A DNA stretch of 64,000 nucleotides from Sphingobacteriaceae bacterium (GTDB lineage Bacteria > Bacteroidota > Bacteroidia > UBA7662): the NCBI GenBank assembly GCA_030682795.1, contig JAUXNJ010000019.1:94627-158626 (forward strand), read 5' to 3'. A program made the position numbers and the translations under genes. Positions 1 to 64,000 of this stretch are shown here, in pieces. The notes under the pieces are model-generated. The model was not told where the DNA came from, searched no databases, and worked only from the letters and a program-made list of their open reading frames with translations. Each line of letters starts with the position of its first letter. Within the stretch, counting starts at the first letter, position 1.

Positions 1-153
1 CTTGCGTGCTGCGGCACTTGGCTCGCATGAAATCTCCTTCGCCATACAGCTCGAATCGAAAGAAAGAATTCCCCGTCGCAAGATGGTTAAAATAAAATGC
101 CCCACTTTTTAGTTAATTTAGCCCCCGCTATCATAAAATAAATTGCTTAGCTA

Positions 154-1536
154 ATGAAAAGCAACAAATTGATTCTCACAGGAGCAGTACTTGCTGGCTC
201 CTTATTTTTGGGAGCATGCTCTCAAAAATCAAGCAAAACCGGTTGGAACTACAATGACCCCAAAAACGGTGGCTTCGAAGTTGTAAAATACAAAGAACAA
301 CAAACAGGCCCGGGTCTGGTGCTCGTTCAAGGTGGTACTTTTGTCATGGGTGCAACCGAGCAGAATATTGCGCACGACTACGACAACATTGCTCGTCGGG
401 TGACTGTAGCATCCTTTTACATGGACGAATCGGAAGTGTCGAATGTAGATTGGCTAGAATATACCTATTGGTTGGGTCGCGTTTTTGGCGAAACCTATCC
501 GGAGGTGTACAATGCAGCCTTGCCCGACACCACTGTTTGGCGCCGTGATTTGGCGTTTAACGAGCCGTTTGTAGACAACTATTTGCGTCACCCTGCCTAC
601 CAAAACTACCCGGTAGTAGGTGTGAGCTGGAAACAGGCCAACGATTATTGCGTATGGCGTACCGACCGTGTAAACGAGCAAATTTTAGTAGATCGCGGCT
701 ACATTAAAGCCAATCCGAACCAGTACGGTGAAGAAAACTTCAATACAGGTGCTTATTATGCCGGTTTGTATCAGCCAGAGGTGCGCAAGGCCCGTAAAGA
801 CCTTAACCCAAACAGCGATACCCGCAACATTCGTCCCGAAGATGGCATCATGTTGCCTGCATACCGCCTTCCAACAGAAGCGGAATGGGAATATGCTGCA
901 CAGGGTTTGATAGGCAACTCTGATCGTGAAAACATCAGCGACCGCCGCTTGTACCCTTGGAATGGACATGGCGTACGTTATGCCAAAGGCAAAGCCCAAG
1001 GCGATATCCAAGCCAACTTTAAGCGTGGTCGTGGTGACTATATGGGTGTAGCCAACCGTTTGAACGACAATGCAGCGCCTACCGCACCAGTGAAATACTA
1101 CTGGCCTAATGATTATGGTTTGTACAACATTGCGGGTAACGTAAACGAGTGGACTGCCGATATTTATCGCCCAATGACCTATACCGATGCCGAAGACTTT
1201 AACACTTTCCGCGGTAATGTGTATACCTTGCCTAAAAAGGACGCGGACGGTTATATGGAAAAAGATAGTTTAGGGCGTGTTGCGCGTGAACTCGACTTCA
1301 AGCGTTACAGCAACCCTAATGTAATCGACTACCTCGATAGCTTGGCCATGTACAATGAGCGGAACAGCTTGGTTTCAAACCAAACCCGCGTGTACAAAGG
1401 TGGTAGCTGGAGAGATTTGCCTTACTGGTTGAACCCAGGTACCCGTCGTTACCTCGACGAGAACATGAGCCGCGACGACATTGGTTTCCGTTGCGCCATG
1501 ACCCGCGTAGGTAGTCCGGGCGGCAAAAAGCGCTAA
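154..1536 (+). CDS. Gliding-motility-type lipoprotein with formylglycine-generating-enzyme (SUMF1/FGE-sulfatase) fold (GldJ/GldK family)
   Basis: Lipoprotein signal (LFLGAC-S). N-terminus 'TGWNYNDPKNGGFE' and 460-aa length are typical of the Bacteroidota GldJ/GldK family. No gldLMN follows, so GldJ-like is more likely than GldK. Confidence 0.55.
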   Translation: MKSNKLILTGAVLAGSLFLGACSQKSSKTGWNYNDPKNGGFEVVKYKEQQTGPGLVLVQGGTFVMGATEQNIAHDYDNIARRVTVASFYMDESEVSNVDWLEYTYWLGRVFGETYPEVYNAALPDTTVWRRDLAFNEPFVDNYLRHPAYQNYPVVGVSWKQANDYCVWRTDRVNEQILVDRGYIKANPNQYGEENFNTGAYYAGLYQPEVRKARKDLNPNSDTRNIRPEDGIMLPAYRLPTEAEWEYAAQGLIGNSDRENISDRRLYPWNGHGVRYAKGKAQGDIQANFKRGRGDYMGVANRLNDNAAPTAPVKYYWPNDYGLYNIAGNVNEWTADIYRPMTYTDAEDFNTFRGNVYTLPKKDADGYMEKDSLGRVARELDFKRYSNPNVIDYLDSLAMYNERNSLVSNQTRVYKGGSWRDLPYWLNPGTRRYLDENMSRDDIGFRCAMTRVGSPGGKKR

Positions 1537-1540
1537 GTGC

Positions 1541-2191
1541 ATGCAGCATTGGATTGCTAGCACCGAAGCATATGTAAAAGCACAACTGCAAGGCGCAGAA
1601 GGCGGGCACGACTGGTGGCATGTTTACCGGGTGTGGCAGCTGAGCAAGCGCATCGCGATACAAGAAAGCGCCGACACACTCATTGTAGAGTTGTCGGCGC
1701 TTTTGCATGACATAGCCGACGCTAAATTCCACGATGGCGACGAGGAGCTGGGGCCGGCGCGGGCTACAACCTTCTTGGAGCAATTAGGCGTGGATGCCGT
1801 ACGGGTGGCGCACATCGGCAACATCATCCGCTTTATGTCATACAAAGGCGGTCACAACGAAGGGGCGTTTTACTCACCCGAATTTGCGGTAGTGCGCGAT
1901 GCCGACCGCCTCGATGCCATCGGTGCCATTGGCATTGCCCGCACCTTTAATTACGGCGGTTTCCGCAACCGGGCCTTGTACGACCCAGCCATCGCCCCAC
2001 AACCCGGCATGAGCAAAGAAGCTTACAAAAACAGCACGGCTCCTACCCTCAACCACTTCTACGAAAAACTTTTGCTGCTCAAAGACGGCATGCTTACCGC
2101 AACGGGGAAGCAGTTAGCTGCCGAGCGCCATGCCTATATGCAAGCCTTTGTACACCGTTTTAAGGCCGAGTGGGAGGGCCTCGATGGCTAA
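1541..2191 (+). CDS. HD-domain phosphohydrolase
   Basis: H...HD motif (LLHDIADAKFHDGDEE) in a 216-aa ORF. Confidence 0.55.
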   Translation: MQHWIASTEAYVKAQLQGAEGGHDWWHVYRVWQLSKRIAIQESADTLIVELSALLHDIADAKFHDGDEELGPARATTFLEQLGVDAVRVAHIGNIIRFMSYKGGHNEGAFYSPEFAVVRDADRLDAIGAIGIARTFNYGGFRNRALYDPAIAPQPGMSKEAYKNSTAPTLNHFYEKLLLLKDGMLTATGKQLAAERHAYMQAFVHRFKAEWEGLDG

Positions 2192-2585
2192 GTCGCTTCA
2201 CGTAAGCTGCGCCATCATCGAAAAAGATGGCTTGGTGCTGGCCGCCCAACGCAGTGCTGCCATGAAAATGCCGCTCAAATGGGAGTTCCCAGGTGGTAAA
2301 ATAGAGGCAGGCGAAAGTCCTGCCGCCGCCCTGCTCCGCGAAATCCGTGAAGAATTAGGGCTAGAAATTGAGCTGCTGCGAGCCCTTGAACCGCAGGCTT
2401 TTCGGCAAAGTCCCGCGCTCGAAATCGTACTTTACCCCTTCATCGCCCGAATTACGGCTGGTGCGCTGGAGCTGGCCGAACACGCCCAGGTAAAGTGGTG
2501 TACCACTGACGAGTTGCAAGCATTGGACTGGGCGGGAGCGGATGTGCCGGTGGTTAACACCTACTTATCTATTCGAAAGACATAA
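2184..2585 (+). CDS. NUDIX hydrolase (MutT-like)
   Basis: Nudix box GGKIEAGESPAAALLREIREELG. Start moved to ATG at 2184 (MAKSLHV...), overlapping the HD gene's stop. Confidence 0.65.
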   Translation: MAKSLHVSCAIIEKDGLVLAAQRSAAMKMPLKWEFPGGKIEAGESPAAALLREIREELGLEIELLRALEPQAFRQSPALEIVLYPFIARITAGALELAEHAQVKWCTTDELQALDWAGADVPVVNTYLSIRKT

Positions 2586-2607
2586 AAAAAGCGGCCCGTA
2601 GACCGCT
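2583..2607 (-). terminator. Rho-independent terminator for DoxX gene (minus strand)
   Basis: Hairpin AGCGG-N8-CCGCT; on the minus strand it is followed by a T7 run. Confidence 0.45.
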
Positions 2608-2625
2608 CCCAAAAAATGAAAAAAA

Positions 2626-2982
2626 TTATGCTGCCTGTTTAGAGGCGTAGAAGAAAGCTGCACCGGCGAGGGCCAGGTCTTTCAGCACCCCCGACATGGC
2701 CATTTGATCGCCGCCCATCACGGCTGGCAGGTGAATGCTCAGCACAAAAACCACCAACAATACGCCTAGCAAGGTAGCGGCCAATTGCGCCATCTTACCC
2801 AGCATGATCGCTAGAGAAGCTGCCACCAAACAAGCGCCCGTGAGGTACACCCAAATCACACCGCCGGGAATGGCGGAAGGAACCATGCCCGCCATGTCGT
2901 TGGCCGCCATAAAATGCATCAATCCAAAAATGGCGAAGGGGAGGGCAAACAGGTATTTGCCAATTACATCTAAGTTTTTCAT
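2626..2982 (-). CDS. DoxX-family membrane protein
   Basis: Three to four TM helices with a DoxX-like N-terminus (MKNLDVIGKYLFALPFAIFGLMHF). Start chosen at the internal Met. Confidence 0.5.
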   Translation of the reverse strand: MKNLDVIGKYLFALPFAIFGLMHFMAANDMAGMVPSAIPGGVIWVYLTGACLVAASLAIMLGKMAQLAATLLGVLLVVFVLSIHLPAVMGGDQMAMSGVLKDLALAGAAFFYASKQAA

Positions 2983-3077
2983 ACAACAGGTGTTTAAAAG
3001 GTTTAATATGTGAATACATATGTAATTGCAAACTAGCCAATTACACATTCACAAAAAAATCTTTGACACCTAAGTTA

Positions 3078-3569
3078 TCAACGGAATAAAAGCAGCACCT
3101 GGCCCTTTTCAACCGTATTTCCGACTTCCACAACCAGCTTATCCACAATGCCTTGGCCAGGAGATTTGAGTACATTCTCCATTTTCATAGACTCGAGCAC
3201 CAAAAGCGGGTCGCCTTTTTGCACTTCTTGTCCAGGCTCGGCCACCAAGCGCAGCACCAGTCCCGGCATCGGCGCCTTCAACTCATTGATTTTCTGCACC
3301 GCCCCAGCATCAATGCCGAGCTTGTTGAGCATGAGGTCGAGTTCGGTTTTGAGCGTTACTTCAAAAGTGCTTTGGTTCACACGCACTTGCAGGTTCTGGC
3401 CTTCTTGGCCGAGCAACTCCACCTGATAGCCCTTGCCATTCACCAGCAAATGCAGGCGGTCGGCATCGAGCCTGATGGCGTCGGGTTGCAGCTTTTTACC
3501 ATTCACCAAAAGCTCGTTTCCTTGCTTCTCGATGCTAAATTTTTTGCCCTGGAGTGTTACTTCAAACAT
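3078..3569 (-). CDS. Biotin/lipoyl-attachment domain protein (BCCP-like, standalone)
   Basis: C-terminal biotinyl domain with the E-S-M-K-M motif (LVLESMKMEN) and hammerhead flanks. Confidence 0.6.
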   Translation of the reverse strand: MFEVTLQGKKFSIEKQGNELLVNGKKLQPDAIRLDADRLHLLVNGKGYQVELLGQEGQNLQVRVNQSTFEVTLKTELDLMLNKLGIDAGAVQKINELKAPMPGLVLRLVAEPGQEVQKGDPLLVLESMKMENVLKSPGQGIVDKLVVEVGNTVEKGQVLLLFR

Positions 3570-3646
3570 CTTTCACGTATTTGCGTTGCCAAAACTACTA
3601 AAAATGCCCAAATTTGGCGTTATTAGCTGGCTATAATTGCATTTGC

Positions 3647-6100
3647 ATGTATAAACATCGACTCCTTTTCGTACCAGTCTTGGCTCTTTTGCTCGGCTGT
3701 AACAGCAATAAAGCCATTGTAGAAGTGGCTGAACCCGTTCAACCCGAAAAATACGTTCCCCATGTGCACGACGACTACCGGGCGAGTCGTCCGCTCGACA
3801 TGAAAATGCTGCATACCAAGCTCTACCTCAAGCCCGACTTTAGCAAAGCCTGGATGTATGGCACGGCCTACCTCACCGTTACACCACACTTTTATCCATC
3901 TCGGAAAATTAGTCTGGATGCCAAAGGCTTCCAAATAAACCGCGTGGAGCTGGTGGGCAGCGACTTCTTCAAGCCCTTGCAATACCAATACGACGGCAAG
4001 CAACTGCACATTGAGCTCGACCATACCTACAGCGCTGGGGTAAAAGTGCAATTGCTCATTGATTACATTGCCAAGCCCAACGAACTCAAGGATGTAAACG
4101 GCAGCAGTGCCATTCAGGGGGCAAAAGGCCTCTATTTTATCAATCCCGATGGCGCCGACAGCACCAAGCCCGTGCAACTCTGGACCCAAGGTGAAACCGA
4201 AAGCAATTCTTGCTGGTACCCCACCATCGACGCACCCAACCAAAAAACTTCCCAGGAAATTTACCTGACCGTAGATACGAGCTTCGTGACTTTGTCGAAT
4301 GGCGAGCTGGTATACAGCACCGACAATGGCGACGGCACCCGCACGGACTATTGGGAGCAAAAGTTGCAGCACGCACCCTACCTTACCATGCTCGCCGTGG
4401 GCAAGTTTCACGTGGCCCGCGAAAAATGGCGTGGCAAAGAAGTATCGTACTATGTAGAGCCCGAATTTGCTGCAACCGCCGCCAAAACCTATCCCAATAC
4501 CGTAGAAATGCTGGAGTTTTACAGCAATTTGTTGGGGGTGCCGTATCCTTGGGACAAATACGCACAAATTTCGGTACGCGATTATGTATCGGGTGCGATG
4601 GAAAACACCGGCGCTGTAATTTTTGGCGAATGGGCCCAGCGCACCGAGCGCGAACTGCTCGATGGCAGCTCAGAGAGCACCGTGGCCCACGAAATGTTCC
4701 ACCATTGGTTTGGCGATTTGGTGACTGCCGAAAGCTGGAGCAACCTCGCCATCAACGAAAGTTTCGCTACCTATGGCTCTTACCTGTGGGATGAGCATAA
4801 ATACGGCGCCATGGAGGCCGACCGTGGCTTGTATGGCAACCTCAACGGCTATCTCAGTGAATCGAAGCGCAAGCAGGTAGATTTGGTGCGCTTTTATTAC
4901 GAAGACAAAGAGGAGATGTTTGATAGCCATTCCTACGCCAAAGGCAGTCGCATTTTACACATGCTGCGCAAGGAAGTGGGCGACAAAGCCTTTTTTGCCT
5001 CCCTCAAACTCTTCCTAACCCGCCATGCCCATCAAGCCGTAGAAATACAACAGCTGCGTTTGGCTTTTGAAGAAGTAACGGGCCGCGACCTCAACTGGTT
5101 TTTCAACCAGTGGTTTTATGCCAAGGGCCATCCGGTGCTCGACTTTAACTACGGCTACGATGCCGAAACGAGCGAAATTGTGCTCAAAATCACCCAAAAG
5201 AAATCGGGTGAAGGCGTGCCTTTGTACCGTTTGCCGATGCGCGTGGACATTTACACCGCGGATAGCAAGACCACCCAAGCCATTGTGCTGAGTCGTGAAT
5301 CGCAGGAATTCCGCTTTAGAAGCGAGCGGCCCTTGCTGGTGAATGCCGATGCTGACAAAATGCTGCTTTGCGAAAAAACCGAAAACAAAACCCGCGAGCA
5401 GTACCTCGTGCAGTTCCAACGGGCGCCGTTGTTTGTAGACCAATACGAGGCGTTGATGTATTTGCGCAACCTCAAAACCGATCAACAGGCCCGCAGCAGC
5501 TTTATGGATGCCCTGCAGCACGAGTTTTGGTTCATGCGCCAATATGCCATCCAACAATTCGACTTTAGCGATTGGAAAAAAGATGCCAATCTTTTGGTAT
5601 TGCTGCAAAAACTCGCCAAAAGCGACCCCAACAGCTCGGTGCGTGCCGCAGCGGTAGCCAAATTAGGCGAAGTAGATGCCTTGGCTTACGGTCCGTTTTT
5701 CTTAGAAGTACTCACCCAAGACAGCTCTTTCCGCGTGATTGGCGCCGCTTTGCCGCTGTATGCCAAAACCGATTCGGTAAAAGTAATGGACATTGCGCGC
5801 AGCCTCGAGCCACACCGTTCGGTGCGCAACCAAGTGCTCGAAATTTACGCAGCTTACGGCGATGCCAGCATGGCCGACTTCTTCGAAAGCAGCTTTGCCT
5901 CGGCACAAGGCTGGGGCAAGGTAGCCGTGCTGCAGCGTTACAGCCAGCTGGCGCTCCGCCTCGACAACGACGCCCTCACCACCAAAGCCTTGGCCTTTAT
6001 GAAGAGCGTTCCGAGTCGCAGCAACAACGTTTATCTCTCGCGTATCGCCTCCCAGGAAAGCACCAAATTGGCGGCTTTGTTACCACCGGCTGAGTACTAG
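3647..6100 (+). CDS. M1-family zinc aminopeptidase (aminopeptidase N-like) lipoprotein
   Basis: GAMEN motif, HEMFHHW (HEXXH) followed by NESFATY glutamate. Lipoprotein signal LLGC. HEAT-like C-terminal domain. Confidence 0.8.
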   Translation: MYKHRLLFVPVLALLLGCNSNKAIVEVAEPVQPEKYVPHVHDDYRASRPLDMKMLHTKLYLKPDFSKAWMYGTAYLTVTPHFYPSRKISLDAKGFQINRVELVGSDFFKPLQYQYDGKQLHIELDHTYSAGVKVQLLIDYIAKPNELKDVNGSSAIQGAKGLYFINPDGADSTKPVQLWTQGETESNSCWYPTIDAPNQKTSQEIYLTVDTSFVTLSNGELVYSTDNGDGTRTDYWEQKLQHAPYLTMLAVGKFHVAREKWRGKEVSYYVEPEFAATAAKTYPNTVEMLEFYSNLLGVPYPWDKYAQISVRDYVSGAMENTGAVIFGEWAQRTERELLDGSSESTVAHEMFHHWFGDLVTAESWSNLAINESFATYGSYLWDEHKYGAMEADRGLYGNLNGYLSESKRKQVDLVRFYYEDKEEMFDSHSYAKGSRILHMLRKEVGDKAFFASLKLFLTRHAHQAVEIQQLRLAFEEVTGRDLNWFFNQWFYAKGHPVLDFNYGYDAETSEIVLKITQKKSGEGVPLYRLPMRVDIYTADSKTTQAIVLSRESQEFRFRSERPLLVNADADKMLLCEKTENKTREQYLVQFQRAPLFVDQYEALMYLRNLKTDQQARSSFMDALQHEFWFMRQYAIQQFDFSDWKKDANLLVLLQKLAKSDPNSSVRAAAVAKLGEVDALAYGPFFLEVLTQDSSFRVIGAALPLYAKTDSVKVMDIARSLEPHRSVRNQVLEIYAAYGDASMADFFESSFASAQGWGKVAVLQRYSQLALRLDNDALTTKALAFMKSVPSRSNNVYLSRIASQESTKLAALLPPAEY

Positions 6101-6145
6101 TTACTCCGCCTGCTTTTCCACAGAAAAAACAGCCTGTGGATAATT

Positions 6146-6177
6146 TGCACAGCTGCAGTTTTTTAATTACTTTTGCA
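6146..6177 (+). promoter_or_regulatory. Candidate Bacteroidota sigma-A promoter (-33 TTG / -7 TAnnTTTG) for rimP-nusA-infB
   Basis: TTG at 6146 and TACTTTTG at 6170-6177 with about 21-bp spacing, 45 bp upstream of the rimP ATG. A perfect 8-bp hairpin GAGGGGAC-cgaaa-GTCCCCTC at 6191-6211 lies in the leader. Confidence 0.3.
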
Positions 6178-6222
6178 TCGAAATTGAGTGAGGGGACCGA
6201 AAGTCCCCTCTTTCATTTGAGT

Positions 6223-6690
6223 ATGATAAACGCAGTTAGAAACAAGGTTTTACAAACGTTAGAGCGCCTTTTGGCCGACAATGCCCATTTTGTGGTAGAA
6301 GTGAAAATTTCGCCCGATTTGAAGCGCATTGGGGTAGCCTTAGATGGCGACACAGGTGTGGACATTGATTTTTGTGCGGCAGTAAGCAGGGAACTCGGCA
6401 ATGAGCTCGAGACCTTGGAAGATTTAGGGGCCTATGTGTTGGAGGTAAGTTCGCCTGGAGCGGATGCGCCCATGAAGTTGCTACGGCAGTTTCCCAAGCA
6501 TGTTGGTCGCGAGTTAAAAGTAGTGCTCAACGACGGTACGGAGTTCAAAGGCATCCTCGAGGAGGTGGCCGGAGACCAGCTCCACATCGTTTACAAGCAC
6601 AAAGAAAAAGGCAAAAAGGCTGAAGAACGCACCCGTGTGCTGCCTTTCAGCGAGATTGAATATGCAAAAGTCATTATATCCTTTAAATAA
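6223..6690 (+). CDS. rimP: Ribosome maturation factor RimP
   Basis: About 155 aa with RimP N- and C-domains. Conserved rimP-nusA-infB synteny. Start moved to the internal ATG at 6223. Confidence 0.7.
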   Translation: MINAVRNKVLQTLERLLADNAHFVVEVKISPDLKRIGVALDGDTGVDIDFCAAVSRELGNELETLEDLGAYVLEVSSPGADAPMKLLRQFPKHVGRELKVVLNDGTEFKGILEEVAGDQLHIVYKHKEKGKKAEERTRVLPFSEIEYAKVIISFK

Positions 6691-6696
6691 GAAAGC

Positions 6697-7935
6697 ATGA
6701 ACAGCAGCGAACTGATCGAATCCTTTTCGGAGTTTAAAGAACTCAAGAATATCGATCGCGCTACCATGATGCGCGTTTTAGAAGACGTATTCCGCAGCAT
6801 GGTTCGCCGCAAATTCGGTACCGATGAGCACTTCGACATTATCCTCAACACCGAAAAAGGTGATTTGGAGATTTGGAGAAACCGCGAGGTAGTGGAAGAC
6901 GATTCAGAATTTGTTGGTCAATCCGACAAAATTACCCTGACCGACGCCCAGAAAATTGAGCCCGATTTTGAAGTAGGAGAAGAAGTATCCGACGAAATTA
7001 AGCTCGAAGAGTTTGGTCGCCGCGCCATTTTGGCCGCCCGTCAAACCTTGGTGCAGCGCATTTTGGAGCTCGAAAAAGACAATATCTACCAGAAATACAA
7101 AGACCGTGCGGGTGAAATCGTAACGGGCGAGGTGTATCAGATTTGGAAGAAAGAGATGTTGATCCTCGACGACGAAGGCAACGAGTTGATTTTGCCGAAG
7201 ACCGAGCAGATTCCTGCCGACTTCTACAAAAAAGGCGATGCCGTTCGTGGGGTTGTGTTGCGGGTAGAGACCCAAAATACTACGCCGCGCATCATCATTT
7301 CGCGTACAGCACCAGCCTTTTTGGCCCGCTTGCTCGAATTAGAGGTGCCCGAAATTTTCGACGGACTCATCACCATCAAAAACATTGTTCGTGAGCCAGG
7401 GGAGCGCGCCAAAGTAGCCGTAGAAAGCTACGACGACCGCATTGACCCAGTAGGTGCTTGCGTGGGTATGAAGGGTTCACGCATCCACGGCATCGTGCGC
7501 GAGTTGCGCAACGAGAGCATCGACGTGATCAACTTCACCAACAATATGCAGCTGTACATCCAGCGGGCTTTGAGTCCAGCCAAGATCAGCAGCATGGAGC
7601 TCGACACCGAGCGCAACAAAGCCAGCGTTTACCTCAAGCCCGACCAAGTGTCGTTGGCCATCGGTAAGGGCGGTCACAACATCCGTTTAGCAGCCAAGCT
7701 CACGGGCCACGAAATTGACGTATTCCGCGACATTGTGGAAGACGACAGCGACGTGGACTTGGACGAATTTGCAGACGAAATCGACAGCTGGATCATCGAC
7801 GAACTGAAGAAAATCGGTTTGGACACGGCGAAATCCGTACTGGCTGTTGGTCCCGAAGAACTCGTGCGCCGCACCGAGTTGGAAGAGGAGACTGCCGCAC
7901 AGGTGCTGGCCATTCTCCGCGCAGAATTTGAATAA
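6697..7935 (+). CDS. nusA: Transcription termination/antitermination factor NusA
   Basis: NusA N-terminal domain, S1 and KH domains (GxxG loops IGKGG) and acidic C-terminus. Synteny with infB. Confidence 0.85.
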   Translation: MNSSELIESFSEFKELKNIDRATMMRVLEDVFRSMVRRKFGTDEHFDIILNTEKGDLEIWRNREVVEDDSEFVGQSDKITLTDAQKIEPDFEVGEEVSDEIKLEEFGRRAILAARQTLVQRILELEKDNIYQKYKDRAGEIVTGEVYQIWKKEMLILDDEGNELILPKTEQIPADFYKKGDAVRGVVLRVETQNTTPRIIISRTAPAFLARLLELEVPEIFDGLITIKNIVREPGERAKVAVESYDDRIDPVGACVGMKGSRIHGIVRELRNESIDVINFTNNMQLYIQRALSPAKISSMELDTERNKASVYLKPDQVSLAIGKGGHNIRLAAKLTGHEIDVFRDIVEDDSDVDLDEFADEIDSWIIDELKKIGLDTAKSVLAVGPEELVRRTELEEETAAQVLAILRAEFE

Positions 7936-7976
7936 GCATAGCGTTGCAAAGCGCAGATTACCAATAAATAGAGGGA

Positions 7977-10900
7977 ATGTCAGAAGGAAGTATCAGGATA
8001 AAAAAAGCGGCCACCGAGTTTAACATCAGTGTTGGCCACGTGGTAGACCACCTTGCAGCCAAAGGCTTTGAAGTGGATGCCAATCCGAACGCCAAAATCA
8101 CCGACGAGATGTACGGTGTGTTGCTCCGCGACTTTGGTCAGGATAAGAAAATAAAAGAGCAGGCTGCTCAAATCAGCATTGGCGTCAACAAAAAGGAAGA
8201 CGTGGTATTGGATAAGAAGGCTTTTGGGCCTGCTACTGCCACACCCTCCGAGCCAGAAGCCGATGAAGTGCTCATTAAGGGCATGAACAAGGCAGCCGCC
8301 ACCGAAGCCAAACCTGCGCCGAAGGCGGAGGAAGCGCCTGTGGCTGCCAAGCCCGTGGCCGAAACGCCCGCGCCTGCCGCCAAAGCAGCTGTTGAAGCCG
8401 AAAAAACCGGTTTGAAAGTGCTCGGTAAAATCGACCTCAGCACAGCGGGCAAGCCCAAGGCCAAGCCTGCGGCTGAAGCACCCAAGGCAGCAGCCCCTGA
8501 GGCAGCGCCAAAGGCAGAAGCCCCTAAAGTAGCAGCGCCAGCCGCCGCACCGGCATCCCCTCAGCCGGAAGCACCCAAGGCCGCTACACCTGCCGTTCCT
8601 GAGGCACCAGCAGCTCCTGCTGCCAAAGCAGAAGCCGCTCCGCAAGTTGCAGCTCCTGTAGTTCCAGCGGTAGAAAAGCCCAAAGAAGCAACAGCCGAGG
8701 CCAAGCCAGCCGCCGCGCCAGAAGCAGCTGCACCAGTGGCCGAAGCAAAAGCTGCTACACCAGTAGCTGCGCCAGCCGCCGCTCCAAAAGCGACTGAAAA
8801 GCCTGCCGCACCCGCTGCAACAGGCGAGGACGAAGATGTGGTACGTGCCAAAGCCGACAAGCTGCAAGGCACCACGGTATTGCGCACCATCGACCTCAGT
8901 CAATTCGAAAAGCGCAAGCCGGTAGCCAGCTCTAGCGATAGCAGCGTGGGCCGCCGCAAGCGTAAGCGCAAAGACGGTCCTGCCGGAGCAGCCCCTGCCA
9001 CAGGCGCTACCCCAGCAGCCAATGTAGATCGCCCGTTGCGTTCACCAAATGCCCCTGGCACCATGCCACAGCGTCCGCAAGGCAACCGTCCACATGGCGG
9101 TGGTGGCCCTGGCGGTGGACAAGGCGGCAACCGCAGAGGTCCAGCAGCACCACTCGGACCAAAAGCCGAGCCGACAGAAAAGGAAATCCAAGATCAGATC
9201 AAGGCCACGATGGCCCGCCTACAAGGTGGTGCTAAAGGTGCCAGCAGGGCCAAATACCGCAAACAACGTCGTGATGACCATGCGCTCCGTGATGGAGCTG
9301 ATCTCAACGAAGATGGCAAAATGAAGTTGCAGGCCACCGAGTTCCTCACCACGGGTGAACTCGCTGGTTTGATGGACGTGCCGGTTGGGGAAGTCATCAT
9401 GAACTGCTTCTCGCTCGGCTTGGTGGTAACCATCAACCAGCGCCTCGATGCCGAAACCATTACATTGGTGGCCGATGAATTTGGCTACGATGTAGAGTTC
9501 ATTTCTGCCGACGCCAATGAGCCGATGATTGAGGAAGAGGACGATGCAGACAACATGACCGACCGTTCGCCGATTGTGACCATCATGGGTCACGTTGACC
9601 ACGGTAAAACCTCCTTGCTCGACTTTATCCGCAAAGAAAACGTAATTGCTGGGGAAGCTGGTGGCATCACCCAACACATTGGCGCCTATGCGGTGCAACT
9701 CGCCAATGGCAAGCAAATCACCTTCCTTGATACCCCGGGTCACGAAGCCTTTACGGCCATGCGAGCGCGTGGTGCCAAGGTAACCGACATTGTGGTGATT
9801 GTGATTGCGGCCGACGACAGCGTCATGCCACAAACCAAAGAAGCCATCAGCCACGCACAAGCGGCCAATGTGCCTTTGATATTCGCCATCAACAAGGTTG
9901 ACCGTCCAGGTGCCAATCCTGAGCGCATCCGCGAACAACTTTCGGCCATGAACATTTTGGTAGAAAGCTGGGGTGGTAAATACCAAGACCAAGAAATATC
10001 GGCCAAGTTTGGTCAGAATGTAGACGCTTTGTTAGAGAAGATTTTGCTAGAAGCTGAAATCCTCGAGCTCAAAGCCGACCCTAAAAAGCGTGCTGTGGGC
10101 ACCGTAATTGAAGCCTCCCTCGACAAGGGCCGTGGTGTAATTACCACTGTGCTCATCGAAGGCGGTACCCTCGAAATGGGAGATCCTATTTTGGCAGGTG
10201 CCAACTTTGGTAAGGTAAAGGCCTTGATGAACGAGCGCGGACAGCGCATCACCAAGGTAGGACCATCGCAGCCAGTGCAAATCCTCGGTTTCAACTCGGC
10301 CCCAACCGCCGGTGATCGTTTTTACGTAACCGAATCGGATGCCGTGGCCAAGGACGTAGGTACCAAGCGCATGCAGTTGTTGCGTGAGCAGGGCATGCGT
10401 ACCAAGAAACACATCACCCTCGATGAAATCGGTCGTCGTTTGGCCATTGGCAACTTCAAAGAGCTCAACCTCGTTGTAAAAGGCGACGTGGACGGCTCGG
10501 TAGAAGCCTTGGCCGACAGCTTGATGAAGCTGAGCACCGACCAAATCCAGGTAAACGTGATTCACAAAGGGGTGGGTCAGATCAGCGAAAGCGACGTAAT
10601 GCTCGCATCTGCTTCCGACGCCATCATTGTGGGCTTCCAGGTGCGGCCGCTCGCCTCTGTGCGTAAGCTCGCCGAGCAGGAAGAAATCGACATCCGTACC
10701 TACAGCATCATTTACGATGCTATCGACGAGATTAAGTCGGCCATGGAAGGCATGTTGGCCCCTACTTTCGAAGAGAAAGTGGTGTGCAACGTCCAAATCC
10801 GCGAGGTCTTCAAAATCTCCAAGGTGGGCACCATTGCAGGTTGTATGGTTACCGATGGCAAAATCACCCGCAACACCAAAGTACGGGTGCTCCGCGATGG

Positions 10901-11069
10901 CATCGTGATCCACACCGGCGAACTCGAATCACTCAAGCGCTTTAAGGACGATGTGAAAGAAGTGCTCAAAGGTTACGAGTGCGGCTTGAACATTGCGAAC
11001 TTCAACGACATCCAAGAAGGCGACATCATCGAAGGATATGAGCGCATTGAGGTGAAGGGCAAGTTATAA
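7977..11069 (+). CDS. infB: Translation initiation factor IF-2
   Basis: GTPase G1 motif [12 protein letters not shown], with DTPGH and NKVD motifs. Long A/P/K/E-rich N-terminal linker. Confidence 0.9.
8200..9000 (+). repeat. Low-complexity Ala/Pro/Lys/Glu-rich coding repeats in the IF-2 N-terminal region
   Basis: Reiterated [13 protein letters not shown] units; GC-skewed antisense pseudo-ORFs arise here. Confidence 0.7.
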
Positions 11070-11090
11070 GTCATTCCAATATCCCAGCGA

Positions 11091-11124
11091 AGGCTGCTTT
11101 CTGAAAAGGAGGCAGCCTTTTGCA
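11091..11124 (+). terminator. Rho-independent terminator after infB
   Basis: Hairpin AGGCTGC...GCAGCCT followed by TTTTG. Confidence 0.5.
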
Positions 11125-11307
11125 TTTGGTTAATCTTTAATAGGGTTGAAGCAAAGAGATCATAAAACAATCGAAAATAGCGCCATTGAGTGCTCCGAAG
11201 AATTGCACAATGCCAAGAAATGACCATAGTTTACCTCATGGAACCTGAGCCGATACTTGCACGTTAAAATACTTGTACACTAATTCCTAATCAATTAAGT
11301 TTACAAA

Positions 11308-11535
11308 ATGCTTAAAAAGATGCGCCACGTAACCATTTACACTACCGATAAAGAGTATAGCCATTTTATTGAATTGGCCAGAAATTTACATTATGTAAAA
11401 CGCATTGAAACCGATGAAGAAGATGACGCTCAAAATGTAATACAAAACATCCAAACAGGCTTGGAAGAGGTAAATCAGTTCAAAAAAGGAGCGTTAAAAA
11501 CCACATCAGCTCAAGATTTTTTAAATGAGTTATAG
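11308..11535 (+). CDS. Small acidic protein, putative antitoxin
   Basis: 75 aa, acidic (DEEDD), overlapping the downstream RelE-superfamily gene by 11 nt. Confidence 0.35.
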   Translation: MLKKMRHVTIYTTDKEYSHFIELARNLHYVKRIETDEEDDAQNVIQNIQTGLEEVNQFKKGALKTTSAQDFLNEL

Positions 11536-11851
11536 CGTTGAGCTCACAGAAAACTTCAAAAAAGAAGTCAAGCGCCTCTTAAAAAAATATCCGTCGCTCA
11601 AAGGCGAACTCGTTGTTCTTTTCAATGAACTCAGCATTCACCCAACCGTTGGCACACCGTTAGGCAACGACATTTACAAAATCAGATTGGCTGTTGCCTC
11701 TAAAAACAAAGGCAAATCCGGCGGTGCCAGAGTTTTGTCATTTGTGAAAGTTACCAAAACAACTGTACTTCTTTTCAGCATTTACTCCAAAGGGGAAGTG
11801 GATAGTCTTACCGACAAACAAATACAGGAGCTCATTAAAAAACACTTATAA
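11525..11851 (+). CDS. RelE/ParE-superfamily toxin (Gp49/HigB-like)
   Basis: 108 aa. The motif KGKSGGARVLSF resembles the conserved GKSGGYRVIY of the Gp49/COG3657 toxin family. Confidence 0.5.
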   Translation: MSYSVELTENFKKEVKRLLKKYPSLKGELVVLFNELSIHPTVGTPLGNDIYKIRLAVASKNKGKSGGARVLSFVKVTKTTVLLFSIYSKGEVDSLTDKQIQELIKKHL

Positions 11852-11917
11852 GCTCGACATTGGGCAGACTCCTCGTGTTCTTATTTCTTTCCCCTTTTTA
11901 TAGTTCAAGTTCCAAGC

Positions 11918-12508
11918 ATGCCTTTCACCCTTAGTTTAGTCGAAACCACCGCCGCCATTTTTGGCGTGCTCAGCGTAATTTTAGCGCGTTATGCGCACAT
12001 TGGGGTGTTTCCTACCGGCTTGGTGAGCACCCTACTTTACATCTACATTTGTTTTGGGGCAGGCTTGTATGCCGATATGGGCGTGAATGCCTGGTACGCC
12101 AGCATGAGTGTGTATGGCTGGTGGCGGTGGACGCGACCGGTGGCGGGCGAGCAGGTACGGCCTATAGCCTTTGCGAGTCGCCGCGACTGGCGTGTTTTTG
12201 GACTATTGAGTGGCGGCAGTTTGCTCGCTATTTACTTCCTGCTCGCGCGTTACACCGACAGCACTGTACCCTTGGCCGATGCTTTTACCACGGCTGTCGC
12301 CATCGGGGGGATGTATTTGATGGCCGAGAAAAAAGTCGAAAATTGGCTGGCTTGGATCGTGGTAGATGTGGCCTCCATCTTTTTATACGCCTACAAAGGT
12401 TTACCGGTGAGCAGCATGCAGTTTGTTTTTTTTACCATTCTAGCCCTTTGGGGATGGCACAGCTGGCAAAAGGTGGCAACGGCAGCCCCTGAAGTCAACC
12501 TTCCTTAA
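11918..12508 (+). CDS. pnuC: Nicotinamide riboside transporter PnuC
   Basis: 196-aa multi-TM protein with the PnuC-typical Trp-rich segment YGWWRW. Confidence 0.65.
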   Translation: MPFTLSLVETTAAIFGVLSVILARYAHIGVFPTGLVSTLLYIYICFGAGLYADMGVNAWYASMSVYGWWRWTRPVAGEQVRPIAFASRRDWRVFGLLSGGSLLAIYFLLARYTDSTVPLADAFTTAVAIGGMYLMAEKKVENWLAWIVVDVASIFLYAYKGLPVSSMQFVFFTILALWGWHSWQKVATAAPEVNLP

Positions 12509-12807
12509 TCCACCGGAAGCACCCGTACACGCTGTTCAGGTGCACATCCCTCACAGGACCATGGTACTCCCTTTTTTTGCATTGGCAGTACCCGCACTAC
12601 TTCTTCGGGTAAAGGCCAATAATACACCAGCAAGGAGAGCATCCATAAAATGAGCATGACACATAGTGACCGTAAAATGGCTTTCCGTATACACATGCCC
12701 TTATTTACGAGCCAAATGCACAGTCGGATTGCCCCAGTCTCTATTTCTTCAGCTGCGGAAACGAATTAGAAAAACACTATTTCGTGCTTTAATGTTAATT
12801 TCGCAAC

Positions 12808-13224
12808 ATGGACGAAGCCACTATCCTCGCACACATCAATTCCAAATTGCCCGGCACCTTGGGTGAAAGTTTGGGCATGCACTTTACCGTAGCCCGTGAA
12901 GGTTACCTCGAAGCCACCATGCCCGTTGACCAACGTACCGTGCAGCCTTACGGCATTTTACACGGCGGATCTTCGGTGGCCCTGGCCGAAACCCTCGGCA
13001 GTGTTGGTTCTAACATGCTGGCGGGTGAAGGCTTGGTGGCGGTAGGACTCGAAATCAACGCCAACCACATTCGGGCGGTGCGCTCGGGCCTAGTAACGGG
13101 CAAAGCCAGCATCCTGCACAAAGGCCGCCAAACCCATGTGTGGGACATTAAACTATACGACGAGCGCGAGCACCTGGTATGCGTTTGTCGCTTCACCGCT
13201 GCCATCGTAAACAACCGCGCCTGA
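12808..13224 (+). CDS. Hotdog-fold (PaaI/YbdB-type) thioesterase, candidate 1,4-dihydroxy-2-naphthoyl-CoA hydrolase
   Basis: LHGGSSVALAETLGS motif of PaaI-type thioesterases. Lies immediately upstream of menF-menD-menB. Confidence 0.55.
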   Translation: MDEATILAHINSKLPGTLGESLGMHFTVAREGYLEATMPVDQRTVQPYGILHGGSSVALAETLGSVGSNMLAGEGLVAVGLEINANHIRAVRSGLVTGKASILHKGRQTHVWDIKLYDEREHLVCVCRFTAAIVNNRA

Positions 13225-13225
13225 T

Positions 13226-14374
13226 TTGATCCACACCTCCATCAAGCGCATTGCCTCTTTGCAAAAGCTGTTCAACACAGCTGTGGCCAGCTCCTTTCCA
13301 ATGGTTAGCTACCGCCTGCCTGGTGCCGCGGAGCCCGAAAGCTGCTTGCAGCTCGACGAGCAGCCCTTGTTTTGGAGCGAAGGGGCGGCAGATGGCTTTG
13401 TTGTAGCGCCTTTCGACTTTCCCAATACCGCAGCCCGCTGGTTGCGGCGCGATTTGGCCTTTACCGGTTTTCAGTTTGACCCTGCCCAAGCCCGTACGGG
13501 TATGCTGCACACTGGGCAATTACTTCAGCTTTCGGCTTTTTACGAGCAATTGGGAGAAACAACTGCGCAAGAATGGTCGGCTGTAACGCTTGACGCGGGG
13601 AAAACCGTTTCGCAAGCCGACTACCTGGTGCAGGTGCAGGCAGCCTTAAGCGCCATTGCTAGGGGAACCATGCAAAAAATAGTGCTCTCACGGGTAAAGC
13701 AAGTGCCTTTGGCACCCGATGCCCATCCCGCCCAGCTGTTCGAAAAGCTCTGTAGGGCTTATCCACAAGCTTTTGTAAGTCTGGTAAGCGTACCTGGTCT
13801 CGGCATTTGGCTCGGGGCCTCGCCCGAATTGCTGCTCAAAAGCGATGGTGAAGCTTTCGAAACCATGTCGTTGGCTGGTACCCGGTCGGCGACTGGTGAA
13901 ATGCAGCCCTGGACCGACAAAGAAATGCGGGAGCAGTCCGTGGTAACCGACTACATCCGCGAAAAACTCAGTGCGGCAGGCTTAGCAGTAGCTGTTTCGC
14001 CACAAGAAACCGTGCAAGCAGGACAGGTTTTTCACTTGCGCAACCTCATCAGCGCCCGCGGCCACGCCAGTCATTTTGCCTTGGTGCAGGCTTTGCACCC
14101 CACTCCGGCGGTCTGTGGCCTTCCCGTTGATGCAGCACGCAACTACCTGCAGTTCCACGAAGCCCACCAAAGGGGTTTGTACGGTGGCTTCCTTGGCCCG
14201 GTGGATGCCCAAGGTCAGGCCCAGCTCTATGTAAATTTGCGTTCGATGGAACTTCACAAGGGCTCCGCGAGCTTGTATTTAGGTGGAGGCATTGTGGCCG
14301 GCTCGGTACCAACGGCCGAATGGGAAGAAACCGAGCACAAAGCTGCCACATTACTGCGTATCTTGCAGCACTGA
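13226..14374 (+). CDS. menF: Isochorismate synthase (menaquinone pathway)
   Basis: Chorismate-binding C-terminal signature (GGGIVAGSVPTAEWEETEHKA). Synteny with menD and menB. Confidence 0.7.
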   Translation: MIHTSIKRIASLQKLFNTAVASSFPMVSYRLPGAAEPESCLQLDEQPLFWSEGAADGFVVAPFDFPNTAARWLRRDLAFTGFQFDPAQARTGMLHTGQLLQLSAFYEQLGETTAQEWSAVTLDAGKTVSQADYLVQVQAALSAIARGTMQKIVLSRVKQVPLAPDAHPAQLFEKLCRAYPQAFVSLVSVPGLGIWLGASPELLLKSDGEAFETMSLAGTRSATGEMQPWTDKEMREQSVVTDYIREKLSAAGLAVAVSPQETVQAGQVFHLRNLISARGHASHFALVQALHPTPAVCGLPVDAARNYLQFHEAHQRGLYGGFLGPVDAQGQAQLYVNLRSMELHKGSASLYLGGGIVAGSVPTAEWEETEHKAATLLRILQH

Positions 14375-14390
14375 TACGCTTTTTGAAAGC

Positions 14391-16048
14391 ATGCCCCAGC
14401 ACGACAAACAACATTTGAGCGATTTACTGTACTTGCTGCAGCAATACGGCCTGCAACAGGCGGTACTTTGTCCCGGCTCCCGGTCTGCTCCCCTTACCCT
14501 CGCCTTTGCGCGGCAAAACAGCATCCACTGCAGCACAGCGGTAGATGAACGCTCCGCTGCCTACATTGCGCTTGGCAAGAGTTTGGCTACGGCGCAGCCC
14601 ACCGCTTTGGTGTGTACTTCGGGGACTGCCCTGCTCAATTTTGCGCCTGCAGTGGCCGAGGCCTTTTACTTGCGAGTGCCGCTATTGATTTTATCGGCCG
14701 ACCGGCCCGCAGCTTGGGTGGATCAGTTAGATGGACAAACCATTCGGCAAGACCAAATACTCGCTAAACATACTGTTTTTAGTGCCACTTTGCCCGAACG
14801 CAGTGATACCGATATCGACCGCTGGCATGCCGCAAGGCTTGTGCAAGAGGCTTGGAACAAAGCGATTCAGCTGCGCGGACCAGTGCACTTAAACATTCCA
14901 TTGCGCGAACCGCTGTATGAGTCATTGCCCACCAGTACTGACTTGCCCAAGGCCTTGCAATGGCAAGCAGCCTTGCCGCAAATGCAATTACCTGGCACTA
15001 TACTCGAACGTTGGCTGCAGGCCAAAAGCATTTTGCTGGTTGGTGGCCAACAAGCCCCCAATACCCAACTACAGGCCGCGCTCAACCAGGTGTTAAAAGA
15101 CCCACGGGTGGTGCTTTTAAGCGAGCCTGTAAACAACTTACAAGGCGGCATCGAGCAACATGAAGCCATTTGCGCCACAAAACCTGCCCAATTACAGGCC
15201 GATTTATTGATCAGCTGGGGCGAGCAAGTGGTGGCTAAGCAGCTTAAAATTTGGCTACGCAGCTATCCCGCCACCGAACATTGGCGGCTTGGGGTAGATG
15301 GCCAAATAGCCGACCCCTACCGGCAATTGCAAATGCTCGTGGCCATGGATCCAACTACTCTTTTCAGTGGAGTAGCACAGTTACCAGCAGGATCAGGCCA
15401 TTACCAGCAGCTTTGGAAGCAGGCTGAGGCCAGCATCCACCATAAAATTCAGCCCTTTTTTGAGGCGCTACCTTTTGGAGATTTAAAAGTGATGTTCCGA
15501 ATGGCACAAAAGCTCGGTGCTACCGATGCTTTGCACCTCGGCAACAGCACCCCAATACGCTATTGGCAGATGTTACCGCAGCCGCCGGCACTGGCTTGGT
15601 TGCATGCGAACCGCGGCACCAGCGGCATCGACGGTGTGAGTAGTACAGCATTGGGCTTTGCCAGCGTGGTGGACCATACCACTTGGTTGATAACGGGTGA
15701 GCTCAGTTTTGTGTACGACCTCAATGCCTTCAGCAGCAGCGAGCGGCCCAAAAACCTCAAAATCCTTGTGATCAACAATGGCGGTGGCGATATTTTTAGA
15801 CTCATCGACGGTCCGAGCACCCAGCCCGAGCGTGAAACTTACTTTGCCACCCCGCGCAACATCGATGTGCAGTCACTGGCCAAAGGCTGGGGCGTCACTT
15901 CATACTTGGCTACCGATGAAGTATCTTTGCAAAATGGCTTGCAAGCCCTGCGCGATAGCCAAGAAACCGCCATTTTAGAAGTCCGCACCGAACCTTCGGT
16001 GAACCAAAACGTTTATAAAGCTTACCAACAACTCATAAAAAGCAACGC

Positions 16049-16052
<4 letters not shown>
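14391..16052 (+). CDS. menD: 2-succinyl-5-enolpyruvyl-6-hydroxy-3-cyclohexene-1-carboxylate synthase
   Basis: TPP-enzyme architecture and men synteny. Start moved to ATG 14391 (MPQHDK...) just after the menF stop. Confidence 0.7.
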
Positions 16053-16873
<821 letters not shown>

Positions 16874-16957
16874 GCTAGTGGCGGACGAAGCGACTGGACC
16901 AAAGGAGAAACCAACCTTCTCCGCGCCCTCCGTGTGCTCCGTATTTTACAATATTTT

Positions 16958-16980
16958 AGGCCCCGCAAGGGGCTTTTTTC
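16958..16980 (+). terminator. Rho-independent terminator after menB
   Basis: GCCCC-gcaa-GGGGC hairpin followed by T6. Confidence 0.6.
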
Positions 16981-17027
16981 ATGACTTTCAATCCGATCAA
17001 AAGAATCAGTAAAGTAGGACCCTTGGA

Positions 17028-17648
17028 TTATGTATTGTCTGTACTAGTGAGTACAATCAAATCAAAATACATCAGGCGTGTTAACAGCTCTTTTTCAGGT
17101 GGCTGATTTGTATACTCCTTTTCTTGATCCTCTGAACTGAACAACACCTCAAAGCCATTGCGTTTGTAATACCTCAACGGTGCCTCTTCGTTATAAGCAT
17201 CGACTACCATAAAGCGACAGCCTGTTTTGTTTGCGTTATCTATAAACCAAAATTTAATGAAGTCCATCAATTGATCGCCAACTGATTTCTCTTCACCGGC
17301 TAGTTTACGGAAAGCGGTACCCACGCCTAATCGTCCGATTAGCACAGCAGGATAGCTTTTCATTTGCTTCTGTCTTGGAATTTCGGCATTTACTTTTTTC
17401 TTCCTTGCATTGGGAAGAGAATATGTTTTGATGCTATCGTTTGCAATGGTAAATGCTGCTACGATCTGCTTATCGTCTTCGTCCAGCGTGAAACAGTAGC
17501 TTTTTCCCAGCAGTTCTGCGGTGTAATGCAGCACATCCGAAGCAAAAAAATCATTTAAATCGGCATTTCCACAATCAAAGGATTGGCAATACGCCAGCGT
17601 TTCGGCGTCGTAAGGCTTCAATGTGCATTTTTCAAAAAGAAAGCCCAC
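17028..17648 (-). CDS. GNAT-family N-acetyltransferase
   Basis: 206 aa with GNAT-like acetyl-CoA binding region (RLGVGTAFRKLAG...YYKRNGFE). Confidence 0.45.
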   Translation of the reverse strand: MGFLFEKCTLKPYDAETLAYCQSFDCGNADLNDFFASDVLHYTAELLGKSYCFTLDEDDKQIVAAFTIANDSIKTYSLPNARKKKVNAEIPRQKQMKSYPAVLIGRLGVGTAFRKLAGEEKSVGDQLMDFIKFWFIDNANKTGCRFMVVDAYNEEAPLRYYKRNGFEVLFSSEDQEKEYTNQPPEKELLTRLMYFDLIVLTSTDNT

Positions 17649-17649
17649 C

Positions 17650-17812
17650 GTCTCTTCTTAAATCTTCGCTTTCGCCAGTATTTTGGCTGATACCGCGGCT
17701 TGTTTAGAAAATTTGACGGTCGATTTTTTAGCTACGGCAGCATTCGCTTTTCTATTGAATGCGCTAGCAACTTCCTTTTTTAAAACAGGTACTACTTTAA
17801 TTGCGTTTGCCA
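17650..17812 (-). CDS. 51-aa Lys/Ala-rich small protein (not in ORF track), possible antitoxin or partner of the GNAT gene
   Basis: Manual translation MANAIKVVPVLKKEVASAFNRKANAAVAKKSTVKFSKQAAVSAKILAKAKI. Its stop lies 1 nt before the GNAT start codon. Confidence 0.2.
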
Positions 17813-18181
17813 TGGTAACACGCTTTGAATCAAAACAAATATAACAAGCTTTATCAACTTAAACTAAACGACTTTAGTTTGTTTCACTGTACCATTTCTG
17901 TAAAATATTGAATCGACTTTAACATTAAATGCAAAAGCTCATGTAAACGCTCCGCATTTTAAAAAAACTAGAAGGCCCCTCCAGAAGCTTTTTCCATGCC
18001 TCGTTGAAGTGCAGAAAAAGTTAAATTAGGGCTACATTATTTAAGTTTAGGGGCCTAAAGTTAAAAAAGCGCTTTGGACAGCATACGCAACCAAATCGTC
18101 CTCATACTTGACTGAGCTAGCCTTTTCCCAGCGCGTGCTCAAAACGGCATTTTGCAGCCGCTTTATATCCACACTAGAAAA

Positions 18182-19129
18182 TCAACCCCTAAAATCGTAA
18201 ATCAACGCCGGCCGCTGCGTAATCTCATGATAACTCACCACCCCTTTGCGGAAGTAATGAAACACCATGCTTTTGCGGGTGCGGGCGCGGTCAAGTTGCG
18301 GGTTGCCGCCATGGAAGAGGTTAGCGTGCCAAATCAGGATATCGCCTTTTTTGGCTTGGAAAACAGTCTTTTGCAGGCCCAGCTCCGCGATGCGGGCCGC
18401 CATGAAGTCTTCGTACACGCTGTAGTCCTTGTCGCCAATGAACCAGCGGTTGCCTTCGTTTTGGTAGTCGGCATTGAGGTAATACGGCAACTTGTGGCTG
18501 CCTGGATAGTAGTGCAGCGGTCCGTTGTTGTCGTCAATGTCCTCGAGCGCGAACCATACGCCAAGCATGCCGCCGGCGGGGTAGGTGGTCATGTGGATGC
18601 TGTCGCTATGCGTATGCTGCTCGCTGCCGGTGAGGAAGTTGATGCTGTGGAAAAGCCGCGCCTCGCCTTGCAGCAGCACGCTCAGCAGCTCGAGGAGCTC
18701 AGGACGGAGACCCTTGCTGCGCACATTTTCGGAGCGCAAAATAAGCTGGGTGAGTTTGTTGCGGTAGCGGTAATGGATTTTGCCCGAATTAAACAGGGCT
18801 TCAATTTCGGAGTTGATCGCATCTACCTCTTCGCCCTTTAAAAAACCACGGATCACGGCAAAGCCTTGTTCGGGATAGGCGCGCAACGAGGCCTGACTTT
18901 CTGTATCGACTTGTGCGAACAGTTGGCATTTTTCGATGGCCGCTGCAGTTGGCAGGGGTAAATGCTGCTGCGGCAACTGCTTAAAATCGGCACTCGAAAC
19001 CGGTGAAAAATACCGCTTGTTCAGCTTCAACTGTCGGTACGCCGCCTCGTTGTGCCGCAGCAAATGCGGTTGAAAGAGGTTGTAAGCGGCATAGGTGATT
19101 TTAAGGCGACGAAGCAAAGCGGTTAGCAT
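18182..19129 (-). CDS. Phytanoyl-CoA dioxygenase (PhyH) family Fe(II)/2-oxoglutarate oxygenase
   Basis: H-x-D...H metal-binding motifs (HTHSDSIH ... HGGNP) and PhyH-like length. Confidence 0.6.
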   Translation of the reverse strand: MLTALLRRLKITYAAYNLFQPHLLRHNEAAYRQLKLNKRYFSPVSSADFKQLPQQHLPLPTAAAIEKCQLFAQVDTESQASLRAYPEQGFAVIRGFLKGEEVDAINSEIEALFNSGKIHYRYRNKLTQLILRSENVRSKGLRPELLELLSVLLQGEARLFHSINFLTGSEQHTHSDSIHMTTYPAGGMLGVWFALEDIDDNNGPLHYYPGSHKLPYYLNADYQNEGNRWFIGDKDYSVYEDFMAARIAELGLQKTVFQAKKGDILIWHANLFHGGNPQLDRARTRKSMVFHYFRKGVVSYHEITQRPALIYDFRG

Positions 19130-19263
19130 GTTCGAAAATACGGAGAAGGGGTGAAAGTTGGATGCCTATTGATTTAGTTAAGGACCTTCTAGCAGGCTAG
19201 GTTACTCTGACAAAGAAAAATGTCAGAAAAATTGTAAATTGTGACGACCAATAAGGAGAAATC

Positions 19264-19509
19264 ATGGGGGCTATAGAGCTGAAATCTGACTTGCACAAAA
19301 TGCTCGACCAAATCGAGAATGAACAGTTGCTCAGAACCATTTATGACTTTTTGAAGGAGCGGACTAACGCCCCTGAGGGTGCCATTTGGGAGTCATTGAC
19401 GGAGGAGCAAAAAAAAGAGGTTCAATTGTCTTATGAAGAATCTCAAGTAGAAGAGCCATTAATAGCTTGGGAGGAGCTTAAGAAAAAGCACCCATGGAAG
19501 TCCTCGTAA
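19264..19509 (+). CDS. Putative antitoxin (ParD/addiction-module component-like)
   Basis: 81-aa acidic protein whose 3' end overlaps the downstream ParE-like gene by 16 nt. Confidence 0.4.
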   Translation: MGAIELKSDLHKMLDQIENEQLLRTIYDFLKERTNAPEGAIWESLTEEQKKEVQLSYEESQVEEPLIAWEELKKKHPWKSS

Positions 19510-19778
19510 CACCGAGAGCAGCGCAAAAATTTGAAGCGCTTGTTGCTTTTATTACCCATAAATGGGGTGAAAAAGCGGCTTCAGCTTTCATTCAAAATAT
19601 GGATGCTGCATTTTCCCAGCTTCAATCCTATCCTTTACTGGGAGCAATAGAGCATCTCGACATCAGAGGGCTTCAGGTATCTGCCCAAACAAGGATATTC
19701 TATCGAATACGAAATAATAAAATCATCATTATTTCTTTTTTCGACGTCAAACAGCACCCTAAAAAGCGGCTTGGTTAG
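19494..19778 (+). CDS. ParE/RelE-family toxin
   Basis: 94 aa. The C-terminal IFYRIRNNKIIIISFFDVKQH resembles the ParE beta-sheet core. Confidence 0.5.
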   Translation: MEVLVTPRAAQKFEALVAFITHKWGEKAASAFIQNMDAAFSQLQSYPLLGAIEHLDIRGLQVSAQTRIFYRIRNNKIIIISFFDVKQHPKKRLG

Positions 19779-19782
19779 CGTT

Positions 19783-20073
19783 CTAACCGTTTAAAATATC
19801 CGCATAGGAAGCATCCCCCTCCATCACCTTTTTGGCAAAGGGACAAAGCGGCAGCACTTTGATGCCTTTAGCGCGGGCAAAAGCAGCACCGGCTGCCACC
19901 AGTTTTTTGCCGGCTCCTGTGCCGCGCAGGGCGTCGCTTACTTCGGTGTGGTCGATGATGATGCGCTCGCTGCCCGACCATACGTAGGTCATTTCAGCAA
20001 GCTTTTGGCCGGCTTCTTCTACATAAAAAGCACCTCTGTGGCCATCTTCGCGGTGTTTGATGTTGATTTCCAA
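19783..20073 (-). CDS. Small GNAT-like (YjdJ-type) N-acetyltransferase
   Basis: 96 aa. GTGAGKKLV...KGIKVLPLCPF matches the minimal GNAT (Acetyltransf_CG) family. Confidence 0.45.
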   Translation of the reverse strand: MEINIKHREDGHRGAFYVEEAGQKLAEMTYVWSGSERIIIDHTEVSDALRGTGAGKKLVAAGAAFARAKGIKVLPLCPFAKKVMEGDASYADILNG

Positions 20074-20099
20074 GGCTAAATATAATAATAAAACATGGA

Positions 20100-20375
20100 G
20101 GTCACGGAGAGGGGGATGTCGATTCTTGATTTGCGATTTCGATTAGCGATTTATGATTTGGTAGTGAAGTAAATGTTTACACCTGCATATGACTATCATA
20201 CTGCGCAGCCTCCTAAACGCAAGGGCCCGCTCTGTCTTTGAGCGACCAAAGGGAGCGGTCTGTTAGGGAGCTACCGGCGACCGGTCTGTTAGCAAACCAA
20301 AGGTTTGCTGTCTGAAAAGCGAACCGCAAGTGAGCGGTCTGTAAAGCGACCGAAGGGAGCGCTCTATACACTATC
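20100..20375. repeat. Partial copy of a complex intergenic repeat element (same family as 38571-39260 and 44238-44905)
   Basis: Shares the GATTTCGATT/GATTTATGATTT module, 'ctgcgca...gggccCgctctgtct' and reiterated '(g)agcggtctgt(a)aagcga' modules with the other copies. Confidence 0.55.
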
Positions 20376-20383
20376 TTTGCAAG

Positions 20384-21448
20384 ATGTCATCTACTACCAA
20401 AACCGACATCCGTGCACTGAACCAGGCGGAACTCACCGAGGCGATCACCGCCATGGGCGAAAAGGCTTTCCGTGCCAAACAGGTGTACGAATGGCTGTGG
20501 AGCAAGGGGGCTCGATCGTTCGACGATATGACCAACCTTTCGGTAGCACTACGGGCGCAGCTCAACGAACGCTTTACCATCAACCACATCCACATCGACG
20601 AAGAGCAAAAAAGCAACGACGGCACCATCAAAAATGCCGTGAAGCTGTTCGACGGCCGGGTGGTAGAATCGGTCCTCATTCCCACCGACACCCGCATCAC
20701 CGCTTGCATCAGCAGCCAGGTGGGTTGCAGCTTAGACTGCACCTTCTGCGCCACCGCCCGCCTCAAGCGCATGCGCAACCTCAATCCCGACGAGATTTAC
20801 GACCAAGTTGTAGCCATCCGCCACCAAGCCGAGCAGTATTTCGACCGACCACTGACCAACATTGTGCTCATGGGCATGGGCGAACCCCTGCTCAACTACA
20901 ACAACGTACTGGCCGCTATCGAAAAAATCACTTCGCCCCAAGGCCTGGGCATGTCGCCACGGCGCATCACCCTCAGCACGGTGGGCATCACCAAAATGAT
21001 TCGCAAGCTGGCTGATGATGGGGTGAAATTCAAACTGGCCGTGAGTCTGCACTCGGCCATCGACGAAAAACGCTCGAAGCTGATGCCCATCAACGAAACC
21101 AATACCCTCGAGGAGCTGGTGGCTTCGTTGCTGTACTGGTACGAAAAAACTGGAAGCCGTGTTACCTTCGAATATGTGGTTTGGCGGGGAATCAACGACG
21201 GGGAAGAAGACATCCGCGCCTTGGTAAAACTCTGCAAAAAACTACCATGCAAGGTCAACATCATTGAATACAACCCCATCGACGACGGTATTTATCAGCA
21301 GGCCGACCGTGCCCGGGTAGATGCCTACATCAATGCCTTAGAAAAAGCCGGAGTTACCGCGGTGGTGCGTCGGTCGCGCGGCAAAGACATAGATGCTGCC
21401 TGTGGCCAGCTGGCCAACAAAAACCTCAGCATCGAAGCAGCACCATAA
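20384..21448 (+). CDS. rlmN: 23S rRNA (A2503-C2)/tRNA methyltransferase RlmN (radical SAM)
   Basis: CSLDCTFCAT radical-SAM CxxxCxxC cluster and RlmN-like length and ends. Confidence 0.85.
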   Translation: MSSTTKTDIRALNQAELTEAITAMGEKAFRAKQVYEWLWSKGARSFDDMTNLSVALRAQLNERFTINHIHIDEEQKSNDGTIKNAVKLFDGRVVESVLIPTDTRITACISSQVGCSLDCTFCATARLKRMRNLNPDEIYDQVVAIRHQAEQYFDRPLTNIVLMGMGEPLLNYNNVLAAIEKITSPQGLGMSPRRITLSTVGITKMIRKLADDGVKFKLAVSLHSAIDEKRSKLMPINETNTLEELVASLLYWYEKTGSRVTFEYVVWRGINDGEEDIRALVKLCKKLPCKVNIIEYNPIDDGIYQQADRARVDAYINALEKAGVTAVVRRSRGKDIDAACGQLANKNLSIEAAP

Positions 21449-21449
21449 G

Positions 21450-21480
21450 GCCGCCTTACCGAAGCAAGACGGCCCTTTTA
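21450..21480. terminator. Possible bidirectional terminator between rlmN(+) and the PII-like gene(-)
   Basis: GGCCG...CGGCC inverted repeat with flanking T/A runs; weak. Confidence 0.3.
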
Positions 21481-21789
21481 TCAATTATACTTTTCGGGCC
21501 GAAGCACCTCAACGGTCTGCACAAAGGCCACAATGCCATATTTTTCGAAATACTGATCACTCAGCAACTCCATGAGTTGTGCTGCCTTGGTTTCATTGGT
21601 CAGGGTATCGATGCGAATGTTGCGTCCTTCCCAACCGCTGAAATGCCGTACATGCAGTCCTTCACCCGCAACTTCTGCCATGGTATAGCCTTGAATGCCA
21701 CAAGCCTTTAAGTCGGAGATCAGTCTTTCTGCCAAAGCGTCCAGTGCAATGATGGTGATCATTTTCACCGGTTTCAAATGGTTATTCAT
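21481..21789 (-). CDS. PII-like signalling protein (SbtB-like)
   Basis: 102 aa with PII fold pattern (MITIIALDA...GIQGYTMAEVAGEG...). ATGA overlap with the upstream permease gene. Confidence 0.5.
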   Translation of the reverse strand: MNNHLKPVKMITIIALDALAERLISDLKACGIQGYTMAEVAGEGLHVRHFSGWEGRNIRIDTLTNETKAAQLMELLSDQYFEKYGIVAFVQTVEVLRPEKYN

Positions 21790-22754
21790 GCGTATATGAT
21801 TTGAGCGATGTAAAGATATAAGGGAAGGCCGATGGTTACATTAAAAGGAAAGGCAATGGCCAAACTTCCGGTAAGGTAGAGGGTTGGATTGGCTTCTGGG
21901 ATGGCAATGCGCACCGCTGCTGGCGCCGCAATGTAAGAGGCACTGGCACACAGCAAGCCAAACAAGGTAGCTCCACCCATAGAGAGGCCTGCCCACTGCG
22001 CCATAAACACCCCCATGGTGGCATGCAACACAGGCATCACCAGGCCGTAGCCCAAGAGAAAAAACCCCACCTTTTTTAATTCAAACAAACGACGACCGGC
22101 AACCAGACCCACTTCTAACAAAAACAAACAGAGCACGCCGCGAAACAAGCCATCGTACATGGGCGCTACCTGCTCAAAACCTTCCTTTTGGGTAATTAGC
22201 CCTATACCTAGGCCGCCCAGAAGCAAAATGGTGCCTTTGTTGGTGAACAGTTCGTGTAGCACCTTTCCCATGCCTTGCTGACTTTGCGGTGCATGGCGGC
22301 GCGCCAGCCAAATGGAGAGTAAAATGGCTGGTACTTCCATGATGGCGAGGATAGCCGGCATAAAGCCTTCGAAAGAGATGCTCATGAGCTCCAGAAAAGC
22401 CAAACCTTCGGAGAAGGTCACTGCCGAAACCGAGCCGAAATGGGCGGCGATAGCGGCCGCATTGGCGTTGTCGAACTTACCGAGCTTGGTAAGGATCACA
22501 AAAGACACCGCCGCAATGATCAAGCAGGCGGCAATGGCAGCAAGCAGGGGCTTGTAGAAATCGGCGAAGGCCACATCCGAGAGCTTTACCCCGCCCTTCA
22601 GGCCAATGGCAAATAAGAGATAGATGGTTAAGCCCATGTACATGCCCTCGGGAAATTTCAAATCACTTCGGAGCAGGGTGGCTAAGATGCCGAGTAAAAA
22701 GGCCAGGACCATTGGAGAGGTCAAACTGGCAAACAGCGCGCTTCCTAGTTCCAT
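21786..22754 (-). CDS. SbtA-like (DUF897) permease, putative Na+-dependent bicarbonate transporter
   Basis: 322-aa, about 10-TM protein with internal duplication. Paired with the PII-like gene and a beta-carbonic anhydrase, as in SbtA/SbtB systems. Confidence 0.45.
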   Translation of the reverse strand: MELGSALFASLTSPMVLAFLLGILATLLRSDLKFPEGMYMGLTIYLLFAIGLKGGVKLSDVAFADFYKPLLAAIAACLIIAAVSFVILTKLGKFDNANAAAIAAHFGSVSAVTFSEGLAFLELMSISFEGFMPAILAIMEVPAILLSIWLARRHAPQSQQGMGKVLHELFTNKGTILLLGGLGIGLITQKEGFEQVAPMYDGLFRGVLCLFLLEVGLVAGRRLFELKKVGFFLLGYGLVMPVLHATMGVFMAQWAGLSMGGATLFGLLCASASYIAAPAAVRIAIPEANPTLYLTGSLAIAFPFNVTIGLPLYLYIAQIIYA

Positions 22755-22756
22755 GG

Positions 22757-23422
22757 TTAAGGCTTTGGTAAGGTTGCCAAATAGTTTTCAGGCAAAAACT
22801 CAACTTTGCCCGATTCGAGGTGGTAAACGGCGCCCACAATTTTTGTTTGTCCACTTGCCACCGCTTTCGACAACACCGGTTCGAGGTTCTGTAGCTGGGC
22901 TACTTGCATGGCTACATTTACTTTCACAGCGTTATCAATGCGATTTCCCTTTAAGTGAGCACTTGCTTGGGCAGCAGGTTTGATGGCATTGATCAAGGTT
23001 ACGATATGCCCGGGTACATCTGGCACCTTACAGGCAGCGGCTACCGCCCCGCATTCGGTATGCCCCAAAACCACAATCAACTTGGCACCGAGTACAGCAT
23101 TGGCAAACTCAATGCTTCCCCAAGAAGCATGGGTAGATACCTGTCCCGCGGTACGTACGATGAAAATGTCGCCTAAGCCTTGGTCGAAAATAATCTCGTT
23201 CGGCACCCGTGAATCGGAGCAGCCTACCACAATGGCAAAGGGGTTTTGTCCAGTGGCCACTTCCTTTACCCGCTTAGGACTTTGGTTGGGCCGTACCGAT
23301 TGGCCTTTGTAAAAGCGTTCGTTGCCTGCCTTTAGCAAGACTAAGGCCGAATCGGCACTCATTTGGGCGTAAGCGCAGAGGCTTAAGCTAAACCCTAAAA
23401 ATGTCAATAGCACGTATTTCAT
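22757..23422 (-). CDS. Beta-class carbonic anhydrase, secreted
   Basis: Beta-CA zinc ligands (CSDSRV ... HTECGAV). Signal peptide begins at the second Met (MKYVLLTFLGFSLSLCAYA). Confidence 0.75.
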   Translation of the reverse strand: MKYVLLTFLGFSLSLCAYAQMSADSALVLLKAGNERFYKGQSVRPNQSPKRVKEVATGQNPFAIVVGCSDSRVPNEIIFDQGLGDIFIVRTAGQVSTHASWGSIEFANAVLGAKLIVVLGHTECGAVAAACKVPDVPGHIVTLINAIKPAAQASAHLKGNRIDNAVKVNVAMQVAQLQNLEPVLSKAVASGQTKIVGAVYHLESGKVEFLPENYLATLPKP

Positions 23423-23509
23423 AGCTGGTTTTTTTAAACGCCACAAACCTACGGCGGCCCAAAACATATATTTCATTTATGTTTTCTATATTTGGCATAA
23501 GATTTTATT

Positions 23510-24451
23510 ATGAACTACACCTTGCATCAACTGCTGATCCTGGCGAAAGTGGCGGAGTGCCAAAGCATCACCCGCGCGGCCGAAGCCTTGCATTTATCGC
23601 AGCCTGCTGTTTCAGTTCAGCTAAAAAATTTGCAAGAACAATTCAAAATCCCTTTGTTTCACATTCGGGCCAAAAGGGTATTTATGACCGATTTTGGCAA
23701 TGAATTGGTACAAACCACCCTTGAAATTGCAGCACAACTCGAAAGTTTCAACTATCGGGCAAAGGGAGCCAGCGGCAAACTCAGCGGGAAGCTCAGCATC
23801 AGTATTGTATCGACTGGCAAATACATCATGCCCTATTTTTTGCAGTCCTTTCTAGCACAAAATCCAGAAGTTGAATTACGCATGGATGTGACCAACAAGG
23901 CAGGCGTCATCAGCGCACTCGATCATAGCGATGCCGAGCTGGCCTTGGTATCGGCCTTGCCGCGCCAATTAAAAATAGCTGAATTGCCCTTGCTGCAAAA
24001 TCACCTCTTTTGGGTGGTAGGACCACAGTTTCAAATCGAAAAAGCCAGCTATTCGCCAGAGATCCTGAAAACAATGCCCCTCATTTTTAGAGAAGCTGGT
24101 TCAGCTACGCGCGCAGTAATGGAACAGGTGTGTGATCGAAAAAAAGTAGGCGGCACCAAAGAGCTGGTGCTCACCACGAATGAAGCGATTAAACAAGCGA
24201 TCATGGCGGGATTAGGCTGTTCGGTTATGCCGCTTATTGGACTCAAACACGAACTCGCTAGCGGTGATTTACAACTGCTGCCGGTTAAAGGCTTGCCGGT
24301 AGTTACACAATGGCGACTTATTTGGTTGAGTACGCGTCCCCTATCGCCCGTAGCTGCGGCTTACCTGGCCCACCTGCAAAACAACCGGGAGCAGGTGTAC
24401 GAGGAGCATTTTGCATGGACCAGTGCGTACCTGCACCCGGTCAAACTTTAA
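23510..24451 (+). CDS. LysR-family transcriptional regulator (divergent from the CA-SbtA-PII operon)
   Basis: N-terminal LysR HTH (ITRAAEALHLSQPAVSVQLKNLQ) and C-terminal substrate-binding domain. Confidence 0.8.
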   Translation: MNYTLHQLLILAKVAECQSITRAAEALHLSQPAVSVQLKNLQEQFKIPLFHIRAKRVFMTDFGNELVQTTLEIAAQLESFNYRAKGASGKLSGKLSISIVSTGKYIMPYFLQSFLAQNPEVELRMDVTNKAGVISALDHSDAELALVSALPRQLKIAELPLLQNHLFWVVGPQFQIEKASYSPEILKTMPLIFREAGSATRAVMEQVCDRKKVGGTKELVLTTNEAIKQAIMAGLGCSVMPLIGLKHELASGDLQLLPVKGLPVVTQWRLIWLSTRPLSPVAAAYLAHLQNNREQVYEEHFAWTSAYLHPVKL

Positions 24452-24466
24452 AGACTTTTTTGCAGG

Positions 24467-24916
24467 CTATTTTTCGTTGTCCGTACCTATACGCTTCCAA
24501 ATGGTAAGCACATGTTTGTCACCTGCCCTGGTTTCAAAATAAGCCGGACGATACGCCTTAGGTGCGGCAAAACAGGCCTCCAAGGTATCTCCTTTTAATC
24601 GAAAAATGCCGTTGCGTTTAAGCCCGGCATCGTCATTACCCGCCACCCACACATCGAGGTGCTTGGGATAAAACATTTCTTCGTAGCGGTATTTGCCCAG
24701 TGATAAGGTAACCTCTCCTTCTTGATACACTTCAAAGCCCCCGTCTTCTACCTCTAATTCAACCGTTGCAATTTTATAATCGGGATACACCACCCCGTCA
24801 ATCTCCACATGTAAAAGCTTCCATTTACCTTCTAAATTGGCCCCAGTGGGGTGTGAATTGAGGCAGGCTGTAAGGCCCAATGAAAGCAATAACCAAAATC
24901 CGATTCGTATTAACAA
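24467..24916 (-). CDS. Lipoprotein with lipocalin-like (TIGR03067-type) domain
   Basis: Lipobox LTAC; 'EGKWKLLHVEIDG' resembles the TIGR03067 N-terminus. Confidence 0.35.
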   Translation of the reverse strand: MLIRIGFWLLLSLGLTACLNSHPTGANLEGKWKLLHVEIDGVVYPDYKIATVELEVEDGGFEVYQEGEVTLSLGKYRYEEMFYPKHLDVWVAGNDDAGLKRNGIFRLKGDTLEACFAAPKAYRPAYFETRAGDKHVLTIWKRIGTDNEK

Positions 24917-25061
24917 CTTGTAAATAATTAGGGGTGATTAAACCCAGCCTATATTAACCGAAATGCAGGACAGATAGTTTAACGCTTGCAAAAAAACCAT
25001 ATTTCTATCAAAAACAAAAACGCCCCGATAAATCGAGGCGTTCTGTTGTTAAAAATTAACG

Positions 25062-25844
25062 TTAAGGTAAGGTAATGGTACGTGTTCGGCCATTCATAGT
25101 TACTGTGGCCTGGTTGTCGCAGCTGCCGTTTCCAAAGTCAATGGTACGACTGTTGTTGCCGCGGGTGGTGGTCATCACGCCGCTCACCAGCCAATTGCAG
25201 CTCACTTCTTTGCGCAAGGGGGTGGTGATGGTTTGGCTGGAAGTGAGACCATTGCGGGTATTGCTACTGCCGCCGCTGATCAAAAATACATCGTCGCTAC
25301 GTAGCGGGGTTGCATAGCCAGCAATCATTTCGATGCTGCGGGTGGCAGTGCGTTGCATGCTGTCGTTGGTAGGACTCACCAGTAGCAAAGTGCTAGTACG
25401 ACTGAGCAGCGGATTGCCGTTGTTGAGGCTGTGTGAGCCGCTGATGCTGCCAGTAACGGCATGGTCGTTCACAAAATAATTGGTAAAGGCCACGCTGAAA
25501 CTGCTGCCTGCTTGGCGGCGTTGTCCGGTGTAGCTGATTACAACCACCCCTCTGCGGAAGCGCCCATCGGCACACAAGCAGTTGGTAGTGCCGTAGTCGA
25601 TGGTGATGGTGCGCGGCGTGGTAGTAGTGTCGCGGGTAACGGTGGCGCAAGGAGCCGGCGGAAAGCTTTCGGGGGTGTCGTTGAGGAACATCTCGTCAAA
25701 AGTGCCCTCGTCAATGGTCAATAAATTTTCGAATTGCGTGCTTTCGTCGGCCGAGCGCTGCTCGTCTTGGTCGAGATTTTCTTTTTGGCAGGCGCTTAAA
25801 GTCACTAAAAGCACAGCTGCTACGGTTAGTATTTTTTTCATCAT
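25062..25844 (-). CDS. Thr/Ser-rich lipoprotein, function unknown
   Basis: Lipobox LSAC; no recognisable domain. Lies directly downstream of the metal ABC fusion genes. Confidence 0.35.
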   Translation of the reverse strand: MMKKILTVAAVLLVTLSACQKENLDQDEQRSADESTQFENLLTIDEGTFDEMFLNDTPESFPPAPCATVTRDTTTTPRTITIDYGTTNCLCADGRFRRGVVVISYTGQRRQAGSSFSVAFTNYFVNDHAVTGSISGSHSLNNGNPLLSRTSTLLLVSPTNDSMQRTATRSIEMIAGYATPLRSDDVFLISGGSSNTRNGLTSSQTITTPLRKEVSCNWLVSGVMTTTRGNNSRTIDFGNGSCDNQATVTMNGRTRTITLP

Positions 25845-25915
25845 TTCGGTTTTAGGAAATCAACAGGCATATGACGCCACAAGGAGCGCAAGGTTTAACG
25901 ACGAAGCTACTTCTT

Positions 25916-27418
25916 TTATGGCAGAAGCCGCACTTGTGCTTTTTCGGCAATGCTGAGGGGGAGCGAAAACGACTGTTCTTCAGAACTTAGTTCTAAGTCC
26001 CTTTCGCTGCGCGCTCGCAATTGCAACACCTGGTTGGGCGAGATACCGAGCTTCCACAAGGCAGAAGTCACCGCGGCGCTCTTTTGGGTACTCAGCACCA
26101 TCACCTGTTGGCCCGGCTTCACCTCTGCTAACAACACGGTTGTTTTGCTCCGCTGTGGGATGGGCGAACCATGTGGGTCGGTGGTAGGGAAACCTAAGCG
26201 CGCTTCTACTTCTTGCAAAAACACCTCGGGCAAGCGGTGCTCAAATTGCTCGGCTTGACCGTGAATTTGATTGCTTTGCAAGCCCATTTCCTGCACCAAA
26301 TAACTTTCCCAGATGCGGTGGGCGCGAATGAGTTGGTAGGCCCGTTCCAAACCGGCGGCACTGATTTGAATATTGTTTTGTTGCACCGGCTCCAGCCATT
26401 TCCGGCGCTGCAATGCCAGCAGTTTGCGTCGCAGCTGCCGCTCATTAAGTCCAAAGGCAGCTGCGGTTTCGGGCAAAGACTTCAACCCTTTTTCCTGCAG
26501 TTTTACCAGGGCTTTCAAAACATCTTCTAATGCCTGTAATTTCTGCCTCTTCGCCTTGCGAATACGTAGCAACAGCAATCCCTTCTTAGGAGAAAAGAGC
26601 ATGGCCAATAAATAAAATGCAGTGGCCACGAGGGTCATGGCCGGACCCGGAGTGGTTTCCCAAATGATGGCGAATATTAACCCCATACTGGCCGAAAGCA
26701 CCCCTACCAAAGCCGATAAGGCCAGCACCACCGGCAAGCGATTGCTGAGCAAGAGGGCGGTGGAAGCGGGAATGATGAGCATGGCTACTACCAAAATCAC
26801 CCCAACCGATTGCAAGGAGGCCACCACGGCAAAACTCAACAACATCATCATAAAATAATGCATGAGGTTGGCATTGATGCCTGTTGTGGTAGCCATAACC
26901 GCCTGAAAAGTGGTGACGAAAAAATATCTGTAAAAAGCCAAAATGCACAGCAGCGTATAAACCATGATGAGGCCGGTGAGCCAAATGTCCTGATCGGCAA
27001 TGCCCAACACATTGCCAAAAAGGAAATCCTTCATATCGAGGTGCACACCTTCTTGTCGCGTTACCGCCGAAATGCCGATGATGCCCAAGGCAAACATGGC
27101 CGAAAACACAATGCCAATGGCCGCGTCTTCCTTGGTTTTAACGTTACGCTGCAGCCAGGTGATGCTGAGGGCGGCGAGCAATCCTGCCACCACCGAACCA
27201 GTAAAGAAGGCAAAAATGCTGTGGCCCGCAATGAGGAAGCCCACCACCACCCCGGGCAAGATGGCGTGCGAGAGCGCATCACCGATGAGCGACATGTTCC
27301 GCAACACGATGAAAACGCCCAGGAGCCCGCAGGTAATGCCCACGAGCACCGAAGCAAGCAAGGCCCGCTGGGCATAGGCATAGCCAAATACGTCGGAAAG
27401 TTCTTGCCAGTGATTCAT
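25916..27418 (-). CDS. Fusion protein: metal (Zn/Mn/Fe) ABC transporter permease (ZnuB/MntB/TroC-like) plus C-terminal DtxR-family repressor with FeoA domain
   Basis: N-terminal about 280 aa is a multi-TM ZnuB-like permease (GDALSHAILPG). The C-terminal about 210 aa has a winged HTH, the DtxR motif RAHRIWESYL, DPHGSPIP and an FeoA/SH3-like tail. Confidence 0.7.
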   Translation of the reverse strand: MNHWQELSDVFGYAYAQRALLASVLVGITCGLLGVFIVLRNMSLIGDALSHAILPGVVVGFLIAGHSIFAFFTGSVVAGLLAALSITWLQRNVKTKEDAAIGIVFSAMFALGIIGISAVTRQEGVHLDMKDFLFGNVLGIADQDIWLTGLIMVYTLLCILAFYRYFFVTTFQAVMATTTGINANLMHYFMMMLLSFAVVASLQSVGVILVVAMLIIPASTALLLSNRLPVVLALSALVGVLSASMGLIFAIIWETTPGPAMTLVATAFYLLAMLFSPKKGLLLLRIRKAKRQKLQALEDVLKALVKLQEKGLKSLPETAAAFGLNERQLRRKLLALQRRKWLEPVQQNNIQISAAGLERAYQLIRAHRIWESYLVQEMGLQSNQIHGQAEQFEHRLPEVFLQEVEARLGFPTTDPHGSPIPQRSKTTVLLAEVKPGQQVMVLSTQKSAAVTSALWKLGISPNQVLQLRARSERDLELSSEEQSFSLPLSIAEKAQVRLLP

Positions 27419-29181
27419 CGGCTGCGGTTGAATTGTTGGGCCTGGTCGTACATGGGCTGGGTGCCGCTAAAGGTGCGCAGGATGTTGGCTTCGGTGACCA
27501 CCTCGGCCGGCGATCCAAAGGCCACCAAGCGGCGGTTGATCATAATCACCTGGTCGAAATAGGCTTGCGCCTTGCTTAAATCGTGGTGAATCATGACCAC
27601 GGTTTTGCCCTCGGCCACCAGGCGGCGGAGAATCTGAATGATTTTTTCCTCGGTGGTCACGTCTACCCCTACAAAAGGCTCGTCGAGGAAATACAGCTGG
27701 GCCTCTTGCGCCAGCGCCCGGGCCAAAAACACCCGCTGCTGCTGTCCACCCGAGAGCTCGCCAATTTGCTTGTGCAGCAGTTGCTCGAGTTCCAACTCCT
27801 GAATGTGCTGCAGTGCTTTGGCTTTGTCGGTGCTGTTGAGCGACTGAAACGGCCGTTTGTGGGGGTAGCGACCCATGAGCACGAGGTCGTACACGGTAGC
27901 GGGGAAGGTCCAGTCGATTTCCTCCTTCTGCGGCACATAGGCAATGTGGGTTTGCACCGCTTCTACCGGCAAGCCGCCGATGGTAATGGCGCCACGGTCG
28001 GTTTTGAGCAGGCCCAAAATGCTTTTGAAGAGGGTGCTTTTGCCGGAGCCGTTCGGACCAATGAGTCCGTACAACTTGCCCTGCTCGAGCTGCAAATCAA
28101 AGTGGTTGAGGATAACTTTATCGTCGTACGCCACAGTGAGGCCGTTGATGTGGATGGGGTGCTGTGCCGGCAAATCGCTGCTGTTCTTCCGCTGTATGCG
28201 CACGGCCAGTACGGCAAAGGCCAAGGCAAAAAAGCCGGCAATGATCAGCAGCATGAGCAAATCGGTACGGCGACTGTTGGCCGCGCCGCTGCCTTGGAGA
28301 CCTTCGAGCAGGGTGTCGGCATTGTGGCGGAGCATGCTCAAATAAGTGTCGGCGCCGCTGCCCTTGGGCCCCATGCTGTCGGCATACATACTGCCGCCAA
28401 TACGGATGCCGGCGTCGGCAGCTACTTGCTGCAGCAGCTTGGGGTTGATGGTGCTTTCGATGAAAAGGGCCGGTAAATTTTCGGCCTCGATGGTGCGGAT
28501 GAGGTCATGGAGGTCGCTTACCCGCACTTCGGCATCGGTGGTGGTGCCAAGTACCGACAATACCCGCATGCCATAGCGGTTGCCAAAGTAGCGAAAGGCG
28601 TCGTGGGTAGTGGCAATGATGCGGTGTTCGGCGGGAATTTGGGCGATGCGACCTTCGATATAGGTGTGGAGGGAAAGCAATTGCTGGTCGTAAGCCTCAA
28701 AATTGCGTTCTATATCGGCGGCATGGGCGGGCAACAAGCGCTGCAAACCGTTGGCCATGTTGCGAATGTAGATGCGGCCGAGCAGCGGGTCCATCCAGGC
28801 ATGCGGGTCGTAGCTGTTGGCGTGCTCAGCACTGCCAATGGGCGTGATGCCGTCGCTGGCGGTCACCAAAAGCGCTTTGCCCCCGGCCTGGTCGATGAGC
28901 TTCTTGAGCCAGCCTTCGAGGTTGAGACCATTTTCAATGATCAGATCCGCCTCAGCCAGCAGCCGAGCATCGCCGGGAACGGCTTCGTAGATGTGCGGAT
29001 CGGCCCCTAGCGGCAGCAAGGATATTACTTCGCAATGCTCCCCTGCCAACTGCTGTGCCATGTCTGCCAAAAAGCTGGTGGTGGCTACCACTTTCACCAC
29101 TGGAGCCTGTGCCGCAGTGCTGCTGGAGCTTAAAACGCCCACCATCAAAAGCAGAAAAAACAATGTGCTACGGCCTTGCAT
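27415..29181 (-). CDS. Fusion protein: metal ABC substrate-binding protein (ZnuA/TroA-like) - TM anchor - ABC ATPase (ZnuC-like)
   Basis: Signal peptide. TroA-like SBP motifs (LLPLGADPHIYEAVPGD; HDAFRYFGNRYG). One TM helix. Then Walker A GPNGSGKST, signature LSGGQQQRV and Walker B LYFLDEP. ATGA overlap with the permease-DtxR gene. Confidence 0.7.
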   Translation of the reverse strand: MQGRSTLFFLLLMVGVLSSSSTAAQAPVVKVVATTSFLADMAQQLAGEHCEVISLLPLGADPHIYEAVPGDARLLAEADLIIENGLNLEGWLKKLIDQAGGKALLVTASDGITPIGSAEHANSYDPHAWMDPLLGRIYIRNMANGLQRLLPAHAADIERNFEAYDQQLLSLHTYIEGRIAQIPAEHRIIATTHDAFRYFGNRYGMRVLSVLGTTTDAEVRVSDLHDLIRTIEAENLPALFIESTINPKLLQQVAADAGIRIGGSMYADSMGPKGSGADTYLSMLRHNADTLLEGLQGSGAANSRRTDLLMLLIIAGFFALAFAVLAVRIQRKNSSDLPAQHPIHINGLTVAYDDKVILNHFDLQLEQGKLYGLIGPNGSGKSTLFKSILGLLKTDRGAITIGGLPVEAVQTHIAYVPQKEEIDWTFPATVYDLVLMGRYPHKRPFQSLNSTDKAKALQHIQELELEQLLHKQIGELSGGQQQRVFLARALAQEAQLYFLDEPFVGVDVTTEEKIIQILRRLVAEGKTVVMIHHDLSKAQAYFDQVIMINRRLVAFGSPAEVVTEANILRTFSGTQPMYDQAQQFNRSR

Positions 29182-29253
29182 GCCACAAAGATAGGTTGTT
29201 TTTAGGTTTGTCTAAAAAATAATTTTGGAGATGCTGTTTATTGCTGGTTGGGC

Positions 29254-29280
29254 ATAAAAAAAGCCGCATCAGCGGCTTTT
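29254..29280 (-). terminator. Rho-independent terminator (minus strand) after the LTXXQ protein gene
   Basis: AAGCCGC-atca-GCGGCTT hairpin followed by T7 on the minus strand. Confidence 0.55.
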
Positions 29281-29295
29281 GGGAAATGAGCGGTA

Positions 29296-29685
29296 TTATT
29301 CAGACTGAGGCTGGCCCAATCGGCCTCTATGTTTGGCTCTTTTGGCCTCCATTTTCTGCTTCCGAAGTACTTTGTCTGCTTGGTAACGTGTTTTTTGCTC
29401 GGCATCGAGCACTTCCAGTATAGCTACTTCTTGCGCTTGCTGGGCCTGGTTCATTTCCTGACGGGCCTGACGAGCAGCTTCCTGCTTTTGGGCAATGGTA
29501 AGTTCGGTTTTCACGAGTTCGGGTTGCAAACGGGCCTGCTGATCTTGCGTTAACTGGTATTTTTTGCTCAAATGGTTTACCTTCATGCTGGCCTTTTCTT
29601 CGGGCGTTTTGGCAGGTGCAGCCTCTTGGGCTTGGGCGGCGCTCACTACAAAAGCAAGGGCGGCCATCAACATTAATTTTTTCAT
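29296..29685 (-). CDS. Periplasmic LTXXQ-motif (Spy/CpxP-like) protein
   Basis: Signal peptide MKKLMLMAALAFVVSAAQA, helical Q/K/E-rich body, LTQDQ motif. Confidence 0.4.
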   Translation of the reverse strand: MKKLMLMAALAFVVSAAQAQEAAPAKTPEEKASMKVNHLSKKYQLTQDQQARLQPELVKTELTIAQKQEAARQARQEMNQAQQAQEVAILEVLDAEQKTRYQADKVLRKQKMEAKRAKHRGRLGQPQSE

Positions 29686-29857
29686 AACAAAAAGATTTAA
29701 TGGTGGTGTGACCGCCATTCTGCCCTTGGGTTTAATCACAAACGTTAAGGAATGTCAAAGCAAAGGGCCTTTTTTTAACCAAAAGGAAACGCTTTCTACC
29801 TATTATTGTTAGGTCTATATAGTAACTTTGTTAAAACCTTAAATAATAAATCAGCTT

Positions 29858-30466
29858 ATGGCATTCGAATTACCAGCACTTCCCTATGCGCACAACGCGC
29901 TCGAACCTAATATCGACACAGCAACCATGGAAATCCACCATGGCAAACACCACGCTGCTTACGTAAACAACCTCAACGCTGCCATCGCAGGCACCGAAAA
30001 CGAAGGCAAATCGCTCGAAGATTTGATGGCCAACATCAGCAAATTGCCAGCAGCCGTTCGTAACAACGGTGGTGGTCACTACAACCACAGCTTGTTCTGG
30101 ACCGTGATGAGTCCGAACGGCGGTGGCGAACCTACAGGCGACTTGGCAGCGGCTATCAACAGCACCTTCGGTTCGTTTGCAGCCTTCAAAGAAGAATTTG
30201 CCAAGGCAGGCGCAACCCGTTTTGGCTCAGGCTGGGCGTGGTTGTGTGTTGAACATGGCAAATTGAAAGTGTGCAGCACCCCTAACCAAGACAATCCTTT
30301 GATGGATGTGGTGACCGATTGCAATGGCACACCGATTCTCGGATTAGACGTTTGGGAACATGCTTATTACCTCAACTACCAGAACCGCCGTCCCGACTAC
30401 ATCACGGCCTTTTGGAATGTGGTGAACTGGGCAGAAGTGGCTCGTCGCTACGCGGCAGCGCTCTAA
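29858..30466 (+). CDS. sodA: Fe/Mn superoxide dismutase
   Basis: Classic N-terminus [13 protein letters not shown]...[10 protein letters not shown] and C-terminal DVWEHAYY. Confidence 0.9.
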
Positions 30467-30488
30467 GCCAGTCAGCTAATACTTACCA

Positions 30489-30520
30489 AGCCGGTTTCGT
30501 TTTCGAAGCCGGCTTTTTTA
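30489..30520 (+). terminator. Rho-independent terminator after SOD
   Basis: AGCCGGTTTCG ... CGAAGCCGGCT hairpin followed by TTTTTTA. Confidence 0.65.
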
Positions 30521-30634
30521 TTGGATGTCATGGCTGTTAGGATGGGGAGGCGGTTCTCTGCCGTGCAGCGGCTTATTCTCCGCAAATTTGCGGTGATTGT
30601 GCTGCCTATTCGCTGCACCATCTTGAAGACCAAC

Positions 30635-31126
30635 TCAATAAGGATAGGCCGGCGCCACCAGCATGGTCCACCAGGCATACCACAGCACCATCCCCACCAG
30701 CAGCAAAACGGCATGGCGGGGAGCAAAACGGCTGGTGTAAAAGGCGGCTGTACCATCAGTCCAACGCAAGTTGGAGGCCCGGGCATGCAGGCGCACGAGC
30801 GGCACCAAACTCACAAAACTCAGCCACCAAAAGGGGTCGGGCAGAAAGCTCAGCAGCAGTCCCAGCACATACAACACATTCATGCTTTTTTGCTGGGGAT
30901 CGGCCTGGCCATCGAGGCGACTCATGCTCGCCGCCAGGTCGTGGAAAAAGAAGATGGAAAAAGCGGCCCGCACAATGGGGAGCACCGAACACTGCTCGCG
31001 CTGACCCAGGTAACGCCACATTTTGTACATAAACCAAAAGCTGTACAGCCCCATGGTGCCCACATTGAGCAAAATAAACAGGCCTTTCGAACTCAAACTC
31101 TCAGCTGGCGGGTTCACTTGACTCAT
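30635..31126 (-). CDS. Membrane protein, function unknown
   Basis: 163 aa with 4 predicted TM helices. ATGA overlap with the upstream S10 peptidase gene. Confidence 0.35.
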   Translation of the reverse strand: MSQVNPPAESLSSKGLFILLNVGTMGLYSFWFMYKMWRYLGQREQCSVLPIVRAAFSIFFFHDLAASMSRLDGQADPQQKSMNVLYVLGLLLSFLPDPFWWLSFVSLVPLVRLHARASNLRWTDGTAAFYTSRFAPRHAVLLLVGMVLWYAWWTMLVAPAYPY

Positions 31127-32619
31127 TGCAAGGTTTGTTTGTAGAAGTCTTTTACATCCTTGGTAAAGGTCCGCAAATCGCGCTCGCGGCTGTACATCAT
31201 GTGGCCGCCTTCGTAATACTTCATTTGCAGGTTATTGCGCAATTCACCGCGTACAAACATATGGTCGAGGGTGTATTGGGTGGCGAAATAGGGCGTGGCC
31301 AAGTCGTAATATCCATTGCAAATGAGCACTTGCAGCGCAGGGTTTTTGTGGATGGCCGCCGCCAACACCGCTGAATTGTCGAGGTAGCGGTTGGTGGCCT
31401 CACCATAGTTCCAGGGCTGCACCTTGCCGGTGAGGATTTCGTACACCTGATCGGGGAAAGGATATTTGAGGGTGCTGCCCAGATGCTGGTTGATCGCCAT
31501 GGTGTAGCCGCCAAAAATGCTGCGATTGTAGCTCGGGTCGTACTCATAGCTGTCGCCGGCATCGAGGCGGTCGAGGCCCTTGATGGTGCCATCGAAGCGG
31601 CCCACCGTTTCACCGCGGTCGCGCAGCAGCTCTTTGGTAAACTCCGAGGTACTTATGCGGAAATGGTAGCCGCGTAAAAAACTGTCGCTGAGACCGAGGA
31701 GGGCTTGCATGCGGGCCGAAAGACTGCTCTTTTCAGCCTCCGTAAGGCGGTCGCCTTTGAGCAACGCCGAACTGTATTCGCCCAGCGCAAAGGCTTCGGC
31801 ATCGGCCAAAACGCTTTTGAGATTGGGATACTGGGTTTTATTAAGTTTGCCATGGTACCAAGCCGTGGCTGCAAAACTCGGCAAGTAGAGCGGATAGGGC
31901 AGGTCGTTGCCCGGTGCCGACCGCAAGGTTTGGAAATTGAGCACCGCCGACACCAGCACTATGCCGTTGAGGTACATGCCATGGCGGTCTTGCAGGTAAC
32001 CCGACAAGCCCGCGGCCCGCGTGGTGCCATAACTCTCTCCTGCCAAAAACTTGGGTGAGGCCCAGCGGCTGTTTACCGAGGTGTATTTGTAGATGAAGTC
32101 GCCCACCGAGCGTAAATCTTCGCTGTAGCCTGTAAACTCCTTTTTATCGGTGCCTTCGGCCGGCCTGCTGTAGCCTGTTTGCACCGGATCAATGAACACC
32201 AAATCGGTATGCTCAAGCCAAGTATATTCATTGTCTACCAATGCGTACGGCGGCTTCACCGACTCCCCATCGGCCGTCATGGGCAGGCGTTTGGGACCCA
32301 GCGCACCCATGTGCAGCCAAACCGAGCTCGAGCCCGGACCGCCATTGAAGGCAAAGGTAATCGGGCGCTTATCAGCTGTTTGCCCAGATCGCACATAAGC
32401 AATGTAAAAGATGTCGGCTATTTTTTCGCCTTTTTCGTTGAACTGCTCTTGGTGGCCGGCGGTGGCGCTGTAATTAACCACCTTGCCATTCAGTTGCATG
32501 CTGAGATTGGTGGTAACGGGCGCAGGCCAGTTAATCCCCGATTTGGTTTCTTTTTTCTCGCCTTGAGCGAAAGCGGTCGCAGCCGCAAGCATCAACAAAA
32601 GCAATAAACGCATTTTCAT
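31123..32619 (-). CDS. S10-family serine carboxypeptidase, secreted
   Basis: Signal peptide; GESYG active-site motif (GESYGTTRAAG); length typical of bacterial S10. Confidence 0.65.
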   Translation of the reverse strand: MKMRLLLLLMLAAATAFAQGEKKETKSGINWPAPVTTNLSMQLNGKVVNYSATAGHQEQFNEKGEKIADIFYIAYVRSGQTADKRPITFAFNGGPGSSSVWLHMGALGPKRLPMTADGESVKPPYALVDNEYTWLEHTDLVFIDPVQTGYSRPAEGTDKKEFTGYSEDLRSVGDFIYKYTSVNSRWASPKFLAGESYGTTRAAGLSGYLQDRHGMYLNGIVLVSAVLNFQTLRSAPGNDLPYPLYLPSFAATAWYHGKLNKTQYPNLKSVLADAEAFALGEYSSALLKGDRLTEAEKSSLSARMQALLGLSDSFLRGYHFRISTSEFTKELLRDRGETVGRFDGTIKGLDRLDAGDSYEYDPSYNRSIFGGYTMAINQHLGSTLKYPFPDQVYEILTGKVQPWNYGEATNRYLDNSAVLAAAIHKNPALQVLICNGYYDLATPYFATQYTLDHMFVRGELRNNLQMKYYEGGHMMYSRERDLRTFTKDVKDFYKQTLQ

Positions 32620-32784
32620 AAAGCTGTTTTAGGAGCACCAAAATAGGCCTTTCTCGGCAATAAGTGTAAAACGTTTGTGCAAATGCAGCCCGTTTTTTAC
32701 CTTTCGGTAATATACCAGCTGGTAATATCCGTTTTCCATCCGCACCCAAAAAGCACAGCAGGCCTTTTACCTAAAACCGAGCAT

Positions 32785-33087
32785 ATGCAACGCATCCAAT
32801 CTTTCCGTGAATTTTACCCCTACTACCTCAGCGAACACAGCAAAGCCACTACAAGGGCCTTGCATTATGTGGGGACTACGCTGTTTTTTGTATTGCTCAT
32901 TACCGGCATCCTGCGTGGACAATGGTATTATTTTGCCTTATTACCCGTGGTGGGCTACGGCTTCGCCTGGGCGGGTCATTTTTTCGTGGAGAAAAACAAA
33001 CCGGCTACGTTTCAGTACCCCTTGTGGAGCCTGGCCTCAGATTTTGTGATGTATTTTCAGTGGCTCAGCGGCCGACTGAAGCTTTAA
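32785..33087 (+). CDS. DUF962-type small membrane protein
   Basis: MQRIQSFREFYPYYLSEH... with 2 TM helices. Start set at the internal ATG. Confidence 0.4.
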   Translation: MQRIQSFREFYPYYLSEHSKATTRALHYVGTTLFFVLLITGILRGQWYYFALLPVVGYGFAWAGHFFVEKNKPATFQYPLWSLASDFVMYFQWLSGRLKL

Positions 33088-33594
33088 TCAGTCCTTTTTA
33101 GGCGCCTTAGGCTTCTTTGCCGCAGCGGCTTTCGCCGGCTTGGCTTCGGCCTCGGGTGCAGCTACTTTGGCGGCTGGCGCAGCTTCGGCGGCAGCTTCAG
33201 CTTCGGCAGCACTGAAATCGAGCATTGGCGCTAAAATCACATACCACTTCATGAGCTTGCGCATATCGCTTACATACACCTGCTCGCGATCGTAATTGGG
33301 CACCAAAGTTTCAAAGGTTTTGATGATGTCGGCATTGTCGGCTTTGGTCAAATCCATGCCCGACAAATCCACCTTTTCAGCCTTCATGCGCTTGAAGATG
33401 TCTTTGAGGGCTTCTTGCTCTTCACTGGTGTAAACACTGATGTCTTCCAAAGCAGCTACTTTGCTGGTGCCAGGGATGACGCTCCGCTTGGCAGTGCCAT
33501 CGAGGGCTTCTACAATAAAACCTCCTTTGGTGGTGCTGAGCACCTTGAACAAGCCTGGCTTGCCGGTAATGTTTACAATTCCTTTTAAATCCAT
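33088..33594 (-). CDS. DUF5606-like protein with Lys/Ala-rich histone-H1-like tail
   Basis: MDLKGIVNITGKPGLFKV N-terminus conserved in Bacteroidota; C-terminal AEAAAKPAKAAAAKKPKAPKK. Confidence 0.4.
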   Translation of the reverse strand: MDLKGIVNITGKPGLFKVLSTTKGGFIVEALDGTAKRSVIPGTSKVAALEDISVYTSEEQEALKDIFKRMKAEKVDLSGMDLTKADNADIIKTFETLVPNYDREQVYVSDMRKLMKWYVILAPMLDFSAAEAEAAAEAAPAAKVAAPEAEAKPAKAAAAKKPKAPKKD

Positions 33595-33657
33595 CTTTCT
33601 TACTTAGCGGGCTGCTAATTTAGGGCGATTCCTCGAATAATCATAAAAAGCCAAGTA

Positions 33658-34017
33658 TCAGCGCTGCTTTTTATCGCGCAGGAGGTGCTCGTTGAACTGC
33701 TCCACCAGGTCGTAATACTTCTTGCGCCAGTGCTCGGCTTCGTGCAGGGCGGTGTTGAGGCTCTCTTGCAGACTGTTGAACTCACTTTCGCTCATGAAGC
33801 CGCCGCCATACTCCCGAATCTGCCTTTCTCCCAGCAATTCGCTGAAGGGATAGTTGAGCACCTGCCGCAATTGTTCCAGCACGGCGGTGTCGATACTCGG
33901 CTTTTCGAACAAGGCGTAAACGAAAGGCCTGCTGCGGCCTAAGCGCCGGGCAAGGTCACTTACCGAAATGCCGCGGTCGCTGACCACCGACTTCACTATC
34001 TCGCCTGCGTGTTTCAT
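33658..34017 (-). CDS. Small HTH DNA-binding protein
   Basis: HTH-like segment ISVSDLARRLGRSRPFVYALF. Confidence 0.35.
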   Translation of the reverse strand: MKHAGEIVKSVVSDRGISVSDLARRLGRSRPFVYALFEKPSIDTAVLEQLRQVLNYPFSELLGERQIREYGGGFMSESEFNSLQESLNTALHEAEHWRKKYYDLVEQFNEHLLRDKKQR

Positions 34018-34134
34018 TTTACAAAATTGACACCCAGACCGTCAGCATTATTTTACAAAACTGCTTGTGTTTGTTTACAGATTTGTATAAATTTGACTTA
34101 AGACTTTAGGAACCGGAATTCCTGTCGCAACAAA

Positions 34135-34162
34135 CAAAGGGCCCGCAAATGCAGGCCCTTTG
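34135..34162 (-). terminator. Hairpin downstream of purF (possible bidirectional terminator)
   Basis: CAAAGGGCC-N10-GGCCCTTTG stem of 9 bp with T-rich flank on the minus strand. Confidence 0.4.
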
Positions 34163-34183
34163 TCGTTTAATACGCGTTCCTGT

Positions 34184-36082
34184 TTAATAAGAGCGCTGGT
34201 TGTTCTTCTCTATGTAATTGATAAAGGCGCGATTGACTACCCGATTGCCTCCTGGCGTTGGGTAATTGCCGCTGAAGTACCAGTCGCCATGATGCGCGGT
34301 TGCCAAGTGCAGGTTGTCGATGGTCTGAAACAGCACCTCCACCGGTACATTCAAGCCCTCCGGCGTTACCAGCTGTGCAATTTTGGCGCTGATTTCGGCC
34401 TCGGTAAACTGGTCGTAAATTTTCTTCACGTGATTTACCATTTGGTGCGGCTCGAGTTTCTCCTGGCTTTTGCATAGCAGGTACACATCGTTGATGAGGT
34501 TCCACTGCCCGCGCTCTTCGAGCATGGCGATGGCCGCGCGGAAGGCCACAAACTCGCCCATGCGGCTCATGTCGATGCCATAGCAGTCGGGGTAACGGAT
34601 TTGCGGCGCAGAGCTCACAATCACAATCTTTTTAGGCTTGAGGCGACTCAATATGGTGATGATGCTTTGCTTGAGCGTGGTACCGCGCACAATCGAATCG
34701 TCGATCACCACCAGGTTATCGCGGCCCGGAGCAAGGATGCCGTAGGTGGTATCGTACACGTGGGCCACGAGCTCGTCGCGCTGACTGTCGTTGGTAATGA
34801 AGGTCCGCAGCTTGGCGTCTTTAATGGCCGCCTTCTCTACCCGTGGGCGCAGTTGCAGCAGCCAGTGCAGACGTTCGGCATCGATGTTATTGCCCATTTT
34901 GGCAATTTCGGTGGCTTTGTATTGGTTCAGGTGGTCTTCCAAGCCCTTCACCATGCCATAAAAGGCGGTTTCGGCCGTATTGGGGATGTAACTGAACACA
35001 GTATTTTCGAGGTCTTGTGCTACACTCTTTAAAATACGCGGCACCAGCAATTCGCCGAGCTTTTTGCGCTCGTTGTAGATGGCGATGTCGTTGCCCCGCG
35101 AGAAATAAATGCGCTCAAAACTACATTGTGCCGGTTTTTGCGGCTCCAGGATCTCGTCCATGCTGATGCGGCCGTCCTTGCGGATGATGAGCGCATGCCC
35201 AGGTTTGATTTCCTGGATGTCGTCGATGGGCACATTAAAGGCGGTGAGGATGGCGGTGCGCTCTGAAGCTACCACGGCAATTTCTTCGTCGCGGTAAAAA
35301 TAGGCAGGACGAATGCCGTTCGGGTCGCGGAGTACAAAGGCGTCGCCGTGACCAAACAGCCCGGCCATGGCATAGCCGCCATCCCAGTATTTCGACGCCC
35401 TTTTGAGGATGCGCACAATGTCGAGTTCGCGGCCAATGCGCTCCTGCATTTCGAGCTTATCAACGCCCTGCGCACGGAAACGCGCTACCAGTTCGTCGTT
35501 TTCTTCGTCGAGGAAATGGCCAATTTTCTCCATCACCGTAACCGTATCGGCTTTTTCTTTGGGGTGCTGCCCCAATTCCACCAGCTGATTAAAGAGCTCC
35601 TCTACATTGGTCATGTTGAAGTTGCCCGCGACCACCAAATTCCGTGTTTTCCAATTGTTCTGGCGCAGAAAAGGGTGACAAGCTTCGATCGAATTTTTAC
35701 CGTGGGTGCCGTAACGGAGATGCCCCAGCAACAACTCGCCCATATACGGCAGCTCGCGTTGCATGCGGTTTACGTCGTCAAAAATGCTGGCATCAGCGGC
35801 TTTGGCTTCTTCAAAATTGGCGTAAATGCGACTAAAAATATCTTTGATGGGCTGGTTACTGATGCTGCGCACCCGGCTGATGTAGCGCTCACCCGGCGCC
35901 TGATCGAGTTTGATGCTGGCCAAACCCACCCCATCTTGCCCGCGGTTGTGCTGCTTTTCCATCAGCAAATACTGCTTGTTTAGGCCGTAGAGGGCTGTAC
36001 CATATTTTTCGTGGTAATAGGAGATTGGCTTCAGAAGCCGGAGAAGTGCGATTCCACACTCGTGTTTGATGCTGTCGCTCAT
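34184..36082 (-). CDS. purF: Amidophosphoribosyltransferase (long, Bacteroidota-type)
   Basis: N-terminal propeptide plus catalytic Cys (MSDSIKHECGIALL), Ntn glutamine amidotransferase and PRTase domains. Confidence 0.85.
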   Translation of the reverse strand: MSDSIKHECGIALLRLLKPISYYHEKYGTALYGLNKQYLLMEKQHNRGQDGVGLASIKLDQAPGERYISRVRSISNQPIKDIFSRIYANFEEAKAADASIFDDVNRMQRELPYMGELLLGHLRYGTHGKNSIEACHPFLRQNNWKTRNLVVAGNFNMTNVEELFNQLVELGQHPKEKADTVTVMEKIGHFLDEENDELVARFRAQGVDKLEMQERIGRELDIVRILKRASKYWDGGYAMAGLFGHGDAFVLRDPNGIRPAYFYRDEEIAVVASERTAILTAFNVPIDDIQEIKPGHALIIRKDGRISMDEILEPQKPAQCSFERIYFSRGNDIAIYNERKKLGELLVPRILKSVAQDLENTVFSYIPNTAETAFYGMVKGLEDHLNQYKATEIAKMGNNIDAERLHWLLQLRPRVEKAAIKDAKLRTFITNDSQRDELVAHVYDTTYGILAPGRDNLVVIDDSIVRGTTLKQSIITILSRLKPKKIVIVSSAPQIRYPDCYGIDMSRMGEFVAFRAAIAMLEERGQWNLINDVYLLCKSQEKLEPHQMVNHVKKIYDQFTEAEISAKIAQLVTPEGLNVPVEVLFQTIDNLHLATAHHGDWYFSGNYPTPGGNRVVNRAFINYIEKNNQRSY

Positions 36083-36311
36083 GCCGGGTGGCCTGTTTTA
36101 AAGAAGAAATGCAAAGGTACGGATTTCCGCGGCGTGCAGGTAGTCCGATGCAAGGGAAACAGCAGAAGTTGGGCTTTCGTTCCCGCGGCGGGCTGGCAAT
36201 AAGCCGGGCCAGCATCCTCCCGCAGGCTCCCCCGCTGAAAAAGCCCAAGCAGCAGCAAGCATGTACCAATAATCAACCAACATTTTACGTTTCTATCCCT
36301 TAGCTTTGTGA

Positions 36312-38573
36312 GTGATGATGAAAAAAGTTGTTTTAATGGGGCTCTGCTGGCTAGCTGCACTGCAAGTGGAGGCGCAGGTGCCGGTGGGACAATGGCGGGT
36401 GCATTTGCCGTATGCCTTTGCCACGAGTGTAGAAGTAACCCCTGAAATGGTGTATTGTGGCACCAAACAGGGCCTTTTTACTGTTGCTAGAAGCGATTTT
36501 GAGTTGCGTACCTTGTCGCGTATCAACGGACTTACCGACCAGGGCATCACCTACCTGCGTTACAGTGCCGACTACCAAACCCTCATCATCACCTATGAAT
36601 CGGGCAACATTGATTTGCTGCGCAACGGGCGTTTCACGCGCATCGACGCCATTGTACGGGCTAATTTGCCTGGCAGCAAACGCATCAACCATGTGCACTT
36701 AAAAGGGCGATTTGCCTATTTGAGTTGCGCTTTTGGCATTGTAGAGCTCGACTTACAACGTACTGAAATTCGTAATACCTTCATCATCGGTCCAGAAGGC
36801 AGTCGCCTGCCCGTAAGTGCCCTCACCGATGATGGGATAAACTTTTACGCGGCTACCGATAGTGGCATGTTTGTGGCAGCACTAAATGCGCCCAACCTCA
36901 GCAACTACGCCTTTTGGCAGCCAGAAGCCACTTTTAGAGGCACTAAACTCACCCACATCGACTATTTCGATAGTGCCGTGGTAAGCATCCAGGGCGATGA
37001 GTTGCTGCGTTACCGCAATGGTAGCTGGATTGGCCAGGTGCTGGATGCGGGCTTTCCCAATACCAGCTTGACTGTGCGCAACGGGCACCTACTGGTAACC
37101 AATGTGTTCCGTGTAAACGAGGTATTTGCCGATGAAACCTTCGCTGGTACCGCCTCCGACCCACGTATTCAAAATCCACGCCTCGCGGTGCGCTCCGGTA
37201 TTTTTACCTGGATGGCCGATGATGGCGGTGGTTTATTTCGCTATTTCGAGGGCATTGGAGAGCAACTCCTACCCAATGGTCCCTTAACCGAAAAAGCTGT
37301 GCACCTTTCGGCCGACCGCGCCGGGGTATTGGTGTCGGCAGGTGGCTTTAACTCGGTTTTGGCCAATCGCTACTCGCAGGAAGGGGCTTTTCAATTTCAA
37401 AACGAAAAATGGACCGTGCTCAACCGCAGCACCCTCTCGGCAAATAATAAGTTCTTCGACGTAATTCAGGCCAAATACGACCCCTTTACGCCAGGTTTAA
37501 AATACCTGTTACCTTGGGGAGGCGGCTTGGTGGCAGTGCGCGATACCAGCATCCAGGCCGTTTACACTCCCGTAAATTCAAGTTTAGAATATATTTCGGG
37601 CAGCATCGACCCCAATACCGGCATTGGCGATACCCGGGTGGGCGGCATCGACTTCGATGCGCAAGGCAATGTATGGATGAGCAATTACGGCGCCTCTCGT
37701 CCCATTTCAGTTTTGCGGCGTAATGGCAATTGGGAAAGCTTTTCACTCGGACCATTCAATGAGGTGATTGATATGTTGGTTGACAATGCTGGCAACAAAT
37801 GGGTGCGCTCACGCAGCGGTGGCGTGGTGGTTTTGGATCGGGAAAACAGTCGTTATGTGAACCCTAACACCGCCGAAGGCAGCGGCGGCTTGCCGAGTCC
37901 TATTGTAAATTGTATGGCCAAAGACAAAAGCGGGGCCATTTGGATAGGCACAGCGGAAGGTCCCATTGTGTTTTTCAATCCCAATATCGTTTTCCGCGAT
38001 CGTTACGACGGCCAGCGCATCCGCATCCAGCAAGAGCAATTTGTGGGTTTTTTATTGGGAAATGAAGTGGTTACTGCCATTGCCATAGATGGTGCCGACC
38101 GCAAATGGTTTGGTACCGCCAATGGGGTTTGGTTGTTTTCGGCCGATGGCACCACACAAATCCACCACTTCACTACCGAAAACAGTCCGATTTTATCAAA
38201 TGTAATTACGTCCCTCGCCATCCACCCAGTTACCGGAGAGGTGTTTATTGGCACCGACCGCGGGGTGATATCGTACCGAGGAACGGCCACAGAGGGGGCG
38301 GCAACGCATAGCGATGTCAAGGTTTTTCCCAATCCCGTACGGCCCGATTACGAGGGCCTGGTGTCGGTGAGTGGCTTGGTAACCAACAATTGGATAAAAA
38401 TTACCGATATCAGCGGCAATTTGGTGTACCAAACACGTGCCGATGGGGGACAAATCAGCTGGAATGGCCGGGATTTGAAGGGACAGCGGGTGGCGTCGGG
38501 CGTTTATTTGGTATTTTCGACTTCAGATTTTGGGGAGGAGACGGTGGCGGCGAAGGTGGTTTTTATACAATAG
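36312..38573 (+). CDS. Secreted beta-propeller (two-component-regulator propeller repeats) protein with T9SS C-terminal sorting domain, PorZ-like
   Basis: Signal peptide, repeated Reg_prop-like blades, C-terminal CTD (KVFPNPVRPDYEGLVSVSGL...GVYLVFS). Confidence 0.55.
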   Translation: MMMKKVVLMGLCWLAALQVEAQVPVGQWRVHLPYAFATSVEVTPEMVYCGTKQGLFTVARSDFELRTLSRINGLTDQGITYLRYSADYQTLIITYESGNIDLLRNGRFTRIDAIVRANLPGSKRINHVHLKGRFAYLSCAFGIVELDLQRTEIRNTFIIGPEGSRLPVSALTDDGINFYAATDSGMFVAALNAPNLSNYAFWQPEATFRGTKLTHIDYFDSAVVSIQGDELLRYRNGSWIGQVLDAGFPNTSLTVRNGHLLVTNVFRVNEVFADETFAGTASDPRIQNPRLAVRSGIFTWMADDGGGLFRYFEGIGEQLLPNGPLTEKAVHLSADRAGVLVSAGGFNSVLANRYSQEGAFQFQNEKWTVLNRSTLSANNKFFDVIQAKYDPFTPGLKYLLPWGGGLVAVRDTSIQAVYTPVNSSLEYISGSIDPNTGIGDTRVGGIDFDAQGNVWMSNYGASRPISVLRRNGNWESFSLGPFNEVIDMLVDNAGNKWVRSRSGGVVVLDRENSRYVNPNTAEGSGGLPSPIVNCMAKDKSGAIWIGTAEGPIVFFNPNIVFRDRYDGQRIRIQQEQFVGFLLGNEVVTAIAIDGADRKWFGTANGVWLFSADGTTQIHHFTTENSPILSNVITSLAIHPVTGEVFIGTDRGVISYRGTATEGAATHSDVKVFPNPVRPDYEGLVSVSGLVTNNWIKITDISGNLVYQTRADGGQISWNGRDLKGQRVASGVYLVFSTSDFGEETVAAKVVFIQ

Positions 38574-39260
38574 ACCGCTCGCTGGCGCTCGCTTTACAGA
38601 CCGGTCGCTGGTGCTCCCTTTTCAGACATCAGACCGCTGCGCTTTTCAGATGGACTAGGCTCTTGCGTTTATTAGTAGGCGGTCCTTGAGTTCATCGAAG
38701 GGTGGTCCCTGAGTTCATCGAAAGGTTATCACAGAGGCCTGTTTTAAGGCTTTGTTTGGTTTTTAATGGCTATTGCCCGTTGAATGGGCTGTTAGGGTGC
38801 AGGTAGAGGCTGGAAGTAAGGAGGTTTCACCTTTCCTTGAATTAGGCTGGGCTCGGAGCAACACAGACGGCTGTTTGCACAGCCGGGTTTCAAAACAACG
38901 GCCTGCTATTTGAAAGACCGCTCGCTGGCGCTCGCTTTACAGACCGGTCGCTGGTGCTCCCTTTTCAGACATCAGACCGCTGCGCTTTTCAGATGCAGAA
39001 GGCTCTTACGGTGAGGCATTTTGCGGCTGAATGGGCCTTTTTGGTTGATTTAGGATTGTTTTTTTAAAGCCAAATCGCCAATCATAAACCCCACTTCCCC
39101 TTTGAATTTTCAACTTTGAACCCCCCAGGTATTCTAAACCCTCTATGTAAATCCGCCAGAGCCTGCTCTATCTGAAAAGCGAGCGCCGCTCGCGGTCTGA
39201 TGTCTGAAAAGCCGGCGCAGCCGGCGGTCTGAAAAGTAAGCGCAGCGAACGGTCTTATCC
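38571..39260. repeat. Complex intergenic repeat element, inverted relative to the copy at 44238-44905
   Basis: Contains two identical 80-bp direct repeats (38571-38650 and 38917-38996), internal 22-bp duplications (ggtccttgagttcatcgaagg x2), reiterated 'ggtctg(a/t)aaagcg' modules, and a GATTGGCGATTT motif in reverse orientation. Confidence 0.8.
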
Positions 39261-39275
39261 GTAAATTCGCAACAA

Positions 39276-39992
39276 ATGCAACATAAACTCCGCGCCATTG
39301 TATTACGCAGCACGCCTTACAGCGACAGCAGTGTAATTGTGCGCATGTTTACCGACGAGCTGGGCATGCAGTCGTACCTCATCAATGGGGTGCGCAAAAA
39401 AAAGGCGAGCATCACCCCGGCCATGTTGCAGGCCCTGACTTTGGTAGAAATTGAGGCTTATCACAAAGAAAACAGCGGATTGCAGCGACTCAAAGAACTG
39501 CATGTGTACCCCGTTTTGGAGCAATTGCAGCTTTCGCCCCGGCACCATGTAGCCGCTACCGTGGTGGCCGAGTGTTTCAGCCGGGCCATTCGCGAGGAAA
39601 GCGCCCATGAAGAGCTGTTTCGCTGGATGCAGCGCCAAATTGTGGGACTTGATGCCAGCGATGCGCCCGGAGTAGAGGCCTTGGCCTTACTCACCCGCCT
39701 TACCCAATGGCTCGGCTTTCAGCCGCACAACGAGGCCTACAGCAAAGAAGCCTGGTTAAATCTGTCGGAAGGGGTGTTTGAAAACAGCCGCGACCACACC
39801 TCCACCTACGCCAATCCCCAAACCGCCCGACAGCTGGGGCATTTTTTGGCCACTGACGCCTTTGAACCCGCTAATTTACCCGGTAAACGCTACCTCGACG
39901 ACCTGCTGCGGCTGTATCAGTTGCACAGCGCTGGTTTTAGTCTGCCCCGCTCGCTCGACCTCTTCCGCGACATGGTACTCACAGACTTATAA
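39276..39992 (+). CDS. recO: DNA repair protein RecO
   Basis: RecO N-terminal OB-fold signature (LRAIVLRSTPYSDSSVIVRMFT...GMQSYLINGVRK) and typical length. Confidence 0.75.
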   Translation: MQHKLRAIVLRSTPYSDSSVIVRMFTDELGMQSYLINGVRKKKASITPAMLQALTLVEIEAYHKENSGLQRLKELHVYPVLEQLQLSPRHHVAATVVAECFSRAIREESAHEELFRWMQRQIVGLDASDAPGVEALALLTRLTQWLGFQPHNEAYSKEAWLNLSEGVFENSRDHTSTYANPQTARQLGHFLATDAFEPANLPGKRYLDDLLRLYQLHSAGFSLPRSLDLFRDMVLTDL

Positions 39993-40143
39993 GCAAGGCT
40001 TTATGCATAGGCATATACCCAATGTACGTTACTTGTCAGCCTCCTTCCCTCCAAATAATACAAATTGTTAAAATTTCTTTAACTCCCCTCTCGTTATAGA
40101 CGATGCGCATTAAAATTGATACATTCGCTTTTTAACCCTGCCT

Positions 40144-41439
40144 ATGAAGTCCATCAGCAAGTATCGTTATTGGTTTTTAGGCGCTGGTCTGGCCCTCGGC
40201 ATAGCGCTTTATCAGTTTGTTTTCAAAACCGATGTTTCGGGGGTGGAGCTCGAAGCAGAAGTACGCCGCGGCACCTTCGAAAGTGTGGTTTTTAGCGCTG
40301 GCGAACTGCTGGCCAAAAACTCGGAGAACATCAACGGTCCCGATGGCCTCCGCCAAATCGGCATCTGGCAGGTCAAAATCCAGGACCTCATACCCGAAGG
40401 CACGGTGGTAGAAGCAGGCGATTATGTAGCCGCACTCGACCAGAGTGAAATCAGTGGCAAGATCAAAGACACCGGTGCCGAGCTCGAAAAGGCCGAATCG
40501 CAATTTTTGCAGGTGAAGCTCGACACCACCTTGAACATGCGCAGCTCGCGCGACGAACTGTTGAATCTCGAGTTCCAGCTGCAGCAGAAAGAAATCACCC
40601 TCGAACAATCGCGTTTTGAGCCCCCCGCCATCATCCGGCAGGCCGAATTAGATTTAGAAAAAGGCCGGCGCGACCTCAAGCAGGCCAAAGAAAATTACCA
40701 GGTAAAACAGCAGCAAGCCGCCGCCAAGATGGCCGAAGCCCAAGCCACCCTGCAGCAGGTACGCAATAAAATGGAGATGCTCCAAAAGGTGGGCAGCACC
40801 TTTACCATCACCGCGCCCAAAGCCGGCATGGTAATTTACATGCGCGAATGGGGTGGCAGCAAGAAAAAAGTAGGCTCCACCATCTCCCCCTGGGACCCCG
40901 CCGTGGCTACTTTGCCCGATTTGCGGGAGATGTTGTCGAAGACATACGTAAACGAAGTCGACATCCGCAAGGTGCAAAGCGGACAATTGGTGCGCATTGG
41001 ACTGGATGCTTTTCCCGATTTACAGCTGCAGGGCAAGGTAACCCAGGTGGCCAATGTGGGTGAGCAGCGCGGCAATACCGACGCCAAGGTGTTTGAAGTG
41101 GTGATTGAATTACTCGAAACCGACAGTACCGTGCGACCGGGCATGACCACCGGCAACCGAATTGTTACCAGTACCCTGGCCGATACCCTCATTGTGCCTT
41201 TGGAAGCCATTTTTGTAGAAGAAGGGGTGCAGTTTGTGTACCTCAAAACCGGCTTAAGCATTGAAAAGGTGCAGGTAAAAATCGGCGAGTCGAACGAAAA
41301 CGAAGCCGTGCTCGTGGCAGGTTTGCGGGAAGGTGACAAAGTGCTCCTCAACAAGCCGGCTGGTGCCGAGAACAAAAAAATAAAGCTGCTAGCAACACCA
41401 AGCCTGGCCAATGAACAAGCGGGAAAGACAGCTCAGTAA
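40144..41439 (+). CDS. HlyD-family periplasmic adaptor (membrane fusion protein) of an efflux system
   Basis: N-terminal TM anchor, long coiled-coil, beta-barrel/lipoyl-like segments. Confidence 0.75.
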   Translation: MKSISKYRYWFLGAGLALGIALYQFVFKTDVSGVELEAEVRRGTFESVVFSAGELLAKNSENINGPDGLRQIGIWQVKIQDLIPEGTVVEAGDYVAALDQSEISGKIKDTGAELEKAESQFLQVKLDTTLNMRSSRDELLNLEFQLQQKEITLEQSRFEPPAIIRQAELDLEKGRRDLKQAKENYQVKQQQAAAKMAEAQATLQQVRNKMEMLQKVGSTFTITAPKAGMVIYMREWGGSKKKVGSTISPWDPAVATLPDLREMLSKTYVNEVDIRKVQSGQLVRIGLDAFPDLQLQGKVTQVANVGEQRGNTDAKVFEVVIELLETDSTVRPGMTTGNRIVTSTLADTLIVPLEAIFVEEGVQFVYLKTGLSIEKVQVKIGESNENEAVLVAGLREGDKVLLNKPAGAENKKIKLLATPSLANEQAGKTAQ

Positions 41440-42775
41440 TCTCCACATTGCCTTGGAGGCCTTGCTGGCCAACAAAGTGCGGTCGATGCTCACGGCCCTC
41501 GGCATCATTTTCGGGGTGGCGGCCGTGATTGCCATGCTGGCCATAGGCAACGGGGCGCGACAGGAGATTTTGGAGCAAATTCGGCTCGTGGGCGTGAACA
41601 ACGTGGTGATCAACTCGGTTTTTGAGCAGGATCAGGGCGATTTGAGCGCCGCCGAGCAGCAGCAGCCCAACCGCTTTAGCAGGGGATTGCACCTCAGCGA
41701 TGCCGATGCCATCCTCGAAATTTTGCCCTCGGTTACGGCCGTGAGTCCGGAGGTGGTATACGAAACCGAAATCATTCGCGAAGGCTTCAAGCGCAGCAGT
41801 CGGGTGGTGGGCGTTACCCCGGCTTATTTTGAGATCTCCAATTTATTGTTGGCGGATGGACAGGGCTTCACCGAGGAGCAGCTGTTGAAAGGACAAGCGG
41901 TTTGCATTGTGGGGGCTACCATCGCCAAGCGCTTCTTCAACAAAGAGCCGGCTTTAGGGAATTACATCAAGGTGGGCAACCATTGGCTCAAGGTGGTGGG
42001 GGTGCTCGAAGAGACCGCAGTGAGTGAAAAAGCCATCGAAAACCTGGGCATCCGCGACTTCAACAGCGATGTGTATGCGCCTATCAAGACCGTTTTAAGC
42101 AGGTATGTAAACCGGGCCTCGGTGTTGCAAGGCGGTGGCGGCGACGATGTGATTTTTGTGAACGGTGGCATGATCAGCTTTGATGGGGAGGAGGAAGAGG
42201 GCAAAAAGAAAAAGAAGAAAAACTACCACCAACTCGACCGCTTGGTAGTGCAGGTGGGGGCTTCGGAGGAGGTAAAAGCCACTACGGATGTGTTGCTGCG
42301 GATGCTCAGTCGCCGGCACAACGAGGTGGTAGATTTCGAAATCAGCATTCCCGAGCAGTTGCTCAAGCAGCAGCAGCGCACCAAAGATATTTTTAACCTG
42401 GTGTTGGGCGCCATTGCGGGTATTTCGCTGCTCGTGGGCGGCATCGGCATCATGAACATCATGTTGGCTTCGGTGCTCGAGCGCACGCGGGAAATCGGTA
42501 CCCGGCGGGCTTTGGGCGCGCAAAAAAGCGACATCATCATGCAGTTTATGTTTGAGGCCGTGCTCATTAGCTTGGGCGGCGGTGCCATCGGCGTGGTGCT
42601 CGGCGTGCTCATGGCGCTGCTGATTGATGCTTTCACCGACATCCAGACCATTGTTTCGCCTTTTTCTGTGTTTTTATCGTTTGGGGTGTCGGCCACGGTA
42701 GGACTCATTTTCGGCATCACCCCTGCCCGGCGGGCGGCCGAGCAAAACCCCATTGAATCGCTTCGTTATGAATAA
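41411..42775 (+). CDS. ABC transporter permease, FtsX/MacB-type (no ATPase domain)
   Basis: MacB-like topology (TM1, large periplasmic domain, 3 C-terminal TMs). Unusual GEEEEGKKKKKKN insertion. Confidence 0.7.
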   Translation: MNKRERQLSNLHIALEALLANKVRSMLTALGIIFGVAAVIAMLAIGNGARQEILEQIRLVGVNNVVINSVFEQDQGDLSAAEQQQPNRFSRGLHLSDADAILEILPSVTAVSPEVVYETEIIREGFKRSSRVVGVTPAYFEISNLLLADGQGFTEEQLLKGQAVCIVGATIAKRFFNKEPALGNYIKVGNHWLKVVGVLEETAVSEKAIENLGIRDFNSDVYAPIKTVLSRYVNRASVLQGGGGDDVIFVNGGMISFDGEEEEGKKKKKKNYHQLDRLVVQVGASEEVKATTDVLLRMLSRRHNEVVDFEISIPEQLLKQQQRTKDIFNLVLGAIAGISLLVGGIGIMNIMLASVLERTREIGTRRALGAQKSDIIMQFMFEAVLISLGGGAIGVVLGVLMALLIDAFTDIQTIVSPFSVFLSFGVSATVGLIFGITPARRAAEQNPIESLRYE

Positions 42776-44237
42776 AGTGTGCACGCTTTTGCTGTTCATG
42801 CTGCTTGGTGCAGCCGATGGCTTTGCCCAACAGCCCGAAGTCCTTCGCCTGCCCGACGTGATCGGCATGGCGCAGTTGCGGTCGCCGGCCTATTTGCGGG
42901 CGCGCACCACCTATGAAAACAATTACTGGCAATACCGCAATTTTAAGGCGGGCATGTTGCCACAGCTCACAGCTTTTGGTACCATACCCAATCTCAATCG
43001 CAGCATCGAGCGCATTACTTTGCCAGATGGGGCTGATGCCTTTGTAGATCGCTCGCTCGTGACTTCCGCTGCCAACCTCAGCTTGAGTCAGAACGTGCCC
43101 TGGACTGGCGGGCGTTTCAGCTTCTTCAGCAGTTTGCAGCGCATCGATTTGTTGGGCAACAACACCAACAGCTCCTACCTGGGCACACCCTTTTCGGTCA
43201 GCTATTTCCAAGACAACATCTTTTATAACCGTTTTAGATGGGAGCGCCAAACCGAGCCCTTGCGCTATCAGGAGGCCACACGTGGTTACGTAGAGCAGCT
43301 CGAGGAAATTGCCATTGAAGCCAGTCGCTTGTATTTTGAGCTGTTGTTGGCCGAAAACAACCAACAATTGGCCCTCATTAATTTGGCCAATACCGATACC
43401 CTCTTTCGCATCTCTGAGGGACGCTACCAGCTGGGTAAAATCGCCGAAAACGATTTGTTGCAGATTGAGTTGTCGCTGCTCAATGCCCGCAACCGGTTGG
43501 CCGAAACCAACCTCGATTTAGAGCTGCGGATGCAAGACCTCAAGCGCTACCTCAACCTGCCCAACAGTCAACAAATTGCCCTCGAAGTACCCGATCGGGT
43601 GCGCTTTTTTGAAGTGCAGCCGCCCATGGCCCTGGAGCAAGCCCGTAAAAACCGGCGGGCGGTGCTCGAGTTTCGGCGGCGGCGCTTAGAAGCCGAGCAA
43701 ATGATTGCACAAAGTCGCGGCGACAATGGGGTGCAGCTGGGAGTGAATGCCAATTTTGGGGTAACGCAGCGCGGTACTACATTGGGGAGCGTGTATGTAA
43801 ATCCGCAGGACCAGCAAACCTTGGCCCTCACCATGAGCATCCCCTTGATCAATTGGGGGGTAACGCGTTCGCGGATTCGCATGGCCGAGGCCAACCGCGA
43901 ATTGGTGGAAGTAAATGTGCAGCAAGAGGAGATCAATTTTGAGCAAGAGATTTTGTTGCAGGTGATGCGCTTTAACATGCTCAAAGACCAGCTGCTGGTG
44001 GCCGCCAAAGCCGATACCATTGCGCAGAAGCGTTTCGACGTGACCAAAGAGCGCTATCTGATAGGCAAAATTTCGATCACCGACCTCAACCTGGCCGTGC
44101 AAGAGAAAGATTTGGCGCGGCAAGCCTACATCAATATGCTGCGGACGTATTGGCAGTCGTATTATTTACTGCGGCGGTTAACGCTGTATGACTTTGATAG
44201 AGGCGTGGAAATAGGGGTGAAGATGGCGGATTTTTGA
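42753..44237 (+). CDS. TolC-family outer-membrane efflux protein
   Basis: Signal peptide and two tandem TolC repeats with coiled coils. Confidence 0.75.
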   Translation: MNRFVMNKVCTLLLFMLLGAADGFAQQPEVLRLPDVIGMAQLRSPAYLRARTTYENNYWQYRNFKAGMLPQLTAFGTIPNLNRSIERITLPDGADAFVDRSLVTSAANLSLSQNVPWTGGRFSFFSSLQRIDLLGNNTNSSYLGTPFSVSYFQDNIFYNRFRWERQTEPLRYQEATRGYVEQLEEIAIEASRLYFELLLAENNQQLALINLANTDTLFRISEGRYQLGKIAENDLLQIELSLLNARNRLAETNLDLELRMQDLKRYLNLPNSQQIALEVPDRVRFFEVQPPMALEQARKNRRAVLEFRRRRLEAEQMIAQSRGDNGVQLGVNANFGVTQRGTTLGSVYVNPQDQQTLALTMSIPLINWGVTRSRIRMAEANRELVEVNVQQEEINFEQEILLQVMRFNMLKDQLLVAAKADTIAQKRFDVTKERYLIGKISITDLNLAVQEKDLARQAYINMLRTYWQSYYLLRRLTLYDFDRGVEIGVKMADF

Positions 44238-44905
44238 TTGGCGATTTCGATTGGCGATTGGCGATTTCGATTGGCGATTGGCGATTTGGAGGAAAGAACC
44301 ATCTGTATATCTACAGATAAGGGCCATTAAACGCAGATCCACCAACGCCAGTGCCCGGTGGATTTATGATTTCCGTGGGCTGATTTCAGATTTATGATTT
44401 AACGGTGAAATAAATCTCTAGATCTGCTAATTGTGATGATTCTGCGCATAGTCATTTACGCCAGGGCCTGCTCTGTCTCTCAGCGAGCAACGCGATGGTC
44501 CCTGAGCCCCGTCGAAGGGCGGTCTGTAAAGCGAGCCGCAGGCGAGCAGTCTTTCAAATAGCAGGCCGTTGTTTTGAAACCCGGCTGTGCCAACAGCCGT
44601 CTGTGTTGCTCCGAGCCCAGCCTAATTCAAGGAAAGGTTAAATCTCCTTGCCATCAGCCTCTACCTGCACCCTAACAGCCTATTCAACGGTCAACGGCCA
44701 TTAAAAACCAAAGAAAGCTTTAAAAACAGCCCTCTGTGATAACCCTTCGACTGCTTTGCGCTCAGGGACCGCCCTTCGATGAACTCAGGGACCACCTCCT
44801 AATAAGCGCAAGAGCCTACTCCATCTGAAAAGCGCAGCGGTCTGATGTCTGAAAAGGGAGCGCCAGCGACCGGTCTGTAAAGCGAGCCGCAGGCGAGCGG
44901 TCTTT
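44238..44905. repeat. Complex intergenic repeat element, inverted partner of 38571-39260
   Basis: Begins with tandem (GATTGGCGATTTC)n at 44238-44290. Carries the same 'gcctgctctgtct' and 'ggtctg(a/t)aaagcg' modules and is reverse-complementary to 38640-38920 over about 300 bp. Confidence 0.8.
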
Positions 44906-44926
44906 CCCTATCTTAGCTACCTAATC

Positions 44927-45565
44927 ATGGTACAAGACGTAGATCATTATTTGGTAGATGGCTGCATGCGCTGTTCCCTTGGCGGCACACCGCAGTGTAA
45001 GGTGCACGCCTGGAAAGACGAGCTGGTGGCTTTGCGGCACATTGCTTTGGCCAGCGGCCTCACCGAAACGGTGAAGTGGGGCGTGCCTTGCTATACGTAC
45101 AACGACAAAAACGTTGCCGTGGTGAGCGCCTTCAAGGAATACGCTAGCTTGAGCTTCTTCAAAGGCGCCTTGCTGCCCGATCCCGAAAATTGGCTGGTGC
45201 AGCGCGGCGAAAACGCCCAAGCCACCAAGCTGCTGGCCTTTACAGATGTGGAGGTGATCTTCGAAAAAGAAGAAGTCATCAAAAGCTACCTCCTGAATGC
45301 CATAGAAATTGAAAAATCAGGCAAAAAAGTGGTTTTTGAGAAGGCACCAGAGCCCCATCCCGCCGAATTGCTACAGAAATTTGAGGAGGATGCCGCCTTC
45401 AAACAAGCCTTCTTTGCGCTTACGCCGGGCCGTCAACGGGGCTATGTGCTCTACTTTTCGGAGGCCAAGCAGGCCAAAACGCGTTTGATGCGCATTGAAA
45501 AGTATGTAGAGCAAATTAAAAAAGGCATTGGCATGCTCGACCATTACAAGGCGAAAAAGGAGTAA
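44927..45565 (+). CDS. YdeI/OmpD-associated family protein (DUF1801-like)
   Basis: N-terminal C-x-x-C...C motif and YdeI-like C-terminal half. Confidence 0.45.
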   Translation: MVQDVDHYLVDGCMRCSLGGTPQCKVHAWKDELVALRHIALASGLTETVKWGVPCYTYNDKNVAVVSAFKEYASLSFFKGALLPDPENWLVQRGENAQATKLLAFTDVEVIFEKEEVIKSYLLNAIEIEKSGKKVVFEKAPEPHPAELLQKFEEDAAFKQAFFALTPGRQRGYVLYFSEAKQAKTRLMRIEKYVEQIKKGIGMLDHYKAKKE

Positions 45566-45750
45566 GCAGGGGGTGGTGAATCTGAATCCACCTATAGCCT
45601 ATTTGCCTGCACGCCAGTCGATAACCACAGAGTAGGGAAGCTAAATTTTAAATTTTTTCTTGGCACCCTAAATAATAAGTAAACAGTTGTTGCGTATTTT
45701 AACGGTGCCAAAACAGCGGCTCGCTATCGCTTCTACAAAAATATACTGCT

Positions 45751-46152
45751 ATGAAAAAAGCCCTCCTACTGCAACTCTCCCTCGCCCTGGTGCTGTTGAG
45801 CAGCTGCGCTAAAAACATCCATGTTAACTACCAAAGCGACTCGGCAAATACAGGCAAGGTGGTGCTAAAACCGGCTGAACCCACCAATCGCACCTATGTA
45901 ACCTTTAACGACAGCTTGCTTGTGAACAAAAAGTACGTGAAGTCGGTAACCATCCACAACGTGCCAAGCGGTGAACACCACGTGCATTATACGTCGAACA
46001 ACTATGCGTACAAAGAAAAAATAGACGGTAAGATGACCGTTAATGTGGACAACAACCGCGTGATTACCAAGCTGATTGAAGTGCCTCCTTACAGTGCGGG
46101 TTATTGGATTGGACTGCTCATTAGCTTGCCTATTTTGGTGTTTGTGCTTTAG
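45751..46152 (+). CDS. Lipoprotein with C-terminal TM anchor, unknown function
   Basis: Lipobox LSSCA; AT-richer codon usage. Confidence 0.35.
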   Translation: MKKALLLQLSLALVLLSSCAKNIHVNYQSDSANTGKVVLKPAEPTNRTYVTFNDSLLVNKKYVKSVTIHNVPSGEHHVHYTSNNYAYKEKIDGKMTVNVDNNRVITKLIEVPPYSAGYWIGLLISLPILVFVL

Positions 46153-46304
46153 GTAAAAGCTGAGACAGCTTTCCGCTTTGTTACCTAGGCAAGCCCTTAG
46201 CTGCGCAAACTTGCCCCTAAATGTCAGATCTGTGGCTCGCATCAGCGAGTTACCGCAAGCACTTATACCGCAATAGCACTTTTCATTCCATTTATCAGAA
46301 TACC

Positions 46305-46934
46305 CTAATTTGTTGGCGGTGGCGGCGGGGGTTCAAAAGAAGCCTGAAAATCCGCCATCTCCTTCGGATACAAAATGCAAAGGAGGTCCTGGTATTTTTC
46401 GATTGCCTCTAACCTATGCCCTAAACCTTTGGTTCTGAGAAGCACTTTACCGGAATGGGCAGGACTCGTCAATAAGAATAAACTACTATGTATGGCTTCC
46501 TGGTTCGAGCTGTCAATGGCTGCAAACATGCTTTCAAGTGGGTAGCCCAAGGCCTCGGCAGGATAATATACCCGCGGAAAACACCATCTTTCTTCCTCTC
46601 CAATGAGGTTGACCATTTTTTCAAGAAACTCAATGAAAAGGCTATCGTTAGATTTGGTGAGCTGGAGCTGGTCGAAGCCCTGGCCTTTGCATACCGACAA
46701 ATTCACAACCACATTTAAAGTGTCACCCGCCGCCATGTATTTCGAAAACTCGGTATAATGCTGATGAAGATTAAAAGGCTCCTTTTGTTTTGCGCCTTCT
46801 TCTATACAGCCATACAGCCATACAGTAGCCACCAAGCTGCCTAAAAAGCCTTTTTTTAAATTCACAAACAGCTCGGTACAGCGCATCGTCGATTTCAGAT
46901 ATTCTAATATACGTGCTCCTTTTGGTTCAACCAA
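46305..46934 (-). CDS. Hypothetical protein (poly-Pro C-terminus)
   Basis: ORF only; no recognisable motif. Confidence 0.25.
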   Translation of the reverse strand: MVEPKGARILEYLKSTMRCTELFVNLKKGFLGSLVATVWLYGCIEEGAKQKEPFNLHQHYTEFSKYMAAGDTLNVVVNLSVCKGQGFDQLQLTKSNDSLFIEFLEKMVNLIGEEERWCFPRVYYPAEALGYPLESMFAAIDSSNQEAIHSSLFLLTSPAHSGKVLLRTKGLGHRLEAIEKYQDLLCILYPKEMADFQASFEPPPPPPTN

Positions 46935-46976
46935 TTGCTAGGGGCCCGTTTTTTAAACAACAGCCTGTAGCCATGT

Positions 46977-47366
46977 TCAAGGACCAACCTTTTCTAGCCA
47001 GTAATTCAAAGTCAATCCCAAAGCTCCTAGAAAAAACAGGGATGGTAAGAGCCAGCGAAAAATCTTCCGAAACGCCCTAAGGGCATCCAGCTCCTCTTGG
47101 CCCAAGCGCGAGCCTTGTAAAATGGGATCAAATTTCGAAAGGGGCAAAAAGCCGTACCACAAATCTACCAAGTTGACCCAGGGTAAGGTGCGGCTTTCGA
47201 AAGGCTTTGCATTGCCCCAGCGCCTGAGGTGCTTGGCCAAGCGGCGCAGCTCGCTGATGGTGCGTAAGTAAAAATTAAAGAGTGTCACAGTGATTGCTAA
47301 ACCAATGGCAAGGATAGGGGGACCATAGGTTTCGATGTGGGGCCATATTTGGTGCAGCTTTTGCAT
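46977..47366 (-). CDS. Hypothetical membrane protein
   Basis: Three hydrophobic segments; ORF only. Confidence 0.25.
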   Translation of the reverse strand: MQKLHQIWPHIETYGPPILAIGLAITVTLFNFYLRTISELRRLAKHLRRWGNAKPFESRTLPWVNLVDLWYGFLPLSKFDPILQGSRLGQEELDALRAFRKIFRWLLPSLFFLGALGLTLNYWLEKVGP

Positions 47367-47589
47367 GGATGGATTGAAGATAGTGATTTACTGGTTGTAC
47401 TATTTCCATTCAAAATGTATTTCTGAAACGTCGCTAAACTTGGAGATGGCTTCAAATCAGTCTGATATTTTGCCACTTTGGCATCAGACATCTTTCCTTC
47501 CCAATAGATTGTGTTCAACTTTGACTTATAGGGGACAGGTTACAGGTGTATGGGTGCCACCGTTAGGAGCTGTCAAAGGTTTCGTTCCC

Positions 47590-49179
47590 TTATGGATAAG
47601 CTATTAATTTCAAGCTAAATGGCGGCCAATCTTCAAATTCATTTCTACCTTCGAGAACAAGCTGACCTCCTCTAGGGGTAATCCACTTGCTTCTTAATCG
47701 CCCTTTTCCTGCAGGCTCAATATGATGTACAGGCCCAAAATGAGTATTAAGTGCCTCCATAAGTTGCTCTTGCACAACGGCCATGTACTGGGTAATGGGC
47801 TTTCTATCTGCGAAAATATGCTGCAATCCTGTTCTGAGGTATGGTTGCGTTTCTACAAATTCTAAACGACATCCCAGCCACACGCTATCAGAAGCTCGAA
47901 ACACATGTTCTGTCTTAATGGTAAGTATGGAATCGATAACAGCCCGGTGCATTTGTGTGAATTGCTGCACGGGCGGGTTTTGAATGGGTAAATAATACCC
48001 AACCCCTGTGCCTTGTCTGCTTTTTTGCATATTAGTACTGCCCCTAAACGCCTCAAGTTCATTCACACGTTTAAAATCAGCTATTTGACCAGAAAGAAGC
48101 TCGAAATAGCCCTGCCAGTTTGGTGTATGCTGATAAAGAAGCGTGTCGTAAAGCAATGTCCATTTTTGAAGGTGGAGCAATTCGCCTTTTATTTGCAGCA
48201 CCGTATAATGAACATTGTCTGAATGTCCGTATTCAAGCAAGCGCGAACTATCGTTGGGGTTGAGTCCTCGATATGCATTGTGCCAACGGCTATAAATGCG
48301 TTTAGGACCAAGATCAAGCAGAGGAATCCACTCATTTCCGGAATACTTTGCCACCAAAAGCCGTGTGCTATCATTTATCACATGTAAAAGCTGCCCATTG
48401 GCTACCCAACTCCGATGCAAGCCTAGCCTACTGGTATCAAAAGAATAGTACTCTCTTTCTGTGGTATCAGCCCAAATAGTAGTCTCTCCTTGCGGTTCAA
48501 CAGGAGGAAAAGCAGCAGGGCGGCGCCGTTTTTGGTAGCGATAGGCAGGAGGACAAGGCAAAAGATCCCGTGGATCAGCTATAAGACTAAGTGCACTACT
48601 GTAATCGAGGTAATATTTCCCTTGAAACCGGGTCATTCGGTCACTGCTGTAAGGCGTAATGTATTGTTTTTTCGTTTTTTTATCGATGAACCACGTGCAA
48701 GATCCCCATTCTCCGTAATCTCTATAGTATACGCGATACCGTTCATCTTCATACACTTGATTACTCCGTTTTCGGTATTCTAGCCAGCCGTCTTTCTTTA
48801 AATCGAAGCGATAGCTCCGGTTGTGCATGTAAGGAAGCAAATGTAATTGATCATTTTGTACGTATAAATCGAGGTAAATAGTGTTTTTGCGTACCACATC
48901 GGGCAGCGGTAGTTCACGCAAAAGCTCGCCTGAACGATTAAAAACAAATAGCCGAAACCAATCAGTATTGTGTGGTTGTGGGTCCCGTTCTGTCATCGTC
49001 ACATACCAATGCCCGTCGAAATCGGCCAAATGGGAGATATAAAAATAGCACCCAGGTGTTTGAACCCCGCGTACATCAAGCGTCAGGCTGTCATGTTGTA
49101 ACTCTAATTGGGGATGAGGGCGATCTTGCGCTTGGGTAATGGCCCCACAACACCAGAACATAAACACCAAGCCGAGCAT
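47590..49179 (-). CDS. Secreted 529-aa protein of unknown function
   Basis: The second in-frame ATG (49179) gives a clean signal peptide MLGLVFMFWCCGAITQAQ; the ORF track starts 17 codons upstream (49230). Trp/Tyr-rich, no known domain recognised. Confidence 0.4.
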   Translation of the reverse strand: MLGLVFMFWCCGAITQAQDRPHPQLELQHDSLTLDVRGVQTPGCYFYISHLADFDGHWYVTMTERDPQPHNTDWFRLFVFNRSGELLRELPLPDVVRKNTIYLDLYVQNDQLHLLPYMHNRSYRFDLKKDGWLEYRKRSNQVYEDERYRVYYRDYGEWGSCTWFIDKKTKKQYITPYSSDRMTRFQGKYYLDYSSALSLIADPRDLLPCPPAYRYQKRRRPAAFPPVEPQGETTIWADTTEREYYSFDTSRLGLHRSWVANGQLLHVINDSTRLLVAKYSGNEWIPLLDLGPKRIYSRWHNAYRGLNPNDSSRLLEYGHSDNVHYTVLQIKGELLHLQKWTLLYDTLLYQHTPNWQGYFELLSGQIADFKRVNELEAFRGSTNMQKSRQGTGVGYYLPIQNPPVQQFTQMHRAVIDSILTIKTEHVFRASDSVWLGCRLEFVETQPYLRTGLQHIFADRKPITQYMAVVQEQLMEALNTHFGPVHHIEPAGKGRLRSKWITPRGGQLVLEGRNEFEDWPPFSLKLIAYP

Positions 49180-49481
49180 ATGTTGTTTAATGATCCGCTT
49201 TTGGTAATGGTATGTTTGGTTCAAATACATTTAGCTTTTTAGGTAAAGAAGTGCGGAATCAGCCTTCGAAATCTTGCAATAAATTCACAAACCAGAGAAA
49301 AACATTGGATGATGTCCACATGGCCTTGGAATGTACTTTGTATGAACTAAGTTAAGCAATGAAGCTGTAACAAACCACAGCTTAAGGCCTTTTGCCGAAT
49401 TATTGCATTTCGGTGACACCAGGTCGTTCGCCTGGAACTGCTTTGTAAAGACAGCAAATAACCTTATTTGGAGAAGTTTGA

Positions 49482-49622
49482 CTACTTAAAATGTCCCGGC
49501 ATCCGCTGCAATTCCATCAGCTTCGCCCTCAGCTTTTCCATTTCGTTGCTTTTGTTGGTTTTGAAGCGCAGGATAGGGAAATCGTACTTCTCCAGGATGC
49601 GGTCTTTCATTTGATCGCGCTC
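49482..49622 (-). pseudogene. Truncated remnant of a DUF559 (Vsr-like endonuclease domain) gene
   Basis: Only the C-terminal about 45 codons are in frame (…RDQMKDRILEKYDFPILRFKTNKSNEMEKLRAKLMELQ), resembling the DUF559 C-terminus (…G..VLRF.N.EV…); upstream is frameshifted or absent. Confidence 0.3.
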
Positions 49623-49650
49623 GGCTTATTGGCTGCCGGTTTGGTGGAAT

Positions 49651-50445
49651 TCATTTTATAAATACATGTTCATAATGGTATTCTAAAAACAGCTTCGACG
49701 GGATAAACTTATCTGGAATTTGAATTTTTATATTGTCAAAAGCTTTGAAATAAGCCTGGACTGCCATTTCGCTTTCAAAATCCATGAAAGCCTTTGATAA
49801 GCAAACTTTAAAGTCACTAGTTATGGTCATGTAGCCTTTATCAAACGCCCGGTCGTGCAAGGCATTCAGACAAAGTCCATTTCGTGGATTTAACCTTTCC
49901 TTTTCATTTTTACTCCAAGGAACAATATGGCTCGCAACTAATAAGGCCGGGATTGACAAACCTGTGATACAGCATTTAGAATAGTAATTATTTAGAACCA
50001 TGGTTCTAAAAACAGATTGATTAACCCTGGCTTGAACCTGGCGCATTGCTGACTTACCTTCCAAATCTTTAATATCTAGCAGTATATCGGCATATTTTTT
50101 GGCAATGGTGGTTTTTTGTCTTTCTGCCAAAATTTCCTCGCTCTTAAAAACCAACTCTTCTTGGTTGCTATAAAACTCATCCCAAATGGGCTGTACTTGA
50201 TTCATCCCACCTTTCAGTCCACCAATACCCCTCGCTTGGAGTCCTGGGTCGCAACTGGCAAAATTTCCCAAACGCATACCAATTGAACTAGGTGTCCTGT
50301 CCAAGAGATTAGCCAAATCAATTATCTCAGGGTTATGCTTGTGCATTTTCCCAAAGGGTAACTTCAAATAAAGATTAAAGGCTAAAATTAGCTCTTCACG
50401 AGTCCAGAGGTTTTTGGGCATGGAGGTTTCAACTTGCTTGAACAA
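49651..50445 (-). CDS. HNH endonuclease (HNH_2-type), putative type IV/modification-dependent restriction nuclease
   Basis: C-terminal HNH_2 motif (ALLVASHIVPWSKN...NGLCLNALHDRAFDKGYMTI) with a roughly 130-aa N-terminal domain of unknown fold. Confidence 0.5.
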   Translation of the reverse strand: MFKQVETSMPKNLWTREELILAFNLYLKLPFGKMHKHNPEIIDLANLLDRTPSSIGMRLGNFASCDPGLQARGIGGLKGGMNQVQPIWDEFYSNQEELVFKSEEILAERQKTTIAKKYADILLDIKDLEGKSAMRQVQARVNQSVFRTMVLNNYYSKCCITGLSIPALLVASHIVPWSKNEKERLNPRNGLCLNALHDRAFDKGYMTITSDFKVCLSKAFMDFESEMAVQAYFKAFDNIKIQIPDKFIPSKLFLEYHYEHVFIK

Positions 50446-50914
50446 AAATTAAGTAATTAAAATTAGTTGATTTATTCGGGCATTTGATATGTAAAAACAT
50501 GATTTGTTACGTTTTTATTAAGACGGGCATGTGATCGCATAAGCTGCTTATTAATTGCATTAAAAATTCTATATTTTGAGCTCGGCTGTCATTAACAATG
50601 GTTTCTGTTTTCGTGTGAGCCGCAGTTCAGTATTGCCTTTTGCGTTGGCCAATTCTTCTTTAAACTCCGTGAGATAGGTTAGAGTTGGATTAAGTGTAAT
50701 TCGCTCATACTATTCTCTAATCTGCGGTATGGAGCTTAGCAACTATTCACTTCATTCGCTTATTGGTGAAAGGCACGAGAATCAGCACATAATGCCTCTC
50801 TCTTGGCATTGTACGATTCTAGAAAAGCCTCTATTACTGCCTTTCAGGCTTTGAAAACTGGCTTTAAATCTAGCATTTGATACATTTTCACTTTTTACTG
50901 TTGAAAACTTGTCT

Positions 50915-50931
50915 TGGACATTTTTTGTCCA
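50915..50931 (+). promoter_or_regulatory. Candidate C-box operator palindrome upstream of the RM controller gene
   Basis: Perfect inverted repeat TGGACA-ttttt-TGTCCA about 50 bp upstream of the HTH gene. A second IR AACTAA-N9-TTAGTT lies at about 50957-50977. Confidence 0.35.
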
Positions 50932-50979
50932 TAAACAACAAATCCTTAGTTTTGAAACTAATAGTCCGTTTTAGTTACG

Positions 50980-51297
50980 ATGAAAAATATCAAAAGTTTT
51001 GGCGAGCATTTGAGGTCATTAAGAGAAAATGCGGGGTTAACTCTCAAAACAGTTGCAGAACAAATAGGCGTAGACACGTCTCTACTTGCAAAAATTGAAC
51101 GAAATGAAAGACAACCTTCAAAAAGCCTCATCAAAGACGCAGCATTATTTTTCAAAGTCGATGAAAAAGAATTGACAAAACTGTATTTAAGTGACGTTAT
51201 AGCCTATAAAATTTTAGATGAAGAGGGCGACATAAGTATTCTAGAAGTAGCTGAGACGAAAGTGAAATATCTAACTGCCGTTAAAAATGAAAAATGA
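50980..51297 (+). CDS. XRE-family HTH protein, probable RM controller (C) protein
   Basis: HTH (LTLKTVAEQIGVDTSLLAKIERNER). Directly upstream of, and overlapping, the C5-methyltransferase gene. Confidence 0.55.
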   Translation: MKNIKSFGEHLRSLRENAGLTLKTVAEQIGVDTSLLAKIERNERQPSKSLIKDAALFFKVDEKELTKLYLSDVIAYKILDEEGDISILEVAETKVKYLTAVKNEK

Positions 51298-52600
51298 AAT
51301 CACAGTCATCGAATTATTCGCAGGGGTTGGCGGGTTTCGACTTGGTCTAGAAGGTTGGCAAGGAAAATCCGCTTCTTCCTTTTATCAAAAAGCATTGGAA
51401 TCCTCATACAAAGTGATTTGGAGCAATCAATGGGAACCTTCTACAAAAGCTCAACACGCATCATTGGTTTATGAAAGTAAATTTGGCAAGCAGGATCATT
51501 CTAATGAAGACATAGCTCAGGTGGATGTATCTAGCATACCAGATCATGATTTACTTGTTGGAGGTTTTCCTTGTCAAGACTATTCTGTTGCAACTACTTT
51601 AAAAAACTCAAAAGGTTTAATAGGTAAAAAAGGTGTTCTTTGGTGGAGTATTCATAAAATATTGAGCGATAAAAAGAATAAACCAAAGTACTTATTTCTT
51701 GAAAATGTTGACCGTCTCCTAATCTCTCCATCAGGCCAGCGCGGAAGGGACTTTGCAATAATTCTCAAGAGTTTAAACGACCTTGGCTATGCTGTCGAGT
51801 GGAGAGTAATTAATGCTGCAGATTACGGGATGCCTCAAAGAAGACGAAGGGTTTTTATTTTGGCCTATCTCAATTCCACCGACATTTACCAACAGTTACA
51901 GGAAACCTCGCCTGTAGATTGGATTTTGGAAGAAGGAACCCTCGCCGATGCTTTACCCGTGACATCAAAGATGATGTTATTTCCAACAGAATTTAAATTG
52001 GTTGGAGATGTTGTACATATATCTGATCATTTTAATAAAGATAAAAATGTGGGGGTTTTTGAAAACACTGGAGTTATGCTTAACGGAGTAGTGACTACCA
52101 TCAAAACAGTACCAAGCTATGGTGGTGAACAGACTTTGTTAGGTGATATTCTTCAAAATGGCGAAGTATCCTCCGAATTTTACATTGATAAAGAGGACTT
52201 AGACAAGTGGCATTACCTTAAAGGACCTAAAAAGGAACTTCGCAAAAACGCTGATGGCTTTGAATATCATTATAATGAAGGAGGGATGATTTTTCCTGAT
52301 TCGCTTGACAAACCGTCCAGAACCATAATAACAGGTGAAGGAGGTAAATCCCCTTCAAGATTCAAGCACGTCATACATACTTCAAAAGGATATAGGCGCT
52401 TGTCTCCAGTGGAATTAGAAAGATTGAACATGTTTCCTGATAATCATACCAAACTAGAAGGTGTAAGCGATGCAAAAAGAGCCTTTTTCATGGGTAACGC
52501 ATTAGTAGTTGGGGTAATTGAGAAAATTGGCATTTCTTTATGTCAAAAAATTTCCCAAAATGTTAGCTTACAATCCGGAAAACAAGAGGTCTGTAGTTGA
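51287..52600 (+). CDS. DNA (cytosine-5)-methyltransferase
   Basis: Motifs I (FAGVGGFRLG), IV (GGFPCQDYS), VI (ENV), VIII (QRRRRVF) and X (GNALVVGV). Confidence 0.9.
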   Translation: MKNEITVIELFAGVGGFRLGLEGWQGKSASSFYQKALESSYKVIWSNQWEPSTKAQHASLVYESKFGKQDHSNEDIAQVDVSSIPDHDLLVGGFPCQDYSVATTLKNSKGLIGKKGVLWWSIHKILSDKKNKPKYLFLENVDRLLISPSGQRGRDFAIILKSLNDLGYAVEWRVINAADYGMPQRRRRVFILAYLNSTDIYQQLQETSPVDWILEEGTLADALPVTSKMMLFPTEFKLVGDVVHISDHFNKDKNVGVFENTGVMLNGVVTTIKTVPSYGGEQTLLGDILQNGEVSSEFYIDKEDLDKWHYLKGPKKELRKNADGFEYHYNEGGMIFPDSLDKPSRTIITGEGGKSPSRFKHVIHTSKGYRRLSPVELERLNMFPDNHTKLEGVSDAKRAFFMGNALVVGVIEKIGISLCQKISQNVSLQSGKQEVCS

Positions 52601-53978
52601 TTACGCCAAACGCTTAATAAATAAGACACTACGGGAGGCCTGCGAATCAAATATACTAGAACACAATTTCAAGGGTAAAGGAAATTTTGGTCAAGTACTT
52701 GAGAAATTCTATTTCGGATATGAGCCAAATTCGAATTCTGAGCCAGATTTCAGACATATCGGATTAGAACTCAAATCTACTCCGCTAAAAACGCTGAAAA
52801 CTGGAGAAATAAGGTCGAAGGAACGTTTGGTCCTGAACATTATTAATTACAACTCTATAGTTAACCAAAACTTTGATGGTAGTGATTTTTGGAAAAAGAA
52901 CGCCCAGCTTCTTATAATTTTCTTTTTGCACGAACCTAATATCAAGATTCTAGACTATACGATAAAACTTGTTGATGAGTGGGGATTTTCAGAGACGGAT
53001 TTAAAGGTCATAAAAAAAGACTGGCAAATTATCAGGCAGAAAATACAAGAAGGTAAGGCTCATGAACTATCTGAAGGAGATACTTTGTACCTAGCTGCAT
53101 GCACGAAAGGTGCAAATGCCCAATCGCTACGACAACAACCTCATTCACCAATCCCCGCCAAACAACGCGCCTTCTCTTTGAAACAAGGTTATGTGAACCA
53201 CATTATTGCTACACTCGCAGGAGAGTCCTCCATAAGATATGGCAAGTTAATTCCATCCTTAAACGAATTTACCGAGGAATCCCTTGAAGAAATAATCCTA
53301 AAAAAATTCAAACCATACTATACCAAGAACGTGGAAGAAATTTCTACACTTACTGGAATCAAGCTAAATATGAGTGCGAAAAACTTCTATTCAAAGCTTA
53401 CGCATGCAATCTTAAATATAGACCTTAAAAAAGAAATTGAAGAGCTTGCAAAAGCAAATATTGAAGTCAAAACTATTCGAGTGGAAAAAAACGGCCAGAT
53501 AGAACAATCTGTTTCTTTTCCTGCATTTGAGTTTATTACTCTTTATAATGAACACTGGATTACCAGCGAATTAAAAGAGAAAATTGAAAAGAAATTTCTT
53601 TTTATTTTCTTCAAACATGATGGTTCCTGCTACAGATTAGAAAAAATCAAATTCTGGAACATGCCGTTGACCGACAGAAATGAGGTGCGAAAAATTTGGC
53701 TCAAAACCAAATATGTAGTCCAGAATGGTGACGTTTTCAATGAATATGACAGAGACAGCTTTGGAAATATACGATTGTCGATAAAAGGGCACAAAATTAA
53801 AAAGAATAATTTTCCTAAGATCAGCGATAGTCGCATTTGTCATGTCCGACCACATGGTAGGGATTCTACTGAAACATATCCGCTTCCAGTTCAAGACAAA
53901 AAATTAAACGAAATGGAATATACTAAACAATGCTTTTGGCTCAACAATACATATGTACGTGATGAGATTTATCTGTGA
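52560..53978 (+). CDS. Type II restriction endonuclease, Sau3AI/MutH-like
   Basis: N-terminal MutH-type catalytic motif EPDFRHIGLELKSTPL (D...E-x-K). The 473-aa length is close to the roughly 490-aa R.Sau3AI (N-terminal catalytic plus duplicated C-terminal domain). Overlaps the MTase 3' end. Confidence 0.55.
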   Translation: MLAYNPENKRSVVDYAKRLINKTLREACESNILEHNFKGKGNFGQVLEKFYFGYEPNSNSEPDFRHIGLELKSTPLKTLKTGEIRSKERLVLNIINYNSIVNQNFDGSDFWKKNAQLLIIFFLHEPNIKILDYTIKLVDEWGFSETDLKVIKKDWQIIRQKIQEGKAHELSEGDTLYLAACTKGANAQSLRQQPHSPIPAKQRAFSLKQGYVNHIIATLAGESSIRYGKLIPSLNEFTEESLEEIILKKFKPYYTKNVEEISTLTGIKLNMSAKNFYSKLTHAILNIDLKKEIEELAKANIEVKTIRVEKNGQIEQSVSFPAFEFITLYNEHWITSELKEKIEKKFLFIFFKHDGSCYRLEKIKFWNMPLTDRNEVRKIWLKTKYVVQNGDVFNEYDRDSFGNIRLSIKGHKIKKNNFPKISDSRICHVRPHGRDSTETYPLPVQDKKLNEMEYTKQCFWLNNTYVRDEIYL

Positions 53979-54192
53979 TATGAGAATTCCGTTTCAAATT
54001 GACCCCCTTCGTGTTGGATTAGTTTTGGGGGAGTTTACAACAATAGCATCTTGACTGTCGATCTTAGCCTTGCTACTAGCGTTTTGCATCTACCCGAAGA
54101 TGGCGATTTCGTCGCACTTCACTGTCAACCAAGCACAAAGCTTGATTTAACCTCTGAACCGCCACTTTTGGGCAGGTGGTGTTGGTGGCTGT

Positions 54193-55047
54193 TCATGTTA
54201 TATTATAATAAGATTTCCATCTAGTTCTTGAGCGTAAATTTACAGTCGATATGTAATCATTTAGTGGTCTAAGTCTGGGTTCTGGTCTTGGTATAATACC
54301 TGTTTTAAAAGTTAGACGCCCATCAATAATATTGTAGCAAGAAGCAAAAAAGTCTTTAGCTGGTTGTGGCCATGCAGCTCCATAACCATGTTCACATTCT
54401 AAAAACTTTCTAACACAAAATATAACTAAATCAGAAATTTGAATCATTGGGTTTTTAGTGGAATCTATAGGATAGCTAAACTCTACAACCCTTTTGACCC
54501 TATGTGTTGCAACTGTTAAAAATCGTCTATCATAAAGAATAGTTTCAATATCTGTATGATGATTTTCTTTTTTATCTAAAATCATTAATCCTCTAGCTGA
54601 ACTGCCAAGTTTTCTTTTAATATGGTCGTTGAATTGAGTTATTAAATAATCAAAGCCCAATAAATATGGGGATTTAGAATTGAATGCGGTAGCTACAGCG
54701 CAAGTATTAGCATGAATTAAAGGTTTCGAAAAAGCAATGATATGAACATTATGAGTATGATCTACAAGAATATTTAAAACATCAAATGCTAGTTGATTTC
54801 GTTTAACTCTCGCATGTCCAGCAAAATGCCCAGCGCCATTTGGAGATAAAAGTTCATGCGCGTGTAACTCAAAATTTAGCGGAACTGCTCCTGCAAAATA
54901 TCTGTCTATTATTGTTACAAACTTTTGTTGTGTTGGATTCCATTTTTCATCACTGACAGTTAATCCGCCCATTACAAAAATTGGCTGTTCAGTATTTAGT
55001 AAATCATCTCCAGTATCTCCAGTTTCATCAATATAAAGGAAGTGCAT
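54193..55047 (-). CDS. DUF3800-family protein
   Basis: Hallmark N-terminus LYIDETGDTGDD (DUF3800 'YIDESG'); 284 aa; AT-rich. Confidence 0.5.
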   Translation of the reverse strand: MHFLYIDETGDTGDDLLNTEQPIFVMGGLTVSDEKWNPTQQKFVTIIDRYFAGAVPLNFELHAHELLSPNGAGHFAGHARVKRNQLAFDVLNILVDHTHNVHIIAFSKPLIHANTCAVATAFNSKSPYLLGFDYLITQFNDHIKRKLGSSARGLMILDKKENHHTDIETILYDRRFLTVATHRVKRVVEFSYPIDSTKNPMIQISDLVIFCVRKFLECEHGYGAAWPQPAKDFFASCYNIIDGRLTFKTGIIPRPEPRLRPLNDYISTVNLRSRTRWKSYYNIT

Positions 55048-55289
55048 AGTTATATTTTATTCAGAGTTTCTCTTAAGTGGCTACTAACTGCATGCTTTAC
55101 GTAAGGAGAATAGCCAGTTAAAAGTAGCTTCATCGGTTATTTGCTTTTGCAATATAACTTATGAAAGCTGTTGTTGATGCGCATGGGCATAAAAACATTT
55201 CAGCAACCAGCAAATGGGCGGTGCGGACGTGGTTTTTGGCACGTTGGGTGTTTGAATGGGCTTGGCGGGGGCCGGCGCTTCGACGAGGC

Positions 55290-55736
55290 TCAGCGACCGG
55301 TATTTTCTTCCACCACCCGCTTGTAATTATCCATAATCGCCTGCCAGCCGGCGCGCTGCATGTCGATGGGATTTTCGGTTTCGGCATCGAAGGTTTGTGT
55401 AACGAGTACCTGCTCATCGGCGCCGGTTGCTGAGGGCATCGAAGCATCAAAGGTAATGCGCACGGTGCGGCCGTCGGCGAGGTGGTAGGCAATGAGGGCT
55501 TCGGGTTCCACAGCATCGTAAATGCCTTCAAAATCGAAGGCGAAGGAGCCGTCGCGGGCGGCCATGCGGTAGTTGAAGCTGCCGCCCACACGCAAATCGT
55601 TGGTGGCGGCAGGACAATGCCAGCTGGGGTCGGCAAAGTTCCACTGCATGATGTGCTCGGGCTGGGTCCAGTAGGCCCAGGCTTTAGCGAGGGGGGCTGC
55701 CATGGTTATTTGGAGGGTGACTTTTTCGAAGGACAT
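55290..55736 (-). CDS. SRPBCC/AHSA1-like (activator of Hsp90 ATPase homolog) domain protein
   Basis: 148 aa; N-terminal ITMAAPLAKAWAYWTQPEHIMQW typical of the AHSA1/SRPBCC family. Confidence 0.55.
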   Translation of the reverse strand: MSFEKVTLQITMAAPLAKAWAYWTQPEHIMQWNFADPSWHCPAATNDLRVGGSFNYRMAARDGSFAFDFEGIYDAVEPEALIAYHLADGRTVRITFDASMPSATGADEQVLVTQTFDAETENPIDMQRAGWQAIMDNYKRVVEENTGR

Positions 55737-55841
55737 GGGCTTTCTTTTAAGCCAAATTACGGGTTTTTGGTGAACATTGTGCCCTTGTAGGCTTTGGCAC
55801 TGGCCCAGCTTGATAGTTCAGCGCCGCTGTTTGTGTTTAAA

Positions 55842-56210
55842 TTACAACAGCTTCGGAACAAAAACCAAGAGCCCAATGCTGGCGGCGGTGATGGCACTCA
55901 GTAGAACGCCAGCTGCGGCCAAATCTTTGATGGTTTTAATTTTGCTGTTGGTTTCGGTCGTCATAAAGTCGGCCAGGTTTTCGATGGCGGAATTAAAGAT
56001 TTCGGCCATAAACACCAGTCCAATCGCAAAAATAACGGCCATCCACTCAAAAGCATTCAGCTCAAAAAACAAAGAAGCAGCTATAACAAGCACCGTTGCG
56101 GCCAGGTGCACGCGTGCATTGTGCTCTTCTTTGAACAGAATTTTCAGTCCGTTAAAAGCGTAGCCGAAGCTTTGGAGGCGTTGGCTGATGGAAAAGGCTG
56201 CTTTTTTCAT
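55842..56210 (-). CDS. dgkA: Diacylglycerol kinase / undecaprenol kinase (DgkA family)
   Basis: Three TM helices with conserved E...N...E...D pattern (EEHNARVH; AEIFNSAIENLAD). Confidence 0.65.
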   Translation of the reverse strand: MKKAAFSISQRLQSFGYAFNGLKILFKEEHNARVHLAATVLVIAASLFFELNAFEWMAVIFAIGLVFMAEIFNSAIENLADFMTTETNSKIKTIKDLAAAGVLLSAITAASIGLLVFVPKLL

Positions 56211-56378
56211 GTGGGAATTTAGAGGTTCTTTCGATTCGTCCGTCAAGAATAACCGCAAACATTCAACTTTTATGAAGCATTAAATCCGTTGATTTTTCTA
56301 AATGCTAGGCTGCCTATTCCGGAAGGCTCATGACAACCATCGTTTGATATGCCGTGCGCTCTAGCCCATTTGCTTCTA

Positions 56379-56936
56379 TCAAAGCTTCTTAATCAACTTA
56401 AGGGAACGCAAGTCGTATATATGAATCTCGCTTTTGTCTGTCCTATCGTATTTAAAATTGCCGTTTGAATCAAAATAGCCCGTCACCACCAAGGTGGCGG
56501 TAGATGAATTAACCGTCCACCTCTTTGTGAAAAAGCTGCTGTCCGTCAGTTGTGTTGTTTCTGTGCCATCAGTGGAAATTATAATGATTTGCTTTGGGTC
56601 ATTCCAGTCCACGCCCTTTTTACCATCTAAATCCACCGTATGCGCGCCTACAATCATGAGATTAATGCCGAAGCTGTCAATTTTCACTTGCTCAATTTCT
56701 TCGATGTAGCCGCCACGTGGGAAATCTATCCGTTTTGATTGTCCTGTGGATGTATTGATAAATAATAGATGCTTGCTTTGGGTATCGTACATTTTGCCCC
56801 AGTTCTCAATAGATGCTATGACATAATCGGTGCCTTTAATTTCTTTGAGTTTGTTGAAGAGCACATAATTGTTTTTGTCTTGCCCAAACGTAGCGGAAGC
56901 AAGGGTTGTGAACAAAATGACCAATAGCTGTTTCAT
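56379..56936 (-). CDS. Secreted/lipoprotein of unknown function
   Basis: Signal peptide MKQLLVILFTTLASATFG; AT-rich. Confidence 0.3.
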   Translation of the reverse strand: MKQLLVILFTTLASATFGQDKNNYVLFNKLKEIKGTDYVIASIENWGKMYDTQSKHLLFINTSTGQSKRIDFPRGGYIEEIEQVKIDSFGINLMIVGAHTVDLDGKKGVDWNDPKQIIIISTDGTETTQLTDSSFFTKRWTVNSSTATLVVTGYFDSNGNFKYDRTDKSEIHIYDLRSLKLIKKL

Positions 56937-57198
56937 AGATTCTTTGGTTTTTGTTGGATGTTTGATGCTTGAAATTACTTCAAGAGCCATTTAAGCTCCG
57001 CATTGTTAAACCCAACAGGTGCAGCAAAATTGTGCAGCAAAGTAAATTCTAACCAAAATGTGCTGCTATCTATAGCATTGATAGGCCCGTCACAAAAAAG
57101 GAACCGCAGCTCTTTTTTTATTGGGAGGGTTATGGTTTTGATCATAAAGACGCGATGAATCGCAGCTCTGCACGGTAGATGCGCGATGAATCGCGCGT

Positions 57199-58335
57199 CT
57201 ACTCGTGCTGCATCAAGGTCTCATACCCGCCGTCGGACAAAAACTGCTGCTTTTGCATGAGGCGGAGGTCACTGGCCATCATGTCGGCAACGAGCTCGGC
57301 CAGACTGTGGCGCGGCTCCCAGCCCAGCTTGGTGCGGGCTTTGGTGGCGTCGCCAATGAGCAGCTCTACTTCGGTGGGTCGGAAATAACGCGGGTCAACT
57401 GCTACGAGGGCATCGCCTACCTGCAGTTTGCAGCTGCGAATGCCCAAACTGGCCAAACGCGCCGTATCTATACTGCTCACCAGGCCGGTTTCAGCCAAAT
57501 CACTGCCTTCGAAACGAATACCGATGCCGAGCTCGGCGAAGGCCATCTTCACAAAATCGCGCACATAGGTGGTTACCCCGGTGGCAATCACAAAATCCTC
57601 GGGCTCGTTTTGCTGCAGCATGAGGTACATGGCCTCTACATAATCTTTGGCATGGCCCCAGTCGCGCTGGGCATTGAGGTTGCCCACGTATAACTTGTCT
57701 TGCATGCCGAGCACAATTTTGGCAGCGGCACGGGTGATTTTGCGGGTTACAAAGGTTTCGCCGCGCAAAGGCGACTCGTGGTTAAACAAAATGCCGTTGC
57801 AAGCATACATGCCGTAAGCCTCGCGGTAGTTCACGGTAATCCAGTAGCCATACATCTTGGCCACGCCATAAGGCGAACGCGGATAAAAAGGCGTGGTTTC
57901 ACGTTGCGGCACTTCTTGCACCAAGCCGTACAACTCCGAAGTCGAAGCCTGGTAAATGCGGGTTTTTTGGGTCAGGCCGCAAATGCGCACGGCCTCCAAA
58001 ATACGCAAGGGCCCCAGGGCATCGGCATTGGCGGTGTACTCGGGCGTTTCAAAGCTCACCTGCACATGACTCATGGCCGCGAGGTTGTAAATTTCGTCGG
58101 GCTGCACCTCCTGGATGATGCGAATTAAATTGGTGCTGTCGGTGAGGTCGCCATAATGCAACTTGAGCCGCACCCCTTTGTCGTGCGGGTCCTGGTACAA
58201 ATGGTCGATGCGATCGGTATTAAAAAGCGATGCGCGGCGCTTGATGCCGTGCACCATATAGCCTTTGTTCAACAAAAACTCGGCGAGGTAAGCCCCGTCT
58301 TGTCCGGTAATGCCGGTGATTAATGCGGTTTTCAT
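57199..58335 (-). CDS. gmd: GDP-mannose 4,6-dehydratase
   Basis: N-terminal Rossmann [15 protein letters not shown], catalytic YxxxK region, full-length GMD. Confidence 0.9.
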
Positions 58336-58412
58336 GGTCGATGTAGCAGAAAAACGGCTTCCGCCCGGGGGCCTGGCCGGTAGCAGCGGTGAAGCTGCCG
58401 GGTGAATTCGCT

Positions 58413-60998
58413 TTATTTGGTGAGGACGAGTTTTTGGGTGTTGATGCCTCCCGCCCCCTGCAGTTGCACGAGGTAGAAGCCGGCTGCGAAATTAGCCAAA
58501 TCGAGCGATACTTGGTCTTCGCCAATGGCCAAACTGCGCTCGAGCAACAACCGTCCGCTTTGATCGCGGATGATCAACTGCCGTTCGGCACTGGCCTCCT
58601 GTAGCTGGATGTTTACACTGCCCTGGCTGGGATTAGGGTACAGCCTGAAGCCCGGCGCCTCGGTTTCGAACAAGCCCAAGGGCACATCCCCATAACTAAT
58701 ATTGGTGAGGTAGAGGTTGCCGCCAAAGGCATTGCGGGTTACAAACTTGATGGCCGTCTTCTGAAAAACAGGAATCACCTGGGGGATGCGCACCATGCGC
58801 CAGTGAGAAGCCTGGGTGGGTTCTAATCCTGCGCCATAAGTCACCATTTCGGTGCCGCCGGTGCTGTAAACGCGGGTCCAGTTGCTGCAGTCGTTGCTCA
58901 CATACACAAACAAACTGTCGTTAAATCCCGCCCGGTTGCGGTAAGCCATGCGGAAGTGCAGGTCTACATTGCCGCTGCCGCCGGTGGGAATGAAGTACGG
59001 ACTCAACAGCTCATCGAGCTGGCCTTGGGCGGGACTGTAGTTGTTCATCCGCACCTTTACCGCACTCGAGGTACCTGGCAAACCCACCACATTGTGGCTT
59101 TCCCAGGTAATGAGGTCACCCCCTGGATTGTTAATGAGCCAGTCGCTGTTTAACACCGCCGGTACAGCGAAGTCTTGGTGCCTCGCATTGTCGCGGTTGC
59201 CAAAGGCGGTATTGCCGTCCTGCCGGCGCATGCGAATGGTGAAGTAGTTGTTAATGGTGTCGCGTTCGGCCGCACCACTGAGGCGCAAGCGGGCGTACAA
59301 TTCGCTGTAGGTGCCGGTAAAGGGACCGTTAATAGGCAGCACCACGGTGGTGGTTTGTCCCGCCGCCAAATTGCCCGTCCAGTTCACCGTGCTGTTGTAA
59401 TTACCCATGCCATACTGCACATCAAAAGCGGTAACGGCCTGCTGGCCCACATTTTTTACCTCAATGGTTTCGGTGATGCTGCTGGCAGCACAAAAGCGAT
59501 CGCCGTCTTTGCGACCCACTACCCGTTGAATGGCGATGTCGCGGGGACTGGTATTGGGCGCCACGGGCGTAAAGGTTTGTGCCAAAAAGTTGTATGCCGC
59601 CTGTATATCGATGATGCCGCGGCCATAGGCATTGTCTTCGCCAACCGTGCCCAAATCGATGGCCGTTTGGTACAAGGCATTGAGTTTTTGTCGCGGTGAC
59701 GCCTCCGGAAAAGCCTCTCCCAGCAGCATCACAGCGCCGGCAACGTGCGGACTGGCCATGCTGGTGCCGGTGTAGAGCGCATAGCCGCTTTCGTTCACAG
59801 CCGAACGCACATTGGTGCCTGGGGCAGATACTTCTGGTTTGATGTTGAGCGGTGCCGATGGCGCACAAATGGTTGGTCCACGGCTCGAGGTGCTATTGAT
59901 GGGGAAAGACGCATTGCTCGCATCGAGGTTGCCTACAGCGAAATTGCGCAGACTGTCGACCGCAACTGCCCCGTAGCCGCCGGCGGTGCCAGCGCCCGGA
60001 CCGTCGTTACCCGCGGCAAACACATTGGCAATGCCCGAAGCCTCTAAAGCCGCAAAGGTGCCGTTGATGGCGCCACAAGCTGCTCCGTTGGCCGGAAATC
60101 CCCATGAATTGTTGATCACATCGGCAGCATCCTGGGTGGTGGCGGTATTGCCGTCGGGATTGATGGCAAATTGGTAGGCGGTGATCAGGTTCTGCAAGCT
60201 GCCGCCGCTGGGAATGATGTCGTTGCTGAAAAAGTAGCCCGATGGCGCCACACCGATGGTATCTCGATTGCTTTTTTGCAAGCCGATGATGGTGCCGGCC
60301 ACGTGGGTGCCATGCTCCTGGTCGCGGTCAATCGGAATCACATTGCCAAAGAAGCTTCTCCAGCCCTGCGCCAGCGGAAAGCGGTTGCCCAAAAACTGTT
60401 CGCGAAGGGCGGGGTGCTCGCTGCGGGTGCCCGAATCGTACACATAAACGCGCTGGTTGAGACCGCTGTAGCCCAAATTCCACATGAAGGGGGCTTTGAT
60501 GGCACGGTGACCAATTTCATTGCCGTTGGGTGATTCGGGCGAATATTCTACAAAAGTGCCGGGATTGAGGGTGGGCAAGGTAGCATCCAACATCAAATAA
60601 GCCGGGGGATTGAGCTGCTGTAGCTCGGCGAGCTTGTCGGCCCGCATTTCCAAAAACAAACCGTTGCACAACCAAACCGACTTTAACTCCCGCACGCTGC
60701 CGTTGGCCTGGAGGCTTTCGAAAGCACCCAACCAAGGGGCCACCACGCGCTCGGTATGGGCAGGCCCCACCTTCAAAACGGTGCTCACGCGCTCGTCTTT
60801 GCTAGCGCGACGGGCCTCAAAAGCCACCACCAGGCTGTCGTAATTGTAAGTGTTGTAAAAAAACAGCACTACCGGCAGATAGCTGCCTTTATCGTTTTGG
60901 CGCTCACGCAAAGCCTGCGTTACTTCATCTTCAACAATTAATTGCGCTTGCGCTGCAAAGCCGAGTAGGAGCAGCGGTAACCAGAAGAACTTTTTCAT
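58413..60998 (-). CDS. S8-family subtilisin-like serine peptidase with T9SS C-terminal sorting domain
   Basis: Signal peptide; catalytic D/H/S ([25 protein letters not shown]); C-terminal CTD ([20 protein letters not shown]). Confidence 0.8.
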
Positions 60999-61096
60999 TT
61001 TAGAGAAAATGTTGGATGTGAAAGGTAAAAATACAGAAGTGGACTGGTACCTACAAGCTTTCGCCCGTTCCAGGGGGATGAAACGGGCGAAATGGG

Positions 61097-63184
61097 TTAG
61101 TTGCTAGCGCGGTAGCGGATATTCACCGTCTGCAAAAACTCCTGTTTTCCGCCTGGCGCGATTTCGAACTTCCAGCGCTGCACGCCTAGTTCAGGCAGCA
61201 ACTCTGCCGCAGGCACGGCACTGTAGTCGATTTGCAAATCGCCCTGGTTAGAAGTGGGCACCTGGTCGTCGAGCACCACCTGCACGGCCACTTCTTTGCT
61301 GCTACGCACCACCAAGAGGCTTACCACCTCCTGCCGCACCTGGCCGCTCATGGCCCGGCGGCTTTTTTCGTCGCGCTGCTGCACCCGCACAGCCTGCAAA
61401 CCGGGGTCGCGGCCGAGTCCTACTAGCAACGTATCGCTCAAACTGCCCGTGTTCAACCAGGTTTTGCCCACATAGGTGCCTTGATAATACACCGTAGCAG
61501 GACCATCTAGCAGTTGCAGCAGACCAAAATTGTCGATTTCAGCAGTTAAAAAGGCCTCTTTACTTACCCGAGGTACAAGGTGGTACACAAAGCGGGCATA
61601 GATTTCGGTTTTTTTGATTTCAATTTGTTGCGGTTCCCCGTCGCTTAGCAAGGTTTGCGCGCTTCCCAAGCGGTATTCGAGCAAAGCATCGGGTTTGGCA
61701 ATGAGTTCTTCAATCAAAAATTGCATCTGTCTGGCAGGCAGTCCACCAGTTGCTATTGGTAAATTGGTGCTACCGCGTACCCGAATGCCATCTATAAAAT
61801 ATTCCTGAGCATCCCCCCTACTGCCGCGCACTTGCAAGGGAGCGCCATTTTGATTGAAATACACGCCTCCGTTAGTTGCAGCAATGCTGTTGACATCGCG
61901 GGTAGGTAAAGCTGCTATTTCTTCTCTAGTGATAGAGCCACCTTGTCGCGTTTCATCTTTCGAAATCAAGGGCTGTTCGTAATCCTGCACCACCACCTGC
62001 ATCAAAGAGGTCCCCGACATTAATTTTAAGTCATAAAAAGTGCTTTTATCGGCATTCACCTGCACCTTTCGGAATTTAGCAGGGTTGAAGCCGATATAAC
62101 TCACCCGCAGTTCGTAAAGACCGGGTTGCAGTTTGTCGAAGTGGTATTTGCCATCAATATCCGAAGTAGTACTGCTTTGTAGCTTATCGTCGCGCCACAG
62201 CTGCACCTGTGCAAAGGGAATGCCTTCTTTCGGCTTCATCTCGTCCAACACTTTGCCCGCGAGCTTGCCCGTGCGTTGCTGGTAGGTTTGGTTTTGGATG
62301 GGCGCCGATGGCTGCAAAAGCTTGCCGGGATGGTTCACCCCCAGCACCCATTTTTGTAATTCAGGTTTGGTGCTGCTCAGAAAGGGGTTGGCGGTGCTGA
62401 GCACCAGCGGCACGTTCTTCCAGTCTTCTCCCCCAAACTGCATCACTTCGGCCTGGTACACTACCTCCATGGGCTTGCCAATGGCGCTTACCCGGAATTC
62501 GTAAGTGGGTTTCCAGCTGGCGGCTTCGTCGAAATATTTTAACACCAGGGTTTGCTTGTGCGGCTTGCTGGCTTTGAGGTGGAGGTAGAGGCCTTGACTT
62601 GCGGGCTGAACGATGGGCTGCAACTGGTTCATTTGAGCATACAGGGCCCGTAACTCTTCTTGCTTGGCATCAATGCGGCGACTCAAGGCAGTGCGCATAC
62701 GGCGCAAATCGAGCAGGCGTTGCCTGTAAAAATCGGCCCCTTCGCGCAAAGTTTGTACGGCATTGGTGCGGTTTTGCTCGAGGCCGCTGTTTTGAAGAAG
62801 GATTTTTTCTTCCTGTTCGTAAACGGCCATCTCGTTTTTTAAGTCTTGGATGCCGTGTTGAAGCGCTTTTTCCTCGCGTTCGAGCTGTGCCAAAGCGGCT
62901 TTGTCGCTCTTCACCGGCACTTCAATGAGGGCAGAGCGCAGCGAAAGCAGGGTGACTTCGCCAAGTCCCGACACCTGCAAACTCGCCGGCTGCAAATGTT
63001 TCGACAAGCCTTTCAACAGCACCACGGTTTCGCCCGCGGGCAACTGCAACTCGGCCGTGCGGGTAATTTGGGCGCCTGTAAAAAAGAGGGTCACTTCGCT
63101 GATACTGCTACGCAGCTGGAGGGTGTCGAGGGCGCCGGCTACCCCTGGGAGTAGCAGCAGCGCGAGTAGTAGGTTGTGTTTCAT
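61097..63184 (-). CDS. Secreted DUF4139/MuiA-like protein with carboxypeptidase-regulatory-like domain and coiled coils
   Basis: Signal peptide, long coiled-coil N-terminal half, CarboxypepD_reg-like segment (DIDGKYHFDKLQPGLYELRVSYIGF). Confidence 0.35.
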   Translation of the reverse strand: MKHNLLLALLLLPGVAGALDTLQLRSSISEVTLFFTGAQITRTAELQLPAGETVVLLKGLSKHLQPASLQVSGLGEVTLLSLRSALIEVPVKSDKAALAQLEREEKALQHGIQDLKNEMAVYEQEEKILLQNSGLEQNRTNAVQTLREGADFYRQRLLDLRRMRTALSRRIDAKQEELRALYAQMNQLQPIVQPASQGLYLHLKASKPHKQTLVLKYFDEAASWKPTYEFRVSAIGKPMEVVYQAEVMQFGGEDWKNVPLVLSTANPFLSSTKPELQKWVLGVNHPGKLLQPSAPIQNQTYQQRTGKLAGKVLDEMKPKEGIPFAQVQLWRDDKLQSSTTSDIDGKYHFDKLQPGLYELRVSYIGFNPAKFRKVQVNADKSTFYDLKLMSGTSLMQVVVQDYEQPLISKDETRQGGSITREEIAALPTRDVNSIAATNGGVYFNQNGAPLQVRGSRGDAQEYFIDGIRVRGSTNLPIATGGLPARQMQFLIEELIAKPDALLEYRLGSAQTLLSDGEPQQIEIKKTEIYARFVYHLVPRVSKEAFLTAEIDNFGLLQLLDGPATVYYQGTYVGKTWLNTGSLSDTLLVGLGRDPGLQAVRVQQRDEKSRRAMSGQVRQEVVSLLVVRSSKEVAVQVVLDDQVPTSNQGDLQIDYSAVPAAELLPELGVQRWKFEIAPGGKQEFLQTVNIRYRASN

Positions 63185-63399
63185 GGCGCTTACATTTAAA
63201 GGTTAAATTCATAGCCATAAGTTAGGGCGCGGCGAAGCTTTTCGGTACCGCCTTTTGGCGATGTGACAAAGCGCTGACCGAATTGTGACAAGGCGGTGAT
63301 GATGTGGAATGCGGAGGACAGAAAACCCTGCCTTCGTTTTGTTTTTAATTTACTTGTAAAAGTTCTGCAATTTTCCGAACTTTACGTTGTTGGGTTCAC

Positions 63400-63741
63400 A
63401 TGGAAATAATAGCCAAAGCCAAGCTTGAGAAATTGAAGCGCAAAAATCGCGGCAATACTGCGCTCGGCACGGCTATAGATACCCTCATTGAAGACTTAGA
63501 GCAAACTAGCTGCTTGACTTTTGAACAGTTAAAGCAGATACGGCCAGACGCAGATTTAGTACACAATGATGGCTTTTGCTTTTTTGATATTCATGTCCAC
63601 AGGACCATGATATTGATTGAATTTGAAGATACCGGTGAAGCAACCATTGTTTGGTGCGGGAGCCATGACGAATATGAGCTAACCTTCAAAAACAACAAGA
63701 ATACCATTAGAAAATGGTTAGAGAAACAAGGATGGATTTAA
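63400..63741 (+). CDS. higB: HigB-family type II toxin (RelE-like mRNA interferase)
   Basis: 113 aa. The C-terminal ...IEFEDTGEATIVWCGSHDEYELTFKNNK resembles the HigB core (…V.HV.TH.EYDK…). Confidence 0.5.
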   Translation: MEIIAKAKLEKLKRKNRGNTALGTAIDTLIEDLEQTSCLTFEQLKQIRPDADLVHNDGFCFFDIHVHRTMILIEFEDTGEATIVWCGSHDEYELTFKNNKNTIRKWLEKQGWI

Positions 63742-63758
63742 TATGAATCAACAAACAT

Positions 63759-64000
63759 ATGAAAGAGCAACTAGACTTAAATAGCATTTTGAAAGCCGGT
63801 AAACTTACCAGTGCGTTGGATTATGAACGTGCGTTGGTACTGGATAAAAAGTTGCGCTTGCTGGCCAAGGAGGATGCCCATTGGGGAGAAGCACGTCAAA
63901 AACTACGTGGCATCCTTAAGAACTACGAACAAATACACTGGTCGAAAACCGCGCAAATCAATGCAGCTCAAATAAGCGAAAGCGATGCAGCCGAACGGAT
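63759..64000 (+). CDS. higA: HigA-like antitoxin (partial, runs off window end)
   Basis: ORF MKEQLDLNSILKAGKLTSALDYERALVLDKKLRLLAKEDAHWGEARQKL... begins 18 nt after the HigB-like stop; the HTH domain is expected beyond the window. Confidence 0.4.
   Translation, partial: MKEQLDLNSILKAGKLTSALDYERALVLDKKLRLLAKEDAHWGEARQKLRGILKNYEQIHWSKTAQINAAQISESDAAER

What the first reader, a model, noticed from the sequence alone, without database searches (positions are those of the whole stretch)
49231..55290. AT-richer defence island: HNH nuclease + C-M-R type II RM system + DUF3800, bounded by gene remnants
From about 49.2 to 55.1 kb the base composition drops visibly; for example the 50.45-50.98 kb spacer and the RM genes are far more A/T-rich than the flanking gmd, S8 and AHSA1 genes. 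Only immunity-type functions sit here: a standalone HNH_2 nuclease, an XRE controller, a C5-methyltransferase, a MutH/Sau3AI-like endonuclease and a DUF3800 gene. A DUF559 (Vsr-like) fragment (49482-49622) lies at the left edge, and fragmentary coding-like sequence lies in the 50.45-50.98 kb spacer. This is the window's clearest horizontally acquired block. The uncharacterised genes (HNH N-terminal domain, DUF3800) are candidates for undescribed defence functions by guilt-by-association.
Basis: partly seen in the sequence, partly recalled or inferred. Interest (0 to 1): 0.7.

Follow-up and report, generated by a model that had tools for sequence, protein, structure and literature searches.

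The report
Strain-specific AT-rich defence island
A 5.8-kb AT-rich block that close relatives lack carries a Sau3AI-type restriction-modification system plus two poorly understood nucleases; it is a real but fairly ordinary horizontally acquired bacterial immunity island.

Summary
Window 49453-55289 has GC 0.373, against 0.519 (sd 0.013) for equal-sized core windows, and its tetranucleotide usage is three times further from the core than any core window.

In contigs whose gmd protein is 98% identical, AHSA1 and orf546 are conserved (83-88% DNA identity). Between them lies an unrelated 1.8-kb cargo. In 91% relatives the whole 45.6-57.2 kb stretch is missing. The island is therefore swapped-in cargo inside a hypervariable hotspot. 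It has no integrase, tRNA or flanking repeats.

Contents:
- A tight C-M-R operon with a Sau3AI-family endonuclease (NCBIfam equivalog, above cut-off) and a C5-methyltransferase.
- A solitary HNH_2 nuclease from a large, highly conserved family. Its N-terminal domain is a homeodomain/Myb-like HTH with no Pfam model.
- A DUF3800 protein with a confident RNase HII/HIII-like fold.

Relatives of both nucleases recur in defence loci. The HNH gene follows DrmA-DrmB or sits next to C5-methylases and Vsr. DUF3800 sits inside BREX type 3 operons. Neither has a tested function.

The left-edge remnant is real but weak, and closer to DUF2726 than DUF559. The "coding fragments" in the spacer were not confirmed. 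No DUF3800-associated RNA was found.

Verdict: new member of known kinds, modest interest.

The parts
45561..57198 (.). Hypervariable hotspot between the core genes DUF1801/OmdA (44927-45565) and gmd (57199-58335). The island is nested inside it.
   Evidence: In L123-L126 (gmd 91% identical), gmd abuts DUF1801/OmdA, so window 57199 corresponds to 45561. L118/L119, L120 and the window each carry different cargo here.
49453..55289 (.). The AT-rich defence island itself (5.84 kb). The limits are good to roughly +/-20 nt on the left and +/-150 nt on the right.
   Evidence: GC is 0.373 against a core value of 0.519, and the tetranucleotide distance is 0.533 against a core maximum of 0.173. Homology to L119 stops at window 49433-49452 on the left and 55307 on the right.
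49485..49625 (-). C-terminal remnant of a PD-(D/E)xK-type gene (DUF2726/DUF559/Vsr-like). It lies 25 nt downstream of the HNH stop and has GC of about 0.47-0.50.
   Evidence: Translation. Pfam gives DUF2726 E 3.5e-4 (profile 89-124 of 126) and DUF559 E 0.063. It aligns weakly with the C-terminus of the Vsr that follows the HNH homologue in Flavobacterium. The gene caller reports a 42-aa ORF here.
49651..50421 (-). Solitary HNH_2 endonuclease of 256 aa: an N-terminal ~100-aa homeodomain/Myb-like HTH 'reader', a helical linker and the HNH_2 catalytic domain.
50422..50979 (.). Long AT-rich divergent intergenic spacer with a hairpin-rich stretch at 50780-50939. Two palindromes lie just upstream of the C gene and are candidate operators: TGGACA-N5-TGTCCA at 50915-50931 and TTAGTTT-TG-AAACTAA at 50946-50961.
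   Evidence: No Pfam, Rfam or homology hits. The + strand fold has z -3.95. The local z is -5.3 on + and -4.4 on - at 50780-50939. Palindromes confirmed.
50980..51297 (+). XRE-family HTH protein of 105 aa in the controller (C) position. It overlaps the methylase start by 11 nt.
   Evidence: Pfam HTH_19, HTH_31 and HTH_3 at about 1e-12. PADLOC Control_protein models match only weakly, at 1.7e-5 and 9.2e-5.
51287..52600 (+). C5-cytosine DNA methyltransferase of 437 aa.
   Evidence: Pfam DNA_methylase 8e-62. PADLOC MTase_II PDLC03329 1.3e-179. NCBIfam dcm 1e-66.
52560..53978 (+). Sau3AI-family type II restriction endonuclease of 472 aa. It overlaps the methylase end by 41 nt.
   Evidence: NCBIfam NF040973 (equivalog) 2.8e-150, 501 bits against a cut-off of 300. 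Two MutH-like stretches. PADLOC REase_II 1.3e-94. Start taken from the called gene.
53979..54192 (.). Intergenic scrap between the convergent R and DUF3800 genes. Its GC of 0.463 is higher than either neighbour, so it is a likely seam between separately acquired modules.
   Evidence: GC. Fold z -0.36. No Rfam hit. No homology.
54193..55047 (-). DUF3800 protein of 284 aa, a predicted RNase HII/HIII-fold nuclease with the invariant N-terminal D7-E8 and C-terminal Q203-x-x-D206 motifs.
55048..55289 (.). Right junction. 55048-55190 is AT-rich (0.357) and is the DUF3800 upstream region. 55191-55289 is GC-rich (0.586) and of unknown origin.
47590..49230 (-). Left conserved flank: orf546, with no family assignment.
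   Evidence: 88% amino-acid identity to the 547-aa protein of L119. DNA homology spans 47293-49433.
55290..55736 (-). Right conserved flank: the AHSA1-family gene.
   Evidence: Pfam AHSA1. 83% DNA identity to L119 over 55307-55760.

Best explanation
Window 49453-55289 is a horizontally acquired composite defence island. It sits in a hypervariable cargo hotspot (45.56-57.2 kb) between the core genes gmd and DUF1801/OmdA of a Sphingobacteriaceae-like Bacteroidota genome. It carries three modules that most likely act independently.

1. A C-M-R type II restriction-modification operon of the Sau3AI family.
- By family inference, the C5-methyltransferase protects host GATC sites as GAT(m5)C and the two-MutH-domain endonuclease cuts unmethylated GATC.
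- The small XRE protein probably autoregulates the operon through the palindromes just upstream.

2. A solitary HNH_2 endonuclease.
- Its nearly invariant N-terminal homeodomain/Myb-like HTH is a portable DNA 'reader' domain.
- Family members occur without any methyltransferase, so the protein is best read as a methylase-independent restriction nuclease. That makes it type IV-like or otherwise self-restrained.
- The same gene is recruited into m5C-based defence loci, including DISARM-like DrmA-DrmB operons.

3. A free-standing DUF3800 nuclease with an RNase H type 2 fold. It probably cuts a nucleic-acid intermediate of invading elements, with RNA-DNA hybrid as the leading guess from the fold.

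Shown here: the composition, the indel, the gene identities, the folds and the family contexts.
Inferred: GATC specificity, controller function, modification dependence of the HNH enzyme, and any defence role or substrate of DUF3800.
For: Composition: GC 0.373 against 0.519 +/- 0.013. Tetranucleotide distance 0.533 against a core maximum of 0.173.

Indel:
- L118/L119 (gmd 98% identical) keep AHSA1 (83% DNA identity) and orf546 (87% DNA, 88% amino acid).
- They hold a 1.78-kb unrelated cargo between them.
- L120 and L123-126 have other cargo or none.

Restriction-modification:
- NF040973 Sau3AI equivalog, 501 bits against a cut-off of 300.
- C5 methylase at 8e-62 (Pfam) and 1.3e-179 (PADLOC).
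- Overlapping C-M-R reading frames.
- GATC occurs 109 times against 147.5 +/- 11.6 expected in the window.

HNH:
- Full-length PADLOC model match at 1.7e-93.
- Invariant H165, N181, D190 and D194.
- 7208 homologues.

HNH contexts:
- DrmA-DrmB-HNH with an 8-nt overlap.
- C5-MTase-SNF2-NOV_C-HNH.
- HNH-70aa-82aa-Vsr with no methylase.
- Vsr, a decayed C5-MTase and then HNH in N. gonorrhoeae.
- Solitary among housekeeping genes.
- None found in 2.9 million viral contigs.

DUF3800:
- DE and QxxD motifs invariant.
- Homologues lie inside BREX type 3 operons, with PglXI, BrxHI/II, PglZ, BrxA and BrxC all at E = 0 to 1e-87.
- Others lie next to PsyrTA/IetS, TIR proteins or a type I REase.
Against: - No integrase, transposase, tRNA or flanking repeat explains how the block moved.
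- The recognition sequence is inferred from family membership only, and the GATC depletion is modest.
- The XRE protein matches generic HTH models better than curated C-protein models.
- The HNH reader is not one of the known modified-base readers (EVE, SRA, SBD). Nothing here shows modification dependence.
- The AlphaFold model of the HNH half is poor (pLDDT below 50 at residues 160-185).
- Nine of ten large neighbours of DUF3800 tested in non-BREX loci have no PADLOC hit. The BREX-linked loci share 72-88% DNA identity in their flanks and may represent one lineage.
- The closest DUF3800 relatives (78%) sit next to housekeeping genes.
Confidence: 0.75

Rival explanations
1. The HNH nuclease is not independent. 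It is a second restriction subunit tied to the neighbouring C5-methyltransferase (a type II HNH enzyme of the AlwI/HphI kind), so the block is one system with two endonucleases.
For: HNH_2 includes classical type II enzymes such as AlwI, BbrI and HphI (PMC5714182). PADLOC's type II 'HNH' model PDLC03546 matches the C-terminal half at 4e-45. Family members often lie near C5-methylases.
Against: The gene is divergent from the C-M-R operon and separated from it by 534 nt. Near-identical family members occur with no methylase within 6-7 kb, or beside a decayed methylase. The methylase already has a cognate Sau3AI-type partner.
Confidence: 0.1
2. HNH and/or DUF3800 are not immune genes. They are selfish cassette-like nucleases or nucleic-acid housekeeping enzymes (for example R-loop removal) that merely accumulate in variable regions.
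For: For DUF3800, DNA similarity to its closest relatives stops exactly at the ORF ends, and the contexts are unrelated (PEP carboxylase, peptidase M28). The abundant HNH variant P0043 lies between methylmalonyl-CoA mutase and an aminotransferase. Most non-BREX neighbours of DUF3800 have no defence hit. No experimental defence phenotype is reported in the papers read.
Against: Both genes are repeatedly built into operons of bona fide defence systems with overlapping reading frames: DrmA-DrmB-HNH and PglXI-DUF3800-BrxH. DUF3800 is also linked to retrons and CRISPR loci in the literature. A patchy cross-phylum distribution at 46-50% identity is typical of defence genes.
Confidence: 0.2
3. DUF3800 here works with an unrecognised structured RNA encoded beside it, as described for the eleven DUF3800-associated RNA motifs. 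The candidate positions are the 214-nt downstream scrap or the hairpin-rich spacer.
For: Weinberg et al. 2017 found 11 unrelated RNA motifs next to DUF3800 genes, several ending in terminators (PMC5737381). 53979-54192 is GC-richer than its neighbours and ends in a CCCCC...GGGGG hairpin. The 50446-50979 spacer folds with z -3.95 on the + strand.
Against: There is no Rfam hit at E <= 1 in 45-58 kb, nor at gathering score in 20 homologous loci. The 214-nt region folds no better than shuffles, z -0.36. Flanks of the closest DUF3800 relatives share no sequence with the window. In BREX-3 operons there is no intergenic room at all. The spacer signal is symmetric on both strands, meaning DNA palindromes, and lies 3 kb from DUF3800.
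Confidence: 0.08
4. The block is native DNA whose low GC reflects local constraint, or it is a prophage or ICE remnant rather than a defence island.
For: Other short low-GC patches exist in the window (11-12, 17-18 and 56-57 kb).
Against: It is absent from the syntenic site in all relatives examined. There are no phage or conjugation genes, integrase or tRNA. PHROG matches are weak and to families of unknown function. There is no DNA match to phages beyond a 70-nt methylase motif.
Confidence: 0.03

Closest known systems
Sau3AI-family type II restriction-modification systems (Sau3AI, LlaKR2I-like; C5 methylation of GATC)
   Same: The endonuclease passes the NCBIfam equivalog model, has two MutH-like domains and sits next to a C5-cytosine methyltransferase. 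Plasmid-borne relatives at 33-41% identity are annotated the same way and are also paired with a C5 methylase.
   Different: The gene order is C-M-R, with an upstream XRE-type putative controller whose reading frame overlaps the methylase. The best plasmid relative is ordered R then M and has no controller annotated. Specificity was not measured.
Modification-dependent HNH_2 restriction enzymes (VcaM4I EVE-HNH, PDB 6yex; phosphorothioate-dependent SBD-HNH enzymes, NCBIfam NF045808)
   Same: The same HNH_2 catalytic domain at the C-terminus, a reader-plus-nuclease layout, similar size, and stand-alone genes that need no methylase.
   Different: It is not EVE, SRA or SBD. Modification dependence is unproven.
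DISARM (DrmA-DrmB-DrmC plus methylase)
   Same: HNH homologues at 65-80% identity are the third, translationally overlapping gene after DrmA and DrmB, which is the position of the DrmC nuclease.
   Different: The window has no DrmA or DrmB, so here the HNH gene stands alone. DrmC is a PLD-type nuclease, not an HNH.
DUF3800 RNase H-like accessory proteins of type VII retrons and of CRISPR V-A2/VI-F loci
   Same: The Pfam family, the DE motif and the RNase H2-like fold (PMC7736814, PMC10910872, PMC12669027).
   Different: It is free-standing, with no reverse transcriptase, TPR fusion, Cas gene or known DUF3800 RNA motif nearby. It keeps the QxxD motif, whose Q the retron-linked clade is reported to lack. 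This subfamily is instead embedded in BREX type 3 operons.
Defence islands in chromosomal integration hotspots between core genes
   Same: Strongly deviant composition, strain-specific cargo between conserved flanks, and several alternative cargos at one site.
   Different: No recombinase or recognisable attachment repeats. Turnover probably proceeds by homologous recombination in the flanks, which is inferred.

Membership tests
Type II RM, Sau3AI family | Endonuclease matches the curated Sau3AI equivalog model above its cut-off | tested here: met
   NF040973 at 2.8e-150, 501.3 bits against a cut-off of 300, covering profile positions 3-474 of 475
Type II RM, Sau3AI family | Tandem MutH-like domains in one polypeptide | tested here: met
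   Pfam MutH 4.9e-36 with two matched stretches
Type II RM, Sau3AI family | Adjacent cognate C5-cytosine methyltransferase | tested here: met
   DNA_methylase 8e-62 and PADLOC MTase_II 1.3e-179. The gene overlaps the R gene by 41 nt
Type II RM, Sau3AI family | Recognition and cleavage of GATC, blocked by GAT(m5)C | not testable with these tools
   Only indirect evidence: GATC occurs 109 times against 147.5 +/- 11.6 expected in the window
Controller (C) protein of RM systems | Small HTH protein upstream of, and co-transcribed with, RM genes, with palindromic C-boxes before its own gene | tested here: inconclusive
   The position and the overlap with M fit. Two unique palindromes lie 19-65 nt upstream. 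Curated Control_protein models match only at 1.7e-5 and 9.2e-5, weaker than generic HTH models
Type IV (modification-dependent) HNH restriction enzymes | Intact HNH-type catalytic domain | tested here: met
   HNH_2 1.7e-13. H165, N181, D190 and D194 are invariant in 32 sequences. The domain aligns with the HNH endonuclease of PDB 6yex
Type IV (modification-dependent) HNH restriction enzymes | Recognised modified-base reader domain (EVE, SRA, SBD, etc.) | tested here: not met
Type IV (modification-dependent) HNH restriction enzymes | Occurs without a cognate methyltransferase | tested here: met
   No methylase within +/-6-7 kb in L117 or L138-L145. The methylase is decayed in N. gonorrhoeae
Type IV (modification-dependent) HNH restriction enzymes | Cleaves only modified DNA | not testable with these tools
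   Needs enzyme assays
DUF3800 (PF12686) RNase H-like nucleases | Pfam model above cut-off, with the N-terminal DE and C-terminal QxxD motifs | tested here: met
   56.5 bits against a cut-off of 21. D7, E8, Q203 and D206 are invariant in 41 sequences
DUF3800 (PF12686) RNase H-like nucleases | RNase H type 2 fold | tested here: met
DUF3800 (PF12686) RNase H-like nucleases | Neighbouring DUF3800-I to -XI, drum or skipping-rope RNA motif | tested here: not met
   No Rfam hit at E <= 1 in 45-58 kb, and none at gathering score in 20 homologous loci
Type VII retron / CRISPR V-A2 accessory DUF3800 | Adjacent reverse transcriptase or Cas12/Cas13 gene, or a TPR fusion | tested here: not met
   All island ORFs are accounted for, and none is an RT, Cas or TPR protein
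Horizontally acquired genomic island | Deviant composition and absence from the syntenic site of close relatives | tested here: met
Horizontally acquired genomic island | Integrase or transposase, tRNA target, flanking direct repeats | tested here: not met
   No tRNA. No convincing flanking repeats. No recombinase family hit

The most novel reading that the evidence does not exclude
The two 'extra' nucleases may be portable, single-gene effector cassettes that larger, mechanistically unresolved defence systems borrow.

- This DUF3800 subfamily, an RNase H-fold enzyme, is a conserved in-operon member of BREX type 3, lying between PglXI and BrxHI/II. It could supply a nuclease step to a system for which no nuclease is known.
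- The HNH family carries a previously undescribed homeodomain-like reader domain. That domain is shared with MTaX1 and DUF4268 proteins. The HNH gene takes the DrmC position after DrmA-DrmB.

In the window both cassettes would act alone, giving a simple handle for working out what each contributes.
Probability: 0.15. Interest if true: 0.6.

Novelty: new member of a known kind. Interest (0 to 1): 0.33.

Why it matters
In itself this is a textbook case: a restriction-modification system and two accessory nucleases dropped into a variable chromosomal hotspot. Its practical value is as a compact natural context for two widespread and experimentally untouched nucleases.

- The HNH family has more than 7,000 members, and its reader domain has no Pfam model.
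- This DUF3800 subfamily recurs inside BREX type 3 operons.

If either gene confers phage resistance on its own, that would assign a function to a large protein family. It could also give a foothold on how BREX-3 or DrmAB-type systems damage invading DNA. The hotspot between gmd and DUF1801/OmdA, with four different cargos in four relatives, is a useful marker site for mining further cargo in this lineage.

Tried and rejected
1. Close relatives via AHSA1 in representative genomes: the best hit was 56% identical with no synteny. Exact look-ups of AHSA1, gmd and DAGK returned only the source contig. The indel test succeeded only through gmd homologues.

2. A DUF3800-associated RNA:
- Rfam was negative in the window and in 20 loci.
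- The 214-nt downstream region is not unusually stable.
- No conserved flank was seen among 80 loci or the closest relatives.
- Rejected for this subfamily at sequence level.

3. Coding remnants in the 534-nt spacer and in the GC-richer scraps: no Pfam hit and no blastn or tblastx hit to any fetched locus, plasmids or phages.

4. The idea that the Neisseria HNH homologue is R.NmeDI: rejected, because R.NmeDI is 351 aa and the paper does not mention this locus.

5. Target-site duplications or terminal repeats at the junctions: none found.

6. Phage carriage:
- No HNH homologue in viral contigs.
- Only four full-length DUF3800 relatives there.
- PHROG matches were weak and to families of unknown function.

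7. Which PADLOC system the model PDLC04132 'HNH' belongs to could not be determined from the tool output.

Full report
**Observation**

The core of the window runs at 0.52-0.58, while 49.25-55.1 kb runs at 0.33-0.40.

With limits refined by comparison with relatives (49453-55289), the block has GC 0.373. The 163 core windows of the same length have mean 0.519, sd 0.013 and minimum 0.489. Its tetranucleotide L1 distance to the core is 0.533, against a mean of 0.128 and a maximum of 0.173 for core windows. This is far beyond chance.

The low-GC zone is layered:
- 45.56-49.45 kb sits at 0.45.
- 56.0-57.0 kb sits at 0.40-0.43.
- AHSA1 is host-like at 0.58.

Inside the island, three short GC-richer scraps separate the modules: 49453-49650 (0.465), 53979-54192 (0.463) and 55191-55289 (0.586).

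**Gene content**

All five genes are intact.

- HNH_2 nuclease, 49651-50421(-). The family alignment shows the start is MPKNLW at 50421.
- XRE-type HTH protein of 105 aa, 50980-51297(+).
- C5-cytosine methyltransferase, 51287-52600(+). Scores: Pfam 8e-62, PADLOC MTase_II 1.3e-179.
- Sau3AI-family endonuclease, 52560-53978(+). It scores 501 bits on NCBIfam equivalog NF040973 (cut-off 300) and has two MutH-like stretches.
- DUF3800 protein, 54193-55047(-).

C overlaps M by 11 nt and M overlaps R by 41 nt, so C-M-R is one tight operon.

The 42-codon ORF just downstream of HNH (49485-49625, minus strand) matches the extreme C-terminus of DUF2726 (E 3.5e-4) and, more weakly, DUF559 (E 0.063). Both are below the curated cut-offs.

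The supposed coding fragments in the 534-nt spacer gave no family hit and no homologue.

**Is it an indel?**

The window matches a single Logan assembly contig. The identical HNH protein is deposited at NCBI from a Sphingobacteriaceae MAG. A scan of representative genomes with AHSA1 found nothing closer than 56% and no synteny.

gmd homologues gave the needed relatives.

- In L118/L119 (gmd 98% identical) the order is gmd, 157aa, DAGK, 160aa, AHSA1, [41aa, 210aa, FtsJ-like SAM-methyltransferase, 41aa], 547aa.
- blastn aligns L119 13341-13776 with window 55760-55307 (AHSA1, 83%).
- It aligns L119 15556-17700 with window 49433-47293 (orf546 region, 87%; protein 88%).
- Nothing aligns in between.

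So 5.84 kb in the window replaces 1.78 kb of unrelated genes between conserved flanks.

A third configuration (L120, same gmd protein) has gmd, AHSA1, GH19, then other genes, then DUF1801. In L123-L126 (gmd 91%), gmd lies directly beside DUF1801/OmdA, which corresponds to window 57199 joined to 45561.

The island is therefore strain-specific cargo nested in an 11.6-kb hypervariable hotspot. No tRNA, recombinase or flanking repeat was found, and the junctions show no target duplication. Turnover by recombination in the conserved flanks is the likeliest route, though this is inferred. The GC-richer scraps suggest that the HNH/RM part and the DUF3800 gene arrived separately, which is also inferred.

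**The restriction-modification system**

Family membership is as firm as sequence allows. By analogy with Sau3AI, the methylase should make GAT(m5)C and the endonuclease should cut unmethylated GATC. This rests on established knowledge of the family and was not tested here.

GATC is modestly depleted in the window: 109 observed against 147.5 +/- 11.6 expected.

The XRE protein sits where a controller would. Two perfect palindromes, each unique in the window, lie 19-65 nt upstream of its start: TGGACA-N5-TGTCCA at 50915-50931 and TTAGTTT-TG-AAACTAA at 50946-50961. Curated C-protein models match only weakly, so 'controller' remains a positional inference.

Plasmid relatives of the endonuclease (33-41% identity) are annotated as Sau3AI family. 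In the one plasmid relative inspected (H31, 41.5% identical) the endonuclease lies beside a C5-methylase, in the order R then M, with no controller annotated.

**The HNH nuclease**

It belongs to a large family of 7208 hits. The top 120 are 62-80% identical and about 256 aa long. The first 100 residues are almost invariant, and the catalytic H165, N181, D190 and D194 are conserved.

A PADLOC model named 'HNH' matches it end to end at 1.7e-93. The only solved relative is 6yex, an entry named simply 'HNH endonuclease', which I recall to be the modification-dependent enzyme VcaM4I. It shares just the HNH part. The phosphorothioate-dependent model NF045808 matches only the C-terminal half, below its cut-off.

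A search with the N-terminal 120 residues alone found 1767 cluster representatives. Most have the same architecture. Some fuse the domain to MTaX1 ('methylase-associated X1'), to MTaX1 plus DUF4268, or to a DksA/TraR zinc finger. It is therefore a portable reader module with no Pfam model.

Contexts of family members:
- DrmA-DrmB-HNH with an 8-nt overlap, in two lineages.
- C5-methylase, 439aa, SNF2 helicase, NOV_C protein, then HNH.
- HNH, 70aa, 82aa, then Vsr, with no methylase, in Flavobacterium.
- Vsr, a truncated C5-methylase, 113aa, then HNH between pheS and pheT in N. gonorrhoeae.
- An abundant variant flanked only by small ORFs among housekeeping genes.
- A Hymenobacter plasmid.
- None in 2.9 million viral contigs.

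An intact nuclease that often lacks a methylase, yet keeps turning up beside m5C machinery and Vsr, is best explained as a methylase-independent restriction nuclease. That means type IV-like, or held in check in some other way. I put about 0.45 on modification dependence specifically.

The literature notes that HNH_2 is the commonest nuclease near certain RM-linked two-component-like genes in Bacteroidetes, together with Vsr. It also notes that HNH_2 includes type IIS enzymes such as HphI and AlwI.

**The DUF3800 protein**

D7-E8 and Q203-x-x-D206 are invariant. By strand topology, D158 is a likely third carboxylate; this is inferred.

The subfamily (255 hits, 282-285 aa) is spread across Bacteroidota, Synergistota, Nitrospirota and Deinococcota at 46-50% identity, which is typical of mobile genes.

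Among the 80 metagenome loci:
- At least 13 longer ones place the gene inside a BREX type 3 operon: BrxC, (variable), PglXI, DUF3800, BrxHI/II, PglZ, BrxA. Reading frames abut or overlap. PADLOC E-values for the Brx/Pgl proteins run from 0 to 1e-87.
- Others lie next to PsyrTA plus IetS, TIR proteins or a type I HsdR.

The BREX-linked loci share 72-88% flank identity and may represent one lineage. Nine of ten large neighbours tested elsewhere have no defence hit. The closest relatives (78%) sit beside housekeeping genes, and their DNA similarity to the window stops exactly at the ORF ends. Defence association is therefore real but partial.

**DUF3800 and RNA**

Weinberg et al. described eleven unrelated structured RNAs next to DUF3800 genes, so I looked for one here.
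- Rfam finds none in 45-58 kb at E <= 1, and none in 20 homologous loci.
- The 214-nt region downstream of the gene folds no better than shuffles, z -0.36.
- No flank is conserved.
- BREX-embedded copies have no intergenic room.

The long spacer between HNH and C does fold unusually well on the + strand (z -3.95). The signal is concentrated at 50780-50939 and appears on both strands (z -5.3 and -4.4). That points to DNA palindromes or hairpins in a divergent regulatory region rather than to a strand-specific RNA. It has no detectable homologue. This remains unexplained.

**Comparison, novelty and verdict**

Every component belongs to a known kind:
- a Sau3AI-type RM system;
- an HNH_2 restriction-type nuclease already modelled in PADLOC;
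- a DUF3800 RNase H-fold protein already noted as a retron and CRISPR accessory;
- a defence island in a chromosomal hotspot.

The island is a new member of these kinds.

Two modestly new points emerged from the family survey rather than from the window itself. This DUF3800 subfamily is a conserved in-operon member of BREX type 3. The HNH family carries an unmodelled homeodomain-like reader and occupies the DrmC position after DrmA-DrmB.

Neither point would strongly surprise a specialist, and neither function is tested. Overall interest is about 0.33.

Noticed in passing
window 63400-63741 (-) and on to the window end: A HigB-toxin gene (PF09907) with an HTH_3 partner that runs off the window, in a GC 0.41 patch. 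Homology of relatives L118/L119 to the window stops at 63300 and their gene tables list no HigB/HTH pair there, so this looks like a second strain-specific insertion.
   Followed up: partly
window 45561-57198: The whole stretch between DUF1801/OmdA and gmd is a cargo hotspot, with four different gene sets in four relatives. One of them is an empty site where gmd abuts DUF1801/OmdA.
   Followed up: yes
L065 3181-9689; also L045, L046, L050, L056, L057, L064, L068, L070, L075, L085: DUF3800 homologues (47-50% identical) sit between PglXI and BrxHI/II inside BREX type 3 operons, with abutting or overlapping reading frames. This gene is not part of the published BREX-3 gene set as I recall it.
   Followed up: partly
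L112 429-7771; L132-L135 1-6771: HNH homologues (65-80% identical) are the third gene after DrmA and DrmB, overlapping DrmB by 8 nt, where DISARM normally has the PLD nuclease DrmC.
   Followed up: partly
window 50122-50421 (-), HNH residues 1-100: A nearly invariant ~100-aa N-terminal domain with no Pfam model and a homeodomain/Myb-like fold. In other proteins it is fused to MTaX1 (PF20296), DUF4268 or a DksA/TraR zinc finger.
   Followed up: partly
window 50780-50961: A hairpin-rich stretch (local fold z -5.3 on + and -4.4 on -) and two perfect palindromes unique in the window, at 50915-50931 and 50946-50961, just upstream of the C gene. They are possible operators, but the rest of the 534-nt spacer is unexplained.
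   Followed up: partly
L117 7771-8685; L115 7768-8212; L138-L145: The HNH gene is often followed, or preceded, by small overlapping ORFs of 60-82 aa with no family assignment, and in Flavobacterium by a Vsr gene. These are possible regulators or immunity partners, and they are absent from the window.
   Followed up: no
L127 4950-6741 (N. gonorrhoeae, between pheS and pheT): Vsr, a truncated C5-methylase, a 113-aa ORF and an intact HNH homologue (40% identical). The record is a 2.17-Mb chromosome filed as a plasmid in PLSDB.
   Followed up: partly
window 11001-12000 and 17001-18000: Two further 1-kb low-GC patches (0.399 and 0.397) in an otherwise 0.52-0.56 background. They were not examined.
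   Followed up: no
window, whole: GATC is under-represented: 109 occurrences against 147.5 +/- 11.6 expected from dinucleotide-preserving shuffles. This is consistent with, but not specific to, pressure from a GATC-cutting enzyme.
   Followed up: no

Follow-up and report, generated by a model that had tools for sequence, protein, structure and literature searches.

A Sau3AI-type restriction-modification operon with a candidate controller-protein operator in a Sphingobacteriaceae bacterium

Introduction

In the prototype Sau3AI restriction-modification (R-M) system of Staphylococcus aureus 3A, the endonuclease gene (R) precedes the methyltransferase gene (M), and no controller gene (C) is known to us in that system. 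Chernov et al. reportedly gave the primary description, in 2015, of Mhy3, a methyltransferase of Mycoplasma hyorhinis. Mhy3 and the DCM2/R.DCM2 system of M. hominis involve GATC m5C methyltransferases paired with Sau3AI homologues, and experimental evidence that Mhy3 is a GATC-specific m5C methylase is given in PMC4636357 (accession link in PMC10305163).

Controller proteins such as C.PvuII, C.AhdI, C.Esp1396I, C.BclI and C.Csp231I are small XRE-type helix-turn-helix (HTH) regulators that head R-M operons and share an inverted-repeat operator at their own promoter. To our knowledge, work on them has dealt almost exclusively with the sigma-70 promoters of Proteobacteria and Firmicutes. Canonical C-boxes have an AGTC-core double-box layout and belong to C-R operons whose M gene has a transcript of its own (PMC5282649, PMC2632904). 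Moreover, C proteins are described in PMC2632904 as using a pair of high-affinity and low-affinity sites, and many predicted C homologues in databases are said there not to be linked to R-M genes. Here, we describe a locus in which an HTH gene, a C5 methyltransferase gene and a Sau3AI-family endonuclease gene stand in the order C-M-R, and compare it with these systems.

Results

The DNA analysed, hereafter the window, is a 64,000-nt stretch from a Sphingobacteriaceae bacterium (GCA_030682795.1, contig JAUXNJ010000019.1, positions 94,627-158,626 of the forward strand), and all coordinates are positions within it. At 50915-53978, a 17-bp perfect palindrome is followed by the C, M and R genes, overlapping and on the same strand, and each sequence feature that a first-pass annotation had placed here was found at its position. 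All three open reading frames (ORFs) are intact, with catalytic motifs kept. The features are as follows:

49200-55100, no strand: low-GC island (composition profile: GC about 0.36, flanks 0.45-0.57)
49651-50445, minus strand: HNH_2 nuclease, island passenger (Pfam/PADLOC)
50915-50931, no strand: palindromic operator candidate TGGACATTTTTTGTCCA, core GGAC-N7-GTCC
50924-50954, plus strand: predicted Bacteroidetes-type promoter, with -33 TTTG at 50924-50927, a 19-nt spacer and -7 box TAGTTTTG at 50947-50954
50980-51297, plus strand: C gene, 105-aa XRE/HTH_3 regulator with a predicted two-helix C-terminal extension
51287-52600, plus strand: M gene, 437-aa C5 cytosine DNA methyltransferase (PF00145), predicted product GAT(m5C)
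52560-53978, plus strand: R gene, 472-aa Sau3AI-family type II restriction endonuclease
52584-53207, plus strand: N-terminal MutH-like catalytic domain of R, residues about 9-216
52746-52775, plus strand: catalytic motif of R, SEPDFRHIGLELKSTP, D63-X6-E70-X-K72
53274-53969, plus strand: C-terminal domain of R, homologous to the C-terminal (allosteric effector) domain of Sau3AI
54193-55047, minus strand: DUF3800, island passenger (Pfam/PADLOC)

C and M overlap by 11 nt, and M and R by 41 nt, with R in a different frame from M. The R gene starts at ATG 52560 and stops at 53978; the alternative in-frame TTG at 52518 was not adopted, since both the homologues and the identical protein held at NCBI (MDP2188337.1, 'Sau3AI family type II restriction endonuclease') agree with 52560. 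The overlap of the R start with the M end, proposed in the first-pass annotation, is real in the window and is the rule among relatives.

The operon sits on the low-GC island and appears to have been horizontally acquired. No noteworthy repeats, direct or inverted, flank the island at its boundaries, no tRNA was detected in 40000-64000, and no Rfam family matched in 46000-58000. The HNH_2 and DUF3800 neighbours were not linked to the operon across the 80 related loci described below.

R aligned end to end (residues 9-470, E 1.5e-73) with PDB 4pxg, the sequence of the Sau3AI crystal structure, and scored 501.5 bits against NCBIfam NF040973 (Sau3AI equivalog, cut-off 300; residues 9-470 of 472), the similarity to Sau3AI being moderate. 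Both proteins share a two-domain architecture and the catalytic motif. The N-terminal domain of R matched Pfam MutH (E 4.5e-36), the alignment with MutH 1azo spanning residues 5-216, and is of the same fold family, with the same catalytic motif, as the MutH mismatch-repair endonuclease; the MutH/Sau3AI signature and the kinship with Sau3AI that had been read from the translation were confirmed in this way. Furthermore, residues 229/239-470 matched the Sau3AI chains 7xm0 (E 1.1e-20) and 2reu (E 2.7e-19), two chains that themselves align to the C-terminal part of the complete Sau3AI. Judged by its sequence, R is a member of the Sau3AI family with both domains present and the catalytic motif intact. 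A role as a repair MutH was considered and rejected, because R scored well below the cut-offs of two MutH equivalog models (69.8 against 243 and 48.4 against 229.9 bits), carries a second domain and is encoded next to a methyltransferase.

The C5-methyltransferase assignment of M, also made at first pass, was upheld by PF00145 (E 8e-62), by TIGR00675 (226 bits, cut-off 101) and by an intact set of motifs I, IV (PCQ), VI (ENV), VIII and X: FAGVG (FxGxG) at 11, PCQ at 95, ENV at 139, QRRRR (QRRxR) at 184 and GNA at 403. A C5 cytosine methyltransferase partner is a further trait in common with the Sau3AI system, with GATC as the predicted target and m5C as the predicted protection. Specificity was compared with Mhy3 (AEX14156.1, Mycoplasma hyorhinis); M showed 46% identity to Mhy3 over 418 aa (E 1e-114, full length), and its specificity region alone (residues 196-372) showed 38.5% identity (E 6e-25). 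HhaI, HaeIII and other PDB methyltransferases aligned only at about residues 7-206, outside the specificity region. These alignments support Mhy3, a GATC-specific m5C enzyme by the experimental evidence cited above, as the probable closest characterised relative of M. In M. hyorhinis, as here, the M gene immediately precedes a co-oriented Sau3AI-family R gene; however, the record shows that R gene as two separate ORFs whereas R in the window is full-length, and the Mhy3 and DCM2 systems have no C gene and belong to another phylum with another promoter type.

The pairing of M and R was conserved across phyla. Of the best 30 M matches in plasmid records, about 23 came from records with a Sau3AI-family R gene as well, the two genes being adjacent in most, and the best full-length plasmid matches to M adjoined such genes. 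From this homology and from the depletion of GATC, the specificity of M and R is most likely GATC/m5C. GATC occurs 109 times in the 64-kb window against 182 expected (observed/expected 0.60), the most depleted of the sixteen 4-bp palindromes there. Taken from a single stretch of 64 kb, this depletion is weak evidence, and other GATC systems of the lineage might account for it.

The product of C matched Pfam HTH_19, HTH_31 and HTH_3, showed a weak similarity to C.AhdI (phmmer E 4.5e-4) and matched the PADLOC Control_protein model (E 1.7e-5). Generic HTH and CapH models fitted it better than Control_protein models did, and DdrO, SinR, CapH and one phage repressor scored equal to or better than C.AhdI or Control_protein. 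The AF2 model consists of a five-helix HTH with two further C-terminal helices, an addition that, together with the protein length of 105 aa, would set C apart from classical C proteins, and Foldseek gave weak matches to C.AhdI, C.BclI and C.Esp1396I alongside generic XRE proteins. Neither sequence nor fold sets C apart from generic XRE regulators, among them DdrO, SinR and CapH. It has the controller-protein trait of a small XRE-type HTH located within an R-M cluster and co-oriented with it.

The palindrome TGGACATTTTTTGTCCA is the sole exact match in the window. A perfect inverted repeat with 6-bp arms and a short spacer is not rare in itself: by a rough estimate, the chance of meeting one in 100 bp of upstream sequence is 0.1-0.3. 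The palindrome counts as significant because it is conserved in related loci, not because it is perfect. Among the close relatives that make up class A, GGAC-N7-GTCC precedes the -7 box by 31 nt in 12 of 13 loci; it occurs 12 times in 130 kb of class A loci, every time at most 80 nt upstream of the C gene. More broadly, 63 of the 67 regions upstream of C contain [TG]GAC-N7-G[TA]C[ACT], and its register with a TAnnTTTG box is fixed. Three C-protein classes can be told apart by the recognition helix (DTSLLAK, DQSLISK and DQAIVSK), and the operator type tracks the class. The palindrome is in our reading a real operator candidate for C, and its conservation supports the view that C and the palindrome would behave as controller protein and operator across more than 60 related loci.

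Bacteroides promoters follow the consensus TTTG-N17-23-TAnnTTTG. Both strands of the 64-kb window hold four full matches to it, one of which is the operon promoter, and the same scan found no full-consensus promoter inside the C-M-R operon. The -33 TTTG lies inside the palindrome, and the -7 box is invariant among relatives, in register with the operator. Judging from these elements, the transcription start of the operon can be placed provisionally near 50959-50961, with a short predicted leader and not the leaderless mRNA of classical C systems. A sigma-70 promoter and terminator scan of 50400-54300 gave many weak matches, none of them informative, and was replaced by the Bacteroidetes-consensus scan because sigma-70 is the wrong promoter type for the phylum.

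In most relatives, the distal site is perfect and the proximal one, GGAC-N7-GACC, imperfect, and in this they share the strong distal and weaker proximal sites of classical C systems. The proximal operator is present in 42 of 47 metagenomic and in 12 of 12 genomic relatives and absent in the window, where 50953-50968 holds a GTCC half-site only. A GAAA...GTCC pairing at that position was tried as a proximal operator and discarded for its wrong spacing (N6). The single-operator layout recurs in intact metagenomic loci in which M and R are present, such as L137 and L153. Since the window has no proximal operator, its regulation may be weaker or different.

A single scan of species-representative genomes yielded 80 related loci, about 75 of them from Bacteroidota, and the C-M-R order was kept in most. 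The HTH gene was present in 66 of the 80; the C/M overlap was again exactly 11 nt long in 62 of 65 loci, and an M/R overlap was seen in 53 of 67. The conserved unit is C-M-R, given that flanking genes vary between loci. ORFs inserted between M and R in some relatives had no Pfam matches. M alone had thousands of matches, those listed at the top sharing 78-82% identity and coming from Bacteroidota where the source was named. In the four Bacillota and Mycoplasma homologue loci inspected, the gene orders varied and no HTH gene was annotated beside the R-M pair. The expectation in the first-pass annotation that such a system is unusual in Bacteroidota is contradicted by this distribution, and GATC methylation and restriction have been documented in Prevotella and Flavobacterium (PMC5608340, PMC11837570).

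Discussion

We consider it highly probable that the locus is a horizontally acquired type II R-M operon of the Sau3AI kind, in which C, M and R form one unit and C autoregulates through GGAC-N7-GTCC. It is most likely an intact three-gene defence operon with a Sau3AI-like nuclease and GATC as its target. The three genes would be transcribed as one unit from the single Bacteroidetes-type promoter; M would methylate C5 of the cytosine in GATC, and R, with its N-terminal MutH-like catalytic domain and C-terminal MutH-like effector domain, would cut unmethylated GATC. C would bind the site overlapping the -33 element and so autoregulate C, M and R, with repression as the most likely mode, and the ORF overlaps may tie the translation of M and R to the upstream gene. 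What we infer from the locus is that C binds DNA, in which direction it regulates, and that translation is coupled; the gene order, overlaps and operator-promoter register are themselves conserved features.

The R-M enzymes are ordinary and had already been correctly annotated automatically under the NCBI Sau3AI-family name; the new points, and mildly so, are the regulator-binding site and the gene order. In contrast to the Sau3AI system, an HTH gene heads the operon here. The textbook C-box operator announced at first pass survived as a conserved operator candidate and not as a canonical C-box, given its GGAC-N7-GTCC core and the C-M-R order; the core differs from the PvuII-like motifs 1-6, to which the comparison was confined, PMC2632904 also describing palindromic motifs 7, 8 and 10. 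Unlike a classical C-R operon with a separate M, the locus is a single C-M-R operon with overlapping ORFs and one full-consensus promoter, and the operators overlap the Bacteroidetes -33 and -7 elements, which also departs from classical C systems.

The main question is how C acts. A switch of the PvuII, AhdI and Esp1396I kind, with the same R-M system, in which the distal site activates, the proximal site represses and R is delayed, would suit the two-site layout of most relatives, which matches the high- and low-affinity pair described in PMC2632904; we nonetheless regard it as rather unlikely for this operon. The distal site covers the -33 element and does not lie upstream of it, the window has no proximal site, activation by C seems unnecessary because the -33 and -7 elements fit the consensus as they stand, and activation would raise M and R together because M lies between C and R. 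How M would act before R in a new host is not accounted for by autorepression of a single C-M-R operon on its own. A broader proposal, possible although somewhat short of probable in our estimation, is that the Sau3AI-type systems of Bacteroidota represent a previously undescribed class of controller circuit, with a 102-108-aa XRE protein bearing a two-helix extension, xGAC-N7-GTCx sites exactly on -33 and on -7/start of its Bacteroidetes-type promoter, a single C-M-R operon, pure autorepression and M-before-R timing through gene order and translational coupling, the window being a natural single-operator variant. The lone operator could also mark a decaying relic that has lost its proximal site and is perhaps heading to inactivation, as the window is alone among 13 class A genomic loci in lacking it and its C protein is short of three N-terminal residues found in relatives; with three intact ORFs, catalytic motifs in place and the same layout in the intact metagenomic loci L137 and L153, we hold such decay to be improbable.

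Doubts about the identity of the parts carry less weight. Enzymes of the Sau3AI/Mhy3 family might have a target other than GATC, or M might fail to protect against R, as the similarity of R to Sau3AI is only moderate, M shares 46% identity with Mhy3, and few changes may suffice to alter the specificity of C5 methyltransferases, as PMC10305163 cautions. This is quite improbable, since R and M match GATC-specific relatives over their full length, the M specificity region included, the M-R pairing is kept across phyla, and GATC is the most depleted 4-mer palindrome. We know of no characterised enzyme of the MutH/Sau3AI family that recognises a sequence other than GATC. That the HTH gene merely lies beside the R-M genes and encodes an unrelated regulator, for instance an antitoxin or what is left of a phage repressor, would agree with the better fit of C to generic HTH and CapH models and with the many unlinked C homologues noted in PMC2632904. 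We find it very hard to credit against an HTH gene retained in 66 of 80 loci, an 11-nt overlap with M in 62 of 65, a candidate operator at the operon's only promoter and a C-M-R unit that stays constant while its flanks vary.

On the preferred reading, an autoregulated C-M-R operon, the system is a further member of a known R-M kind that departs from classical C-protein systems in operator sequence and in its single-operon C-M-R order. The regulation is its mildly interesting part, with a conserved operator family in fixed register with Bacteroidetes -33/-7 elements, and the operon offers a simple, testable case of R-M timing under different transcription machinery. In practical terms, a GATC/m5C restriction barrier would affect the genetic manipulation of Sphingobacteriaceae and Flavobacteriia, and passage through dam+ E. 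coli would not spare DNA from cleavage, as m6A has no effect on Sau3AI-type enzymes.

Results

The palindrome and three ORFs that the first-pass annotation had placed at 50915-53978 were found there, arranged as follows.

Features of the candidate restriction-modification operon (window positions)
50915-50931: perfect inverted repeat TGGACA-TTTTT-TGTCCA, exact copy found once in the 64-kb window
50980-51297 (+): C, XRE-type HTH regulator ORF, 105 aa
51287-52600 (+): M, C5 cytosine methyltransferase ORF, 437 aa
52560-53978 (+): R, Sau3AI-family endonuclease ORF, 472 aa, ATG at 52560

C and M overlap by 11 nt, and M and R by 41 nt in different frames, confirming the proposed R start within the end of M; there is also an in-frame TTG at 52518, but homologues begin at the ATG position and the NCBI protein (MDP2188337.1) is exactly the 472-aa form. 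In the composition profile, roughly 49.2-55.1 kb, holding all three genes, shows ~36% GC against 45-57% in the flanks, a contrast suggesting horizontal acquisition of the C-M-R block. A protein identical to M is on record from a Sphingobacteriaceae MAG and a Por secretion tail domain occurs in genes nearby, both of which fit a Bacteroidota host.

R scored 501.5 bits against the NCBIfam Sau3AI equivalog model NF040973 (residues 9-470; cut-off 300), and the Sau3AI crystal-structure sequence 4pxg aligned with it end to end (E 1.5e-73). MutH itself matched R residues 5-216, the catalytic D63-X6-E70-X-K72 is intact within SEPDFRHIGLELKSTP, and residues 229/239-470 matched chains 7xm0 (E 1e-20) and 2reu (E 3e-19), which align with the C-terminal part of full-length Sau3AI. 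By these alignments R is a Sau3AI family member, in line with the predicted Sau3AI/MutH-like enzyme and with the label that NCBI already gives MDP2188337.1; a repair MutH was ruled out, the scores being far under both MutH cut-offs.

The assignment of M as a C5-MTase was likewise borne out (PF00145, E 8e-62; TIGR00675, 226 bits), with motifs I, IV, VI, VIII, and X all intact. MTases of solved structure, HhaI and HaeIII among them, align with M over residues ~7-206 only, outside the specificity region. The best full-length tblastn matches of M in plasmid records (42-49% identity, at least 94% coverage) mostly share their record with a Sau3AI-family R gene, M and R being adjacent in most such records. 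One match, from Mesomycoplasma hyorhinis, adjoins a Sau3AI-family gene and is exactly AEX14156.1, which is Mhy3 (PMC10305163), a cloned and characterised GATC-specific 5mC methyltransferase according to PMC4636357. Window M is 46% identical to Mhy3 across 418 residues (E 1e-114), and when restricted to the stretch between motifs VIII and IX, identity is 38.5% (E 6e-25); on these comparisons M is a member of the GATC-m5C family. Moreover, under a maximal-order Markov model of the 64-kb window, GATC was depleted more strongly than any other of the sixteen 4-bp palindromes (109 observed, 182 expected, O/E 0.60). Taken together, the M-R pairing, the similarity to Mhy3, including its specificity region, and the depletion of GATC make GAT(m5C) protection by M and GATC cleavage by R likely.

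CTAG (O/E 0.66) and CCGG (O/E 0.73) were the next most depleted, a hint that this genome is subject to other restriction pressures or to general biases in its sequence. At the M. hyorhinis NCTC10121 locus (L082:4185-5614), the annotation splits the Sau3AI-family gene beside Mhy3 into two overlapping ORFs (MutH/Sau3AI family, then Sau3AI family), and the locus may thus combine a disrupted nuclease with an active GATC m5C methylase.

C is an XRE/HTH_3 protein whose matches include C.AhdI (E 4.5e-4), C.BclI, and C.Esp1396I, but also DdrO, SinR, CapH, and phage repressors. Neither sequence nor predicted fold distinguishes it from other XRE regulators, and its role must consequently be judged from context. 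C homologues numbered 846 cluster representatives at E <=1e-5, and a scan of species-representative genomes with R gave 80 loci, most of which keep the C-M-R order. An overlap of exactly 11 nt between C and M recurs in 62 of 65 loci, 53 of 67 have overlapping M and R genes, and in 63 of 67 a [TG]GAC-N7-G[TA]C[ACT] inverted repeat lies 5' of C at a fixed distance to a TAnnTTTG box. Three C-protein classes differ in their recognition helix, and operator type follows class.

Classes of C protein and their operators
Class A (64-72% identity to window C): helix DTSLLAK, operator GGAC...GTCC
Class B1: helix DQSLISK, operator GGAC...GTCT
Class B2: helix DQAIVSK, operator TGAC...GTCA

Across the 13 class A loci, which total 130 kb, there are 12 copies of the exact core GGAC-N7-GTCC, always <=80 nt upstream of C. 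A lone palindrome with 6-bp arms is not significant by itself; it is conservation upstream of C in relatives that makes the window copy significant.

Bacteroidetes promoters, as known from Bacteroides, follow the consensus TTTG-N17-23-TAnnTTTG. Only four occurrences were found on both strands of the window, one of them at 50924-50954, and a window scan found no full-consensus promoter inside the operon. The -33 TTTG of the 50924-50954 promoter sits within the right half of the palindrome, and its -7 box, TAGTTTTG, lies 26 nt ahead of the C start codon. In the window, and in every class A relative that has it except L053, the start of the distal operator lies 31 nt upstream of the -7 box. Class A relatives carry a second, imperfect operator, GGAC-N7-GACC, which begins directly where the -7 box ends and lies over the expected transcription start. 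The window retains the distal operator, the -33 element, and the -7 box, and has unrelated sequence and a longer leader 3' of the latter, leaving one full operator only; its C protein is also without the first three residues of its relatives. Among the 13 class A genomic loci, L040 and L027 included, the proximal operator is replaced only in the window (50955-50979). A metagenome scan added 47 class A sites, 42 with two operators and five without the proximal one, among them L137 and L153, which have M and R intact; the single-operator layout is thus a recurrent minority form.

Discussion

Judging from this geometry, one promoter would drive C, M, and R, and C, once accumulated, would repress its own operon, which is the simplest reading given that both promoter elements already fit the consensus and that the -33 element lies under the operator. 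Under such autorepression, entry into a new cell would bring a burst of expression followed by a low steady level. A classical switch, in which C first activates and later represses, could apply especially to two-operator relatives; however, it accords less well with the geometry and with C-M-R order, and we regard it as unlikely. The position of M ahead of R, with R starting 41 nt inside M, would favour M over R via gene order and coupled translation. Sau3AI is activated via a second GATC bound by its C-terminal domain. The domain names quoted in PMC10305163 and the titles of 2reu and 7xm0 accord with this, and similar activation may hold for R, where it would slow self-cleavage further.

The first-pass annotation had called the palindrome a textbook-style controller operator. 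Its place at a C promoter is conserved, but it is not the AGTC-core C-box described for studied C-protein systems in PMC5282649 and PMC2632904, a comparison that leaves out palindromic classes 7, 8, and 10 of the latter. In systems studied to date C shares an operon with R, not with M (PMC5282649), whereas here M lies inside the C operon and the operators are placed on the -33/-7 elements. The literature searched contained no description of a conserved operator family with a C-M-R operon fitted to a Bacteroidetes promoter; only this combination is modestly new, the kind of system itself being known. In contrast to the window operon, no HTH gene is annotated at any of the four inspected homologue loci from Bacillota and Mycoplasma, whose gene orders vary, and the Sulfurovum, SUP05, and Fibrobacter loci of the genome scan have M and R without C; the C gene thus appears to have been added in the Bacteroidota lineage.

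The system had also been considered unusual in Bacteroidota, which is contradicted by its distribution. Bacteroidota genomes account for about 75 of the 80 related loci, with sources such as Flavobacterium, Tenacibaculum, Chryseobacterium, Fulvivirga, Marinilabiliaceae, and Saprospiraceae, and M has thousands of matches, the top ones among those listed being 78-82% identical and the source-named ones all Bacteroidota. Methylation and restriction specific for GATC have been documented for Prevotella as well as Flavobacterium (PMC5608340, PMC11837570), and PMC5608340 also refers to a GATC MTase of Prevotella bryantii that modifies cytosine. Since the module is common in this phylum, rarity fails as a reason for interest.

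A few close R homologues occur in MAGs assigned outside Bacteroidota, namely L008 (Rhizobium sp. Q54), L026 (Sulfurovum), L042 (SUP05), L067 (Fibrobacter), and L030 (Melioribacter). The L008 contig carries a full Flavobacterium-type C-M-R with a B2 operator, and its assignment may be a binning error.

The low-GC island holds two further genes, neither linked to C-M-R among relatives. An HNH_2 nuclease (49651-50445, -, 264 aa), divergent from the operon, scored 311 bits against the PADLOC HNH model PDLC04132 and only 54 bits (cut-off 180) against the NCBIfam phosphorothioate-DNA restriction model; a role as a stand-alone restriction or type IV-like nuclease is possible. At the opposite edge, a DUF3800 protein (54193-55047, -, 284 aa) had no NCBIfam match and a marginal PADLOC match only.

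About ten related loci have the order C-M-X-R, with a conserved ORF X of ~390 aa between M and R (e.g., L002:3824-4996, L055:3800-4969, L056:3773-4969, and L027:3657-4829). ORF X had no Pfam match, and it might encode a second nuclease, given an E-x-K-like 'VIEIKKG' stretch in its C-terminal part. Another M/R insert, a 156-aa ORF on the opposite strand, also with no Pfam match, is present at L023:3099-3569(-) and L032:4086-4556(-), accompanied in the latter by a second small XRE-like HTH gene (L032:4556-4843(-)).
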